A DNA stretch of 64,000 nucleotides from Catajapyx aquilonaris (Eukaryota), in NCBI GenBank assembly GCA_000934665.2, contig JYFJ02000128.1, positions 62,001-126,000 on the forward strand, written 5' to 3'. How positions within the stretch are numbered: position 1 is the stretch's first letter; every line of letters begins with the position of its first letter. The position numbers were made by a program, and so were the translations under genes. The notes under the pieces are model-generated. The model searched no databases and was not told where the DNA came from. It saw only the letters and a program-made list of their open reading frames with translations. This document shows positions 1-64,000 of this stretch, piece after piece.

Positions 1-3000
1 GGATTTAGATAGTGTCGCCCACCATGCGATATTGCATCTCTCCTAGTGTACAAATCCAGACATATTGAAATACAACCCTATCCTGTTATGATTTCCTTCT
101 TCCGGAAGCCTGATCTCTGTAACGGGGATTCCCCGCCAGCTAAAAGTCGACCTTATCAGCAGTTATTCGTCAACCTTAAATGATAACGCTGCCAGTTCGG
201 CCTTGCGAACGTCGTACATTAGCTTCTCTCACCTCATAATTCATCCGGCATCCCGAGCGTCTGACGTAGACTCTAATGACGACGCCCCCTTCCCCCCCTC
301 TTACACCCACATTCAACCCCCTCCTTGGAAGAAGACGCTCCTCGTCTTATATGCAAAAATTCGAAACCTCGATTGTGGAGGCAGTGCTGACCCCATTCTA
401 AGGCTTACTGTCTTCACAAACATCCTTTAGGAGCTCTCGGATGAAAGCTTGCAAGCTTAGGGATCATTTTCGACAGCCATAATTAGACCTTTTCAGTCAA
501 GTCATCGCCAGAACGATTGCACGCTCGACAGATCTAATTTATCTGACGTCCAGGGCCTCCTAATTTGTACCCGGTGTCACGGAAATTTGGATTCGGATCA
601 CCAAATTGGCAACGCCGCTCCTATCCTGTCCAATCGCTGGCCTTTTTATCAAACGACGGCCGCTACTGATTGGTTGCGAAGGGCGAAGACGCGCTGCAGC
701 GTTTGCAAGTAGTTTTATTTGTCATTTTAATGACTCCCGTCGCTTTACGACCACCGTATTTTTGATCGTTACGAGTACTTGGTTCTGCCAAAAATAGATG
801 TTACATACTGCACGGCAATAAACCACACATATTGCCCTCAAAACTCGATACGCGCGTTATTACATACATTTGCGCAGAAATTGCTGTATTTTGGTGACGC
901 TATTTATTTATTTTATTTATTTTATTGGATACCTGGTGGGACAATATTTGTTACTGTTCATGCGCGAAATTGTGTAATAGTAGGCACACTTGCCAAATTT
1001 GCAGACAGAATATTTACACACAGAACATCGCAATTTACGAATGGTCCACGAGCCAGCCAGAAATCCTTAAAAAAAACTCGTGTTTGCCTCCCCAGAACAA
1101 AGAAACCTTCACGGATGGTTTATTTCCTCTTAACATTCGTTGCTTATCATCGCTCCGGACAAGAATGAGGCTATTTTTCCTACGAGAGGAGCCATCAACC
1201 GGAGCTAAATGCCCTTCAAATTGCTACTCCAGGTTATTGCTGCCTGTGGAGCTTTAACGGCGCCACCAGCATCGATTTGGCACACCTGCAGCAAATTTAA
1301 TGGAGGGAACGAAATAAATCCCCGCACACTTAATCACTACCTCGCAGCAATCCGGGAAAATCTGAGAGGACTCATCAAAATAGCAAAAAACGAGAAAAAA
1401 TTCTGCAGGAAGATTTAGGTTCTGCAAATGGATTGAAAATTTGCTTTACCCTGGTCCCCAAAACCGCATTTTTGCAGCCGGTGCTCCAATATTGGCAAGT
1501 GCTAACCTACTGTGCATCTTCCCTTCTTTATGACTCAATAAAATACCCATTAACACAGAGTATTTAAATGTTATATATTCACCTCGTGTAGGGAGATAAG
1601 GAAAGTCTGAGTGCGATCGGTGGTAACGACCTTACGCCTTTTTCTGAGGTTGAATTTACATAAGGCATAATCCCACAGGAGGAGTCACACAACTTTTAAA
1701 CTAGAAAAGAAGGTGACCTCACACGGATTTGGCTTTATGCAAAAACAGAATCCACCGAAAAATTATTAACCTGCCTGTTGTCCCCCAGAGTTACAGTGCT
1801 ACGTGTGTGGACATGACTAAACAAACGGAATGAGGAACAGCAGGATGAAGAATGAACATGTACCATGTCGTTCTGGAGTGAAGAAATCCCCAGGCACATT
1901 GTTCTGTACGCCCACAACAGTTACACACAAAAAAGTAAACTGACGAGTTGGATCCTGGTGAAAAATTTAGTTAGAATAATTCATGGCCGCGAATAAGCAT
2001 AATTAGGGTCAGGATACTCGTCGCTGTAATTAATTTCGGATTGTAAAAGCTAATGGTACAAAGGCATCAACAACGCAACGTGTATGTACTACAGCCCACT
2101 CACAAAAAAATCCAATAACGAGTGACGTATTTTACGACTCATAACTTCCACGTGTATTGCACTCGGCTTCCATAATGCCCCCAGTGTTCCTGACCAGATA
2201 ATCGCCTTACATATTAAGCTCGTTTCTCAAACCAGACGTCAAAAAATTAATTAGTGCAATCACGTCCTAGTAAAATCAACGATTAAGAATGTATAAAGCA
2301 ACAATGTCAGTCATAGAAAGTGGTGAAGTGAAGAACCCGAAGGCAGTTTTAGTGATAAGTCTTGATAATTTCTGGCCATAAATGTACAGCTTGTGCATTA
2401 TATCAAGGGAGTTCCATGGACACTTCTTCATTATGGCAGTAGGTGGCGGCACATGCTCAACCACATCCAACAGATGGCAGCAAAAATGAGCCGCACCAAA
2501 ATGGCCTCCTCTGGAGGGCCAGGTTCAGCTACATAAAACTGCTCCAAAAGATCAGGTCTTTAGCCCAATCTGGTCGTGAAAACTTGTTACTTGGGCATAA
2601 TGGATATCTCCCGCAGGAAATCATGAGCGCTGCACCTAGTTAGAGCCTAATTTCCTCCTTGTAGTTAAGTGATGCCTCGTCTGTTGTTTTCACCGCAAAT
2701 TACTTTCGGCAGGCGACGCATGCTGCTCTTAAGGATACCTTCTAACTCATCGTCCTTTATTAGCTGTACCTTTGCTCATAACTTCGCCCTAATAGACCTA
2801 GTTAGCTTCTTTTTACCCAAGAAAACGCTTTGAAGATGCTTCTGGTAAATCTTTCGAGGAGAAAATAAATAACGAATGCTCTGCTACATGTTTTTTACTT
2901 TTTCCATTCTTAGCATAAACGTGGGGGAAGGACGATCCTAATCGAGATTGGCAGAGATGAAGGCTTAAAATGATCGATTGAATTTGATTAACGTTCATAT

Positions 3001-5859
3001 ATGGTATCAAAGGTAGCTATGGCATGCATCGGTTAGTCGCGATTGGATTCTAGGAAAGGAACGTGGCTTTGGCCAAGCTTGAAGCTGATCACAATCGTTT
3101 TTTCCCAAGTTACTTTGGTGCTTCAAAAATGACTGTTGTAACCAAATGGTATCGACAAAATTAGCATAACAAACAGTGCAATTTTCTTAATTTTAAACAT
3201 GAAAACACATCGTTAACGCCATAGTTAATCCACTGTCATTAGCCAATTATTGAATTGCAATAGCTAATTTAACTGCATTATCATAATAACGTTATGAGGC
3301 TTGGTAAAAATCTACAATAAACAGCAGTACTGAAGGAAATAATTAGATTAGGACCCACAAATAAGTATGACCTCATCACGGCACCACACGTGCGAAAAGG
3401 TATAATCCGTCTATTTGAGAGCAATCTTACAGCAATTACAGTACACATGCCCTCACATTAACCTTTCCATGTGATAAAGAGCAGGTTAAGCACCGCATTA
3501 GTTATGATCTTAAAATCTAACACTAATGCTGTCCTGTATATTTGGGGCGGGACAGCGTAAGCGATAATTTTTATGGTTGGAAAATGCCACGTTGGAGCTC
3601 GTTAGCATACAATGTCAAACAGTACATCATATAACCTCTCCATGTAGTGTCCTAGATTCCTTCAACACTGATGCAATCAACTAAATATCCTACACCAGAC
3701 TGAACACATACGCATGTTTCCAATAATTCAACACAAATGTACAAAAACGAAACAAATACCCCAAAAAACCGTCCCCTCTGAAATTGGACAGCAGAATGTT
3801 ACCCCAGAGGTGTGAAATAGTTTCCAAATGGCTCAAAAAATTCTACACACATTGATAAAAGGACTCGTGGCACGTTGCTGCTGCTGCTGCCTGAATGCAC
3901 CGCAGACTATTCCCCGCTTATTGACGTCGCTGTTCTGCTATAACTCAGCTTTTTCGTTTGGCACACCCCCACAAACGCTCCAGGCACCCTATATAGCCCC
4001 CATTATCGCGTTTTTTGCCATTGTGTCGTAACACTTTTAAAGCCCGGTGCGATCGCTTATATAGGCCTACACGTTCAATGTTGATAATATCCACACCTTT
4101 TGAATGCATTACATTGCAACCATCCTGAAAATAAATTTGCAATAACCACAAAATGTCATTAACATCAGGGACATGCCATTAAAAGCAGAATTTTATTAAC
4201 TGTTTATTCTCAGGAAAGTTCGATTTTAACAGTACTTCCGGGCGACCAAAAATAGAGCGGCCATTATATCACTAGTGACATATACGGCTCAAAGCTATTA
4301 TCGGGACAAAAACCAGAAACCCCCCCGTGTTGAACTTGCTTCCATAGACCATTTCCTCTTTAAAAAGTTTAGGCCCTTTTAGAAAATGTTCCTAGTTTGG
4401 CGACAATCATTAGCCTCCAAGGCATGCTCAACTTCGCCTCAATGGATTTTTCCTTTTCAAACTTCCCTCGAATGCCCTAAACCCACTAGCGTTCGCTGAA
4501 TACTAGTTACTTGCTGAATTTTTAAATTTAAAAAAACATGTTTCCCAAATCCGTCTAATACTAATTAGTACAACACTAAATAACAGCTCGTAATTCGTGT
4601 GGTTCATTACCTCTCTGGGAATATTAAAACTGAAGTCAATTGACGGAACGTTTAAAATTCCATTCTAACCCCATGTCGCATGAGAATAACGTGGCGATGA
4701 TTATCTCACGAGAGATTAAAATCCCCAGTCATAAAAGTCACTTAGAGAATCCAGATAACTTCACACGACCCGACCCTTCACGATCATCACCATCAATTTT
4801 TTTCTCCTTTCCTCTCTTCNCAAAAGCCTCCGTTCCGTGCCCTATCCGTCACGCCGAATTTATTCCGACCCAACAGCTCAAAGTCTCCTGAGCGCCTGAT
4901 AATTTCACACAGGCAACGGAATATCCCCTACTACCCCCCTTTACCCCAATGCCATAACCCGCCCCTTTTGTTAACGCCATGTAAATCTCCCAAGCCCACC
5001 CCCCTCTCTACCCACACGGCGCAATCCCTTCCACTCCAAAAACCACCACAACGCCGCAGCTGGCCTGCAAATCACCCAACTACAACCCCTCCCCATTCCC
5101 AGCCTCTCCCCACCTAAAATAATGCATAAGCACCTTTTTTTGTTATAAAGGCTCGTCTTTCAACCATATCCTCATACAACTCATTACAAGCATCTCTAAC
5201 ACTGAGCTTCTGTTTCAACATTGTTAAACCTACTTATATGTCAGCCGAATGCTTTTGAGTCCGGAAGTACAATGTGAGTAATAATAGGCCGAAATACTAC
5301 AGAGTATCACTAATTCTACACATGTCTTACAGTATAAAAGGGAAAGTATGTTTGTATGTCCGGGCTACCATACCCACTTTCAGACTACTGAGAGTGCTGA
5401 CACGTGGCACACTGATAATAGCAAATCGGACCCTGATTGAGGGAACTTGAACTAGCGAAACGCCACGTAGATTACTGCCTGGACCCTCTGTGGGAAGGGA
5501 ACAATCGTTATGTCCTTTACCGCTGGGGAAATTCAATCTGCGTTCGGAGATAATGACATTTTGGGGGCGTGAATCGAGAGCAGGGGTGGTTGTCTTAGAA
5601 AGCCGGGCAAAATCTCCCGAAATGCTGGCAAACTAAAGTGACGGATTTCAAAATCCGATCCCAACTCTGGGAAACGGCTTGCATTTTCCGGAAGGATAAT
5701 GTTCAGCCAGCATTTGTTTGAACTTTGCAAGGGGCCCCGAAAATTTCAGGCATACCCGCATCGTAGCTGCCAGTTCAGTACAGTACGCTCTCTGCAGTTA
5801 ATGAAATTAACGTCTATCACAACTGTACACAGTCATATTACTTCACAGGCGAATAAGCC

Positions 5860-6560
5860 ATGGTGGGAAACCCCTAATGCCAGCATCATTCAACCCTCTT
5901 GAAGTTTCTCAATAGTGATGGCGTGCACTTTGCGTGCAACAATGCAGCCCATTTACCTCAGGTTCATTTACACTGCAAGGCTCCAACCCAATTTTTCTAA
6001 ATAGCACCACATCGTGGTTCTCGAACGTATATAAAAAAGGCGCCCGCGCCAACTTTGAGAAACATTTTGAATCCTCGGCGCCGACGAAAAACCGCCAACG
6101 GGGATGAGTTAGTTCATTTCCAGAGTACCCCAGCTCCATTTCCATACTACAGGATGGTGCCTCGTCCTCTCCTCCACCCCATTTCCACCTCCACCTCATG
6201 AGAAAGGGAAAAAAAAACGCTATCTCTTTTCCATGCAAAAACAAGCCAGTTACTGCTCGAGAGACATCATCAGCCAGAGTATGGACCACCCTGCAAGGCA
6301 CTGGAGGGGTTGAAAATGGGAGAACCCCAAGATGAGTACCTTTCTTCCCAACCTAACTTCAACTGAAGATGAAAGGATTACACCCTTTCGTCCTCTTCAT
6401 TCCCCCCCCCCCTTTTTTTTTGTACTTCCCCAGATGGGCTAGGGGATTCCCCGCACTGGCCAAAATTCCAGTTCTAATTAGTCTATTCGGACGCGCCCTT
6501 TGTCATCCGTTGCTCAAGCCAAGCACGGCCCATTTCCTATTCCCCTCAAAATGTCCGTGA
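5860..6560 (+). mobile_element. Highly degraded 3' end of a non-LTR retrotransposon (RNase H plus C-terminal Cys/His knuckle; I/R1-like group)
   Basis: PW motif, IYT-x-GS with a 1-nt shift (atttacactgcaaggctcc), a PRTG motif and a C...HFLF..KCP ending, all in the expected order. Very divergent. Confidence 0.4.
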
Positions 6561-9500
6561 ATCTGGCCCCCTTTTTCGGTGGGGAGGACTGATGCACTGA
6601 TCTACGGAAATGCGGTCAAATGAGGTGGAGGCTGGGTGCTGGTGGGGAATGGCCAAATACCGGGCTCGACTCTCGTGGCATAGTCAATGACAGGGCGTCT
6701 ATTTACACTCTGCTTCCGCCATGTGCATGGATTGGGTAGATACGCCAAGGTTTTTTTTTATAGAGTGCATGTAGCTTGATCGTATCTGATTAATAATTAG
6801 TATTACTGGAAAAGTACTGGAAATATGGTTGGTACATTTTGCATAATATTGCAGTTGCTGTACATGCGCGACATATTTGTGCACCTATGTTATTATTCCG
6901 ACAAAAAGCATTTGTTTTCGGGCACTGGCAGGCCTACGGATGATTTTGCTGTTGTCATCATAACTGTAAACTTGTTGTGACATGTCACAAATAGTTATTG
7001 AGCACCACGAAAGCGGACCCTGCGGCAGAGAAAAGTTCTGGTTATACCTGCATAATCTCTCATTACTAAACATACATGCACATCCCCTACTTCATTATTT
7101 TATAACATAATGTAGTGTATAGATATTTCAACATGTTATTAAGGTATATATTACGCATACCAGTATGCCCGCAGTGCTTCAGAATTCGCGTACTCGTATC
7201 TATGAATCTAAATTAAGAAGGGATTTTAGGTAGGCATTATCTTTACCAAAATATGCTCGTACAGTTTCATACACGACGATGTACAGTGAACCGCCATGCT
7301 TTAATCATCAGTGATATTAATAGAACCTTTTTTGCACTTTAATAATGTAGGTTCCTATGTATCCCGTGTAGGAAAGAACTGCTTGAATTATATTACAGGC
7401 GTATAAAAGTAATCCACATTTGCTCTTTTGATACCCCGCAGTACCTGAACTGTATTATTACAGCTCCCTTGAAAGGCCTACTTGCAAATCTCACCAGGCA
7501 AAAAAATCACACTTCACATTAGCATGCTCTACTTTGAATTCATGTGACAATGTAGCTCCTTCCATACACACTTTCCGTCGAACAAGTAAGGCGAAATGGT
7601 GGCCTATATGTTTAGGATGAACTCGTCTCGCTGAAGGACGTGCTCTCATTTCCACATTTTGTCTGCACACATGCCGCGTTGCTGCCAATCCACCAATACT
7701 CAGTGACATTCAAGTCATGAACATATTGCCGATACTGATGCGATGTGTAATATCCAGGGGGCAGTGTCCTTTTCATTCCAGCAACATAACCATAATTCTC
7801 ACTGTATTCCCCATTTTTCATTCCTTATTCTTATCAGCTGCAGCATACCGCGTAAGCTTCTTGAAGATATCTCCAAATTCGAGCAAACACTCGGAGAAAA
7901 CGCAGCGCAGTCCAGAAATTCGGAATAAATGATACGACCAACGAAACATCTTAGGAGTTATTCTGTTTGCCACCCAGCCCAAACTTCTGCCAATCTCGCG
8001 TGTACCCGCAAACCGTCCTCGTTGACTTTCCTAGTAGTCTGTGAGCTCATCCATGAAAGTGCAGGCCCCATCCCCATCTTCACCATGTTTCTAGCCAAGG
8101 CAGCTCGGTTGTAGCCAACTACCTTCAATTCAGAGGTCAAAACATCCCTAGAGGCCAACAACTGGAAATGTGCACAACATATCCAGGCTTGGCTTGGCTA
8201 CTTTTGCACCTCCCTTTCAAGATCGAGCACATGACAAGTGCAGACACTATACCAACAATTCAACCCCGCCCATCTCAGCTTCTCGCCTCCAGGCCATCTC
8301 CTTGCTAATAAGAAACACAAGAAACCAATCCACATTCATTACCCTGATCGAAAGAAGACAAGGACCTCCACGCATCAGACGCTCCAAGAATACTTAAGCC
8401 TTTAGTCAACCCCTCACATTGCTTTTCTTATTACCCTTTTTTCCCTCCTCCTCATTTTTTTTCTTCACCAGACTTAAGGCGTCCAAGTTGTAGCTAATCT
8501 GGCCTCCCGAGTTCTCTTCGTTCCCTTTGAACCCAATTACTGCGCGACCCGCAGGCTTGACGACAATGGCAGCCATTTCCCTCATCCTTTTGTTCCTTGC
8601 ACGAAGTTTTCTGATTCGTTTTCGGGTTCCCCCGAAAACAAGGTCTGCCCTTCATCCCTCCCAGGCCCCATCCCTTACCCCCTACCCTTCCCAGGGCATC
8701 ATGACTTATAGGCGAGCTGCGGATGGAAATTGTGACCGAATAACCTACTTGTTTCAGAGAGAACCCCACCAACTTCGGGAAGTAGAATTTATACCGGGAT
8801 GGTGTGGGGTCGCATGTAAATTGCGGGTACGTATCTGATTGGAGATGTCATAAAAATGTCAACAAAATATACGACATAATTTTAACGCTGTGTGTGTGAT
8901 GTGTAAAAAAATAGTGTACAGTGCAGAGATGGGAATTACTACGTCAGCTACAATATACGATCATGTTGTCATATGTCGCTTTTGATATAGCAGCGCTTGC
9001 AGTTGGTCGTAAATACGGTCATTTTGCAGCTCCATTTAATTCCTTTTTCCGCTTGTTAAGTATCTGTTTCATTTTAAGTTATGAGCGTATATGAAACGAG
9101 CTCGACAACACAGGCGAGACTGTACAGTGTCTAAGTCCAGCCACTTTAGTAAGTGCACCTGCACTCCTCACACAAGCATTAGCAAATCAGTAATTAACTA
9201 CCCACAAATTACCGCCCTCAGCCCAAACTACACCTCCGAACAAAAATCCAAGCCCATAATCCACAGCTAATCTCCCATTCCTATGCCTCCGATAACCTTA
9301 TCTGGAATGAAGCCGTAAGTAGTACTCCTCTGGCACATAAAGCCAGCCTCTTGTCTCCGCCCACACGGATCCGCATCACACATTAGTCGTTCCCCATGTG
9401 GGAAGCCACTCAGACGTCGGTTTTATGGCCGATTCCGTGTCCATCGGAGCCAAGGATGCTCTTCGTCATGGGTCTCCTACAAGCTGGACGTGGCGCCCTT

Positions 9501-11499
9501 CTTTACGATCCCATTGTTTCCTATACTGCCCCAGCATCCTATGGACAAGGAAGGAATCCGAGGCACGTTTTCTCAAGGCGTCATGTGCACTCGATTTGAC
9601 GCGCTGTCACAGGAACACTGCTTATTATATGCACCTATAATGTGACCCCGTATTCTGTCTCATCGCCTATTGTTTAAAGCAGAAAGTGGATCTCCTGTAA
9701 ATTTAACGCAACGTGCCGCATAAGTCACAGCTGAAAATGTCTGGCACTACTTATCCCCAATTTGGCAATTTCCACGAATTCTGTTCTGCATATTCATTAC
9801 GCGAGCTCCATATGCAAAATAGACATCGTATTTGGAGAGAGTGACATCACTTGCTGGAGGAGCTTCTAGTCAGGGTGGCATAACTTGACCCTCTAATTTT
9901 TTACCCTCGACTGTCACTTGGCACCGTGTCGAAGGTTGCCCCGCCGCCGGAGGAGTCATCAGTGGAAATTGCTTTACACACCAGCATGGAATAACTCTTG
10001 GCTTCCGCACTGTTTGCGGTGCAAAACCTTGGTGGCATATACTGCAATTTCAACCCCACGGTTTATTTTTGCACGCGCTCAGGGAAAACCATGGCATTCG
10101 GCCCAATTCCCGCTATTTTCCAATTACCAGCTCGAGAGGTCAAGTTGAGGGGATATCAGCTGATTAAGCCAGGATTGGCATTCCATTGGCGGATTGACAA
10201 TTTTGCTCACTTTTGGAGCCGTCTCGAAAAAAACAACGGTTCTTGCCCCCTTGTTTCTAAAGAACAATGTTATTTAATAAGGACCGGACAGCAACTGTCA
10301 GTCCATAAATCACTTGGCCCGAGGGTGTGAAACGAAGATGTTTTCCTCTCGTCTGCTCTTAGTTTTCTTCCGAGATTCTCTTCCGCCCGATGCTCCGAAA
10401 CGTCAGAATGCCGACGCGGCGTTCATTTATTAGCGTCACAGGCACGCTGCATGGAGGACCCCCCATTTGGTTGCCAGCATTCCTGCCAGCGTTTCCTTCG
10501 AGCAGCTCTCGACAAGAGATTAACATCCTAATTGCGCCGCTTTCTACACTCCAGCCAAGCACACACACCCTCCCCTCGCTGCCTTTCTGTCCCTTGCAAA
10601 TGGAGAAAACGACAGAAGATGGGGGGGCCTCCTCTATGGAAACTGTCTGTTCGAGTAAAGGCTGTTTCGACGATTGACGGTTTCAATTCCAGGAATTCCA
10701 GGAATCGAAACGACTGTATATCGGAATCGGGAAATGTCAACAGAAAGGTCGTACAACTTTTTGACTGTCCCATGTGTCACGCAGAATGGACATCACAACT
10801 AGTTACAGATAAAAATTTGTGTTTCTAGAACTGTAATATGAGAATGAAGTCATCACCCAAGTTCTAAGCGCGATGAATGAGTGGTTTTGTTGGACGCTGA
10901 CCTAGCGATATGTCCTCAGCACCTTCTTTTTTAAATCATCAGCTGGCCCACGTCCATTTTGGACACACCCACCCTGCATAAGTGTTTGAACTAATTTTAC
11001 GAGCTGGAGGCCACGTGCTCGGCGAAACTAGCATCGCTCCTGATCAGCACTTGTCATCGCACAGAAATGGCGTCTCCCTGACGTGCCAAGTCGTTCCCAC
11101 TGCTTATAAACACATCGGAGGTGTCACCCTGTGTCATCCTCAACGACGCGAATGCCAAATAGCTACCACACCTTACAGTCAGAAATATTGCAGAAGGAAG
11201 CGGAGTTTGATGAACACTGCTGTACTGTGCGAGGTTGTTTACATTTCCAAGTGATAATAAACATGTCATCTCAACTGGTCTAATTTCAGACTTGTGATCA
11301 TATCAACATTGCGAGTGATCAACAGACCATATATGGACTCGTATGACACCGTTGAAAAGTGCGAATGCCAGATTCTGTTATTATAATCATACGCAATCTG
11401 TACTACATGCAGGTAAAATGTAACCAACGTTTAGCATGAAGCCCTCTCTGGATGAGCGCTCAATTCAATATCTTTCCGGTTGGAATCGTTAGAGGGCCA

Positions 11500-11625
11500 G
11501 AAGAGGGCTGTTAATTCGCGAGACCCTCGCGAGAGGGACGGATCGACCCGGTTTTCTGGATTTTGCGCGCGGGAATCGAACCAAGCATGCTCATTACTCG
11601 CGGAATCGCTACCGATCATGCAAAA
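11500..11625 (-). mobile_element. Possible tRNA-derived SINE remnant
   Basis: The minus strand has a B-box-like GGTTCGATTCC and an upstream weak A-box-like ATGATCGGTAG. There is no cloverleaf. Confidence 0.25.
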
Positions 11626-11648
11626 GATGATATAAATTCGGTGCTTAC

Positions 11649-11762
11649 CAGTGCGGCACCCATTCTCGTCGGTTTCGTCCAAGCAGTCGACTGATCCGTC
11701 ACATTTTCTGTAATCCGGTATGCAACGGCCACTGTCACATTCAAACTCGTCCTGTCGGCACA
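11649..11762 (-). CDS. trol: Perlecan exon 7: LDLa repeat 3 (CRQDEFECDSGRCIPDYRKCDGSVDCLDETDENGC)
   Basis: Canonical LDLa consensus, acceptor cttcctcgacag|TG, donor CTG|GTAAGC, 114 nt, phase 1-1. Confidence 0.92.
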
Positions 11763-12670
11763 CTGTCGAGGAAGTGAAATTACGCGTATTATGTGTTGAA
11801 GACATGTGGGTACAATCTCACGAATGTAATTATGGAACAAATTGCGGTATTGCCAATTTTTCTTCTCGCTGAGTGATAAATTGGTGCTTTTTTAAGCCTA
11901 CCATTCCGTTTTCAGGAATGGAAGGAAACGGTGCATTCGTGAGAGTGATGTTTATGGAGGGCATGATCCTGGGACAGGTACATGCCTCACATCCAAGGTT
12001 TATGCAGTGAAACAAAAGCACTTAAGCCTTACACCAAGTTAATGCAGCTCATGTCACAATCAAACAATACTACATGGTGAGTCACTGAATTCCTCCAAAC
12101 TAACTCAGTAGACTATTTATGTAGCTATTTAACCATGTAAAGAGTCCAAATGAGAGTAATTGACCACTCCGAAGGTACTTGTATTGTATAAAATGTTTGA
12201 AGGAATACACAGGATCACCCTGTAGTGAATAGCTAGATACCATGTAAAGAGACCAATACAAGAGTGAGTGCAGGTTAGTTACATTTTAACATATCAAACT
12301 CATCACCAACTGGAACATACCACACTTATGTGTGGTTGTGGAATTATTTTTCACTGGTAAGTCTATATTACAAGCACAATCAAACGAGGTTAAATCCCTC
12401 TCCTTCCATAATTATCCGCTTCTAAAGCTACAACTTGGAATGTCCTGATTATTGCAACTTCAATGTTACCGTTGCCAACAAAAACCAAAATAAGCTATAG
12501 AGCTTATAAATATTAGCTCACACACCAGAGTGAGAATATTAATAAATCAGCAGCACTTGTTAAAACCGGTTAAGGCCCGGCAGCGTCAGTTTGGCATGTA
12601 AGAATCAAATGCTAGGCAGTGAATTAGGATTTTTGCAATGGAAGACTGCTTAGTGGCTTGCATCCTATAC

Positions 12671-12850
12671 CATCTTCGTCAGGACAATTTTCCTCGTCCT
12701 CTCCGTTGGGACAGTCTGGAGTTGAATCGCACCACTGAACCTCGCAAATGATGGTGCTGCCGTCGGGACAGGTTAAGGTTGTGTCAGCTCGGCATCGGTC
12801 CACAGCAGGTGGAGGTGTGGGCACTGGGACATCAGGCTGACCCTCCCGGC
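12671..12850 (-). CDS. trol: Perlecan exon 6: Pro-rich linker plus LDLa repeat 2 (CRADTTLTCPDGSTIICEVQWCDSTPDCPNGEDEENC)
   Basis: Acceptor cctcctcacag|GC, donor ATG|GTATAG, 180 nt, phase 1-1. Six Cys and a DC..GEDE motif. Confidence 0.88.
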
Positions 12851-13883
12851 CTGTGAGGAGGCCCGGCTAGGGGTCAAAAGCTCGCAAGGGATAATGGGAG
12901 TGTAACATACGAGCAGGTCATGCACATCGGTGTACCTGCTGCTTTTCAAGGCATGGCCATTAATCCTGCGACTGACTGTTCATGCACTGATTGCATATAT
13001 CACAAATTACATAAGACAACTACAAACAATGACTAAGTCCATGCCTCCTTTCAACTGCAAGTGTACTACATTAGGTAAAAAATGGAGTTGTGGCGTAATT
13101 ACGCAGATGGGAGCATCAGAAGAACCATTTCAACATGCAGCTACTCACTGAGACATCCGAAATGTTCAGCTTACTTAGCTGTCAAGGGTACAGGAAGAGT
13201 GCAGCAGACTACTTCTGAATAACAATGAGCAATGCAATATGCACATCCATGCAATGGTTTAGTTACACTCCTAACAAGTGAGTTCACGAACTACATTAGA
13301 TAGCATACACTTATGCAAGGTCATATACTTGTCTAGACACACTGTTATTACAAATTCGCAAAAATTATTTCAGTCGTGTAACTTTCATGCTCTAGGTTGC
13401 TATTACTGCACACACATCGAAATGCACATGCAACAACAAGGAAGTGCTACAATATCATTCAAGGAGATGGGGCAGTATGTGTAATAAAGGATGCATGGTG
13501 AATGGGAATCAGGTATGTCTTCATTTATATTTCTTATCTAATTGATTTATGTATCCAGGTATTCATCCTTGCAGTTTCGACACTCACACTGCAACCATCT
13601 TAACTTTCATTAGTAGACTACCATTAGGATGTTGTTTATTAATTCGCTTAGTCCTGCGAATAGGTTAGCTGCACTCATCCTTACCTTGGCCTAGTGTGGT
13701 CATCAATTTGCTGATGGCATGTTGACAACTCTACCAGACACTACAAAATGTGACTACTACATGTGAGCCCAAAGGCCATAAAACCCTGCACAGCTATATC
13801 ATGGATCACCAACAACACTTCTCCATACCCCTGTTCTGGAACACTTCTTGCAAACATCCATCGAGTCAAACGGGGATACTCAC

Positions 13884-14018
13884 CGGGACATCCCAGTTCA
13901 TCGCTGTGATCCCTGCATTGGAACTGCCCATCACACCTGCCAATGGCCGGAAAGCACTCGCCACTGCGACATGGGAGCTCCTCAGGACGACACTGCGACA
14001 CCGGTGGCGGTACTGGGG
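13884..14018 (-). CDS. trol: Perlecan exon 5: LDLa repeat 1 ([35 protein letters not shown])
   Basis: Six-Cys LDLa with a D-x-S-D-E motif, 135 nt, phase 1-1, donor CCG|GTGAGT. The acceptor gggtgcag is weak but is the only AG in the ~70 nt upstream. Confidence 0.88.
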
Positions 14019-15046
14019 CTGCACCCATATATATGTACACACACACATACACATAGGTTTACATAGCACAATCATACAAGTATGCAAATAGAGCTGTGAG
14101 GATGTGGTACTGACAGGTGTGGTATTGTTGGACTGAATGGTGTGGTAAAATTAAGAAGGATCCCACATGATATCATAAAAGTCTTTCTCAATGATGCCAA
14201 TTTTTCTATCTACATGCCTTGGCATTTGTGCCTTACAATATTGTTATGCAGAGGCATTAAATAATAATCTTAACATGAATTGAGAGTAAATGTTTGCCTT
14301 AAGCATGGAAAATTCAGGCCTACAACATTTTACACCTTAACTTTAATATCAAAGAAGTTTATTTCAATACTTCAAAGAAATTCAGGTTATGTTACATTTT
14401 GCTTTAATAGTTATAAATTCTTAAAACAAAGGTTGATTTCTTTCATGATATCATAAGGATACAAGTTAGAGTCCATGAATATTTGGCATAAACCAAACAT
14501 TCACTGCATAAGCTATAACAATGGACAAACCCATGTGTTTGCAGGTGCGAAAGATGTAAAAGCCAAGATAACAAAATTAAATGATGCTAAATAAATTATT
14601 TCTTTCAGCTGGTGCGACCAACTCACGAAATGTGGAAGAGAAAATGATTAATATTCAGCAATCTATGAGTTTGCAACATAACGTACACAGTAGCCATCGT
14701 GCATGGACAATACAATGCATTGTGCATTTATATGCAGCAACATTAATCCCAAATATAAGCCACCGGATGTAATGCTTTACTATCGCTCAGTTATAACGTA
14801 AACATAATGCAAAATTATTCAACCGAAACAAAGAGAACAGTAGATAAACATTGCTTTCAAATAAGAGGAACATACTAGCAATGAAACCATGTTAGTCCTA
14901 CATGTGTCAAGAGGCTGGAACCACTTACTTGACAAGAGTACGTGTCTCAGGTGTACTGAAGTACGGTATGCTAACTGACAGTTAATGTCATACCTCTTTC
15001 AACCTGCAGTTTTTCCGTTCGTACCCACTTTTCTGACACCACTCAC

Positions 15047-15213
15047 CTTCGAGTGGCCGGAATTGAAAGCCATCTCTGCTGAGTGGAATTCCTTGCAGGG
15101 CGCCATGTGAGACCTGATTCCACAGCACTGATCGAAGTGCTGCTTCATTGTCGAACCCTTGTGAGCCCAGATCGAATGTCACAAGGGAGAAGAACTGATC
15201 TTGTGTTTGCCGC
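15047..15213 (-). CDS. trol: Perlecan exon 4: SEA domain, second half (RQTQDQFFSLVTFDLGS...GIPLSRDGFQFRPLE)
   Basis: Acceptor ctttcttggcag|G after a 71-nt intron, donor AAG|GTGAGT, phase 2 to phase 1. The GFQFRPL ending resembles the end of the perlecan SEA domain. Confidence 0.85.
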
Positions 15214-15284
15214 CTGCCAAGAAAGGAACGCCAGTTAATTATTTCGCCCACAAACCACCAATTAGCAGAGAGAGTGATATTTAC

Positions 15285-15447
15285 TCAAATCGAAGAACGG
15301 TGATTGTTTGTTGTCCGGGTAATCCTTGGTAGAGAGACTCCAAATCACGAGTAAGTTGCATGGAAGTTTCACGAAACTCGAATGAGTCTCGTTGAGCCAG
15401 GGCAGCAGTGAAGGGATATTGGATAGACAGCGTACATCGGAAGAACA
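15285..15447 (-). CDS. trol: Perlecan exon 3: SEA domain, first half (VFFRCTLSIQYPFTAALAQRDSFEFRETSMQL...TVLRFE)
   Basis: Acceptor ttcatttcag|TG, donor GA|GTAAAT, phase 1 to phase 2. Shows a SEA-like pattern (F..L....S.EF......L...L..LY). Confidence 0.85.
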
Positions 15448-17166
15448 CTGAAATGAACGATTCAGTATTAGAACAATTATATTGGTACCTCCATACCCAC
15501 CTCACTTAGAACTGTGAGATATTGACTCTCAGATTTTTTTTTTAGAGCCGACCATATAAATAATGCAGAGGAACTTGAAAAAAAAAGGTTTACAATTTTA
15601 ACTTCACGGAACTTCACATCTTCACAACACAGTGAGAGTGAGCAATGCAGTGAGCTGTAACATGCCAAATGAAGTGAATTACTGCTTAACTATATATACT
15701 CCCTGGATAAATTAACCATTCTGTTGGAGTCGCAAGGAGTTTTGGTAGCCCACTGGCAGCAGAAAGACCTCCTGCAGTTACTCAATTTCCGTCCCTCACA
15801 AGTTCGTGTAGTTATAATGAGAAGAATGTTAGATTTACATCAAGCCACTTTCATGCTAAAGTTACGTACTTCATTTCAAAAAAGCTATGAAATATTAATT
15901 TCTGTGCATTAATTAAAACCTGTCTGTACTTAAGCTATTTTGCAGGAAAAAATTAATTGGACTTAAATGGATATTAAATGAATGGGTTCATAATATTGGA
16001 GAATGGCATGGCGTGCTGGATCACAAATGTGTTATTTGCAAGATGTAACAATCATATAACAATTATTTACAGTACTGTTTCAAATGTACGCAGAAATGTG
16101 CGGCCAGGGTTTTGAGGAGACTTTTCCTTCCTGTGTTACAGCATAGTCTCCCTGTACATCAAAACTACTGCCGCTTCTTCATCAACTAAACTCATTTCAA
16201 TAGTGCTGAAATGTAGGCTATGTGCCCCGCTAATGTAATTAGCGCGTAATTAATTTAACTAGCTCCCTCACACACATGCGTAAAGTTTATGCCACCGAAA
16301 AAGCAGGACGTGTGAAACATCTCTATGCCACACAACGCTGCCACCTCTTAAGTACGCATACGGCACCTTTTTAAATGCCAGATCGAGTGAAAAGTCACAG
16401 ATACCAATCAAAACGACTTTCTACCACTAACTTTTGAAACAACAACAACAAGAAACGTCCAGTTGTGTATCAGAGATGTTATGAATGTACGTGTCATGTG
16501 TAGAACTTACCTAAAAAGTTAATCAATTTCATCGGAAACAATCTGTATACTTATGTGGAGATAAAATGTGCAGTAGCTTATTATAATTTACAAAAAAAAA
16601 CACGGCATAACAGGTAAAAAGCTTAAGCAAATAGTGAATTCAAATTGAAAAGTGAAAATGAGGAACCTTCGGTAGGGGCGGAGTTGCATAACACCCATGT
16701 TTGTGAACAGAAAATACGATACTATTAGCCAAATTAATTACGCAACAATTCTTAGAACCCGCCTCCTTACCAAACATCCAGGCCGATCTCCTCCCAATTA
16801 ATTGCATGATAGTTCATATGCACCATTATTGTGAAAGTTGTTTATCCCAAAATCACGCAACGAAGGTCAAGGTAAAATAACTACTATTAGGCTGCTTGAA
16901 TTGGTCATATTGATAAAAACGTACAGCCCTCGTCTGAACATCAATGATTATGTATCCATGTGGCAACTTGTTGCATGTGTACGTACTTAATTCATTTAAT
17001 ATACCATAATGTGCTGGCTACAGTCCAGAGACATGTCTTATTCAGCCAGAAAAGACAAGCTTTTAATATTGTTTGTTGCATTGTTGACAACCCATGTTTC
17101 CCAGTGCTCTTATATATACGAATATACACATTATGTGTCTCCACTTCACAACAAGATTGGGCTCAC

Positions 17167-17653
17167 CTGGCTTTCCAGACGGTCTGGGCTCATCCGTGAT
17201 GTGTGGACCAATACCCGACCCTTCGTGGAACGACGATCCATTTTCATCCTCGTCGTCAATGGGCGTGTCTGACTTGCGGCCATCGACTTGTCTGGTGGTC
17301 CTGTACTCCGCAGGGGTCGTCTGCTTCTCAAACTCTACCTCTTCCGACGCCTCCTCTTGTCCAAACGGCCTGGGAGCAGCAGTGGTTGTGGTTGTAGTGG
17401 TACTCTCTGTGGTGCTATCTTCACCTCCCCAAGGAAACCAATTCCACTGCCTCTTTGGTCGCTCCACATTCTTTGGCTTCTCCTGATGACTAATGACAGA
17501 AGAGACGTTCTGCAACGACGTCGCTTCTGGGCTGGACACTGGGACCGCCTCGTCTTGGTCCGGTCTGGACCATCGGGACAGCCTGTTCCTCCTCAGTCCG
17601 TGGGAAAAGTGACCATCGGACTCCTCGTCGAATATTAGGTCGTTGTTGTCACT
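17167..17653 (-). CDS. trol: Perlecan exon 2: N-terminal low-complexity region (SDNNDLIFDEES...RPKR...poly-Thr...DDEDENGSSFHEGSG...GKP)
   Basis: Acceptor ttcattacag|AGT, donor CCAG|GTGAGC, 487 nt open, phase 0 to phase 1. Lies inside the 202-aa ORF 17063..17671. Confidence 0.88.
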
Positions 17654-20358
17654 CTGTAATGAACATGGCACAAATTAGAGGATGGTGTGATATAGCTGAA
17701 AGGGATGGAAATTAATCCGGCACAAAAGCGGTGTTGGCAGCTCCATGGTGGAGGCTGGGGCATTGTTTTCGTTTCCTCAGCCATTAAGTGGTTTTACTAA
17801 GAGATACTAAGCCAACACTGCAAGTTCCTTCATCATCCCCCAGCTCGGATTCACAACGCTGCCTTTGTCCTGTTTCTCCATTAGGACGAATCAACTCTTT
17901 TGTTCGCTATGCCGGGTAGCTCTACACAAGGAGAACTCAATGTTACAATGGGAAGGAGGCAGAAAAACTGGGTAGAATCAATCGTTGTATACGACAAGTC
18001 ATTAGTCGCTGGGGAAGCCAACTGCCTCAAATTTGCAGTTTTGTTATTACCCTAAAAATAGACAAAATATATAGTTCACGCAAAACATTTCCAGAAATAT
18101 GAAACAGCAAGAGCCAAAGTCATGCAGAGCAGAGAAATGGTTTAATAGTCATTGAGTCAAAAATCTGTCGAAATATTCTTTACAATATCCCGGAAGATGG
18201 AATGTATGATGCTTTTATGACCAAATTCACTTTCATGCAATTTATTGCCTATGACTTCATTCCATGTTTATTGGGTAACCATATTGTCCAATTTTTCCAA
18301 ACAACACAATGAACCTAGCGTGTCAGGATTCCACATTATGCCACATGTTTCGATAATGATGTAGTACATCTGCTAACATGTTCCACATTAGCGTTCAATA
18401 CCCCTGGTAATAACCCCAACATAATTCAGTTTCAATAGGCCCCACTTCAAAATTACCAGTCATAAATTGTTAAAAAGCCATCGCGTTAGAAGAAACTTGA
18501 CAAAAAAATAAGACGTGCAAGTTTTATCACCAGTCGATATCATTCTGGTCCTCCCCTCCAAAAAAAAACAGTGTCCCACAAAAGCAGAGAACGTGACAAA
18601 AGTGTGCTAGACGGCCGGTGATGTGTAATATTGGTCTACCGGAAGGAGTGGGCTTTTATAGCGTTTTCTGGCGGAGATGGCAGCCGGCATGCAGACAGGG
18701 GAGAGCCTGTCGACATGGGTGGGGTGTTTTCCATTTCTCTTCAATTCGCTTTTTCGCGAACAGGACAATACCGTGCCAAGGACAGTCATTTACAATGCTA
18801 AGAGACTCGCTCGAGCAGCGAGAGAGGGGAGCGGGAGACGAAGATGAGAGAGAAAAAGAGAAACAACAAATAAACGCTATCATTTCCGGCGAGACGATGA
18901 ATATTTGCGAATTTCCGAGGTGACCATGAAAGAACGGGAGCAAATATTGAGCACGCTGAACAGTGTTTGATTCGGTCTAGGTCGAATTCTAAAACCAGAA
19001 ATTCAACCCAACTTGATGGTCCACGATATTTATTACATTTTCAGGTGATTTTCTCTCTCTGAATGTTCAGGTTGACATTGGCCTGATTGTGTGTGCATTA
19101 CAGTTATTCTTTACTCAGGCCCGGTTGTATGAACAAAATTATGAGAAAATGTACAATATTATGTGCTGTCAATATGCATATGCCTTTAATTTGAATTTTG
19201 TAAATTGAATGAATTTCAGTTCTGAACAAATATGTGTCAGATTCTCAATTTATTCCTAAAACAAGCAATTTAATTAAATATATTATTTGACTACATATAT
19301 TTTGAAGCACATAAATACGAAACTTCTGCATAACTGCCCATCAATAATTTTATTAATTACACAATTTTGAAATCAAATATCACTGTAATCGGGTATAGCA
19401 TGACAACCTCAGTCTGGCATTAATAAAAGTACAATACCTGACCAGTTTTTCAAAAATACTTCCGCCGAAATCTGTCTTACACTGCGCCGAAAGCTCTCCA
19501 CGAAATAATGCACCAGACTCCAGGTTCAATACGCTACATCTGTGACAGGGTCAGCCCAAAAGTAGTATGTTCGGTTAACCGAGTCGGAAAATGCGGCTCC
19601 GAGAAAAGATACAAAAAAAGCCTAAATCCAACAAAGTGGGGGCTTAAAAAGTCGATAACTTTTTTTTGGCCTCCCTTTTTTTGTGTACTCCGTAGTGTTA
19701 GAGTATATATCGGTGTCGGTGCTTTTGGGTGCCACTACTGGCCTCACGCGTCTCCGGATGCTGCAGATTCCAACCCGAATATTCCTGAGAGGAGAGCTAG
19801 GTCTGCGTGCTGGAATCCAAAATTCTCAAGAGGCTTTTCCTTGCATCTTCAAGTTCCCCTCAACCTCCCTCGTCCCGTTTGGTAAACCAAAGGAAAAGAA
19901 TAAGCATCCTATTCCTGTCGATGATAACACCATATTTGTGATTCATGGAGGTCACGTCTACCACAGAAAAAAATGCTGCTGTTATGTATTCTAGTGCTGA
20001 CACGACTCTCACTCCACTTATTTTTAATCCCACTCGTCACCTGATTATGCGCTTTGACAACGGATGACTCAACGTCGTCCTCAATTGACATATAGCTACA
20101 ACAATTTTTCCAGGCGGGTTATGTCACTACTGAAAATATTATGCACGAGTACACTCAGCTGGTGATTGACAAGATCAGACTGGCGCGGAAGGAGAGGCCA
20201 TGAAATTAAATTATATTTATGTAATTACGATACAATATACAAAATAAGAAGTACATATAAGAATATTATTGCATTGAAATGTACCAGCGTGAATATTTTT
20301 CTACGTATTTACTTTTTAAATATCTGAAATTTACATCAACAATCATTATTACTGGATG

Positions 20359-20443
20359 GAATTTTTGTCCCACTGCTAGTTACTGCTAACTTAGTAGTAC
20401 CAGTGTTGGCAATACTGTTAAATTAGCAGTGGGACGAAAATTC
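20359..20443. repeat. Inverted repeat/hairpin with 20-bp arms (19/20 match)
   Basis: gaatttttgtcccactgcta (20359-20378) pairs with tagcagtgggacgaaaattc (20424-20443), and the spacer contains nested near-palindromes. Confidence 0.85.
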
Positions 20444-23400
20444 GACCCCTAGTTTTCATACTTTCGAGTTGCTTTCACCAACCACTGAGGTTGCACTATA
20501 ATTTACTAACGGCCAAACTTTCTGTGCAATTAGGCACACAATATACGTGGGTACGGCCATGTTTGGTCCAGATCACTTAATTTCAGCTGACATCGCCACA
20601 AGCGACATGTGAATGGCAAAGTTATGAGCTATAACTTAAAATATATTAGTGTACGTTGGAGGATCAAGCGAATTGCCCTTCAGGAACTGACAATGAAGAG
20701 CCCTAGTGCTGGAGTCAGGATAAGGAACTCTTGGGAACTTGCAAGTGGTGAAGACTGTTGCAAATTGACGAAGTTTGCAGCGTTGGTGGTGGTGGTGGTG
20801 TGGAGGACTTCTGGCAAACGGAAATGGACTGACACAGTCTAGTGGTCTGGTGAAGTGACTAACCCCCACTCAATTTTGGCACTGCATGAAAATACTGTCG
20901 ACGACCCCGATTTTCCACCGCCTGGGAGGCATGCGGCGAAAGGAAGGAAACCGCCGAAAGAGAGAGAGAGAGAAAAAAAATCATTCGTCGAAAATGAAAT
21001 AGAAGAAGGTCGTTTGGTATATGGGCCTCAGATGAAAAGCGTGTTTTCCTGCTCCTCTCCCCAATTCCTTCCCTACTCGTGTCAACAAACCAAAGGGGCC
21101 TCGGCTCCTTTTTCTCTCAATTCCCCTTGCCCCGCTTCCTTTAAGGACTTTGATTGCTTACCTCTTCAGCAGCCCACAAGGAAGCTCATCTCTCTCGTCT
21201 TGTCTTTTGGAAACCGATGGTAAAGGATGAGGAAATTGGGGAGGCCCACCCTCGTTTTGATTGCTTACAGCTATTTGTTACGTGTGCCGCATCCGCATCA
21301 CTGATTGGCATAATTGGATTTGAACCCACTCTTGTTTGTCCTGTACGGTTCCACATATCTTTCAGCATGATGCCTATGTTTTCTTTTAAATAACCAAAAC
21401 TGATAAATGCGGTAGGTAAACATTATAAAATGGCTATGACATTGTCAACATATTCCAATATAATAGCTAAAAATAGGTTTGAAAATTCATAAAAGCTAAT
21501 GATTGCCATTATTCGGCAAATCCTAAGACTGTCTGAATTATGCCGAATAGTCGTGGGCAAATTCCACTCTGGGGGAAGTCTAGACGCCATTAGTTTATCA
21601 TGAAGAGCAATTTCGCAGGCCTAAGGCAATGCAAGTAGCCATAACTTCCGCTTCACAGTAGCTCTCTTTGTGGCTGGGTGTCTGCCGTTTGTTATTGCTG
21701 CGCTCTTTTTTGGGGTTGTGTTTTACTAAACCGTTTGCAACAAGCTATGGGCAAGTAACCACCCAACAAGCGGAAAGGATGACGCCGCATTTCGGTTCCT
21801 TTTTGCCCCAGTGGTGATGTGAAAAGAAGAGTCTTTTCAATGACCCAAAACATCAATCGGTTCCGGCTCTAGAGATGTTGTCATGGCGAAAAAAATAGTG
21901 CCACGTGGACAATAGGCGCGTTTAAAAAATGCTTTCTATGCGTTGGGTGGGCCAGAAGATGACGTCGGCACAACCCAAATATTCCCTTTCGCGCAACCCT
22001 GAATTGCTAATAACATTCGCATACAAACACTTGCTTGGTTGGCTATTGAAACAAGGGCCGTGTTGTGCTTTTAGTCACGAGCAAACGAAGGCCAAAACCG
22101 CTTTGAAACGAGTGTTAATTAATATCTCTGAATCGCTCCAAATTGAGCTATTTTTTGTAGTTAAAGGTTTGCTTCGGGGCGACATCATTAACAGCTTGGG
22201 TGTTAATGATACGTCCTGGCTACGTCACATTGGGTCATTTTGCCTGCTCTAGGAACAGAAGAGCCCATTCATATACTGCATAGGATGCACCAATCTTAAT
22301 AAGGACATCCACCATGCATTATAACTGGACAGGCATTACATCATCAAGTTGTCACAAGTAATTGCGGTACAAATCCACGACGTTATCATCTTCTGAAAAT
22401 TACCTTTAATGGTTGCCGGTTCCCCTGCATTTTCGCTGCCTTGTTAACCCACAGATATTCGCAATCAGACGGAGCTGTCAGGTTAATTGCTCCAATGGAG
22501 GGGTTTTTAAATGTTATATTTGAATTGGCCGTGAGAAAGTTACCTGTACGTTTTCCCACACCACTTACCTGATGTAGATATATTCTGTTTGGTTCAAGGG
22601 TGCTCGTAAATTTTTCAAAAAAATTACCATGGTATACAGGGTGGTCTAACATAAAATATGCTGTTGTCATGTTAGGTTACTTGTATTACTTTGTTGTCGA
22701 ACCAAACTGTGAATCATTTAAAAAAAAATCAACGTAGGTGACACGGTGTAGAGAATACAAGTTACATTCGCAGTACCGAGCTAAATTGGGCAATTACGAG
22801 ATCAACCTGACTCATTCCGTCTGGAGCAAGTTGACGACCCCAATGACCCCATCCATCCACAAAGGTTGGAAAATTACGACCGCCTGATGCCTGGTGGCAG
22901 AAAATATATTCACCAATGACGTCATCGAGTCCTAGTATACGGCTTATGCCAGGATGATTGAAGAGGCGTGACCTCAAATACTATTCCCGGATCCAGTTTT
23001 AGACCTGGCAATGAAACAATGTGGCTTGCATTGTACAATTTGAACCACAATGTGACTATGATCGTTCCGCATTTCAGGCCGTACATTTTCCAACCGTCCG
23101 TCCAATGACCCACCAAATGCTTTCAACTAAATGACCTGGTCGAAAACCCAGTACTAATTGCCATAAAAAATTACGAAAAGAGCAAGCCCTGTTGTTAATT
23201 TTTAAACCACATGCAATATTTTTGGCTGGAACTACAAACCATTTATCGCATTTTCAATATTCCCAGTGGTTCCTCTGCAAACCGCACACCCGCTGGCGAC
23301 ACCACCTACATTTTTAATTTTACACTTTTACAAAAAAAAAAAAATGACTACTGCCCCGAGTCATATCATTCACATCATTCTTGTGGGCTCTCCAACCCGT

Positions 23401-26400
23401 TTTTCCGCAAACGAATTGTTTTGCAGACATGCCTTAGCGCCTTGGCTTGTCGTTCAAGAGGTCTCAAGGAGGCTGGTGAGATGGGTTTTCAGAAGAGATT
23501 TTTGGCCTGGATTCAAGCAGGGAAAGGACCACAATGTAAACTCGGTTCATCAGTTGTTATCGGGGCTCTTGACACACTGTGGACGAACAGAGAGATCCGA
23601 CTGATACCAATGTGCCGAATGGGGAAAGAGTCATTCGCCAAAAATGACACAAGGAGGTCGACGCTAGATGATGAATTCTGTTTACAGATAGACGCTATTA
23701 TTGCAACGCTCCCCCAAAAAAACGGTGCAAGTCTGCAAAATTCTGTACAGTACCGGCCACGCCCTTCGCAACAAGTTTGCGAGCCTACAGAAATGCACTC
23801 AAGGTCCATTTGGCCAATGACAGGCGGATGTTCAAAATAATATACAAGTGCCAGCCTTAGGGCATCAGTACAAACGGAAAAAAACATGCCGCCTCCATTG
23901 GAATGACACACAAGACTCAGCGAGTGGCAATTCAGCAAGAGAAAACTTACCAGCAGGTGAGAAGAGAAGCCGTTCGCACTTTGCAAAAAAAGAAATAAGC
24001 AGGGGTCGGCTGCCTTCAAATCTTGGAACCAGTTTCGTCATGCTCATTTTAGGCCTTATCTATAACTCTTGGAGACGACCGGAGTCTGGGGTCAGTAATA
24101 TCTCTGATGCATCAGGATTTCCAGCATCCCGTTATGGAAGTAGCGGTGACTGGTTGTAAAAGAGCAGCTTGCGAATGGTTAAAAAAATGTAATTGACAGG
24201 TATGTCTAAAAATTATGTATGTGAGAATGGTAATGGCGGTATATTACATATGATATAAGTACCACGCATAAGCAATACAATTAGGCATAATGGACCATAA
24301 GTAATTGTCAGTGTCTTGATTAACAGTTCTTTTATTTATCGAGTCGTTTTATGTTTAAATCTATATATTTTGGGAAGTTTGTTCGCTATAGAAATGTAGC
24401 GGCTTAAACTAACATACCAAACCTTCAGCATCATTTGATGACCTGAATAGTTTATCCACGTGCCACATCCACACCTCCAACTCAGGTGCATACAATATAC
24501 CAGGCGCGTCTCTTCAATCGCCTCCCTCACATTTCTACTTTATAATTAGACCCAGAGATACACCGCAATCAGACTGACCTCCTCCAGACATTATTCAATG
24601 ACCTATATAACCATTCATATACTGGCACCTCGCCCGGACAGGCTGCCGCAATTCGAGATATTGAGCCCCTGCCTACCCCCCAAGATAAGACCCCGGGAAA
24701 ATCCCCCATACAAACACGCGATTAGGCTGATGCGGTCCAACACTTTAAACAAAGTAGCAATTTTTCCTTCCCCTCAGCCAGATCTAATTTCCGTCAAGTC
24801 ATCACTGCAGGAAGTCCGCCAAAAAAAAAGGCCCAGCCGCAAACCCCTCCTTTGCCACTTAGCAAATTCCTCATGAGTGGTAAGCTATCTTCCTCCGGTT
24901 CACATTACCCCTCGCTCAAACAACTTCCCATAGCCGTTTTCTGGAACGGGGGCTACCATCTCCATCAGCATCCTCCTGCCGAACCTTTCTTATCCTGCTT
25001 TCTCCCCTTGGGGAATCCTAGGGAAAAAAGACGGGAAGCACAAGGAGGCAGGAAGCAGACTTTGGGAACGAAAATTTGGACAGAGGCGTTGAAGAGAGCC
25101 CGTCTCTCGCAATCCCTTCCAGTCATCCATCAAGCCAAAAAATCTCCACCAGTAGGAGACGAAGGTGGGTATAAACTATAGGACCTTTATACAGAGAACT
25201 GGTTGGAATGGGAGAGATAGATCAGTGAGTTTTGCGAGCGAGGAAACTTGGAAAACGGATGCACATATCTCTCAATTTCCGATTACGAGGAGAATTCCGG
25301 TGTATCATTGGCTACTGCTATAGCTAGATACAATAGCTGCAAGGGAGTAATGATTAGTGGTTAGCCTAGTCACGTAATATCCAGACCCATGGATACATTG
25401 TGCAAACGTTGCAACAAAGTTACATTAAGCTTGCAACCGGGTGAATGGATGTAATTCAGAGTCGAAATAGCATTAAGCAAATTTAAACAACTGAACTAAT
25501 TTAACACTAGTGGCAACATTTCCATTCAGTGTTACCAGGAATTGCATGGACTCAAATTATTTTGTGCTTTTAACTCTATCAAAGAATTTTGGATGAAAAT
25601 TTGCAACTAAATTATGAACTCGGGTCTTAAGACAAATGTTGCCATATATTTGAGTTAATATTTAATTCCAACTGACAGAAAGGCTATTTCAAACCTGACT
25701 TATTGAGTCAACGCAAAGGAAAATGGGCTGGCCCCATATACTGCAGGTCTCAGGAGGTTATGCCATTAATATTGAGCAGAAAACCACACAACATAATTTT
25801 AAAACGTGGGCTATTCTCATACTGTATACTGTACAGTCGAGTCGAGGTTAATCGGCTTATGTTATCTCAAAAAGACCTATTTCGAAGTGGGAATGCTTAG
25901 ATAAGAATTGTCGTAATTCCGATACCATGCGCCTACGCTTATTTTTTAATGAAGTGGTGTAGTAATGAAAGGTCATAAATACAGATAGTACATACTATTA
26001 ACACGAGAAAGATTAGTTTTCCTCAATCTCCAGTCGTTTCAGAAACGTACAGTTTTTTTTTTGCCATAACGGGAATATCGCTCTTTGTAGGACTGTCCCA
26101 AAAACACTGACAGCTGTAACTGTGCTTTATGACGCCCATAAACATTTCGACTGCTCATCTCCCTCATGAACGACCAGCAGTTAACTAGTTGGCTTATTTT
26201 TATTTTTACGACCTCAAAACGGACCGAATTGTCGCCAACACCTCATCAGAGGTTGGGTTATTCATGACATCGCAGCTGTGAATTTTCTCACGCACCCTAT
26301 AACCGAAGAATATAGTGTGTTTCATATAAAAACGCAAACAATCGCAAAATATAGCAATGTGATATGTTTCACCCTCACACAGGCTCTGACAATGACTGGA

Positions 26401-29400
26401 TTTTTTTCTCCTAAAATTCTGGAATATATACACATTTGGTCTAAAAGTTTCTAGGGAGTCTCTTCATTCTCCAACAATTCATTTATGAAGAAACACTGAT
26501 GAGATTCTGCGTTCGGAAATTCACATGCCACAATATACTTCCTCTATACATACTGACACGCTTTGTAGGTCTCGCCTTGAAGGTGTTTGTGGACGTGACT
26601 CGATTCAAATGCAGGGTCCCCCGATATAATCTCGAATATGATGAGCACTCCTTCCGATTCCCTTCGCATTGTAACAGGCCAACACTCGATTCGTATCGAT
26701 ATCACGTTTTACTAATATTCTACTGTCAAGAACCCAACGTTCGCTTGCCCAACTAATTATTATACTAAACGCAACCTCACTTTGTTATTCTGCATGCAAA
26801 TTTTAAGCTGTTTGTTTACAAGCTGGACGTTTCATTCGATTGCAAAAAAGTGCTATCATCCTTACAGCCCTTAAATTGAAAGGTTTAATACTGCTACACT
26901 TGTTATAATGTTTCAATTACAGTTATTTGAGCGATGCATTAGCTCGTACATTTTTATACCATCCTCTTTGGGGCAGATCTTGAATATTCAACAAAACCAG
27001 TTTGATATAAGATAATCAGTCCCGATGGAAAACGCCGCTTTCATCTTGGATCAAAAAAAGCAGTTACGACAACGCCAATAAACAAGCTAATTGCGATTTA
27101 ATTGGCAATCAAAATGGATGAGCCTTACGCAAAATTCCACTACCGGCATGAAATATGACTCTTACTTGTACTTTCGGGGTTTCGTTTCAAAGTGACGTTA
27201 GGTTTATTGCCGGAAGGTTGCACCATAATGCTCAACACAGCGTGGTCCATTAACAAGGCTGAGATTGCGCAACTGAGATATTATCAAAATGCTTCGGGCG
27301 CAGTACAATGCGCTGAATTGTCCAAGAACTACCCAATTTGGTATGTCTCATGGGGGCCTTACCCGCTAATTCTCAAACTGGCATAAAACCGCTTCGATCA
27401 TCCGTATACATGAACAAGCGAGGATAACGGCATCGAAATGTATTATCAAACAGCTACACCACGTCCGATAACCATTGACGTGCATTGATATTCCCTCCCA
27501 AAGTAATTGCCTCGTATTTAATCCCTCCTGCAATTCATTTCCACACACTCTCTGCATGATAAAAAAAATTTAATCACTCCCAGTGCTGCAAAAATTTGTC
27601 ATTTTAATCAAGAGCCGGGGCTCACTCCTAAAAATAGACCTAGTGATGACTTTCTAGAACTAAATTTCTATAGGCCTACTACTTTTTTCCCCACCCCGTC
27701 AGGTCCTCATCTCTTTGATGTCCAGAATCCCTCACCTTCCTTTTACACCGCCACCTGAGGCCCATTCATGACACCTGGCACCTCGTTCTTCTCCATTACA
27801 CAAAAAACCGCGCACAAGTGAGTTAAACGAGACAGCGATCCTCTTTTTTTCCTATCAATACCAGAATCCTATTACGTCACTTGTGCCAGAACCAAATTTT
27901 CTGAGGCCCCATGAATCCTCTTATCCCCACTGTAATTGGCACGGCAGACCAATAAGCCACACGCCCCTCTCTTGACTTTTATTACTAGCAGTTCGCATGA
28001 CCGAGTCTTGCGCGCCCAGGATTGAACCTGTTATTATTGGTGCTCAGGAAGCGTACAAGTGAGCGTGCGGCGTATGTTTCACTGATAGTAGGTTCTTTAA
28101 AAAATAGGGAGGGATTATTTGAGAGGAGCGTTATTAACGGGGAGATGATTTAGGAGCTGTCGTGAAGAGACGGTTCAATCGGGGTTCGATTAACTTGAGA
28201 ATTTTGGTTCAGGCTTAGCAGTAGGGAGCTTCGGGGCTAAATATATATATTTTTTTGAAAATTGTTTCCATGGTTGGAGGGAATATGATACCTAAACAGG
28301 GTGGAATACAGCGGGTCGTGTTTTAAAAAAGCTAAGCGCTTGTTACCTGATTCGCATATAAACAGAAAAGCCTCTCTGCTACACCACTAGAGGCATAATG
28401 CTGCATTATTTTTTTTGAAGCCTGAGTTGCAATGGGTGTCAGTCACCCTTAGCCGTGATAGAGCATAATCAATGTTATGGCGCGTTCCACGTGCATTCCT
28501 CTACACCGCGTATTACAGTATACAGGTGCTGCACGAGAGTACAGCTATATGGTCCTTGAACGGTCAGTTGATCATGTGAGTGCTTCAATGGCTCACATAA
28601 AACAGGTGCCACATCCCAGGGCTGTTTAGCTTCATTGAGTGAGTTACGGTGTGTTCGGATGCAGCAGTTGTCAAAATATGTGTTCCCCTTCAGTCATGTC
28701 ATTTTCTTGCTTTTACAGGCCTACAGGCGCTTAGCAGGCAGGAAGCAGTAACACGCTCTTGTATGTTAAAACGGGACTGTATATTATATCTGCGTCAGTT
28801 CAACTCAATGACTGTAACAAGTAGAGTGGCTTAATCCACTGTACATTAAGCAAAAACTAACACAGAAGTTATTAACGAATGGACCTACAACTGTATGTAG
28901 GTCATGCTTGTGTAATGGATAAAAAGGCGTGGTGAAAAACATGCACAGTAGTCTAGAAAAAACACTAAATATAAGCAATGTTACATGTTGATTCGAGTCA
29001 TACAACTGGATACACCTACATCTTATATTAAACAATTTATAGGCCACAGCCGCTTCCTTCCGTCCCTATCCCATCCCCATATACGAGAAGTAAAAACTAA
29101 AGCAAGAGTTCCAGATTAAAAAAATATAGTGGTATCCCACCCCCCTAAGAGGGCCCATGGCTCTAGCTCGGGGTACAAATTATATTTATTATTATTTATA
29201 TTAAACAATTTCACCTTGTCATGAATTTGCATAGCATGTGCCGCATACAACGAATGCAATACCAGAATATATCTGTCATGTTATATGCTTATGGACATGT
29301 AACTTTTCTGTTAAACACGAACATCACTCAGGCGTAACAGAAATTACAGGCTTTACCCGAGGCTTTACCAGTGTAAAAAAGCAAACTCAATTATTAATTC

Positions 29401-32400
29401 TCGGCCAATCCACAAAAGTGTTGACTATTGAGAGCAAATCAAGCAGATGACTCAATCATCTCAAAATGAAAATTACTCCAGATTTAGCTCATAACATTTG
29501 TAAAATATACAATGTGAATTGTAGTCATACATTCTTACTCACCGTGTGGGTTGGGCCACTAATAGCCCATAACCTTTTCCAACATAACATAACAATCGCA
29601 AAAAATGCAATGTGTCGTATAATTCGCAAATAAATACATCAATTTTGACTTCATAAAAAACCCACATCGAATAGCGTTGCATCTCTAGTCTAAGCAAATA
29701 AAACAGTCTTCACCACAAAAAAAACAACAGGATAAGCAAATTCGGCACGGGAAGAGATTTGAATGGGCGTGGATGACACGCGGGAGACATGTAGCAAAAG
29801 ATGTTGCGCTCCGGTGGCCAAATATTTGCATACGAAAAGAAGGCGCGGGGGCAAGGACGGAAGGAAATGCTACTCCTTGCACAGCATCCCCCCCTACCAT
29901 ATATCTCGATCTGGCAACCGACCGCCCGCATTTTTGCATCCGGACAAACCCCCGTCGTGTGTGTGTGATCCCAGCTTAAGAGCCTTTGTGGACTAAATCT
30001 GCCATCAGTGTCAGAGCAAGTGACAGCCGAGTTCATAATTCAGCCTAAAATCCCGCTTGAAGTACCCCACCCACGGCTCATCGCTTCAAGTGGTATCTGA
30101 TTCTGCGTCACCTCGACATGTACTAATCACTCCTCTACACGAATACGCTCAGAATACGGAGAAAGCATGGGTTATCACCTAGTGGGCTCGGAAAGGTTCG
30201 GGAAACATCGCGTGCGATCGGGCGCGATCAGGCGCGTCGGGATGCAGCGTGCACCACACTTTTTCACAGTAATCCCATCTGTTAGCCAAAAACCATAAAC
30301 CGGTGCCAGCCCTCTCCAAAAAAAATCGGAGGCAGACGCGTCTAATTTTGGAACAGCAAATCCTTAGTTTTAGAGTTAAGTGCGAAACGACCACTTGACC
30401 TTAACGTACTCTTTGGACACTTCCCCAGTATCACTCAGGCTCAAAATAGAGGCGGAATAAAAAGGGGTGCTAGGGGCTACCCACAAAACGGGTCGAGTTT
30501 GAGGACCATTGCACGTACGGGACTGACTGAGAGACACCTCCGGACATCGCCTGTTTATCAACACTGCTCACATGTACACGTACCGAAAAGAGTCGCGTCA
30601 GCCAGTCGGGGGTCGCCAATGAGATGGGCAAACACAGTCCAACAGACGCCTGGCCAAACAATAGAACAATCCGATGCTCGGGGGCGTCTCTCATACTTTT
30701 GTTTCCTTAGCACCGGTACCAAATCTGATATGGTTCCTGGTATTATGGAACGTTATTTCTTCCAGGCTGTCTCAACTAGTGAGACCTAAGTCGGTCCAAC
30801 CTTAAAGACTCCGATTTCTAGCCAATCGATTATTGGGGAACAGATTACATCTTCTCTTACTCGAAATCTCCTAGAGGTTGCGGATCATCTCTCGAGGAGG
30901 GTGCGACATCCCCGGAGTGGTTCACAATCTTCGAGGAGTATTTACATGTCAGGTGAACTTGCCTCCTGAGGGCAAACTTCATTAGAATTCATGATACGCT
31001 CAAATATTTGAGGGACAGCAGTCGACAAGTGTTTCATTTTCATGTGACGAGAAGTTGTTGGATTTATTTGTTGACGAGGTAGCATTTCTTTATACAAGTC
31101 CTGCTGTTTCGCTCGACACCAGCACCTACAAAGTGAGGTTTACTAACATTTTCGCAGAGTCGTAAATAACTATAAAAAAATGCGACTTGTAACAGTGGCT
31201 CACGGGTGTTCTTATATCCTGTTTTTCCATGTAGAGTCCTGACACTTTGTAGCGTTAATACAACTGCTGCCGGACACTTTTCATTAACTTTATGGGTATA
31301 CAGGCATGTAATTACATGTTGTACTGGCATGACTAATGTACTGCACTGCATGTGCTTGACAAAATAAATGTCTGCTGTTCGGCACATATTAATATGGGGT
31401 TAATTCGTAGTTTCGCATTATTATTAACGACCACAGAATTATCCATAATGTAGTGGCCTGTACATTACAACGTGTAACTTGTACACCACGGGATACTTCC
31501 TGGATGACGCGACCAATTTTTCCATCTTAGCACAAACAAGGTTTTCTCCATTACTGCTGAAACACCTGAAACCTGAAATAAACCAGCTCTGAAAGTCACA
31601 ATTTTGGTGGTCTGGATCTGGACACTTTTCCCATGACGTTTGAACTATCATGTGCCAGTTCGGATCTGTTGAAAATACTGTACTAATAACTACGGTGACA
31701 TTTAGCTAGTGACTGCATGGCAACCCCATTCCGATTGTGCCCTGTAAGCAACATAATGAGCTTCTCTGGTTGCACCCGGAATATGGTTGGCCTTCAGCCA
31801 CGACAAACACGTGACAAAATCTGCCTTCTTGACACAATTAGTCATGCAGAAGAAAATTCTTCCTGAAAACTAATCATGGCACTAGTCCGGACTGGAAATC
31901 AACAAGTTCTGCCAATAATTATATTGTATAACATGTCGTGATTTTTTCCTTTCATAAGAGCAACCCCCTAAAAGGCATACGCGCCTTACTGAGAGTGGCC
32001 TGCTTATGTGCTTGTTGATACTTATAACTTCCGCACGTGCTATGTGTGAAGAACAAGTTAGCGCCACGTGAAGTTTCAAGTCATAGCATAGCCGAGTTGG
32101 CATTCTCCGGACCTTCCCCGTGACATCACCCTGGTTGTTAGTGGAGCAATGTTTCCAGGAAGGAAGTATTTATTAATTTTTTAGCCTACGCAGCTTAGTT
32201 TATTTTGTCAGGTGGATACCAATAGACTGGTGACTCACTTCCATTGTGGAGCATATCAAAAAGGCATAGTGTTGCATGTATAAAGTAGGCATTATATGCA
32301 TAAAGCATACATAATTGAGGTAGTGACTTGGGCTGTGTACCCTGACACTATACTCAAGAAGAATAATGCCCTCATCCTTTCCTTAATTGAACACGACACC

Positions 32401-34319
32401 CTGCATCCGACCAGCACCTTCGCCTCGCAATCGCACAGTGCGCCTCATCAATCACAAACAGCAAACCGCCAGTCCTCCTACCTGGCGTCCCAACTTTTGA
32501 TATCCCTCCGGGAGCACCCAACCTGACATGTAGCAGTAAGCAATCCATAAGATTGAATCCCAAGCAGCCCCATCTAAGCCTGGGAGGGCAATTAAAAAGG
32601 ACTGTCCCCCCTTGGGGTCTCATCATCAGAGAAACCCGGTCTAGGGCAAACCCCTGCAATTTTGCCGGCGCCTCTATGAGAGGGAAAAGGGTGGCGCCAA
32701 CTAAGATTCTTCCCGGGGCGTGAAATTGACAAATGAGTAGCTGGGCGCAACTCGGTCAAATGAGGCGTGCGATGCAGCATCAGGGTTGCCATGACGCGGT
32801 CGAAAGAGGACGCCACCAGCACTGGTAACACTGCTGGTTGGCCGCCATTATGGATTCGATTAACCGGGGGTAATAAGGTCTCGTGGGGATGAACCACTTC
32901 AAAGAGAGAGGAAGGGGTGCATGAAGTTGACCCAGGTCAATATTAGGTGTCGACGGAAAGGTCAGTGTCCCACTTGCCTGACCATTCATGTCAGAGCAAA
33001 TACTGGAGATCAAGAGATCCTCAGAATCTGGCTAATCAGTGTCAATCCAATTTAGACCCCCTTTTTTTTGAAGAGGCGCCAATTTGGTTTTCATGTCTCC
33101 TTCGGCCTTTTTCGTGAATGAGTCCTTGAGTGGATGCTGAATGGGGAAACTTTTCCTCCAGCTGTGAATGGCCGGTAATTTGAATGACTTGACTCTGAGG
33201 TGTTTTTCTGGCTCGCTTGGGACTTTTCCTCCAACTTTTTTTGGGGGTGGGACAAGACCCCTGCGAAATATGCCTCACTGCCCTTGAAACGTTCCGTTTT
33301 TCGCCTAGTCTAAAAAGGAATGTTTCTCCTTTAGGTTCGTTCAACCCCTTTTTTCCCTAGCTACTTCTGTGCGTGCGGTAGATAACGTCGCACATATCCA
33401 GCTTTATCTCCACCGGATTATGTGTTGCCCCGAGTCGTGCATAACCGGCTGCACGTGTTTTCTACCGGAAATAAATTGGCTCTTCATAACGCACCCCATG
33501 ATATGCAGGAAATTCCGAAGCGTGAAAATTAAAACGGGGCGATGGACACTATCGGAAAAACAACAATGCTCCGCTTGTTTCATTAATAGGAGTTAATACT
33601 ACGCATCATTAATTCAGCTATAAAATTATTAACCTACAGTGTTATGCGGCAAAGCATGCTTGCCTCACAGTCACCGCATGTGAGTTATAGTCTTGGACAG
33701 GCACTTCTCATTCCATAGTGGCTTGTGTATGTGAATTTTATAGAGCATAATTGAAATTAAATAGCGACGGTAATTACAGCTTAACTAATAACTGGGTGTG
33801 TCTATACACTGTACTTGAAATGATATTAAATAGAAAAGACCTGGGGACTTCCATTGTGAACTCAATAATACAGATGATATTATTTTACCCACTCAAATCC
33901 AATGCCAGATTGTATGTAATTGAACCCGTTTGACCATTATTTCAGCCCAAACAAACGTTTCGCAATGCCTGTGGTCATAACAGCAAACCTTACGGAACAA
34001 TAGGTCTACATCAAATAATAAAACTACTCGCCCCATCTCTATAGGGCAACAGTCGCTTCTCTGATCAAACACTCCCAATTAATTTTTTCCCTTAAAAAGT
34101 CACCAGATATCCTGGACGCAGAAAAAATTCACGTCCCTATAACCGCTGCTCGTAACTTACATTCAGCCAGATTGTTACCGCAAAAATAATTGGTCTCCAG
34201 TCTTGGTTGGTTCGGTGGAATCAACTACCATGCTCGTACCTTCTGCGGCTGTTAGTCACGACCGAGGCTTAATGCCAATTATCCATTTTCTATGCATACG
34301 GAATTCCTGCCTCCTAGTC

Positions 34320-34346
34320 ACTCACCTGAAAGGAAGAAAAGAGAGA
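34320..34346 (-). promoter_or_regulatory. Candidate recursive splice site (ratchet point): tctctcttttcttcctttcAG|GTGAGT
   Basis: An uninterrupted pyrimidine tract plus CAG is directly followed by a consensus donor GTGAGT. It is on the perlecan sense strand, inside the 43.5-kb intron. Confidence 0.65.
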
Positions 34347-37300
34347 CTTTATCAAAAGCCGGTGGATTTATGTCGGAAACCAACCTGTATGACGGCTACT
34401 GAAGCCATAAAACACTGTACGTCTCTGATTAAAACTAGTTTCCATTTTCACTCGTACAAGGTCCTCATTAACGGAACAGTGTTCTGCCAACTTTTTTTCG
34501 CGGAGGCAGGATGTTAAAGAGCTCATGTCAAAACACCTAAAGTCACTTCAGGTGCTTTGGTTGAAATAGGCACATGATTCAATTGGAGCGTGCACATACA
34601 CTTTGAATACAAATATGGCTGCAATGTGTGTTGCTGTTGCTGGGATAAAAAAAATAATCCGGACACAATTTAAAAACATTGATGTATCTGTCCAATCTGG
34701 GTGTCATGGACAAATACATTCCACATGATAAGTTAGTCACAATTTATTAAACAGGTTATCTACAAAATAATATTTCACATTGCAGCCATAAGTCTTTCGT
34801 ACGCTTAATTTTTATCTAAATTGGTCCAACTATACATGTCTTCTCTAATGTTTACCCACAAGTTCTGTCACTTGGATAATATCGTTGCATTTATTACAAC
34901 CCATGATAATATCATCTTTCGTCGGCACCATTTAGAAGTGATATCCGTACCATAAGCGGCATATCGGGGAGACCTAAATTAACGCTGTGCACACATCCAT
35001 TTTGGAACGTCCCCCATACGCTTGCATTATTAGGCCAGTCTTCAGGCGTCATCAAAATGACACCGCGGTTTTCATCAGTTAATTTATGAGGCTTTCCCCC
35101 CCAAAAAATGATAATAACCATTCGTGCCTCGGGGGTCGTGGGGGTCACCCTGTTCAGTCACCTTCCTTCCACACCCTCCATCCATCCCCTATGAAAGATG
35201 CCGGAAACCATCTCCAGTGTTTCACACGTGCCGACCTGCTTCTGGAATAACTCATGCGGGCTATACCACCCCCGTAGAAGCCGATTTGGTATTCACACCC
35301 ACAGCCACACTATTTTTTTCACTGCCGCCCCTTTCGCACAAGGTGTTCCAGAGCATTCTTCCAAAAAAAAATATATATGTAAAATCTGTGGAATCACTGT
35401 AATTATTCGGCCCACTTGAATGTGCATTCTCTGGATTTTGAGATTTTTTTTTCTGGCACCTACTATTATGCATTTTTAAAGTGTTGAATAGGTAAAGGAT
35501 GCATTTTCCAGAAAATCCTCCGTAGTTCCCGTATCTAATCCAGTTAAATGGTTTTTTAAACTTAAAACAATGGAATCTTTCTACACATAATTTCCTTTCC
35601 ACATACGTAATTATTTAAATTTTCTGCACAGTGGGGAGAGTGTAAAAAGGTGTCGTAAGTGTAAGATAAAAAGGTAAGTGTTCATATAGTGTATAGGCAA
35701 CAGCAGAAAGAAAAAATGCATAGAGAAATATATTCCTCCATGACTTTTTAGGAATCACTAATGGTCTCAAAATGTATTCTTTATGGTTCTGTTGCATTGT
35801 TTCTAGAAAATATCAAAAAATAAATAATTTTCCGAAAATTCTTGCCGAAAATTGTTCACTGCAGGTGGTTCAACTAAAGTGAAAAATAGTTCTACCTGTT
35901 GCGGTTAATTTCTGTTTTTATAGTTTGGATGAAAAATCCGCCCATATACTTATTACTGCGATTAGACGCAGTCACTCCACTTATTTACTTTGACTTGTGA
36001 ATGGAAATTCATTCCATTTACTCCATATGTTAATTCAAAATCTTTGTACATAAATAAGTGAAACAAAATGTTCCCTCCGTTTGTATAAAATTTTGAGCCC
36101 GAAGAAGACATCACTGCCAATAATAACATCCTCAAAAATTTACGGACAGTCCCCCTGCATACCTCTCCAGTAAGTAAACAAATATGTCCAAAATTATACC
36201 CCATGTTCTCCAGACCAAATTCTGCACATAATGTTACAGATTCTATGGAACACCCTTCACATTGGTTAGGATGCAAAGGACGTCTATAGGTACGGTCCAG
36301 AAACCTATGGGGGAGATGACTTTTACGAGATGCTGCCTTTATCCCTGAGGCTACATGATGACTCAACTGGGCTTCCAGAAAGGGAGAGGAGCAGGAAGGA
36401 TGAAGGGAAGAAGGGGGAGAAGGGAGTCCCAGTTTAACCCCTCCAGCCATCTTCTTTCACCCGGCTCATATTTTGCGCATAAATTATTCAAATGACTCCT
36501 GCCTTTCCCTTCTTCTTCTGTTAATGAGAGATCAAGACCACCGAAAAGGAGTGGCGCTTCTACAAAACTTTGAATATGTATTTTTTTTTAAATAAAAACT
36601 TCAACCATACGTTTTTTTTTAAAAAAAATAAAAGGAGCGCCCCTGTTTGGAGTGTCAGCAGGGCTGAGTGGGCCACGTGTCGCGTCATTTACGGGTTTTA
36701 AGGATCCTGATTACGCTGGCTAATTATAGGGATTTCCATCCCCACTTTTTGGAGGTCTAGGAGAGGGGGGTGGCTTTTTCCACAGTCCCTTTTATTCAAG
36801 CTAGTCACGACGCGGCACTTAGAAAGAGATGGGGCTTTGTAAATGAACCGAATCGACTTTGTAAGGGGGAGGTGATATTACAGCGATGGTTGACATCGAG
36901 CGAAAAAAAACTTGCATAATTATCTCAGCCACTTTTTTTCCTGGGAGGCAGGCAACCATGAGCTCATCTCTCATTCGCAGGGTGCGTATGTGCCAGGATA
37001 AAATTCCAAGTGGTGAAATATTATGCTGGGATGAATCATACACACACTGGGCGATTTTTCAGAGGCGGACTTCAAAGCGAGCTAGAAATATTTAAAATGT
37101 TGGCATAGTACACATGGTCCTTGTTAGCGCACCTAAAATGAGAGGAACAGTGCTGATATACGTCTACATTTTAATGTTATTTTAGTCCGAATTGCTGCTT
37201 CTGTACAGCAGATCTCTTTGTCACAACGACTATGAAAACGATACCCTGCAGGCTGCATAAGCTTGTAAAAATAACACGTCCGCTTCATCTCCGCATTTTC

Positions 37301-38489
37301 TCTACCGCATTTTCGAAAAACCCCTTCATATTCCCTCTTGACTTTTCCTGCATGTATTCCCTAAATTACACACAACCACTTCCCACTTTTTACACACAAA
37401 AATCCTCGCCTCCCCATAATCACCATGTCAATGCACTCTGACAAATTGGCCCCACCTCATACCCCCATAGTTCAACACCTCGGACAACCCCCCCATCCTT
37501 ACCTGATCTCCCCATGATACCCCAGGCTCCAATCCCAGCCTTCCTATTGGACCCTTTTTGTACCATCGATCCAGGCGGGCATTTCAGATGCTGTCCTCGT
37601 GCCCCCCTCAACCTCCCCTATAACCCCCCCTCGAACAGTTTACAAGTCATAAATCCCTTAATCTGACCCGATAATGGGAGGGAGAGCTAGGCCTTTTTCT
37701 CCTCTCCCTTGGTTGGGCAGTGTCAGGACATTTTTTGGTGTAACCCCCCCCCCCTCCCCCCTTTCTCTTTTGGCCACCCCCCACATTTTGAGTGAGTTTT
37801 CATTGGCATGCATGAGGCGGGCGTCGAGAGGACATTAGCGCCCGTGAAAAATGAGCCGCGATGAAAGGTGTGATTCTGGGAGATAGAGAGAGAGGGTGCC
37901 TAGTCCGGTGCTTTTAATTGGGAAGGCCCGGCAAAAGTTTTTAGAGGATGTGGCATATGTTAATTTTACAGCCCTCCATGTCCTAGAGAGCTTCATATGC
38001 CGCTAATATGACTGGAATATTATAGTTTCAGTGGGGTTGATGTTTCGTATTGCGAAACCTGACTTTTTGCTTGGTTTTGATGGATGGGGCTGGTTCCTAG
38101 CTAATGGCCTCGCAGAAGGTGGCCGTATTCATTTTCGCGAGGGTACTAGCAGCTATAAGCAATGTAATTATAGAGCCTAGACTAAATATAAACCAGACGA
38201 GAGCATCGCGCGATGCCGGTTATTGTACGGACTGTGGGTATATAAATATTTCCAGCATCCGAACCGGACCGGTTTAGACAAATTTGACTTGTATGTATAG
38301 CTAGTACGACTTCATACCCGCAAATGTAACATCAATCGTCGGAACAAACGCATTAAAATCACAAACGACAGAATAGCCCTTTGACTATTGCAATATCGGT
38401 TATTCAACATAACACAGATACACCACAGATAGACGTAATGACCATTGTAATGCCATGTAACTGCCAGTAATTACATGAAAAAGTCATTT

Positions 38490-38700
38490 AATCCTGACAT
38501 CAACGCAACGTCTTTGACCGGCCCGACAAGTGACAAGTGCACATTAGGCGCTGTCACTCTCCCGGCGTTAATACCCAGTCTCCAATCAAGCTGAAAGTCC
38601 CCTGTGGGACACCATTGCTGCCATCCTCGTAAGTGAATCGAGCCTTGGCGCACACTTGGCCTAAACCTTGATATTTTCCCCTGTAAGAAGGACTCTCCCG
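38490..38700 (-). mobile_element. Non-LTR reverse transcriptase remnant
   Basis: GVPQGT at about 38596-38613, followed in another frame by HLSLVGPVKDVAL, which sits where the YADD region would be. Confidence 0.4.
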
Positions 38701-41700
38701 CGCTGGGTGGTGAAACCATAGTGAACACCTTCCCTTGAGCAAGGCTACTCTTGTACTTTTTTCTCCAGGTCCCTTCCCAGCCTCACCTATTCAATTACGG
38801 GGCGCCCTAACCAACAGGTGTCTCGATTTGGAGGGAGCTCCACAGGAGAAAAACAGGAACATGAGATCAGCCTCCTGGATCCTCGCGGCATTTGATCCAA
38901 GCAAGGAAAGGCTAAGAAAGAACACTTCGCGTGCTGAGGGTCTCCAGAAAATTGAATGAAACCCCGAGCACCAGCCTGTGCTGCAAAAACCTCTCTCAAA
39001 AGCTTCCTGTACGCCTACTATACTCTCTAGGGTTTGCTTTTTATGGGAGGGCTTTCCCGCCGTAAATGGAATGTATGAATCGAGGTCCCCCTGCCACATT
39101 TCTCAATGGGTGAAGCCAAAGAGAAAGGAATTTTGATGCGACACCCCAAACTTGGCTATGATCATGAGGAAGAGCACAAGTAAGGTATTGTCCAAGGGTG
39201 TGCTTCACAATCCATATAAAGCAATAGAACACACAAATTGCCTGGAAACTTTTGTTGATATGTGCCAGCCGATACTGTACAACATGTAGTTAAATAATGC
39301 GAAATCGTGCAGTGCTACCATATACTGCCACAAGGTCAAAATTCGCGTAAAGATAAAATCAGCAGTGCCCACAATAGCAACTACTATCAACAAACTCTAT
39401 ACCGCAATATTACGCAAAAACCATTACGCAACTTCTAGTACACCCCTTTTCCTCCAACCGCAAATCCCCGTACGGCACAAGGCCAACATTCCATAAATTA
39501 AAATAATTAAAACCCCTTCCAGAGATACACCCTTCAGCAGACGTTCCATACGCACATAAATAGTGATCTCATCTCCCATGAATGAACCGTGGGCCGGCCC
39601 ACATTAGCCGTGATTTAATAGCCGTCTCCCGCCCATGCACTCAATCACCCCCAATCTCTCAATAGCATTGATTCAAGATTGATACTTTTTATCATGGTGC
39701 TTCCTGTCTGCAACAATGTCCGGTAGTGTACGTAAGTCCCTTCAAAAAAACACAGTGTGGGTAGCACCCGCACCCATTATGTGACCTTCTGGCGGAGTCC
39801 TTCACCCGTCGGTACGATTGAATGCGCTGGTTTTCTCTAGTCGGAATATCACCCACGCAAAAGCAGCATCCCACATGCGTCTGAGTCGCACCACAGGGTT
39901 CGGTGTCACCAGTGGTGACAACAAAAGGCGTGGTTCTTGAATGCCTGCGAGCGTTGCAAAAGGTGTCAAAGTTACATGCTCCGGCTACTTGAAACCGTCT
40001 AATTAAATTAAGGTCTGCTTGACCCCGGTACGGGTCCGTAGAAAATTAAGACGCGTGGTTGCATCCAGCCCCCCCTTCACCTGGGCAAACACTCCACCAA
40101 CCTGTCGACCGCATTCCTCCAGTATGCAAATGTGGGGGTGTCTGATATCATCACGGCTTGAAACAATCCGGCTCCCTGTCTCCAGGGCGTTGTCGCGCAA
40201 TGGAGTCAAATGGTAATGGTATTATTGACACTTTTTGTTGCATCGCGTCGTGGGTCGTGCGATAAATAGTGACCATGACTTTCAGACAATGGGTCATATT
40301 CATATGTAACTGGTGGACGAAGACAATTAGTTCACACTAGTCTCGGGCTATTTTAGTCCACAATACTCTCAGACTAAGGCGTTTAAGCCAATCTTGTCTC
40401 CCGAGTCATATCTTTAAAAAAAATTAAAAAATCGACATAGCTACAGTGTGTTGTTGTAAATGTGATCCATAACGTGCATTTATTGTCGACAAAAAATAGG
40501 CGATATTCGGGATTTTTCCCTATTTTCTGCTCATCTCTGCAAATATTTCTGGTCACTCGCCGGAACAGGATCCGGGCACATTCACATCGATGGAATACCG
40601 CTCACAAAACCCTTGCCACACAGAGTGGTCCGAATGGCACTCCACTCTTTTTGGAGGCTCAAACTAATGTCTCTCTGGAATTAAACTAACGTGCATCAGC
40701 ATGTGCAGTTTTTGAATCTATTGCTTAGCATATGAGTTTTGGCTGGCCTGTATCAACACCCTTAACACCAGACACCTGGACTCATCTACATACACCAGAC
40801 GCCCCACAAAAATATCAGCATCACATTAATTTCTGTAGACAGATATACGCAGGAAACCGAACGCTTCGCCGGGTCTCTGCTCTTCACTTCACCCTCACTC
40901 GCTCACACTCACACACATGCCGACAACATCCCACGTACAAACGTGCATGGAATATGCAAACCGCATTACTACCTGCTGGCCTCATCTTTCAAGTGGCTGA
41001 GAGAGGACCCCGGGTGAACAAAAAAGATGAAAAAAACGGGATAGGATTTTTTGGGGTCGTACAAGGCCATATTATGAACCCAGGTGGGTGTGATGTTCAC
41101 GGGTAAAAGTTTTGTCCTACGACACCCCCCTTGGTTAGGCCTATAATCCTAGCCGAGCTATATGCCCTTGCAAACCAGATCACACCCCTGTTGGCAATTC
41201 AACAAGATGCGTGAATCACCTGACCTTTTCGAAGGGGAATATTTGAATCATTCGTAGTTCATGGCCACACTGACCTTCTAGCTTCTACAGGTTGTAAATC
41301 TTTCTGAAGAGGTCAATAAACAATGGGCATCACAACTTTATTCATTTGGCAAATTGGTAATCGGCCTGTGGACATCTGACAAGCGGCCTCCAATTAGGCC
41401 TACCTGACAGGTAAGTCACTGGTGGTCCGCTGATTATAAAAAAGGTGACCTCCTACATCTTGTCAATGTCTGGGTCGCCGACGGCAACCTTGAGACTCCA
41501 GTCCATTCCGTGCTTCTTCAGACAGGAGAGCTAAGCATCCCCCCGGAGAAGGTCAGATAGGAAATCCCTTCCGACCCGGTGCATCACTTGGCAATCTCTC
41601 AAACAAGATGTTGCCAAATGTATATTCAATTTATTCCTGTTCGACCCTCAAAAGCATGTTCACATTACATAAGTTTGTTTGGAATTCACTGTCAGCACTT

Positions 41701-44700
41701 GATCTTACAAACACATACCTGATGCCAAAATTTACGAGGTCACTCGATGCCCCCCATGGCCTCAGTTTACACCTGTGAAGTAGCCTAAACATATCCCACA
41801 GTTTGAATAATTGTGGTATCGCCCCTTATGACAGGCTGACATTGCTTATGACTCACACCCTGTACTGTATAGAATAAAATGAATGCTCCAACTGGTCCAA
41901 TTCGTATTCCTTCCAGCCACTCCCCATCCTATACTCCTCCTCCAGTGTGCCAAAAAACCACAGACCTATTTTTATCTAAGGCTATCTCTTCCAACACCCG
42001 GAAGCAGACTGAAGCAGCACGGGAAGTGTAGGCCGCACCTATAAAACCCCTATATTCTAGGAAAGGTGGCAGAAAATTCCAAGCTAAAATATGGCGATTT
42101 ACCCGTCTAGTTCACTTCCTGAAACTGTAAAAATCCAGCCCGTCCATAAAACCTAGAGGACTCGGCACGTGTTTACTTCCCATAGGCATGCGATGGATTA
42201 CAAATGGCGGGGAGGGGTTGCTCCTCCGGAAAAGATCAGGTGCCAAATTGGGACTTGCTTCTCGGTTGCCAAGGAATCCGGCGTCTTTTTAGTGTTTACA
42301 CGGTCCTGGTATAGGCAAACTGTAGACCCTTGCAATGGCCCATGGCAACAGCAACCACAATGGAAGAGAGAGAGACAAAGAGGGCTGCTTTCGAGTCGTT
42401 TAATAGCTACACGGTTGTTAGGTGTTCACTGATCTGTTGGCGATGGTGCCAAGTTGCATAGGGCTCAGTATACCGCATTTTAATTAATAATGCACAATTC
42501 GCAAGTGTATCGGTTTCATAACTCATCCAGATCCACACCTGTACCAGACGTTTACAAGCCGCTGAATACATTCAAAATAAACGAATAAACAGATGGCCAT
42601 GTTCCCATCAAACAACAAGCCTTACTCGTATAACACTCAAAAATAGACACACTATTTCAAAAAAATGGCCGCCCGCATGACATCACTGGAACCAAAGGGT
42701 TGCAAGTCCGGAAGAGCATGAAAACAAAGCCAGCTGCATGTGTGTAACAATCGGCATCAAATCTGCATACACGTGCGTTGAAAGGGCTACAGGAATAAAA
42801 ATTTGCCCTCCTATATACCACTTGATGTTTCTTGGACCAGAAGAACATTCCTCCGGTTCAGGGACACAACTTGAAAAGAGCTATGTGAAGAAGGGTCTGG
42901 GGTTGGGTTAGGTGGGTGGGAGTGGGAGGGGGGTAGGATATATTATGATGGGAGGGTTTCTTGAGAAGGAGGGCAGCCCCCCCAAGAAAAGAAGAAACAG
43001 TCCAGATTTTCTTCTCATCTTCTTCCCAGCCTGAAATTTTCTACTAAATGTGGCTTCACAGCTAGGGGTTTCTCGTTTTTTGAAACGTCTGCTCGGAAAT
43101 ATTTTAGCCCAGTTACGTCAATAGGCTGCCTCGCAAAGTTTGTTGTGGTGGGTTAGGGAGGAAAAAATTGGGTGTAATTATTTTCTCTCCGTTTCGTCCC
43201 CTCTCTCTCTAGTATATATTTTTTTTTCGCCAAAAAGCGAGTGGAAAGTTGGAATGTATTCCACTGACAGCGAGTGCTGTGGTTTCCACGTCTGGTTAGG
43301 ATAGGACTGCGGATATTTTACTTCGTCTCCAAAAAGGCAGACTTCGCCTTGGAAACATAGAGTGAGTTAAGCAATATACACCGCATTGATAGAATTCGGC
43401 GAGAATTCTTCTCAAATGTTCATCCATGCATGTAATTTATCAGGACAAGAAGTTTAAATCATTCATAAGCATTGGAAGATGGTTCTAAACACTTTTAGGA
43501 ATGTCAAAACAAATCAGCCCTAAATCTGCTGTAAATTAAGTTACTTTTCTTGCTGTAGCAAAATATAGCTCGCCATTTTGCATTACGTCAATTTCCATTG
43601 AGTGCTCTTTTCAAATTTAATCACCAATATTTCTTCCAACTCGGTGGCGCCTTTTTGACACCCAATACTCTACCGGGGATATACATAAATGAATATATGA
43701 ATATCTGAATCCGACTCCCTCATTCAGAGCCGTCTCACGTCTCGCAAAAGCCGCAATGCAATACCAACATGCAGCAAACTGACCACAATTTCCTGTGCAA
43801 TCTAACACGTGCGAAACGTCCAACAATACCTTCCGTCCGACAAACAACCCGAAACCGGTCTCTGCTTGACCCCAACTTATAATCGTCCTCTAACCTTCGA
43901 TATAAAAAAAGTGATTCAACCATTAACAATGTGAGACCACTGTTATCGCAAATAAACGTGAACCGCCTCTAGACCACAACCTACAATCAACATCGACCGC
44001 GGTGAAACAGAAATGATCGTGTACAAGACAGGCCTTAAAATGCGCCTACGTCCGGAAATTAAATCGAGCCAGTAGGTCAAACTACCAAAAAAAAAAGTCA
44101 AACTACTTAAAAAAAAGTCAACCGAAAAACAGCCAAACCTTACCTCTCGAAAATTGTAGAGAATCTGTAGCAAAAACGCTCGCCGTCACTCTGGAGCCGA
44201 AAGTATCGACTTGGAGAAGAAGCCAAGTATAGAAGGACATGGATTTTGGCCAGCCATAAAATATAGGGTTTCTACTTCTTTTTTGGAGAATTGCTAATTT
44301 GCAAGCACATTTAAAGGGTGACTGTAGTTTGGGACAGTGATTGGTTATCGCCATTTGCCAATATTTGGTTTTTTTGTGTGTGTACAAGTTGGGGGGGGAA
44401 GAGTCAGTGCTATCGCTGAATTTCCTGGTTGCCACAAAAGCTATTACAGATAAGAAATTATTACTGTTTCGCAGCATGTCGTAAATGTAGTGCATTGCTA
44501 CTGTTCTCCGCGCTTATCGTCCGGAAGTTCTCGTATAAACGCGCGTTTCGAGAAGTGCGAGCAGATACGATGAACCAAGTTCAATCACTCAATTGCTTTT
44601 CAACACTCGACGATAACGATTTTTTTTTTCCTCTGTGTGCGAACCGTTACCCAACAGCTGAAGTGTGGCACTTCCATTCGAGTTCCCAACCCGATTTGTA

Positions 44701-45419
44701 ACTGAAGCGCTTTTTCTTCTTTCTGCAAGCTTTTACCAGAACTTGTGGGAATGAACTATAGGGCATCTACCCTACGGTACACTTCAACAATTTTTATCGT
44801 AAATACTGTCGCTTCTGTCCTAGCTATAAATTGATCATTTTGGTGTTCTGTGGAGTGCACAGCTTTTTACTGTTTACTAAATTATACCTATGGAATATTA
44901 AATCGAAAAAATGTGTCATGTAACGAAACACATTTATTTACATTATTTATTAAATTTATTGAAACTGATTCATTATGTTAGATAATTTCAGAGAAGACGG
45001 GGCTTGCTCATGCGCTGCGAGGGACGTATCGTCACGAACGTCAGCCAATGAAAAGCCTTTGATCCAACGTTGGCAGCGTGTTACGCGCGCGCTTCAAACC
45101 CGCGCAAGTCCCGGTCAGGACACAAACATAATACCCTGAAAGTTTTCCGGTATGTCCTTTTGCTCCCTGACTATGTTTCAACGTCAAATCATGCCCAAAT
45201 TAACTGCTCTGCGAAGCAGCCCTGCAGTATTCTCGCTTCAATTGCCAGGCTCCTGCAAGTCTCAAAAGTTCAAACCGGCATCTGGCACCAGGGAATAGAA
45301 ACTTTTCGTCACGCACTCCCATGGATTAACTCTACCCCAAACTCTGTCCTACGAAGTAATTGCATCCCTGGATTAAGCCAAGAACAGCATTAGTATTCAC
45401 GCCCAAAAGCCGGCTCCAA

Positions 45420-45680
45420 AAATAAACCCTAGGTACTAAAAATTCGTGTCCGACGATCGCGTGAAGACAAAGAACTGGTAGGAAACCAAAACAAGGCATT
45501 GCATAACGCAACCTTGCGTAACTCACGCCCCAAACTCGCTTGTAAAACATGCGCAAAGGCGGCAAAACCGGTAACAAGAAACCTACTGCACCCGACCGGC
45601 TTAATGCATACCCCGGTATATATTTTTAGTCCATAATTCACTTTTTTTACAAGCCGCACATCATCACCCACGTTGTCATG
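45420..45680 (-). mobile_element. Possible Ty1/copia reverse transcriptase remnant
   Basis: DDVRLVKKVNYGLK resembles copia V.RL.KSLYGLKQ. PLRMFY...GF...CL...VY follows in an adjacent frame. Confidence 0.3.
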
Positions 45681-47175
45681 TGGACGATATTTCAAAGGGT
45701 GGATAGAATAACAGATTACAGGAAACCATACATTTGCCAGATGATGCCAGTTTAGTTATGCTAGCCAGCGTGTGGTGTTGGTTGACGATGCATGATATCA
45801 GAAGAGTTTATAGCTAGTGATTCGAAGGTACGCTGTCCCAGTCTCACAAAATTCATCCAGTTTGTAGCAAAATTAAAGAGTGTTTTTTTTTTTCTGAAAC
45901 TCTCATGATTTACGCAGAAGCAACCTAGTGCACCCACAGCAATATCCTGAAAGCGGCAGTTATCTTGAATTTATGAAATGGAGTTTCCCCGACCTTCGCT
46001 TCGTTCGAACATATCTTATTCATCCATTGAGCCTGAACCGCATCCAAATCCCTCTTATGTTTACTTTCTCACCGTCTGTCTCCCCAAGAAAATCAGCCTC
46101 CCTGTGAAACATTACATGGTCAGTAGCGACCTACAGTATAATCAGATTGATAGTGATCATGATATGAGAGCCCTCAACACAACCTCTTTAAATCACGATT
46201 GAATAGTGTATCTCAGCTAAATTGCTCCGTATAAATCTGGTCGGAATGTCGCAACACCAAAAGATGAACCCTCCTTCATATACACCCCTCCAGGGGGCAA
46301 TTTAGGTTGGCCACTGCTCACGACATTGCCTCATATCCAAGGCTGAGTGTGCGTGAGCTACAAGACATGACCTCCTTCCTTCCTGCCTCAAGTAGGCAGC
46401 GAAAGTGTCCCTTTCGCTTTTCACGTTTTCAAAACTAGACACATACACTATACACCCCCCCCCCCCAAAAAAAAACGTGCCATCTTCTGGCATTTTGGTC
46501 TTAAGATGAAGACGTCTGGGGATTAGCAGCCAACTGGAGCGGATTCCGAGCAGTCTTGTGCAGGCGGCCACTCTTAAGTGCTGATTGTAATTCCTCCTTC
46601 CTAGTTCTGCATCGATTCGACCTTAAAATTAAAGCGACTGAAACAAGAAGGAGAATTTTTTGGGTATTCCAAAAACGCCACCTGCTTTTCGACTTGTCTT
46701 CAGCTCAGGAGGTAAACATTCGAGACGTGTGGCTACATAATGAGGGAGGGCGCCTGTTAAAATAAATAAATTGGGGTGTACTCGGAAAATAAATCACCAT
46801 GACCTGCCTCGCCTATTTTAGCTGCGGAAGAAACTAGGGTGCTGGTAGGGGGGCAGAGAGAGAAATGGTCCTCTACTTATGTTACATCCTGAAAAGTTTC
46901 GCGTCCAGACAGACAGGGTCGCATTCCTCCAATTGTTTCAGCACTGCACTTCGCCAAATGCAATTGACGCGACCGCTTGCACACCTGCTGCACTCTACAG
47001 TATCCGACGTCTACGTGTTCTTCTCCTACATGTCTCCTTTCTAATGGTAATTCATTCTGGAGCTGTACTCTAAGTAGAACACTTCATGCAACTGCAGCTG
47101 GCAATGGCTCCGAAATTCGTGAAAAATTAGGGTTTAGTCCAGACTTACAGTATTTCTAAGTATGCCTAAATAATA

Positions 47176-47176
<1 letters not shown>

Positions 47177-47233
<57 letters not shown>
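47177..47233 (+). repeat. (ATT)19 perfect microsatellite
   Basis: Directly visible. It produces the poly-Ile spurious ORF 47134..47334. Confidence 0.97.
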
Positions 47234-47235
<2 letters not shown>

Positions 47236-47379
47236 ATTTGCGTGAAACCACGACACATAACAAGTCCATAATTTATGACATACGTGGGCAACGTGGCTAA
47301 CTGTGATTAATATGCAACTGCAACTCGCTAACAACAGCAGCTCGGATCGTTACGTGCCATAATTGTCCCCACCTGGACA

Positions 47380-47490
47380 AATCCGCCAGTGTTGATTGAC
47401 AACATCGCCAAAAATCGTCCTCTTGGGATCACAAAAATGGGATGAATAATTCACCATGAAATCACAGGCTTTCCCAGCAGAAGTCCGATA
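47380..47490 (-). mobile_element. Possible Ty3/gypsy integrase-core remnant
   Basis: TSAGKACDFMVNYSSHFCDPKRTIFGD resembles TA..VA.F.....FG.P..IISD. Short and divergent. Confidence 0.25.
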
Positions 47491-48639
47491 ATTGCCGAAA
47501 CAACCCGACGATGAGAGACGACGTTTAAATCCAGTCCCAGGCAAGTGTTAGGAAAATCCTGGCGTCTCCATCTCCATTAGACCCACCGCAGGCACGTGAA
47601 AGATGGCGTCGGCGTTCCGGGGGTTGATAAAGAGGTGGGTATTGACAAAGAGCCTCGATTAACCACCCAACCGGCGTTTTAAGTCCCCCGCACTCAACCG
47701 GCTCTATAAATGAAGCTTAGGTCGGAACACTGGCGACACCCACCAGCGCTAATGGGAAGGCTATTAATTGTCATTGTTCGGAGGGGTCCGGAGAAGAGAC
47801 AGGATTACCACCCTTTCCACCAGGAAGTTGGCTGAATAAGTCCTGATGCCGACGATGTGATCTGACTTATAAGTATGGGAAGGGATTGGAAGTGTAGCCG
47901 ATCCTTGATCTTTATTTATGACGTCAACTTGTGCTGTCGAGAGTTTCTAACCTGGGGCAGCCCCCATGACACTCCTACCCCAGGCGTATGGAAATCTCCT
48001 CGATATTACCTGCTGGCCCCATAGGGAGGGTTTGAATTGGCGGTTTGAGAGTCTTCGTCCGCCGCCAGGATCGCCACACACTTGGGAACGACACCAGCGC
48101 CGAAGCGGCAACCCACTCCCTACAGTGGAAAGCTGATATGGGCACACGATAAAAGGAGAAGTTTCCTGTGGCATATTATAAGACCGTGACCAGGGGACAT
48201 TTTCTCCCAACTCAGGAAAAATAAGTAGGAATGTGCGTTACACAATATGATGCATCGCAATGCCCTTATATGCCCACGGTGAACACAATAGGTCGAATTT
48301 CCCCATAAGTTTCAGGGTCATCCGTCCGGTTTCTCCAGAAACTTCACGCCGAAATTCAGGTTTCTTTTTGGTATTTTATACACGACTACTTATCAGATTT
48401 TGAAATTTACGTATCGTGACACTATACACGTTTTAACGACTAATAACATCGAACGTGGACGCGGTACTGTACATTAAAAAAAAAACTAGGCAGATATACT
48501 TCCAGGTGAGCAAACATGCTCTCAGGTAGAGAAGCTCCAGGGTGTTTGCCCCAATTCCCTAATCGAATGAGACTGTACATTGCAGTACACTCCAAGTTGC
48601 AATTGTAGCCGTGCAATAACAATACTACCGTTCCAGGGA

Positions 48640-48810
48640 CATAAATTCTCACCTGCCAGGTGCGCAAGTCTGCTGGGCTAGCCCTGATCAAATAATGGTC
48701 ACCCATTTGCCACAGGTTGTATGAAGGACGTGATTTCCCGAACCGTGTAACCATTACACTGCCCATTGACGAGGTCTCGGGTTACTTGATGGTCTTTCTG
48801 ACCTTTCATC
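48640..48810 (+). mobile_element. Possible Ty3/gypsy integrase zinc-finger/N-terminal remnant
   Basis: TCQVRKS...SPI...TLP...SGYLMVF, with an internal stop. Confidence 0.22.
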
Positions 48811-51101
48811 TCTCCTTTGGATTGAGCTTCTTACCTATCGGTCCCGGCGGGGCAATAGTCTCGAGGCAAGGTTTATAGCTCCGGCAACACCTTTGGTAAC
48901 GAGCAAGGAGGGGGGAAAAAATGCACATAACCGCAACGAGACATGCAGCTTTGTTGTGTCTAAGGCGGGCTTGGCGTTTCGGAATTTATGGTGCCAGTTT
49001 TTGGCCGGACCCTATTGGTTCATTGGCAGATGCTCGTATACACGCAACCATCAAAGGCGTGCTTAGCCTGTTTCCTAACAACAGTATTGGTCGTGGACTG
49101 ATAGGCCTGAAGTAGTAATTTCGCGCCTTGGTACCATATTGGTAAAGCAGCTGGTTTGATGGGAGTGCAGAAGTTGCCATTCCAATGAGTAAAAGTGGAA
49201 TGACTGGGTTTATTGTTGCTTTTATGTGCACTACATGGATAACAATTTGTAAACGTTACTCATGTATTCGGCATTTACAATGGCAGTTCACGTGATGTAA
49301 TCGGGGCGTCATAAGTTGTTGAAATTAATACCTAGACCTTTACAAAGTGTGATACGCTTGTTGATAAGGATTCTACATAAGGTATGTGCCACGTTTTCCA
49401 CAGTAAATTTTGGTGTACTCATCAGTCATTTGTAAGAAAATATTTTTAGCGACAGTTATAGGTCATCCACAACCCTACATAATAATGGCACAATTACTCG
49501 TACAATGAGAAAAATGTGAATTCGCACACAAACAACGTGTTTATCTACACTGTAATACAACGCGAAAAGTAAATACAGAATATAATACGTATCCCATTTG
49601 TATACAGACATATGCATGAAATGACAAACTTTTTGATGGCCCTGTTTAAGCATACATGAATGTGTATAGATAGTTGTTTGTCACCTTTAACGTCCGCCGT
49701 GGTTCCGTTTATATGCTATTTCCACTAAAATAGAGCGATCAATATTGCACAAAAAAATGACTGCATAAAAATTTCATTTCAGAGATTTGTCGGCAAAATG
49801 CGCAATAATGTGCCTGCCATTTAGCTAGAGAGCATGAAGCGGAAAACTCTGATGTTTTTTCGGTCAATGACAAGTAACGGGCAAAAATTGCATATTTGCC
49901 CATCGATCGAGAAATACCACAATGACTTCCCAACAGCAACATAAATATCATACTAATTAACCAAACTACAAAACCAATCAATGTCACCTCCAAACATTCG
50001 AGCGAATCCCTGACTTTTCTGATAACCTCACGTCTTTTCGAACCAAAACCGCGCCATATGGAAAGCTACGTAGAATTAGGCGAAGTTAATTGGGTATGCC
50101 CTGCCCATCCTCTGCGCACATTTTTGCTACACACATGGCATACACATCCCCATCAAGCATGCGGGTCAGGATTTCCACCTTGGAACAACATTGCTTCCAT
50201 TACGGCAATTATAAGGCCAAAGGGATGGCGAGGGAATCACCAATGAAGAGAAGGCGAAGAGAGGCAACAATATTGCACAACCCTACACAATCAATCGAGA
50301 AGTACATAACACTTCATAAAGTCTCTACAAAAAATTTCGCAAGTCGGTACTTTCTATGCCAACGGTCACTTTCTGGCAATAAATACATTCGACTCTATCC
50401 TACATTCCCTGCAAATTGGAGGCTTAACATTTGCAAAACTGTGCCGTGCAAGTTGCGATTTCTACGAGAAAACTTGTAAAGAGGCAAGTTCGGCCGAAAA
50501 AGATCCTTGACACTTCTTCCCTGTTGCACTTGGTCGTGAATCACTGGGGCTCCCTCCAAGTCCCACCACCACCACCGCTACCCCCTCCCCCCCCCCCTCT
50601 CTCTTTCTCTCAATACGCATTCCTTTTTTTCTCTCCAAAGGCCGCCTACCAAGCCCGGCAGGTTTTTAGGACCAAAGGATAAGGGTGGCCAGGGTGCAGT
50701 TGTGGGCTACTTCTTCACCACCTGGACCTCCGGTTTTCTTACAAACTCAACAGTTCTGGCAGCATATACGCGGGGGTCTATAATTTGTGCGATTTTTTTT
50801 TTGTATCTGGACGCAGCACAGATGGGGTGCGAGTCGTTTGCTCAGTGTGCCATCTTTGTGAGCATATGAGGGGCTATCCAAGGTGATAATTCAGCATACA
50901 TATTTTGGCTTTTTATAAATGTCTTATTGTATGATAGACTGTGCCCATTTATGTCAAAATGTAAACATCTTTAGGTGAAGAGGAACCTTCCCGCGATGAA
51001 GGAAGCGTAGCAGGAATGAAGATGGTGGGAAAAGAAACATCCGAAAGAAAGCCAGGAACGAAGCCACATCAGGGAAGAAGGTTCCTGCAAAATATTTTAT
51101 T

Positions 51102-51916
51102 TTGAAAGATCACGAATGCAAGCTAAAGTGTGCAGAAAATCTGTCTGTTGAGGATCAAAGAGACATACACATGCAGTTTTGGCGACTTGGTAGCTGGGAT
51201 CTATATACAGACTCAAAGTTTATATGCGGCAGCATCCGTGTTTTGGAATGCATTAGACATAATATGAGGGCCAAGGTGCACAAAGGGCCGAGTAGAAAAT
51301 TCTATTTCCTCAACAAACATGTTCGCAAATCATTCTTTCTGCAGACTGTGTAGCATAGTAGTCAAGGGTGAGTGCAAAGGGCCGTAGAGAGTCAGGATTG
51401 CAATAAGGGTATGCGTAAGAATGATGGCAGAGGTATACAGGACCATCTGCAAACAAAATTCCACAGGAAGAGATCAGTAGAGTTATGAATCAAAGAGACA
51501 AGTTACCCAGGTATCATAGCCATTATATTATAATAGTAGGAAGGACAATAGCAACAGGCTGTACGTTGCACATCTAGTCTATTAATGTCCATGATGTGTT
51601 CCTTGTACAAAGAGGAATGCATCAGAGAGAGCCAGCTTCTATACACTGCTATAGTGATGTATTTAATAAGCACTTTAATTTGTCCGAAGACCATACACGG
51701 ACATGCTATCGATGTGATAAACTGACAAGAATCATTGAACATGGTACCACTAATGCAGAGAAAGAAAAAGCAAGACTACAGAAAGATCTACATCTACGAA
51801 AAGCCGAGTGTGCTGTGAGTATTACGAAGTCACACATCCTACATGCCAAGGAAAATGATTCAATGCGAGTAATTACTTTCGATTTACAAAAAAAGCACTA
51901 CCATGTCCTGCATTGA
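51102..51916 (+). mobile_element. Decayed, frameshifted DNA-transposon transposase fragment, Sola1-like
   Basis: Motifs occur in the expected order across frames: CKLKC...FWRLG, VRKSFFLQT, DGRG, NKIP...LPRYHSHY..SRKDN..RLY, SLYKEEC, YSDVFNKHFNLS...TCYRCD, HLRKA, ITFDLQK. Stops and frameshifts lie between the blocks. The family assignment is from remembered motifs. Confidence 0.65.
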
Positions 51917-54299
51917 AGACAAGATTATGTCCTTAATATCTTAATATCTGGTCGCTCCATCCTTTTAACGGGAAATATATCTGCAGTTTAAATTAGTACA
52001 AGTATGTTTCTCATGGTCCTTCAATAACCGTTAGATATTATATCAGTTGAAGAGTTGTGGAATCAGTGGGCATCATATATACACATAGGGCTCGTGTACT
52101 TCTTGTGATAACTTGAAAAGGAATAGGATTTCAGAGTACAGTACTTTGTTAAAATTAATGTGCAGACGACCATCACTGACTATATACGACAGCTCTCGGA
52201 ATCATTTTCTTCCCAGAACCATCTGGACCATGCAGCATTTCACGCATCCAAAAACAGTAGACTTAAGTGTACTCTCCGTAAGTTATTTACTCTGGAACAT
52301 ACTGCAGAGACACTCCTGAAAGTCCGCTAGAAGCCCTATGTAATGAACGGGCCGAGAGAGCAAAGTATACATTACAAATAGTGTTTTGCATGAAGCACTC
52401 TGCAAGACGTCTACGGACACAGGTCTTAAGTAGGCTCTGTTAGCCAGCCAACTTCAGCAATGGCGAAATGCTACATAATAGCAACAAAAATGGACAATAC
52501 CTATTCATATTATTGTATTTATCTGCAAGAATTAATTGATTGCCAGTTCCTAGAGATGATCGGCTGGTTGAGACCAGGAGGTACGTTACTACCTGGAATT
52601 TTGTACCTGCAATCACGCAACGACTACGCATGTATATTACATTGTGAAAGGCAGGCGCCTGAGCACACTATTTTGATGATCAGTCATCTTCTTGCCCGGA
52701 TTCTTGTGAAGGGGCGTTGTGCCCTTCGCCCCACCACACAGAAAAGCAGGAAACGCCCCTGCGAGCTCCTCTCATTGTGCCTCAGAAAGAAGAAGTAAAA
52801 AAAAAAAAAAAGGAGAAGAAGGTACATTTTTTGGAAGGAGGAAGGCCGCACACTCAAGTCCCGTTCGTCTGGAAAGAGTCAAAACCCTCGTGCTCTATGA
52901 GGGCTGACCAGAGTTTTCCCGATTACTAATCGCCTGTTCAGGCGCCAAGTCTAACACGAGAGAAGCCAAAACATCCACGCATGGCCCTACCTAACAATTA
53001 ATTTACGGCCCACATCTATTTAAAAAGAGAGTCGTAATAGCGACGAGACATGCTGTTACGTTCCCCTTTTAATGTCATGAATTTGTGCTGCTGCATTATG
53101 CATTGTTATTGTGCATGTAGGACACACCCATAAAAGTGGAAAAGGCGCACGTTTCTACAACTAAATGCCAGCCAAAATTAGTTAAAACCAGTGGCATCGA
53201 GAATATCAGACTGTTGTTGTCTGGCTGCCATATGACCTAGTCATATACAGTGCATAACAAAAGGGGGGAAATGCACTTTACTTGACGCCCTACGTAACAC
53301 GTAAAGATAAAGCGGTCTTTGGACAGTGGAAGTAACGACCCCGTGGGGTAACTACCATAGCAACACACTGTTGTAAGTAAACAAGCTACCCCATGGGAGA
53401 GTTACCCCTAGTCCAGACTACGGCCAAATAGCAATGCAGGACTAATCGTTTCTGCGGAGCAAGCTGCCAAAAGCTTACCTCAGTATGTTACTTATTTATT
53501 TTGTTACTGCACATACCCAGAGGATAGAACGACCCTTTAGGGACGGTTTTTAAAAAAGAAATAGTCGAATTGTCATAAATGCAGGTATGATGCGACGGGG
53601 TCAACCTAATTACACCTGTCCAACACATCAATATCCAAAAATGTTACCTCTCAAAGCCAGTGTTTGAAACTAGTTTTTGCTACTTCATCCCTGTTATAAA
53701 CTGGCCACATTAGCTTCGAGATAACCAAACTTTCAGAGGCTAGTCCAGCGTCACTTGTTCAACATCCCCAGGCCTCCCAAACCCAAAACAACGCAACATC
53801 CGCAAATTGCAAACCATAGTTACACACACTAAAAACCGCATCACTCGAACAAATTTTTAACCACCCCTACATTACAGCCCGTTTTTTTCTCTTTCTTTCC
53901 ACACACATTATGCAATGTGGGCTCATAATGTACGCCACGTGTCGTTTAATCTCCGCCCGCGCACATTCAATTTCTTATCACCCTGTACGGTATCCCCACC
54001 TTTTTCGCACGACACTATTACCAGTCTGACCTCGACCCTGCCTCCCTTTTTATTAAAACCTTTAGACACCCAGACGTGGTGCCCTCAAGGCCCAATTTCT
54101 GAATCCAGCTTCCCAAGGATGTGTCATTCAGCTCCTCGAATGTGTAACTAGGAAGGAAGACTAGCATTATATAGCATTTGTCTGCATGCTATTTCTGGAT
54201 CTTACGGTGACATGGGGCGACCAACACAGTTAAGACAACAGACCCCAATGGCCTTGGCTCTGTCGACAACTTCCGCACTTTTTGGACGATGACATGACT

Positions 54300-54430
54300 T
54301 GAATTCAGCAAAGTCACGCAAAACTTCCATGGATATATGATGAAGTGGGCAATAGCAAAAGAGATTACATTGAAAGAGACGTCAATGGCCCCCAGGGAGT
54401 GGTCCGGAGGTGGATACTTTATTGCGACTG
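54300..54430 (+). mobile_element. Possible Tc1/mariner transposase remnant
   Basis: IQQSHAK (FQQDNA-like) is followed after a frameshift by QWPPGS (WPP.SPDL-like). Confidence 0.22.
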
Positions 54431-57400
54431 GTTCCGACCAGTCTTTTCGGTTTCGATTTTCGGACAAACGAGTACTGTTAGGAAGCACGGTTCAAGGCTC
54501 GAAAATTACTGGACTATTCGACTCGATTAATCGGGGGGTCCGATTTTTATTCCATACTAGAGAGCTAGAATTAGGCGTGGGCCGATCATAAATCCCAGTA
54601 GCAGGCCGGGGCCAAATGAGTTGAACGAAGAAACAGACTGGCCCACGGTGTCGAAAAGGAACGTTGTACTGTTTGGGTTGCGTCTTAATTTTTCCAACAT
54701 GTTATTACAACCCGGACTCTACACGTACCCAAAAATGCGTCGACAACCGATAATTAATTTAAGTTAATTTTTAAAATGTAACCCACAATAATTATGAAAA
54801 CCACTATTTATTTAATGTTGTTTCGTCCCCATTTTGCCAGCTGAGTTAGTAGATCCCGCACATAAATTTCGAAACTTGAGTTGCACTGCAATCATTCAAC
54901 CTTACCCACAGCCAGAGGGGCTCAGGCTATTCCGAGTGCGTTTATGGGCATTTGCATTTGTAAACTAGCAAACTACTTTGAATGAATCGAGTTGTGGAAT
55001 TACACCTCTCGCCCCGTCGGCTACTAACCTGTCAATGGAACCGGGCGGTTTTCGATTAAACCATCTCCCTTTTAAAAGCCGTTGACACACCGCCGGATAT
55101 ACCGTCCCACCCGTGCAGTGATGTCAAGATCATAATAAAACCCCGAGCCCTCTCATTTCCTCGAATTCGTACTCAGAAGCAAAAAAATAAAAATAAAGTC
55201 AAGCCGAGCACTTCTAATCTGGCAGACATTTTGCAATTCTCCGAATGGTGCAAACTGGAGCAGCCGGTGACAAAGGGCAACCAGGAAGGAAAAGGCTGAG
55301 GGTAAAAAACCACTTCGCGAGTCACATTTCGCTGAAAACGCTGACATAATAAAGTAAGACGAGACTAAAAGCACTATACTGCATACTTAGCACGAAATGA
55401 AGGGACGGCTACGGTACAACAAAAAAGCAAAAAAAGCGTTGCTGCCAACTTTCAACCTAACGTCGGATCACATGTCCCACGTGTAGCCTATAAATACCTC
55501 CTTGGCTTATCCTGGAAACCAAATCATGGGTAACCCCTTTCAAGTGGAGCCCGGGATGTTTAGAAAATGCAACGGAAAGCAGATAAGATTTTTTTTTTAA
55601 AGTGCAGCAGGAAACGACCTCTTTGGGTTATAATCATTCGTGACCCAAACCAAGGTGGTCCGTCATCTTAGTAAATTACGCTAAATATTTTTTCAAAGAC
55701 GAGTTAATCACTTGTCAATTTTTGTACAGATCCAGGATACAGCCTGAGGTAGAGCAGCAAATGCACGAACTGGATCCATCAACTTCCAGTTTTCCTTCGG
55801 TTTCCCTTTTGCGATGGGCGCTGATTGATCCACCACAGCTTGTAAATGAACCGTTTACTCCAACACTAATAACACAGTCACGAACTTTTTTTAGTTGATC
55901 AGATGCTCTCGAAAAACCAACAATTCCAAATTTAATTAGAATAGTGGGGGTTAGAAAGCAGGGGGTTGGATGAGATTTATCGGGCTTTTCGGAATTAAAT
56001 CCGCGGCATGAAGGGCGTTTCAGTGCTGCTTGGCGCTTATGCAGTATTTCTTGGAGCAATTGAGCGGTTTTTGTGGGGCGTGGAAAACTTTTTGGGGAAG
56101 TCTCAAGTTTGTTAGAGAAAGGCGAGTTACAAAGTTTGACTTCACACTGAGTCTGAGAGAGAAATTTACCTTAAAACTGTTACGTCCATCTCAATAATTA
56201 TACAAATCCTAATCTGCATATGCACTTACCCCAAATTATGATGATTTTTTCACATTTTCTCCAGAATATATTGACACACGACAGTTTAATTATGATAATT
56301 TTGATGTCAATGTGAATTAATTCTTCAGTCAAATAAACAAAATAATAGCCAGGTATGTTGAATTATTTTTTTACTGGAAACCTTTTGCTATTTGAAGTGT
56401 ACATAATTCAGCAAATAAACATCGGTCGCCCTCACTACCTCAACAATATTTTTTGTGCACTTGACACCATTTCCTAAACCCTTTTTCCGCCGCAGTCATT
56501 GAATTGTAAACCATGTTACCCCCAGCCCGGCAATACATTACGCCCTAGAGCCGATATATTGAACAGGTGTAACACCCTAGAGAAACACAAATCCCCACCT
56601 CGCCGCTTATACATACAACACCGGCGCCTGTAATATGTAACTCCCAGCTTCCGCCTTCCTAAACACCTTAGTGAACAATGTGCCAGAACAATGCCCATGA
56701 ATGCAAAGCATCATTATTCATTAAAGCTCGGGCCTGCAAGACGCTGGAATTTCTGCTGATTCACATTCGGACTTGGACTTAAAGGCGGAAGAGCACGTAA
56801 CTTGAGCACCATCTTTGTCTGCAACTTCCAAAGTTATGTTCCTTCTCCTTCTCAGGTTCTTCTTATCCTTTTTTCTTCAACCCTGACCCTTTGGCTTCTA
56901 CACCAAGGAAGCGACGGAAATGGCTTCTAGCCTGGACTTGTCTTATGGGGGTTTTACCTTATGGAGGGGTTTCGCCTCTCTTTACGGCCAAGTGAGCGTA
57001 AATCACTATGAGCAGAGAGAGATCAACAGGATGCTAACTGAGAGAGCTATTTGCAATGCAGACTAGGATCCATCATCGACCTGGCTTGTGTCCCACCTGT
57101 TGACTCACCTGTACTGTTCTTCCCACGCCGCAAAAGCGATTTTTATGATTCTTTCGCAGCTTTCCTTTTTTCGGAGCTACGATAATCCTCCTTGCCTTTA
57201 TGGCTGCTGGCTGCAAACCAGTTCCCGTAGCTAATACGTAAAACGTGAATTCAAGCTCCGCCCAATAGGCATAATGTTGCTTTAAAGCTAGATTGAGAGA
57301 TGGACAGAAAAACGATGCAGAAGCCACCGTGCCGCAAATGCAATCATCATAAAGATCACCGGTTTTTACACGTCAACATGAGGCATTTTTGCAATTAAAT

Positions 57401-59483
57401 TTCAATACTGTATAAACCATGACAAAAACGATCAATTGATTATTGACATCTATTGACATATTTGCATAGTAATGAATGTTGCTAATATTGACATGTGTTA
57501 TACATATATTTAATAATTATCTGTCTCCTTACCAAGCCATTCCGCGTTTGGGAATCTGTAGGTTACTTGCTTATAAAAATAAGTCGGGCGACAAAGTCGG
57601 TGGTTTATCGGTATCGTCACCTTTCCCATTCAGAACTGAAAATACTAAATGTGTCGATGATACCAGGCTTATCTTAGCAAAGGACACGAACTGGCCACAC
57701 ATAATAAATTTATGATCCTCCCACATTGACCTTCAGATATCAAAACTCTCACATGCTGTTATCAGTCAGAGAAAGAAAAAAAAAGATCCAACACTGCCAC
57801 AGTTAAATCTATACAAATGTGAAAACATATCCTTATACTAACTCTCCCGTTGTCAAACTCAAAAAGAAGACGAACCAAGCTGCAATTCGAGTCCTCCCCA
57901 GACGGACTGCGTGAAATTTGTCTTCCGTGGACGTCAAGAGGGGAAGAGACAAGCTTCCAGATCCCCCGCGGCGCATGTTGGGTCCTTCTCACAGGCTTGT
58001 CCGTATTCTCCAGATCTGCACATTGTTCCAGACGTCACAATTGTAATTGTGGTCTCATCTCCACTCGCAAATAGGATTAATGCGAGTTATGATTGATGTT
58101 TATCGCCTCTGTCCATAACAAGATTGGCACTTGGAGAATGACATTAATCACGTTATGCTCTGTTATGATTGAGAGTTATTTAGTAGAGGCCATATCTGTC
58201 TACGTTGTACAGCCGCGTTATTAATTACTTTTATTCGATTTGAAATTCATTTGAATGGGTGAAATCAGGTCACATTGTTCAAAGGTCATGTTATGTAATA
58301 TCTACAAGCGTAATCAGTCTTGTAAAAAAACATGTTGACCTATGCCCCTTTTGCTGATAGGTGTCATTTATTGTGATTCTCAGGTACAAACAATGGGCAT
58401 GACCCTCAAATATGACCTCTCTATCACAGGAAGGACTGACAGCGACGGATGTTCCTTCTGACCCTTCCGACGCCTTTCAATCTGAACCCTTCACCCCCCA
58501 CAGATAATTGGCGGTACACCATGCTGTCCATACGACCTCCCCGTTTGGCAATGACCATCGCCCAGTTTAGATTCCTCACGCCCATAAAAAGTCCTTATCT
58601 GGCTTGACATTAATGGGTCTGACAGTCACAAAACCCGTATACGACGGTTTTTTTTTGTGTGCATGTGTGTCCGCGCTTCTTGACTCGTAACCACGCATTT
58701 GTACGTTGAGGGGTTCTCTTTTCTAGTCTGTGTCCCCTTAAACGACCCCTACCAGTTATTAACAACTTCCTTGCCGGAAAGTTGACAGGCCTTTCAGTCT
58801 AACATGCCTGGAACACCGCCCCGTAGAGGTCACAGGCTGATAAATGTCGCCCTTGTTCTTTTCCAGAACACACCAAACGGATGGTACATTTCCAAATATA
58901 GAATTTGGCCACAGTTACATACGTTCAAAATTCGCCAACTTTTCTATTCAAAAATGCTGGTGACCAAAGTGGCACAAAGGTGCGTAATGTCAACTGCTCT
59001 TATATTAGAACTGCACATTGTACTTGGCCTATTGTGTTATGGCGTCGATCCAGGGGGTCAGTGAACACCTGACTGTGAAATCACCCTCATATATTCACAT
59101 CCTCAACTTCCTGATCAAGAAACCAGCTAATGTCAATCTGCACCGTAATATTAAATTGATAAAAAATATATATATCGAAACGTGCCCTTTGCCCTCACGG
59201 TGGGGGGTTAAAAATTTGAAGGAGGTTGCAATACAAACGTCCAATTTTCCTTTCGGTTTGCCTTCCACCTGAATGCAAGTCAAGCCTCAATCCTCCACTA
59301 TTTCCCTCTACTCAAGTGGTGGGGGGGCGAGACGGGGGTCCTTGAGCACCCCCACTTCAAGAAGAAAAACGGAAATTGAAAACTGGAGGGCACAAAAGGT
59401 TTGGGGGCAAGGCGATTCATATGGCATAGGCTTACTCCAGATCTGCACATGAAGACCACATACCCGAATATATATTTAAAAAA

Positions 59484-59830
59484 GTGTGCAATATTCTCAA
59501 AAGCATCTCAAGGCATTTCCGCCGATTTCAATTAGACGCCCTCTTGGTACCAATACGATTCCAAGGACCCTCGCAAAACTTGCATCCAAGGTTTTTCCTA
59601 GGCTCAAGCCAATGTGGCAGGTGCGAGATGCAGCGTTCATTTTTAGTTTCCCGGCTTCAAACATTGTTGACATTTTCGCGCGTACTGCAGGGGAGAGACC
59701 GTACACCACCCCTCAAAGTGCGAAAGATATACGAAGCATTTGTTTGCAGTGCAAATAAACACTGCAATACAAGTGCAAGCAGCCTTGAAATGCTGAAGCT
59801 TTGCTCAAGTCGCGGGTGTGCCCAAAAGCA
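59484..59830 (+). mobile_element. Possible hAT transposase remnant
   Basis: RHFRR in one frame. LKPMWQVRDAAF...NIVDIF...SAKDI in another frame resembles the hAT LK...TRW..R..A helix region. Confidence 0.3.
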
Positions 59831-61153
59831 ATTCGTTTTCAAATCAAATCCTACGGAGTGGATTTAACAATAACAGACTTTAATTACAGGAACTCAAATT
59901 TAATCGCGTCACAATTAACACAAATTAATATTAATTTCTTACACTTACTCCTGTCGAGAAACAACAACTGCATTACCTAGAATTATAATTAATCGCAGGT
60001 ACAATTACTCCAGACCTGTAATAATTTAAGCCTACTAGGCTAGTAATAATGCTGATAGATCGCCAGCTCCCGGAACATCCTATTATTAGAACGTGAGAAA
60101 TCCAGGCGAAATATTCCAAGCTTCCCAAAAAATGACCACTTATCTGACATAACACAAACTCAATCTTCCTCCACTTAACCTTCATGTGTCCAGGATCCCC
60201 GCCGCCGATTACGTTGATTTACAAACAAGCGTCCTCCAAATTTAAGTCAGCATGCCCCATTAGTTTGCCCGCCCCTTTTGCAGCTGCCTTTGCTCCTCGT
60301 CTTCACATGGGATGAACCCAAGAGGCTTGGGTGTCCGTTGACAACATCCACATAACACCCTACCCACTGATGTAATATTACGCCCCCTCAGTAAAGTGGT
60401 ACAACTTCCTAAAATTGCACCTGGACTGGTATGTAACTGACCTAGTTGGCAGAGGGTACGCGACACCACGTGTGTTGTTGCATCGCTGTCCTTTTCGACT
60501 AATCTAATGGGCTTGTTTGCACTCGAAAAACCGCAGACCTGGCGCCTTGGGAAGGATACGGTTAATTTGGTGGTCATTTTATCAATAATGTGTGCGGACC
60601 AAGTACCCAATACTTGGCCCGGATGGAGCACGTTAGAAATCTGAAACTAGGTATGGGATTTCAGTTCTGGTGTACTAATGTCCCATATTTTTTGCGGTCG
60701 GAATCGACAAGGGTACCGGTGTCCTATCATTCATATCAAATACGGAAGAGCCATTCGTACACTTCCAAACGACCGATAAAGGTTGCGAAAGGGACTTCGG
60801 TTTTCGATGAAAAGGAAAGGACAGCTACTATCATCATCTTGAGATCTGGAGGCTATAAATCTGATGGCATCGTGGGAAAATGTGGTCTCGGCGCAAAAGG
60901 ATTATTTATGTCGCGATTGCCAACTTTTTTGGAAACGAGGCGGGAGGGATGGAATGAAATGGACCTATTTGCCAAGCAGAAACTTCCTCTCGTCGACAAG
61001 AAACGTCCATGTCAAAGCGACGGTTCTGACATCAAATGGAAGCTGTCCCACTCTCAGGATATGCAAACTGGAGAGCTGTCAGCCGAATTGCAAATAAGCA
61101 GACTGCAAACTTCCAGCTCGTTACATCGCATTTTTTTAAAGACACTTGCTTAC

Positions 61154-61255
61154 CTGGTTAGCAACATCTTCGGCCCACAGTTGTTGTTGTTGAACACAGC
61201 ACAGCACCACCACTACCAGAAGTAGCCGTCGTGCAGTCCACAGTTCAATCCCCAT
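61154..61255 (-). CDS. trol: Perlecan coding exon 1: signal peptide MGIELWTARRLLLVVVVLCCVQQQQLWAEDVANQ
   Basis: ATG at 61255-61253 and 34 open codons with an RR n-region, hydrophobic core and LWA|E cleavage-like site. It ends CAG|GTAAGC in phase 0, matching the phase-0 acceptor at 17653. A 3' splice site (tttatatacag) lies 8 nt upstream of the ATG, so the exon starts at 61263. Confidence 0.8.
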
Positions 61256-64000
61256 CGCAGCGTCTGTATATAAACACACGTATAGTCAATGCACGTGTCA
61301 CATGTGCATGGTCATCTGTCACACCCCCGCACAACACTTCTCGCCGGGTTTGATGTGAAGAAAACGGGACAAGGAGGAAAGATGGTCTGTGCTGGTGGAG
61401 CTACAGCCAAGTCTCCGACCTCAAACCCGCCGGGCCGGCAGACGAACACCCCCACCCCCAACTATACACCCCAACTACCCCCTCTCCAGTTCCCCCTCTC
61501 CATCCCCCNACTCCGGAGGTGCTGCCGTCTGGAGCGAGGGGCCCTAACTGGCTAACGGGGGAAATTAGTCACACGGACATTTTTTTTTTTTTTTGGTCTA
61601 ATTGTGAGGATGGTGTGTTTCTTGTGGTTGTTGGAAAATATCTACTATTGGCTGAATGTCGTGACAAAAATTTCAAATTAATAAGTACTATTGCGAACAA
61701 AAAGGTGGGGGGCCACTGTTCCAATTTGAATGCGGAACTCGGCGTATGTTTGCGTTGGAGAAGACATATCCGGTTTTCGGGTAAACTCCTTGGAGACGTG
61801 TAATACGATCGTCTTTATCATCATGTCGGCGAGAGTACCTCCAAAATGGCTTAGCCTTAGGAGAGAATCAAGAGGGAAATATTTTGGATCCTAAAAGTTA
61901 ATTGAAGTTATAGCTGCGTATGCCCTTGGTGTAGAATTACTGAACTCTGAACAAAATTATCAGAGCCAGTACAGACACTTTGGCTAATTCAATGGGCAAA
62001 AACCATTTTAATAAAATAGAATTGCATCATGCAAATCAACACTTCCATTCGATAGGAATCGATAGCGCTAAAAGTGTAGATGATTTCACTTTGACGGACA
62101 TTGAAGAGCATGACTTGTAAAACTGTTCGGGGATGTTCAAAGCTGCTATTACCGAACAATGTTGATCTGGCTAATTATTACAGGCGACAATTCGAGTAAT
62201 TAAGCAAGGTGGACACTATCTTATACGTCAACGCCGGGCAATCTACCTGCATATCTTATGAAGGAAAGTCGTAACTCATTAGGGTCACCCTCGTCGTTTG
62301 AATAATTAAGTCTTTCTATATCGGTTTTCAATTTGTGCCGTAAACAGTAATCCGGTGGTGATCCTGCCTTTCGGCAGCAATCCATGAATCTATCCAGATT
62401 AGGTGAGGTTGAGGGAACTTTCACGATAAATTCATGAATGGTTTCAGAGTGAGATCAAATGCCGCTCCAATACACTGCACACTTTCATGTAAGAAATTGC
62501 ATTAATTAATTCACACTGTATGACTATTGACATTATTACTGTATGAACGCTCTTGCCTTGACGAATTAAATTGCTGATAAATTGGTCTCACTAACACAGT
62601 GCACAGTTTATGCCAGATTACGTACGTATGTGTACAAGTGATCATTAAACGTAATGCTAGATATTCCTGAATAATACAATCCGCAAGACTACCAATTTTA
62701 AAATGCATCCATCTGTGTAATTTCACAATTATGCTCTTGTTACATACACTTATACAATAACCATTTCGTGTTGATTCTACAGATATATGCTACATTAATT
62801 ATTGATGCATGTATCATAAATGGAATCGTTGATGTCATAAATTTCACTGAGCCTGTAACAATATTGACAGCTTAAGCCTGCATTCACACTAATTATTATT
62901 CCAATTAACACAGTTTGGGTTATTATATGAAAGACAAATGAGGCAATACTGTAACACCACATCAACCTTGAACATTTCTCTTTGTACACATTGCATAACA
63001 AAAATAAACCAATAGAAGCATTAATATTGTAACTCCGGAAAAAAAATCATGCCAACTGTTAAAAACCTATTCATAGGTGAGCTAGAATCGCATATTATTG
63101 ATGGCTATCGGGGTTTTTCGAATTCAAGCTGATTGTGCCCGCCCATTCACTCAAACATTTTGTTTGTAAAAGCCATCGGATTTTAGCACCGAACATCCAC
63201 TGACCGGAAAAATACATTTCACAAATTACGAACATTTTATGCCCCCATTCCTAACTGCAATACGCGCATTTAATTATCAACCATGTTAGCCACGTTGCAA
63301 TGCTCGAAACAAAAATTCCAGCTCAAACAAAAAAAAAACCACTTACTTCACTCATCCATATGACACACATCATAAAATTGAACCGAGCAGACAGTCGAAA
63401 AGTACTAAAAATCTAGCTTTTGTGTAACTCCTGCACTGAAATCCTTGGCCCCAAAATTATGCCCAATTCCAGCCAGTCCGCCTGGATGATCATCCAGGAC
63501 TAACCAGATGACCAATTTATTACATGCCAATGGGGATAAAAAGGCCCTGTCGGAACTTGTGCATCCTCTCAAAGGGCCCTTGGCCGGATGAATGTTATTG
63601 ACGGGCGTGAAATCTATGCGAAAAGAGAGTCTAGAAACCTTGGGGCGTAGTCAATCTGATTTAACCCTTTCTGATACCAGAGCTATTAATTTGGAAGGGG
63701 GGCCGTGGAGCTTGCCAAGTGCCCACGAGTTCACGGACTTCAAAAGGAGAGTTGAAAGTCAAGACTTTTGATGTTACACAACTTTGATCTAGAATTGTGC
63801 TTGGCGAGAACCAAAATTACTTTTATGCGGGTGGGCCTCACGCACGTTTGGCGCCAAAAATAAAACACTTTTGCGGAACATCTTTACGAGTGTTGGACCA
63901 AGGTCGAAGTGACCGTAAAACCTACCCCATAAGCACAGGCACACAGGGTGGTTCGGGGGTATATTATTCCAAACTGCTGAAGTTACGTCAGCGGATCTCA

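Follow-up and report, generated by a model that had tools for sequence, protein, structure and literature searches.

A candidate zero-nucleotide recursive-splicing ratchet point in the long first intron of a perlecan-like gene of Catajapyx aquilonaris

Analysis of the window, a stretch of 64,000 nucleotides of Catajapyx aquilonaris DNA, points to the beginning of a gene on the minus strand, modelled here from reading frames and splice consensus. The coding part of exon 1 (61154..61255) begins with ATG, has 34 codons with a signal-peptide-like hydrophobic core and ends in phase 0 on ...AAC CAG/gtaagc, where the slash marks the splice boundary; it is the only signal-peptide exon candidate upstream of exon 2 in the window. 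Exon 2 (17167..17653) starts in phase 0 at 17653 behind the acceptor ...ttcattacag/AGT and closes on the donor ccag/gtgagc; its product is acidic and Thr-rich, includes the motif EGSGIG and lacks a signal peptide. Three phase 1-1 exons follow, namely exon 3 (13884..14018) and exon 5 (11649..11762), each encoding an LDL-receptor class A (LDLa) module, and exon 4 (12671..12850), which encodes an atypical LDLa module and a linker. The signal-peptide exon, the phase-0 exon 2 and the three LDLa exons together form a coherent gene model, in which the first intron spans 17654..61153 on the minus strand, a length of 43,500 nt.

The earlier note on this DNA had called the gene perlecan, a designation that could be upheld only in part. 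Exon 4 aligned at 48% identity (E 2.4e-16) with the first LDLa module and linker of P0001, a protein from Culex tarsalis, and this one hit is also what points to an arthropod among the sequence matches. The annotated name of that protein is putative LDL receptor, and among the four relatives found for it two carry perlecan-type names, one is sortilin-related and one is uncharacterized. The succession of a signal peptide, an acidic SG-containing region and LDLa modules matches the perlecan N-terminus including domain II, and this layout is not exclusive to perlecan. Exon 2 showed no significant similarity to P0001 (best E 0.25), returned 0 matches in an exhaustive phmmer search of 1.84 billion representatives and found no homologue in a word-indexed search of proteins of 295-2000 aa; both of the exon 2 queries overran the donor by 17 bases (5 whole codons). 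No exon for the Laminin-B/laminin-EGF, Ig-repeat or LamG/EGF parts of perlecan (domains III-V) was recognised in positions 1-11400 of the window, so the remainder of the gene would lie outside it. The LDLa layout, the exon 4 match and the names of two of the four relatives speak for the perlecan label, the perlecan-defining domains would lie beyond the window, and the description of a secreted, LDLa-repeat, perlecan-like gene is only partly supported.

The long first intron was also searched for other content. No repeat of at least 60 nt was detected anywhere in the window, the intron included, no Pfam domain scored above cut-off in the 64 intron open reading frames of at least 90 aa, and the intron gave 0 Rfam matches. 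A nested gene or transposon was rejected on the Pfam and Rfam results, two sub-threshold Pfam hits (E 0.008 and 0.006) being dismissed.

Within this intron, and in the orientation of its sense strand, lies a composite of a splice acceptor and a splice donor with no nucleotide in between (34320..34346, minus strand). It consists of a pure pyrimidine run of 19 bases (34346-34328), the AG at 34327-34326 and the donor GTGAGT at 34325-34320, and reads ...aaagtctctcttttcttcctttcag/gtgagtgactagg on the minus strand. The candidate acceptor ends with the G of its AG at +34326, and the donor begins directly after it with the G of its GT at +34325. The acceptor side ends in ...cctttcag, which places T at -4, -5 and -6 and hence gives the TT at -5/-6. 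The earlier description of a pyrimidine tract and CAG abutting a consensus donor was therefore borne out at these positions. A candidate branch point, TTTTGAT, fits YNYTRAY and occupies 34351..34357 on the minus strand; the candidate branch A (+34352) takes position -27 relative to the acceptor, and a U stands two bases before that A, at -2. An extra AG at -23/-22 intervenes between this motif and the acceptor; at a distance of only 4-5 nt from the candidate branch A, it is probably too close for use. The site is situated 61.7% along the inferred intron and would divide it into segments of 26,828 nt and 16,672 nt, which add up to 43,500 nt and agree with the split of about 26.8 and 16.7 kb given beforehand.

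The rarity of this composite was assessed in several ways. The pattern Y10-N-CAG-GTRAGT has a single match in the window (34320-34339, minus strand), and under dinucleotide-preserving shuffles 0.01 matches were expected, with 1 of 100 shuffles containing one. The window holds 433 AG/GT sites (191 plus, 242 minus), and the ratchet-point candidate alone passed a combined acceptor and donor filter that asked for 14 or more pyrimidines among the 20 upstream bases, YAG, and 3 or more of 4 donor matches. A null model built empirically so as to retain the low-complexity tracts of the window, computed as 11 strong acceptor-like sites multiplied by 3 AG/GTRAGT per 2488 AG, predicts 0.013 such sites by chance in the sense strand of the intron; since the motif was chosen post hoc as the best of its intron, this figure of about 1% holds per long intron and not for the whole scan. 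Pure pyrimidine runs as such are frequent in the window (26 of at least 15 nt, 12 of at least 19 nt), and when 19 runs of at least 17 bases were inspected with their flanks, AG followed directly only at the candidate. By an ad hoc composite score the candidate reached 28.0; the runner-up on the sense strand had 20.5 and the highest-scoring site on the antisense strand 22.0. None of the four acceptors inferred for the gene has so strong a pyrimidine tract, and none of its five inferred donors surpasses the donor of the candidate. A metagenome scan with Y13-TTTCAGGTGAGTGA yielded 8 loci, and in BLAST against the window these matched only the 24-31 nt motif, which indicates that none of them is homologous to the window.

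Because exon 1 ends in CAG, ligation of exon 1 to the ratchet point would create a donor, CAG/GTGAGT, with 9 of 9 matches to the consensus CAG/GTRAGT; the predicted junction reads ...AACCAG followed by GTGAGTGACTAGG. Downstream of the site, donors at +86, +165 and +222 have 6-7 of 9 consensus matches and are weaker than the ratchet-point donor. Two of them would delimit candidate cryptic RS-exons on the minus strand: one of 86 nt (34240..34325; donor aag/GTACGA, 6 of 9), which is out of frame and meets a stop at codon 4, and an alternative one of 165 nt (34161..34325; donor aat/GTAAGT, 7 of 9) with in-frame stops. The exonic side of these best-scoring downstream donors is poor. With regard to coding capacity, a stop lies within 0-3 codons downstream of the site in all three frames, and the upstream open frames of 14, 23 and 7 codons contain no Met, which together argue that the site is not a coding exon boundary. 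The possibility that the site closes an alternative coding first exon was ruled out by the lack of Met in any upstream frame, and the possibility that it opens a coding cassette exon by the early stops in every frame.

It can be proposed from these features, with somewhat better than even confidence, that the site is a functional zero-nucleotide ratchet point of the Drosophila type. As Pol II passes 34326, U2AF and U2 would recognise the strong pyrimidine tract and AG together with the branch point near -27, probably aided by exon definition with one of the weaker downstream donors at +86 or +165. Exon 1 would then be ligated through its CAG end to 34325 and the first 26.8 kb released as a lariat, a ligation that would recreate the consensus donor CAG/GTGAGT. 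The recreated donor would out-compete the weaker cryptic donor and splice to exon 2 at 17653, the second step removing the remaining 16.7 kb, and the final mRNA would be identical to the product of splicing in one step.

Drosophila offers the closest comparison. Fly ratchet points carry TT at -5/-6 in 196 of 197 cases, against 43.8% of ordinary introns, and place their branch points at -36 to -21; fly recursive introns have a mean length of 45 kb (range 11-133 kb) and their segments a mean of 18 kb and a median of 16.4 kb, and of 160 fly ratchet points predicted by computation 91 were confirmed later (Duff et al. preprint 10.1101/006163). According to Pai et al. (PMC6110457), a high-confidence recursive site occurs in 63% of fly introns longer than 40 kb. 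Joseph and Lai (PMC8605326) state that RS-exon donors are as a rule weaker than the donor of the ratchet point, a rule that the donors seen here fit, and give about 50 nt as typical of fly RS-exons. The present site resembles the fly ratchet points in the arrangement (Y)n-NCAG/GTRAGT on the sense strand, in TT at -5/-6 and in an unusually strong pyrimidine tract, as well as in the length of its intron (43.5 kb, hence above 40 kb) and segments (26.8 and 16.7 kb), the candidate branch-point motif near -27, the weaker donors downstream and the non-coding downstream sequence. It differs in that the host is not a drosophilid and the ratchet point is a prediction from sequence. Its donor is GTGAGT, whereas two fly motifs in PMC6110457 have GTAAGC and GTAAGT, and its candidate RS-exons of 86 or 165 nt contrast with the length of about 50 nt that PMC8605326 calls typical. 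All ratchet-point features that are readable from sequence can be recognised, the branch point and the RS-exons as candidates, and the candidate RS-exons are longer than is usual in the fly. Fly genes with zero-nucleotide ratchet points (10.1101/006163, PMC6110457 and PMC8605326) include Ubx, kuz, osp, fz and luna. In five supplementary files of PMC6110457, whose main table is FBgn-keyed and based on S2-cell data, neither the name trol nor two FBgn numbers taken to denote it occurred, which is weak evidence on whether fly trol is recursive.

Beyond Drosophila, Shepard et al. (2009, PMC2773006) described a 4- to more than 20-fold excess of sense over antisense ratchet motifs in large introns of bee, beetle, mosquito, fly and sea urchin, with insect densities of 0.5-2.2 per 100 kb on the sense strand versus 0-0.12 on the antisense strand and a vertebrate enrichment of only 0.9-1.5-fold. 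The evidence there is comparable to that for the present motif, namely a sense-strand occurrence in a large intron of an invertebrate that stands well clear of the antisense background; the published work differs in reporting genome-wide densities for introns longer than 50 kb, whereas an individual site in a 43.5-kb intron is considered here. Since enrichment in mosquito, bee, beetle and sea urchin was thereby already on record, the site may be regarded as a plausible further case of a known phenomenon. In the locust gene NPF1, a site in the 230-kb intron 2 was predicted with the Burnette motif matrix in work published in 2022 (PMC8892266); it likewise belongs to a non-drosophilid arthropod and has an upstream branch point and pyrimidine tract. 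Unlike the present one, it is backed by U2AF65 RNA-immunoprecipitation, and regulation by a piRNA/hairpin mechanism has been proposed for it. RS-exons of vertebrates (Sibley et al. 2015 and later work, as summarised in PMC8605326) share an AG/GT that regenerates the donor and recognition via a normally skipped downstream cryptic exon, but only a small number of vertebrate sites exist and most of these belong to neuronal genes of great length.

That the composite arose by chance, as a CT-rich low-complexity tract abutting a donor-like nonamer that the spliceosome ignores or uses only as noise, is unlikely, though it is the most probable of the alternatives. The abundance of pure pyrimidine runs counted above favours it, as do the three AG/GTRAGT sites in the sense strand of the intron and the post hoc selection of the site, for at about 0.01 per long intron chance cases would arise in a scan of very many windows. 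Against it, three features coincide: the TT at -5/-6, a branch-point motif in a suitable position, and an exon 1 that ends in CAG. Of the 11 strong acceptor-like sites on the sense strand, no other has TT at -5/-6. Moreover, the 0.013 sites expected by chance are far under the insect ratchet-point density in large introns, 0.5-2.2 per 100 kb sense (PMC2773006). A further explanation ascribes the strong donor to a U1 snRNP landing site or decoy that acts without recursive splicing, intronic U1 sites being suppressors of premature cleavage/polyadenylation or cryptic splicing in long introns. Even though the donor matches the consensus perfectly and the intron is long, such a role is extremely improbable, as it leaves unexplained the 19-nt pyrimidine tract, the AG, the TT at -5/-6 and the upstream branch-point motif, and the intron's other two AG/GTRAGT sites lack a comparable pyrimidine tract.

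The site could also be the boundary of a real non-coding or poison exon, either as the donor of an alternative 5'-UTR first exon served by an internal promoter or as the acceptor of a regulated premature-stop or terminal exon of 86 or 165 nt. CAG/GTGAGT alone is a perfect donor and Y19-CAG alone a perfect acceptor, and candidate donors do lie at +86 and +165. For the internal-promoter variant, the CTCTC tract reads GAGAG on the other strand, which we take to be GAGA-factor-like. Expression of some fly RS-exons has also been observed (PMC8605326). We nevertheless consider this explanation decidedly unlikely. Given the absence of an upstream Met and the closure of all downstream frames, such an exon would be non-coding or would truncate the protein before the LDLa modules, and a transcript starting at the site would not encode a secreted protein, exon 2 having no signal peptide. 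The juxtaposition of an acceptor and a donor would be left unexplained, and the version with an acceptor and a poison exon is mechanistically equal to an RS-exon.

A bolder interpretation holds that the ratchet point is a regulated switch in a basement-membrane proteoglycan gene and that a non-dipteran arthropod lineage has conserved the site; we regard it as very doubtful. Were the donor out-competed or masked, the stop-containing RS-exon of 86 or 165 nt would be included, and the resulting mRNA would either undergo degradation or be cut short ahead of the LDLa modules, so that perlecan output would be tuned at splicing.

Returning to the reading of the site as a functional ratchet point, its use would be a gene-specific case in which an extracellular-matrix gene of a non-drosophilid is spliced recursively through a zero-nucleotide site in the manner of Drosophila, and would add one more data point on the reliance of invertebrates on ratchet points for introns longer than 40 kb. 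Known examples of recursive splicing are dominated by neuronal and developmental regulators, and the switch interpretation, if true, would extend gene-specific recursive splicing past them to an extracellular-matrix gene. The concept itself would be unchanged, given the motif enrichment in insects and sea urchin from 2009 (PMC2773006) and the recursive nature of most very long fly introns (PMC6110457). The earlier note knew of no description of recursive splicing for perlecan in a non-drosophilid arthropod. With respect to the gene, no report of recursive splicing of perlecan or trol was found in the literature searched, the one co-occurrence being perlecan in the title of a cited reference; with respect to non-drosophilid arthropods the remark has to be corrected, ratchet motifs having been published in 2009 (PMC2773006) and the locust site in 2022 (PMC8892266). 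In practical terms, so strong an AG/GT could be mis-called as an exon boundary during annotation. In genome editing of the intron, damage to the donor is predicted to force in the stop-containing cryptic exon, as ratchet-point donor damage does at fly kuz and Bx (PMC8605326).

On the minus strand, positions 34320-34346 read tctctcttttcttcctttc-AG/GTGAGT, where a pure run of 19 pyrimidines leads into an acceptor whose G lies at 34326 and directly abuts a donor G at 34325. The bases at -4, -5 and -6 from the acceptor are all T, and by sequence reading a candidate branch point, TTTTGAT, lies upstream, its A falling at -27, two bases after a U. Both Ns of the window (4820 and 61509) are distant from the site. 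The coordinates and the division of the inferred first intron (17654-61153) claimed in the earlier note were found to be correct, with parts of 26,828 and 16,672 nt adding up to 43,500 nt. Joining of exon 1 to the site would regenerate a donor, CAG/GTGAGT, that matches the consensus at 9/9 positions.

The motif is real and unusual for a single intron, and four checks agree on more than chance. The pattern Y10-N-CAG-GTRAGT has a single match in the window, both strands searched, against 0.01 matches expected from dinucleotide shuffles of the window, of which 1/100 reached one match. An empirical null was added because shuffling breaks up CT-rich low-complexity tracts, and on the sense strand of the intron, which contains 2488 AG, 168 AG/GT, 3 AG/GTRAGT and 11 strong acceptor-like sites (at least 16/20 pyrimidines plus YAG), it gave 0.013 expected composites of acceptor and donor. 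The site at 34326 is the only one of those 11 with TT at -5/-6 and the only one of 433 AG/GT sites on both window strands to pass a relaxed joint filter. Its description as the strongest composite in the intron held as well: its ad hoc composite score is 28.0, compared with 20.5 for the runner-up on the sense strand and 22.0 for the top-scoring site on the antisense strand. Pure pyrimidine runs of at least 15 nt are not rare in the window (26), and among the 19 runs of at least 17 nt inspected with their flanks only that of the site is directly followed by AG. Other pure tracts of 25-31 nt occur in the intron at 36402-36426 (-), 37744-37771 (+) and 50581-50611 (+), none of them adjoining an AG/GT. 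The site was chosen post hoc, and with a chance rate near 1% for each long intron, a large scan is expected to include coincidental cases.

In Drosophila, 197 ratchet points (zero-nucleotide recursive splice sites) were reported in 130 introns of 11.3-132.7 kb (mean 45.2 kb), with segments of mean 18.0 kb and median 16.4 kb, branch points for the most part between -36 and -21, a pyrimidine tract more prominent than at ordinary acceptors, and TT at -5/-6 in 196/197 cases compared with 43.76% of all introns (Duff et al., 10.1101/006163). The present site shares the TT, the 19-nt pyrimidine run and a candidate branch A at -27, in a 43.5-kb intron that it would divide into 26.8 and 16.7 kb. Excerpts of Pai et al. 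(PMC6110457) report a high-confidence recursive site in 63% of fly introns >40 kb and a tendency of such sites toward the intron midpoint; the site here stands at 61.7% of the intron.

A coding role for the site was weighed in two forms. It does not terminate an alternative first exon with coding capacity, since upstream of the junction the three reading frames stay open for just 14, 23 and 7 codons without any Met, and a coding cassette exon starting at the site is ruled out by immediate stops, reached within 3, 0 or 1 codons depending on the frame. As to recursive splicing, ratchet points are described in sections of Joseph & Lai (PMC8605326) as acting via a short cryptic downstream exon (RS-exon) of about 50 nt, poorly conserved, usually out of frame and with a donor usually weaker than that of the ratchet point. 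Downstream donors lie on the minus strand at +86 (aag/GTACGA, 6/9 consensus matches), +165 (aat/GTAAGT, 7/9) and +222 (7/9), and the candidate RS-exons would exceed the length of about 50 nt given for the fly.

Reading frames and the splice consensus served to build the predicted gene model. Exon 1 (61255-61154, minus) encodes MGIELWTARRLLLVVVVLCCVQQQQLWAEDVANQ and ends in CAG/gtaagc in phase 0; it was the sole candidate (1/1) when the entire minus strand upstream of exon 2 was scanned for an ATG followed by a hydrophobic core and a GTRAG donor in phase 0. Exon 2 (17653-17167, minus) starts after ...ttcattacag in phase 0 and ends in phase 1, spanning 162 codons and one base. Exons 3 (14018-13884), 4 (12850-12671) and 5 (11762-11649), all minus and phase 1-1, each encode an LDLa module; of the three ORFs that contain them, two reached Pfam Ldl_recept_a (E 5.3e-09 and 1.5e-10) and one shows the cysteine pattern of LDLa. 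Within the intron, no repeats of at least 60 nt, no Rfam families and, among 64 ORFs of at least 90 aa, no Pfam domains above cut-off were found. Downstream of exon 5, where ~11 kb remain (1-11400, minus), no further exon with an LDLa-like or otherwise Cys-rich sequence was recognised, which suggests a second long intron there; the window-wide AG/GT scan gave no ratchet-point motif in that stretch. Directly upstream of exon 1, 61400-61600 (-) holds a G-rich stretch (gggggatggagagggggaactggagaggggg...), an A14 run and the N at 61509, an uncertain assembly base, and could represent promoter or 5'-UTR sequence.

The perlecan label of the earlier note is plausible and not established. Of 13 candidate proteins in the search with exon 4, one matched (48% identity, E 2.4e-16). 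It is the 923-aa P0001 of Culex tarsalis, which has 10 LDLa stretches and is named a putative LDL receptor. The best alignment is to its first LDLa, preceding linker included, while exon 5 shares 54% identity with the second and scores slightly higher against a later module. The N-terminal 430 residues of P0001 retrieved four more mosquito proteins, two with perlecan-type names, one sortilin-related and one uncharacterized; the perlecan-defining domains III-V would fall outside the window. The assignment to an arthropod depends on the single P0001 match. As exon 3 lies upstream of the exon 4 module, the gene may have one extra N-terminal LDLa module relative to P0001, and it has no evident counterpart of the ~200-residue region preceding the LDLa modules there. 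Exon 2 gave no homologues in a word-indexed search, and a separate search of 1.84 billion representative proteins gave 0 matches at E <= 0.001. It is acidic and Thr-rich, with a T-run, an EGSGIG motif and DDEDENGSS, and its resemblances to P0001 (DLIFDEES/DLVFDDSS at similar distance from the N-terminus; EKPKNVERPK/EKPKNVHRSQ) are not significant.

Prior expectations were taken from the portion of Shepard et al. 2009 (PMC2773006) that counts such sites per 100 kb in introns >50 kb and on their complementary strands: 2.196 and 0.101 in fruit fly, 1.029 and 0.000 in mosquito, 0.807 and 0.101 in beetle, 0.484 and 0.122 in bee, and 0.540 and 0.066 in sea urchin, with the sense-to-complement ratio in vertebrates at just 0.9-1.5. 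By these densities, some three-quarters or more of sense-strand motifs in insects stand above background. Of the 160 fly ratchet points that Burnette et al. predicted, RNA-seq later confirmed 91 (per Duff et al., 10.1101/006163). Given an uncertain taxon assignment and a predicted gene model, we judge it somewhat more likely than not that the site is used for recursive splicing.

Recursive splicing at AG/GT ratchet points is already well known. The earlier note knew of no description for perlecan in a non-drosophilid arthropod; this stands insofar as no literature linking recursive splicing with trol, the fly perlecan gene, was found, 'perlecan' was met only within a reference title, and 'trol' and two candidate FBgn identifiers are absent from the supplementary files of Pai et al. 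(PMC6110457). It is narrowed by the motif signature in mosquito, bee, beetle and sea urchin, in print since 2009 (PMC2773006, in part), and by a locust example with U2AF65-RIP support from 2022 (excerpt of PMC8892266), so that the site would be a candidate further example of a known phenomenon.

When metagenomes were scanned for the core motif, eight loci were returned, and their similarity to the window is limited to the 24-31 nt motif. These eight contigs carry the same Y13-TTTCAGGTGAGTGA composite, vs a rough estimate of ~1 by chance, and three of them (L004, L007 and L008) are related, being 89.5-100% identical to one another across stretches of 43-325 nt. The contigs may come from eukaryotes and contain ratchet-point-like sites in their own right, or the matches may be coincidences of low-complexity sequence.
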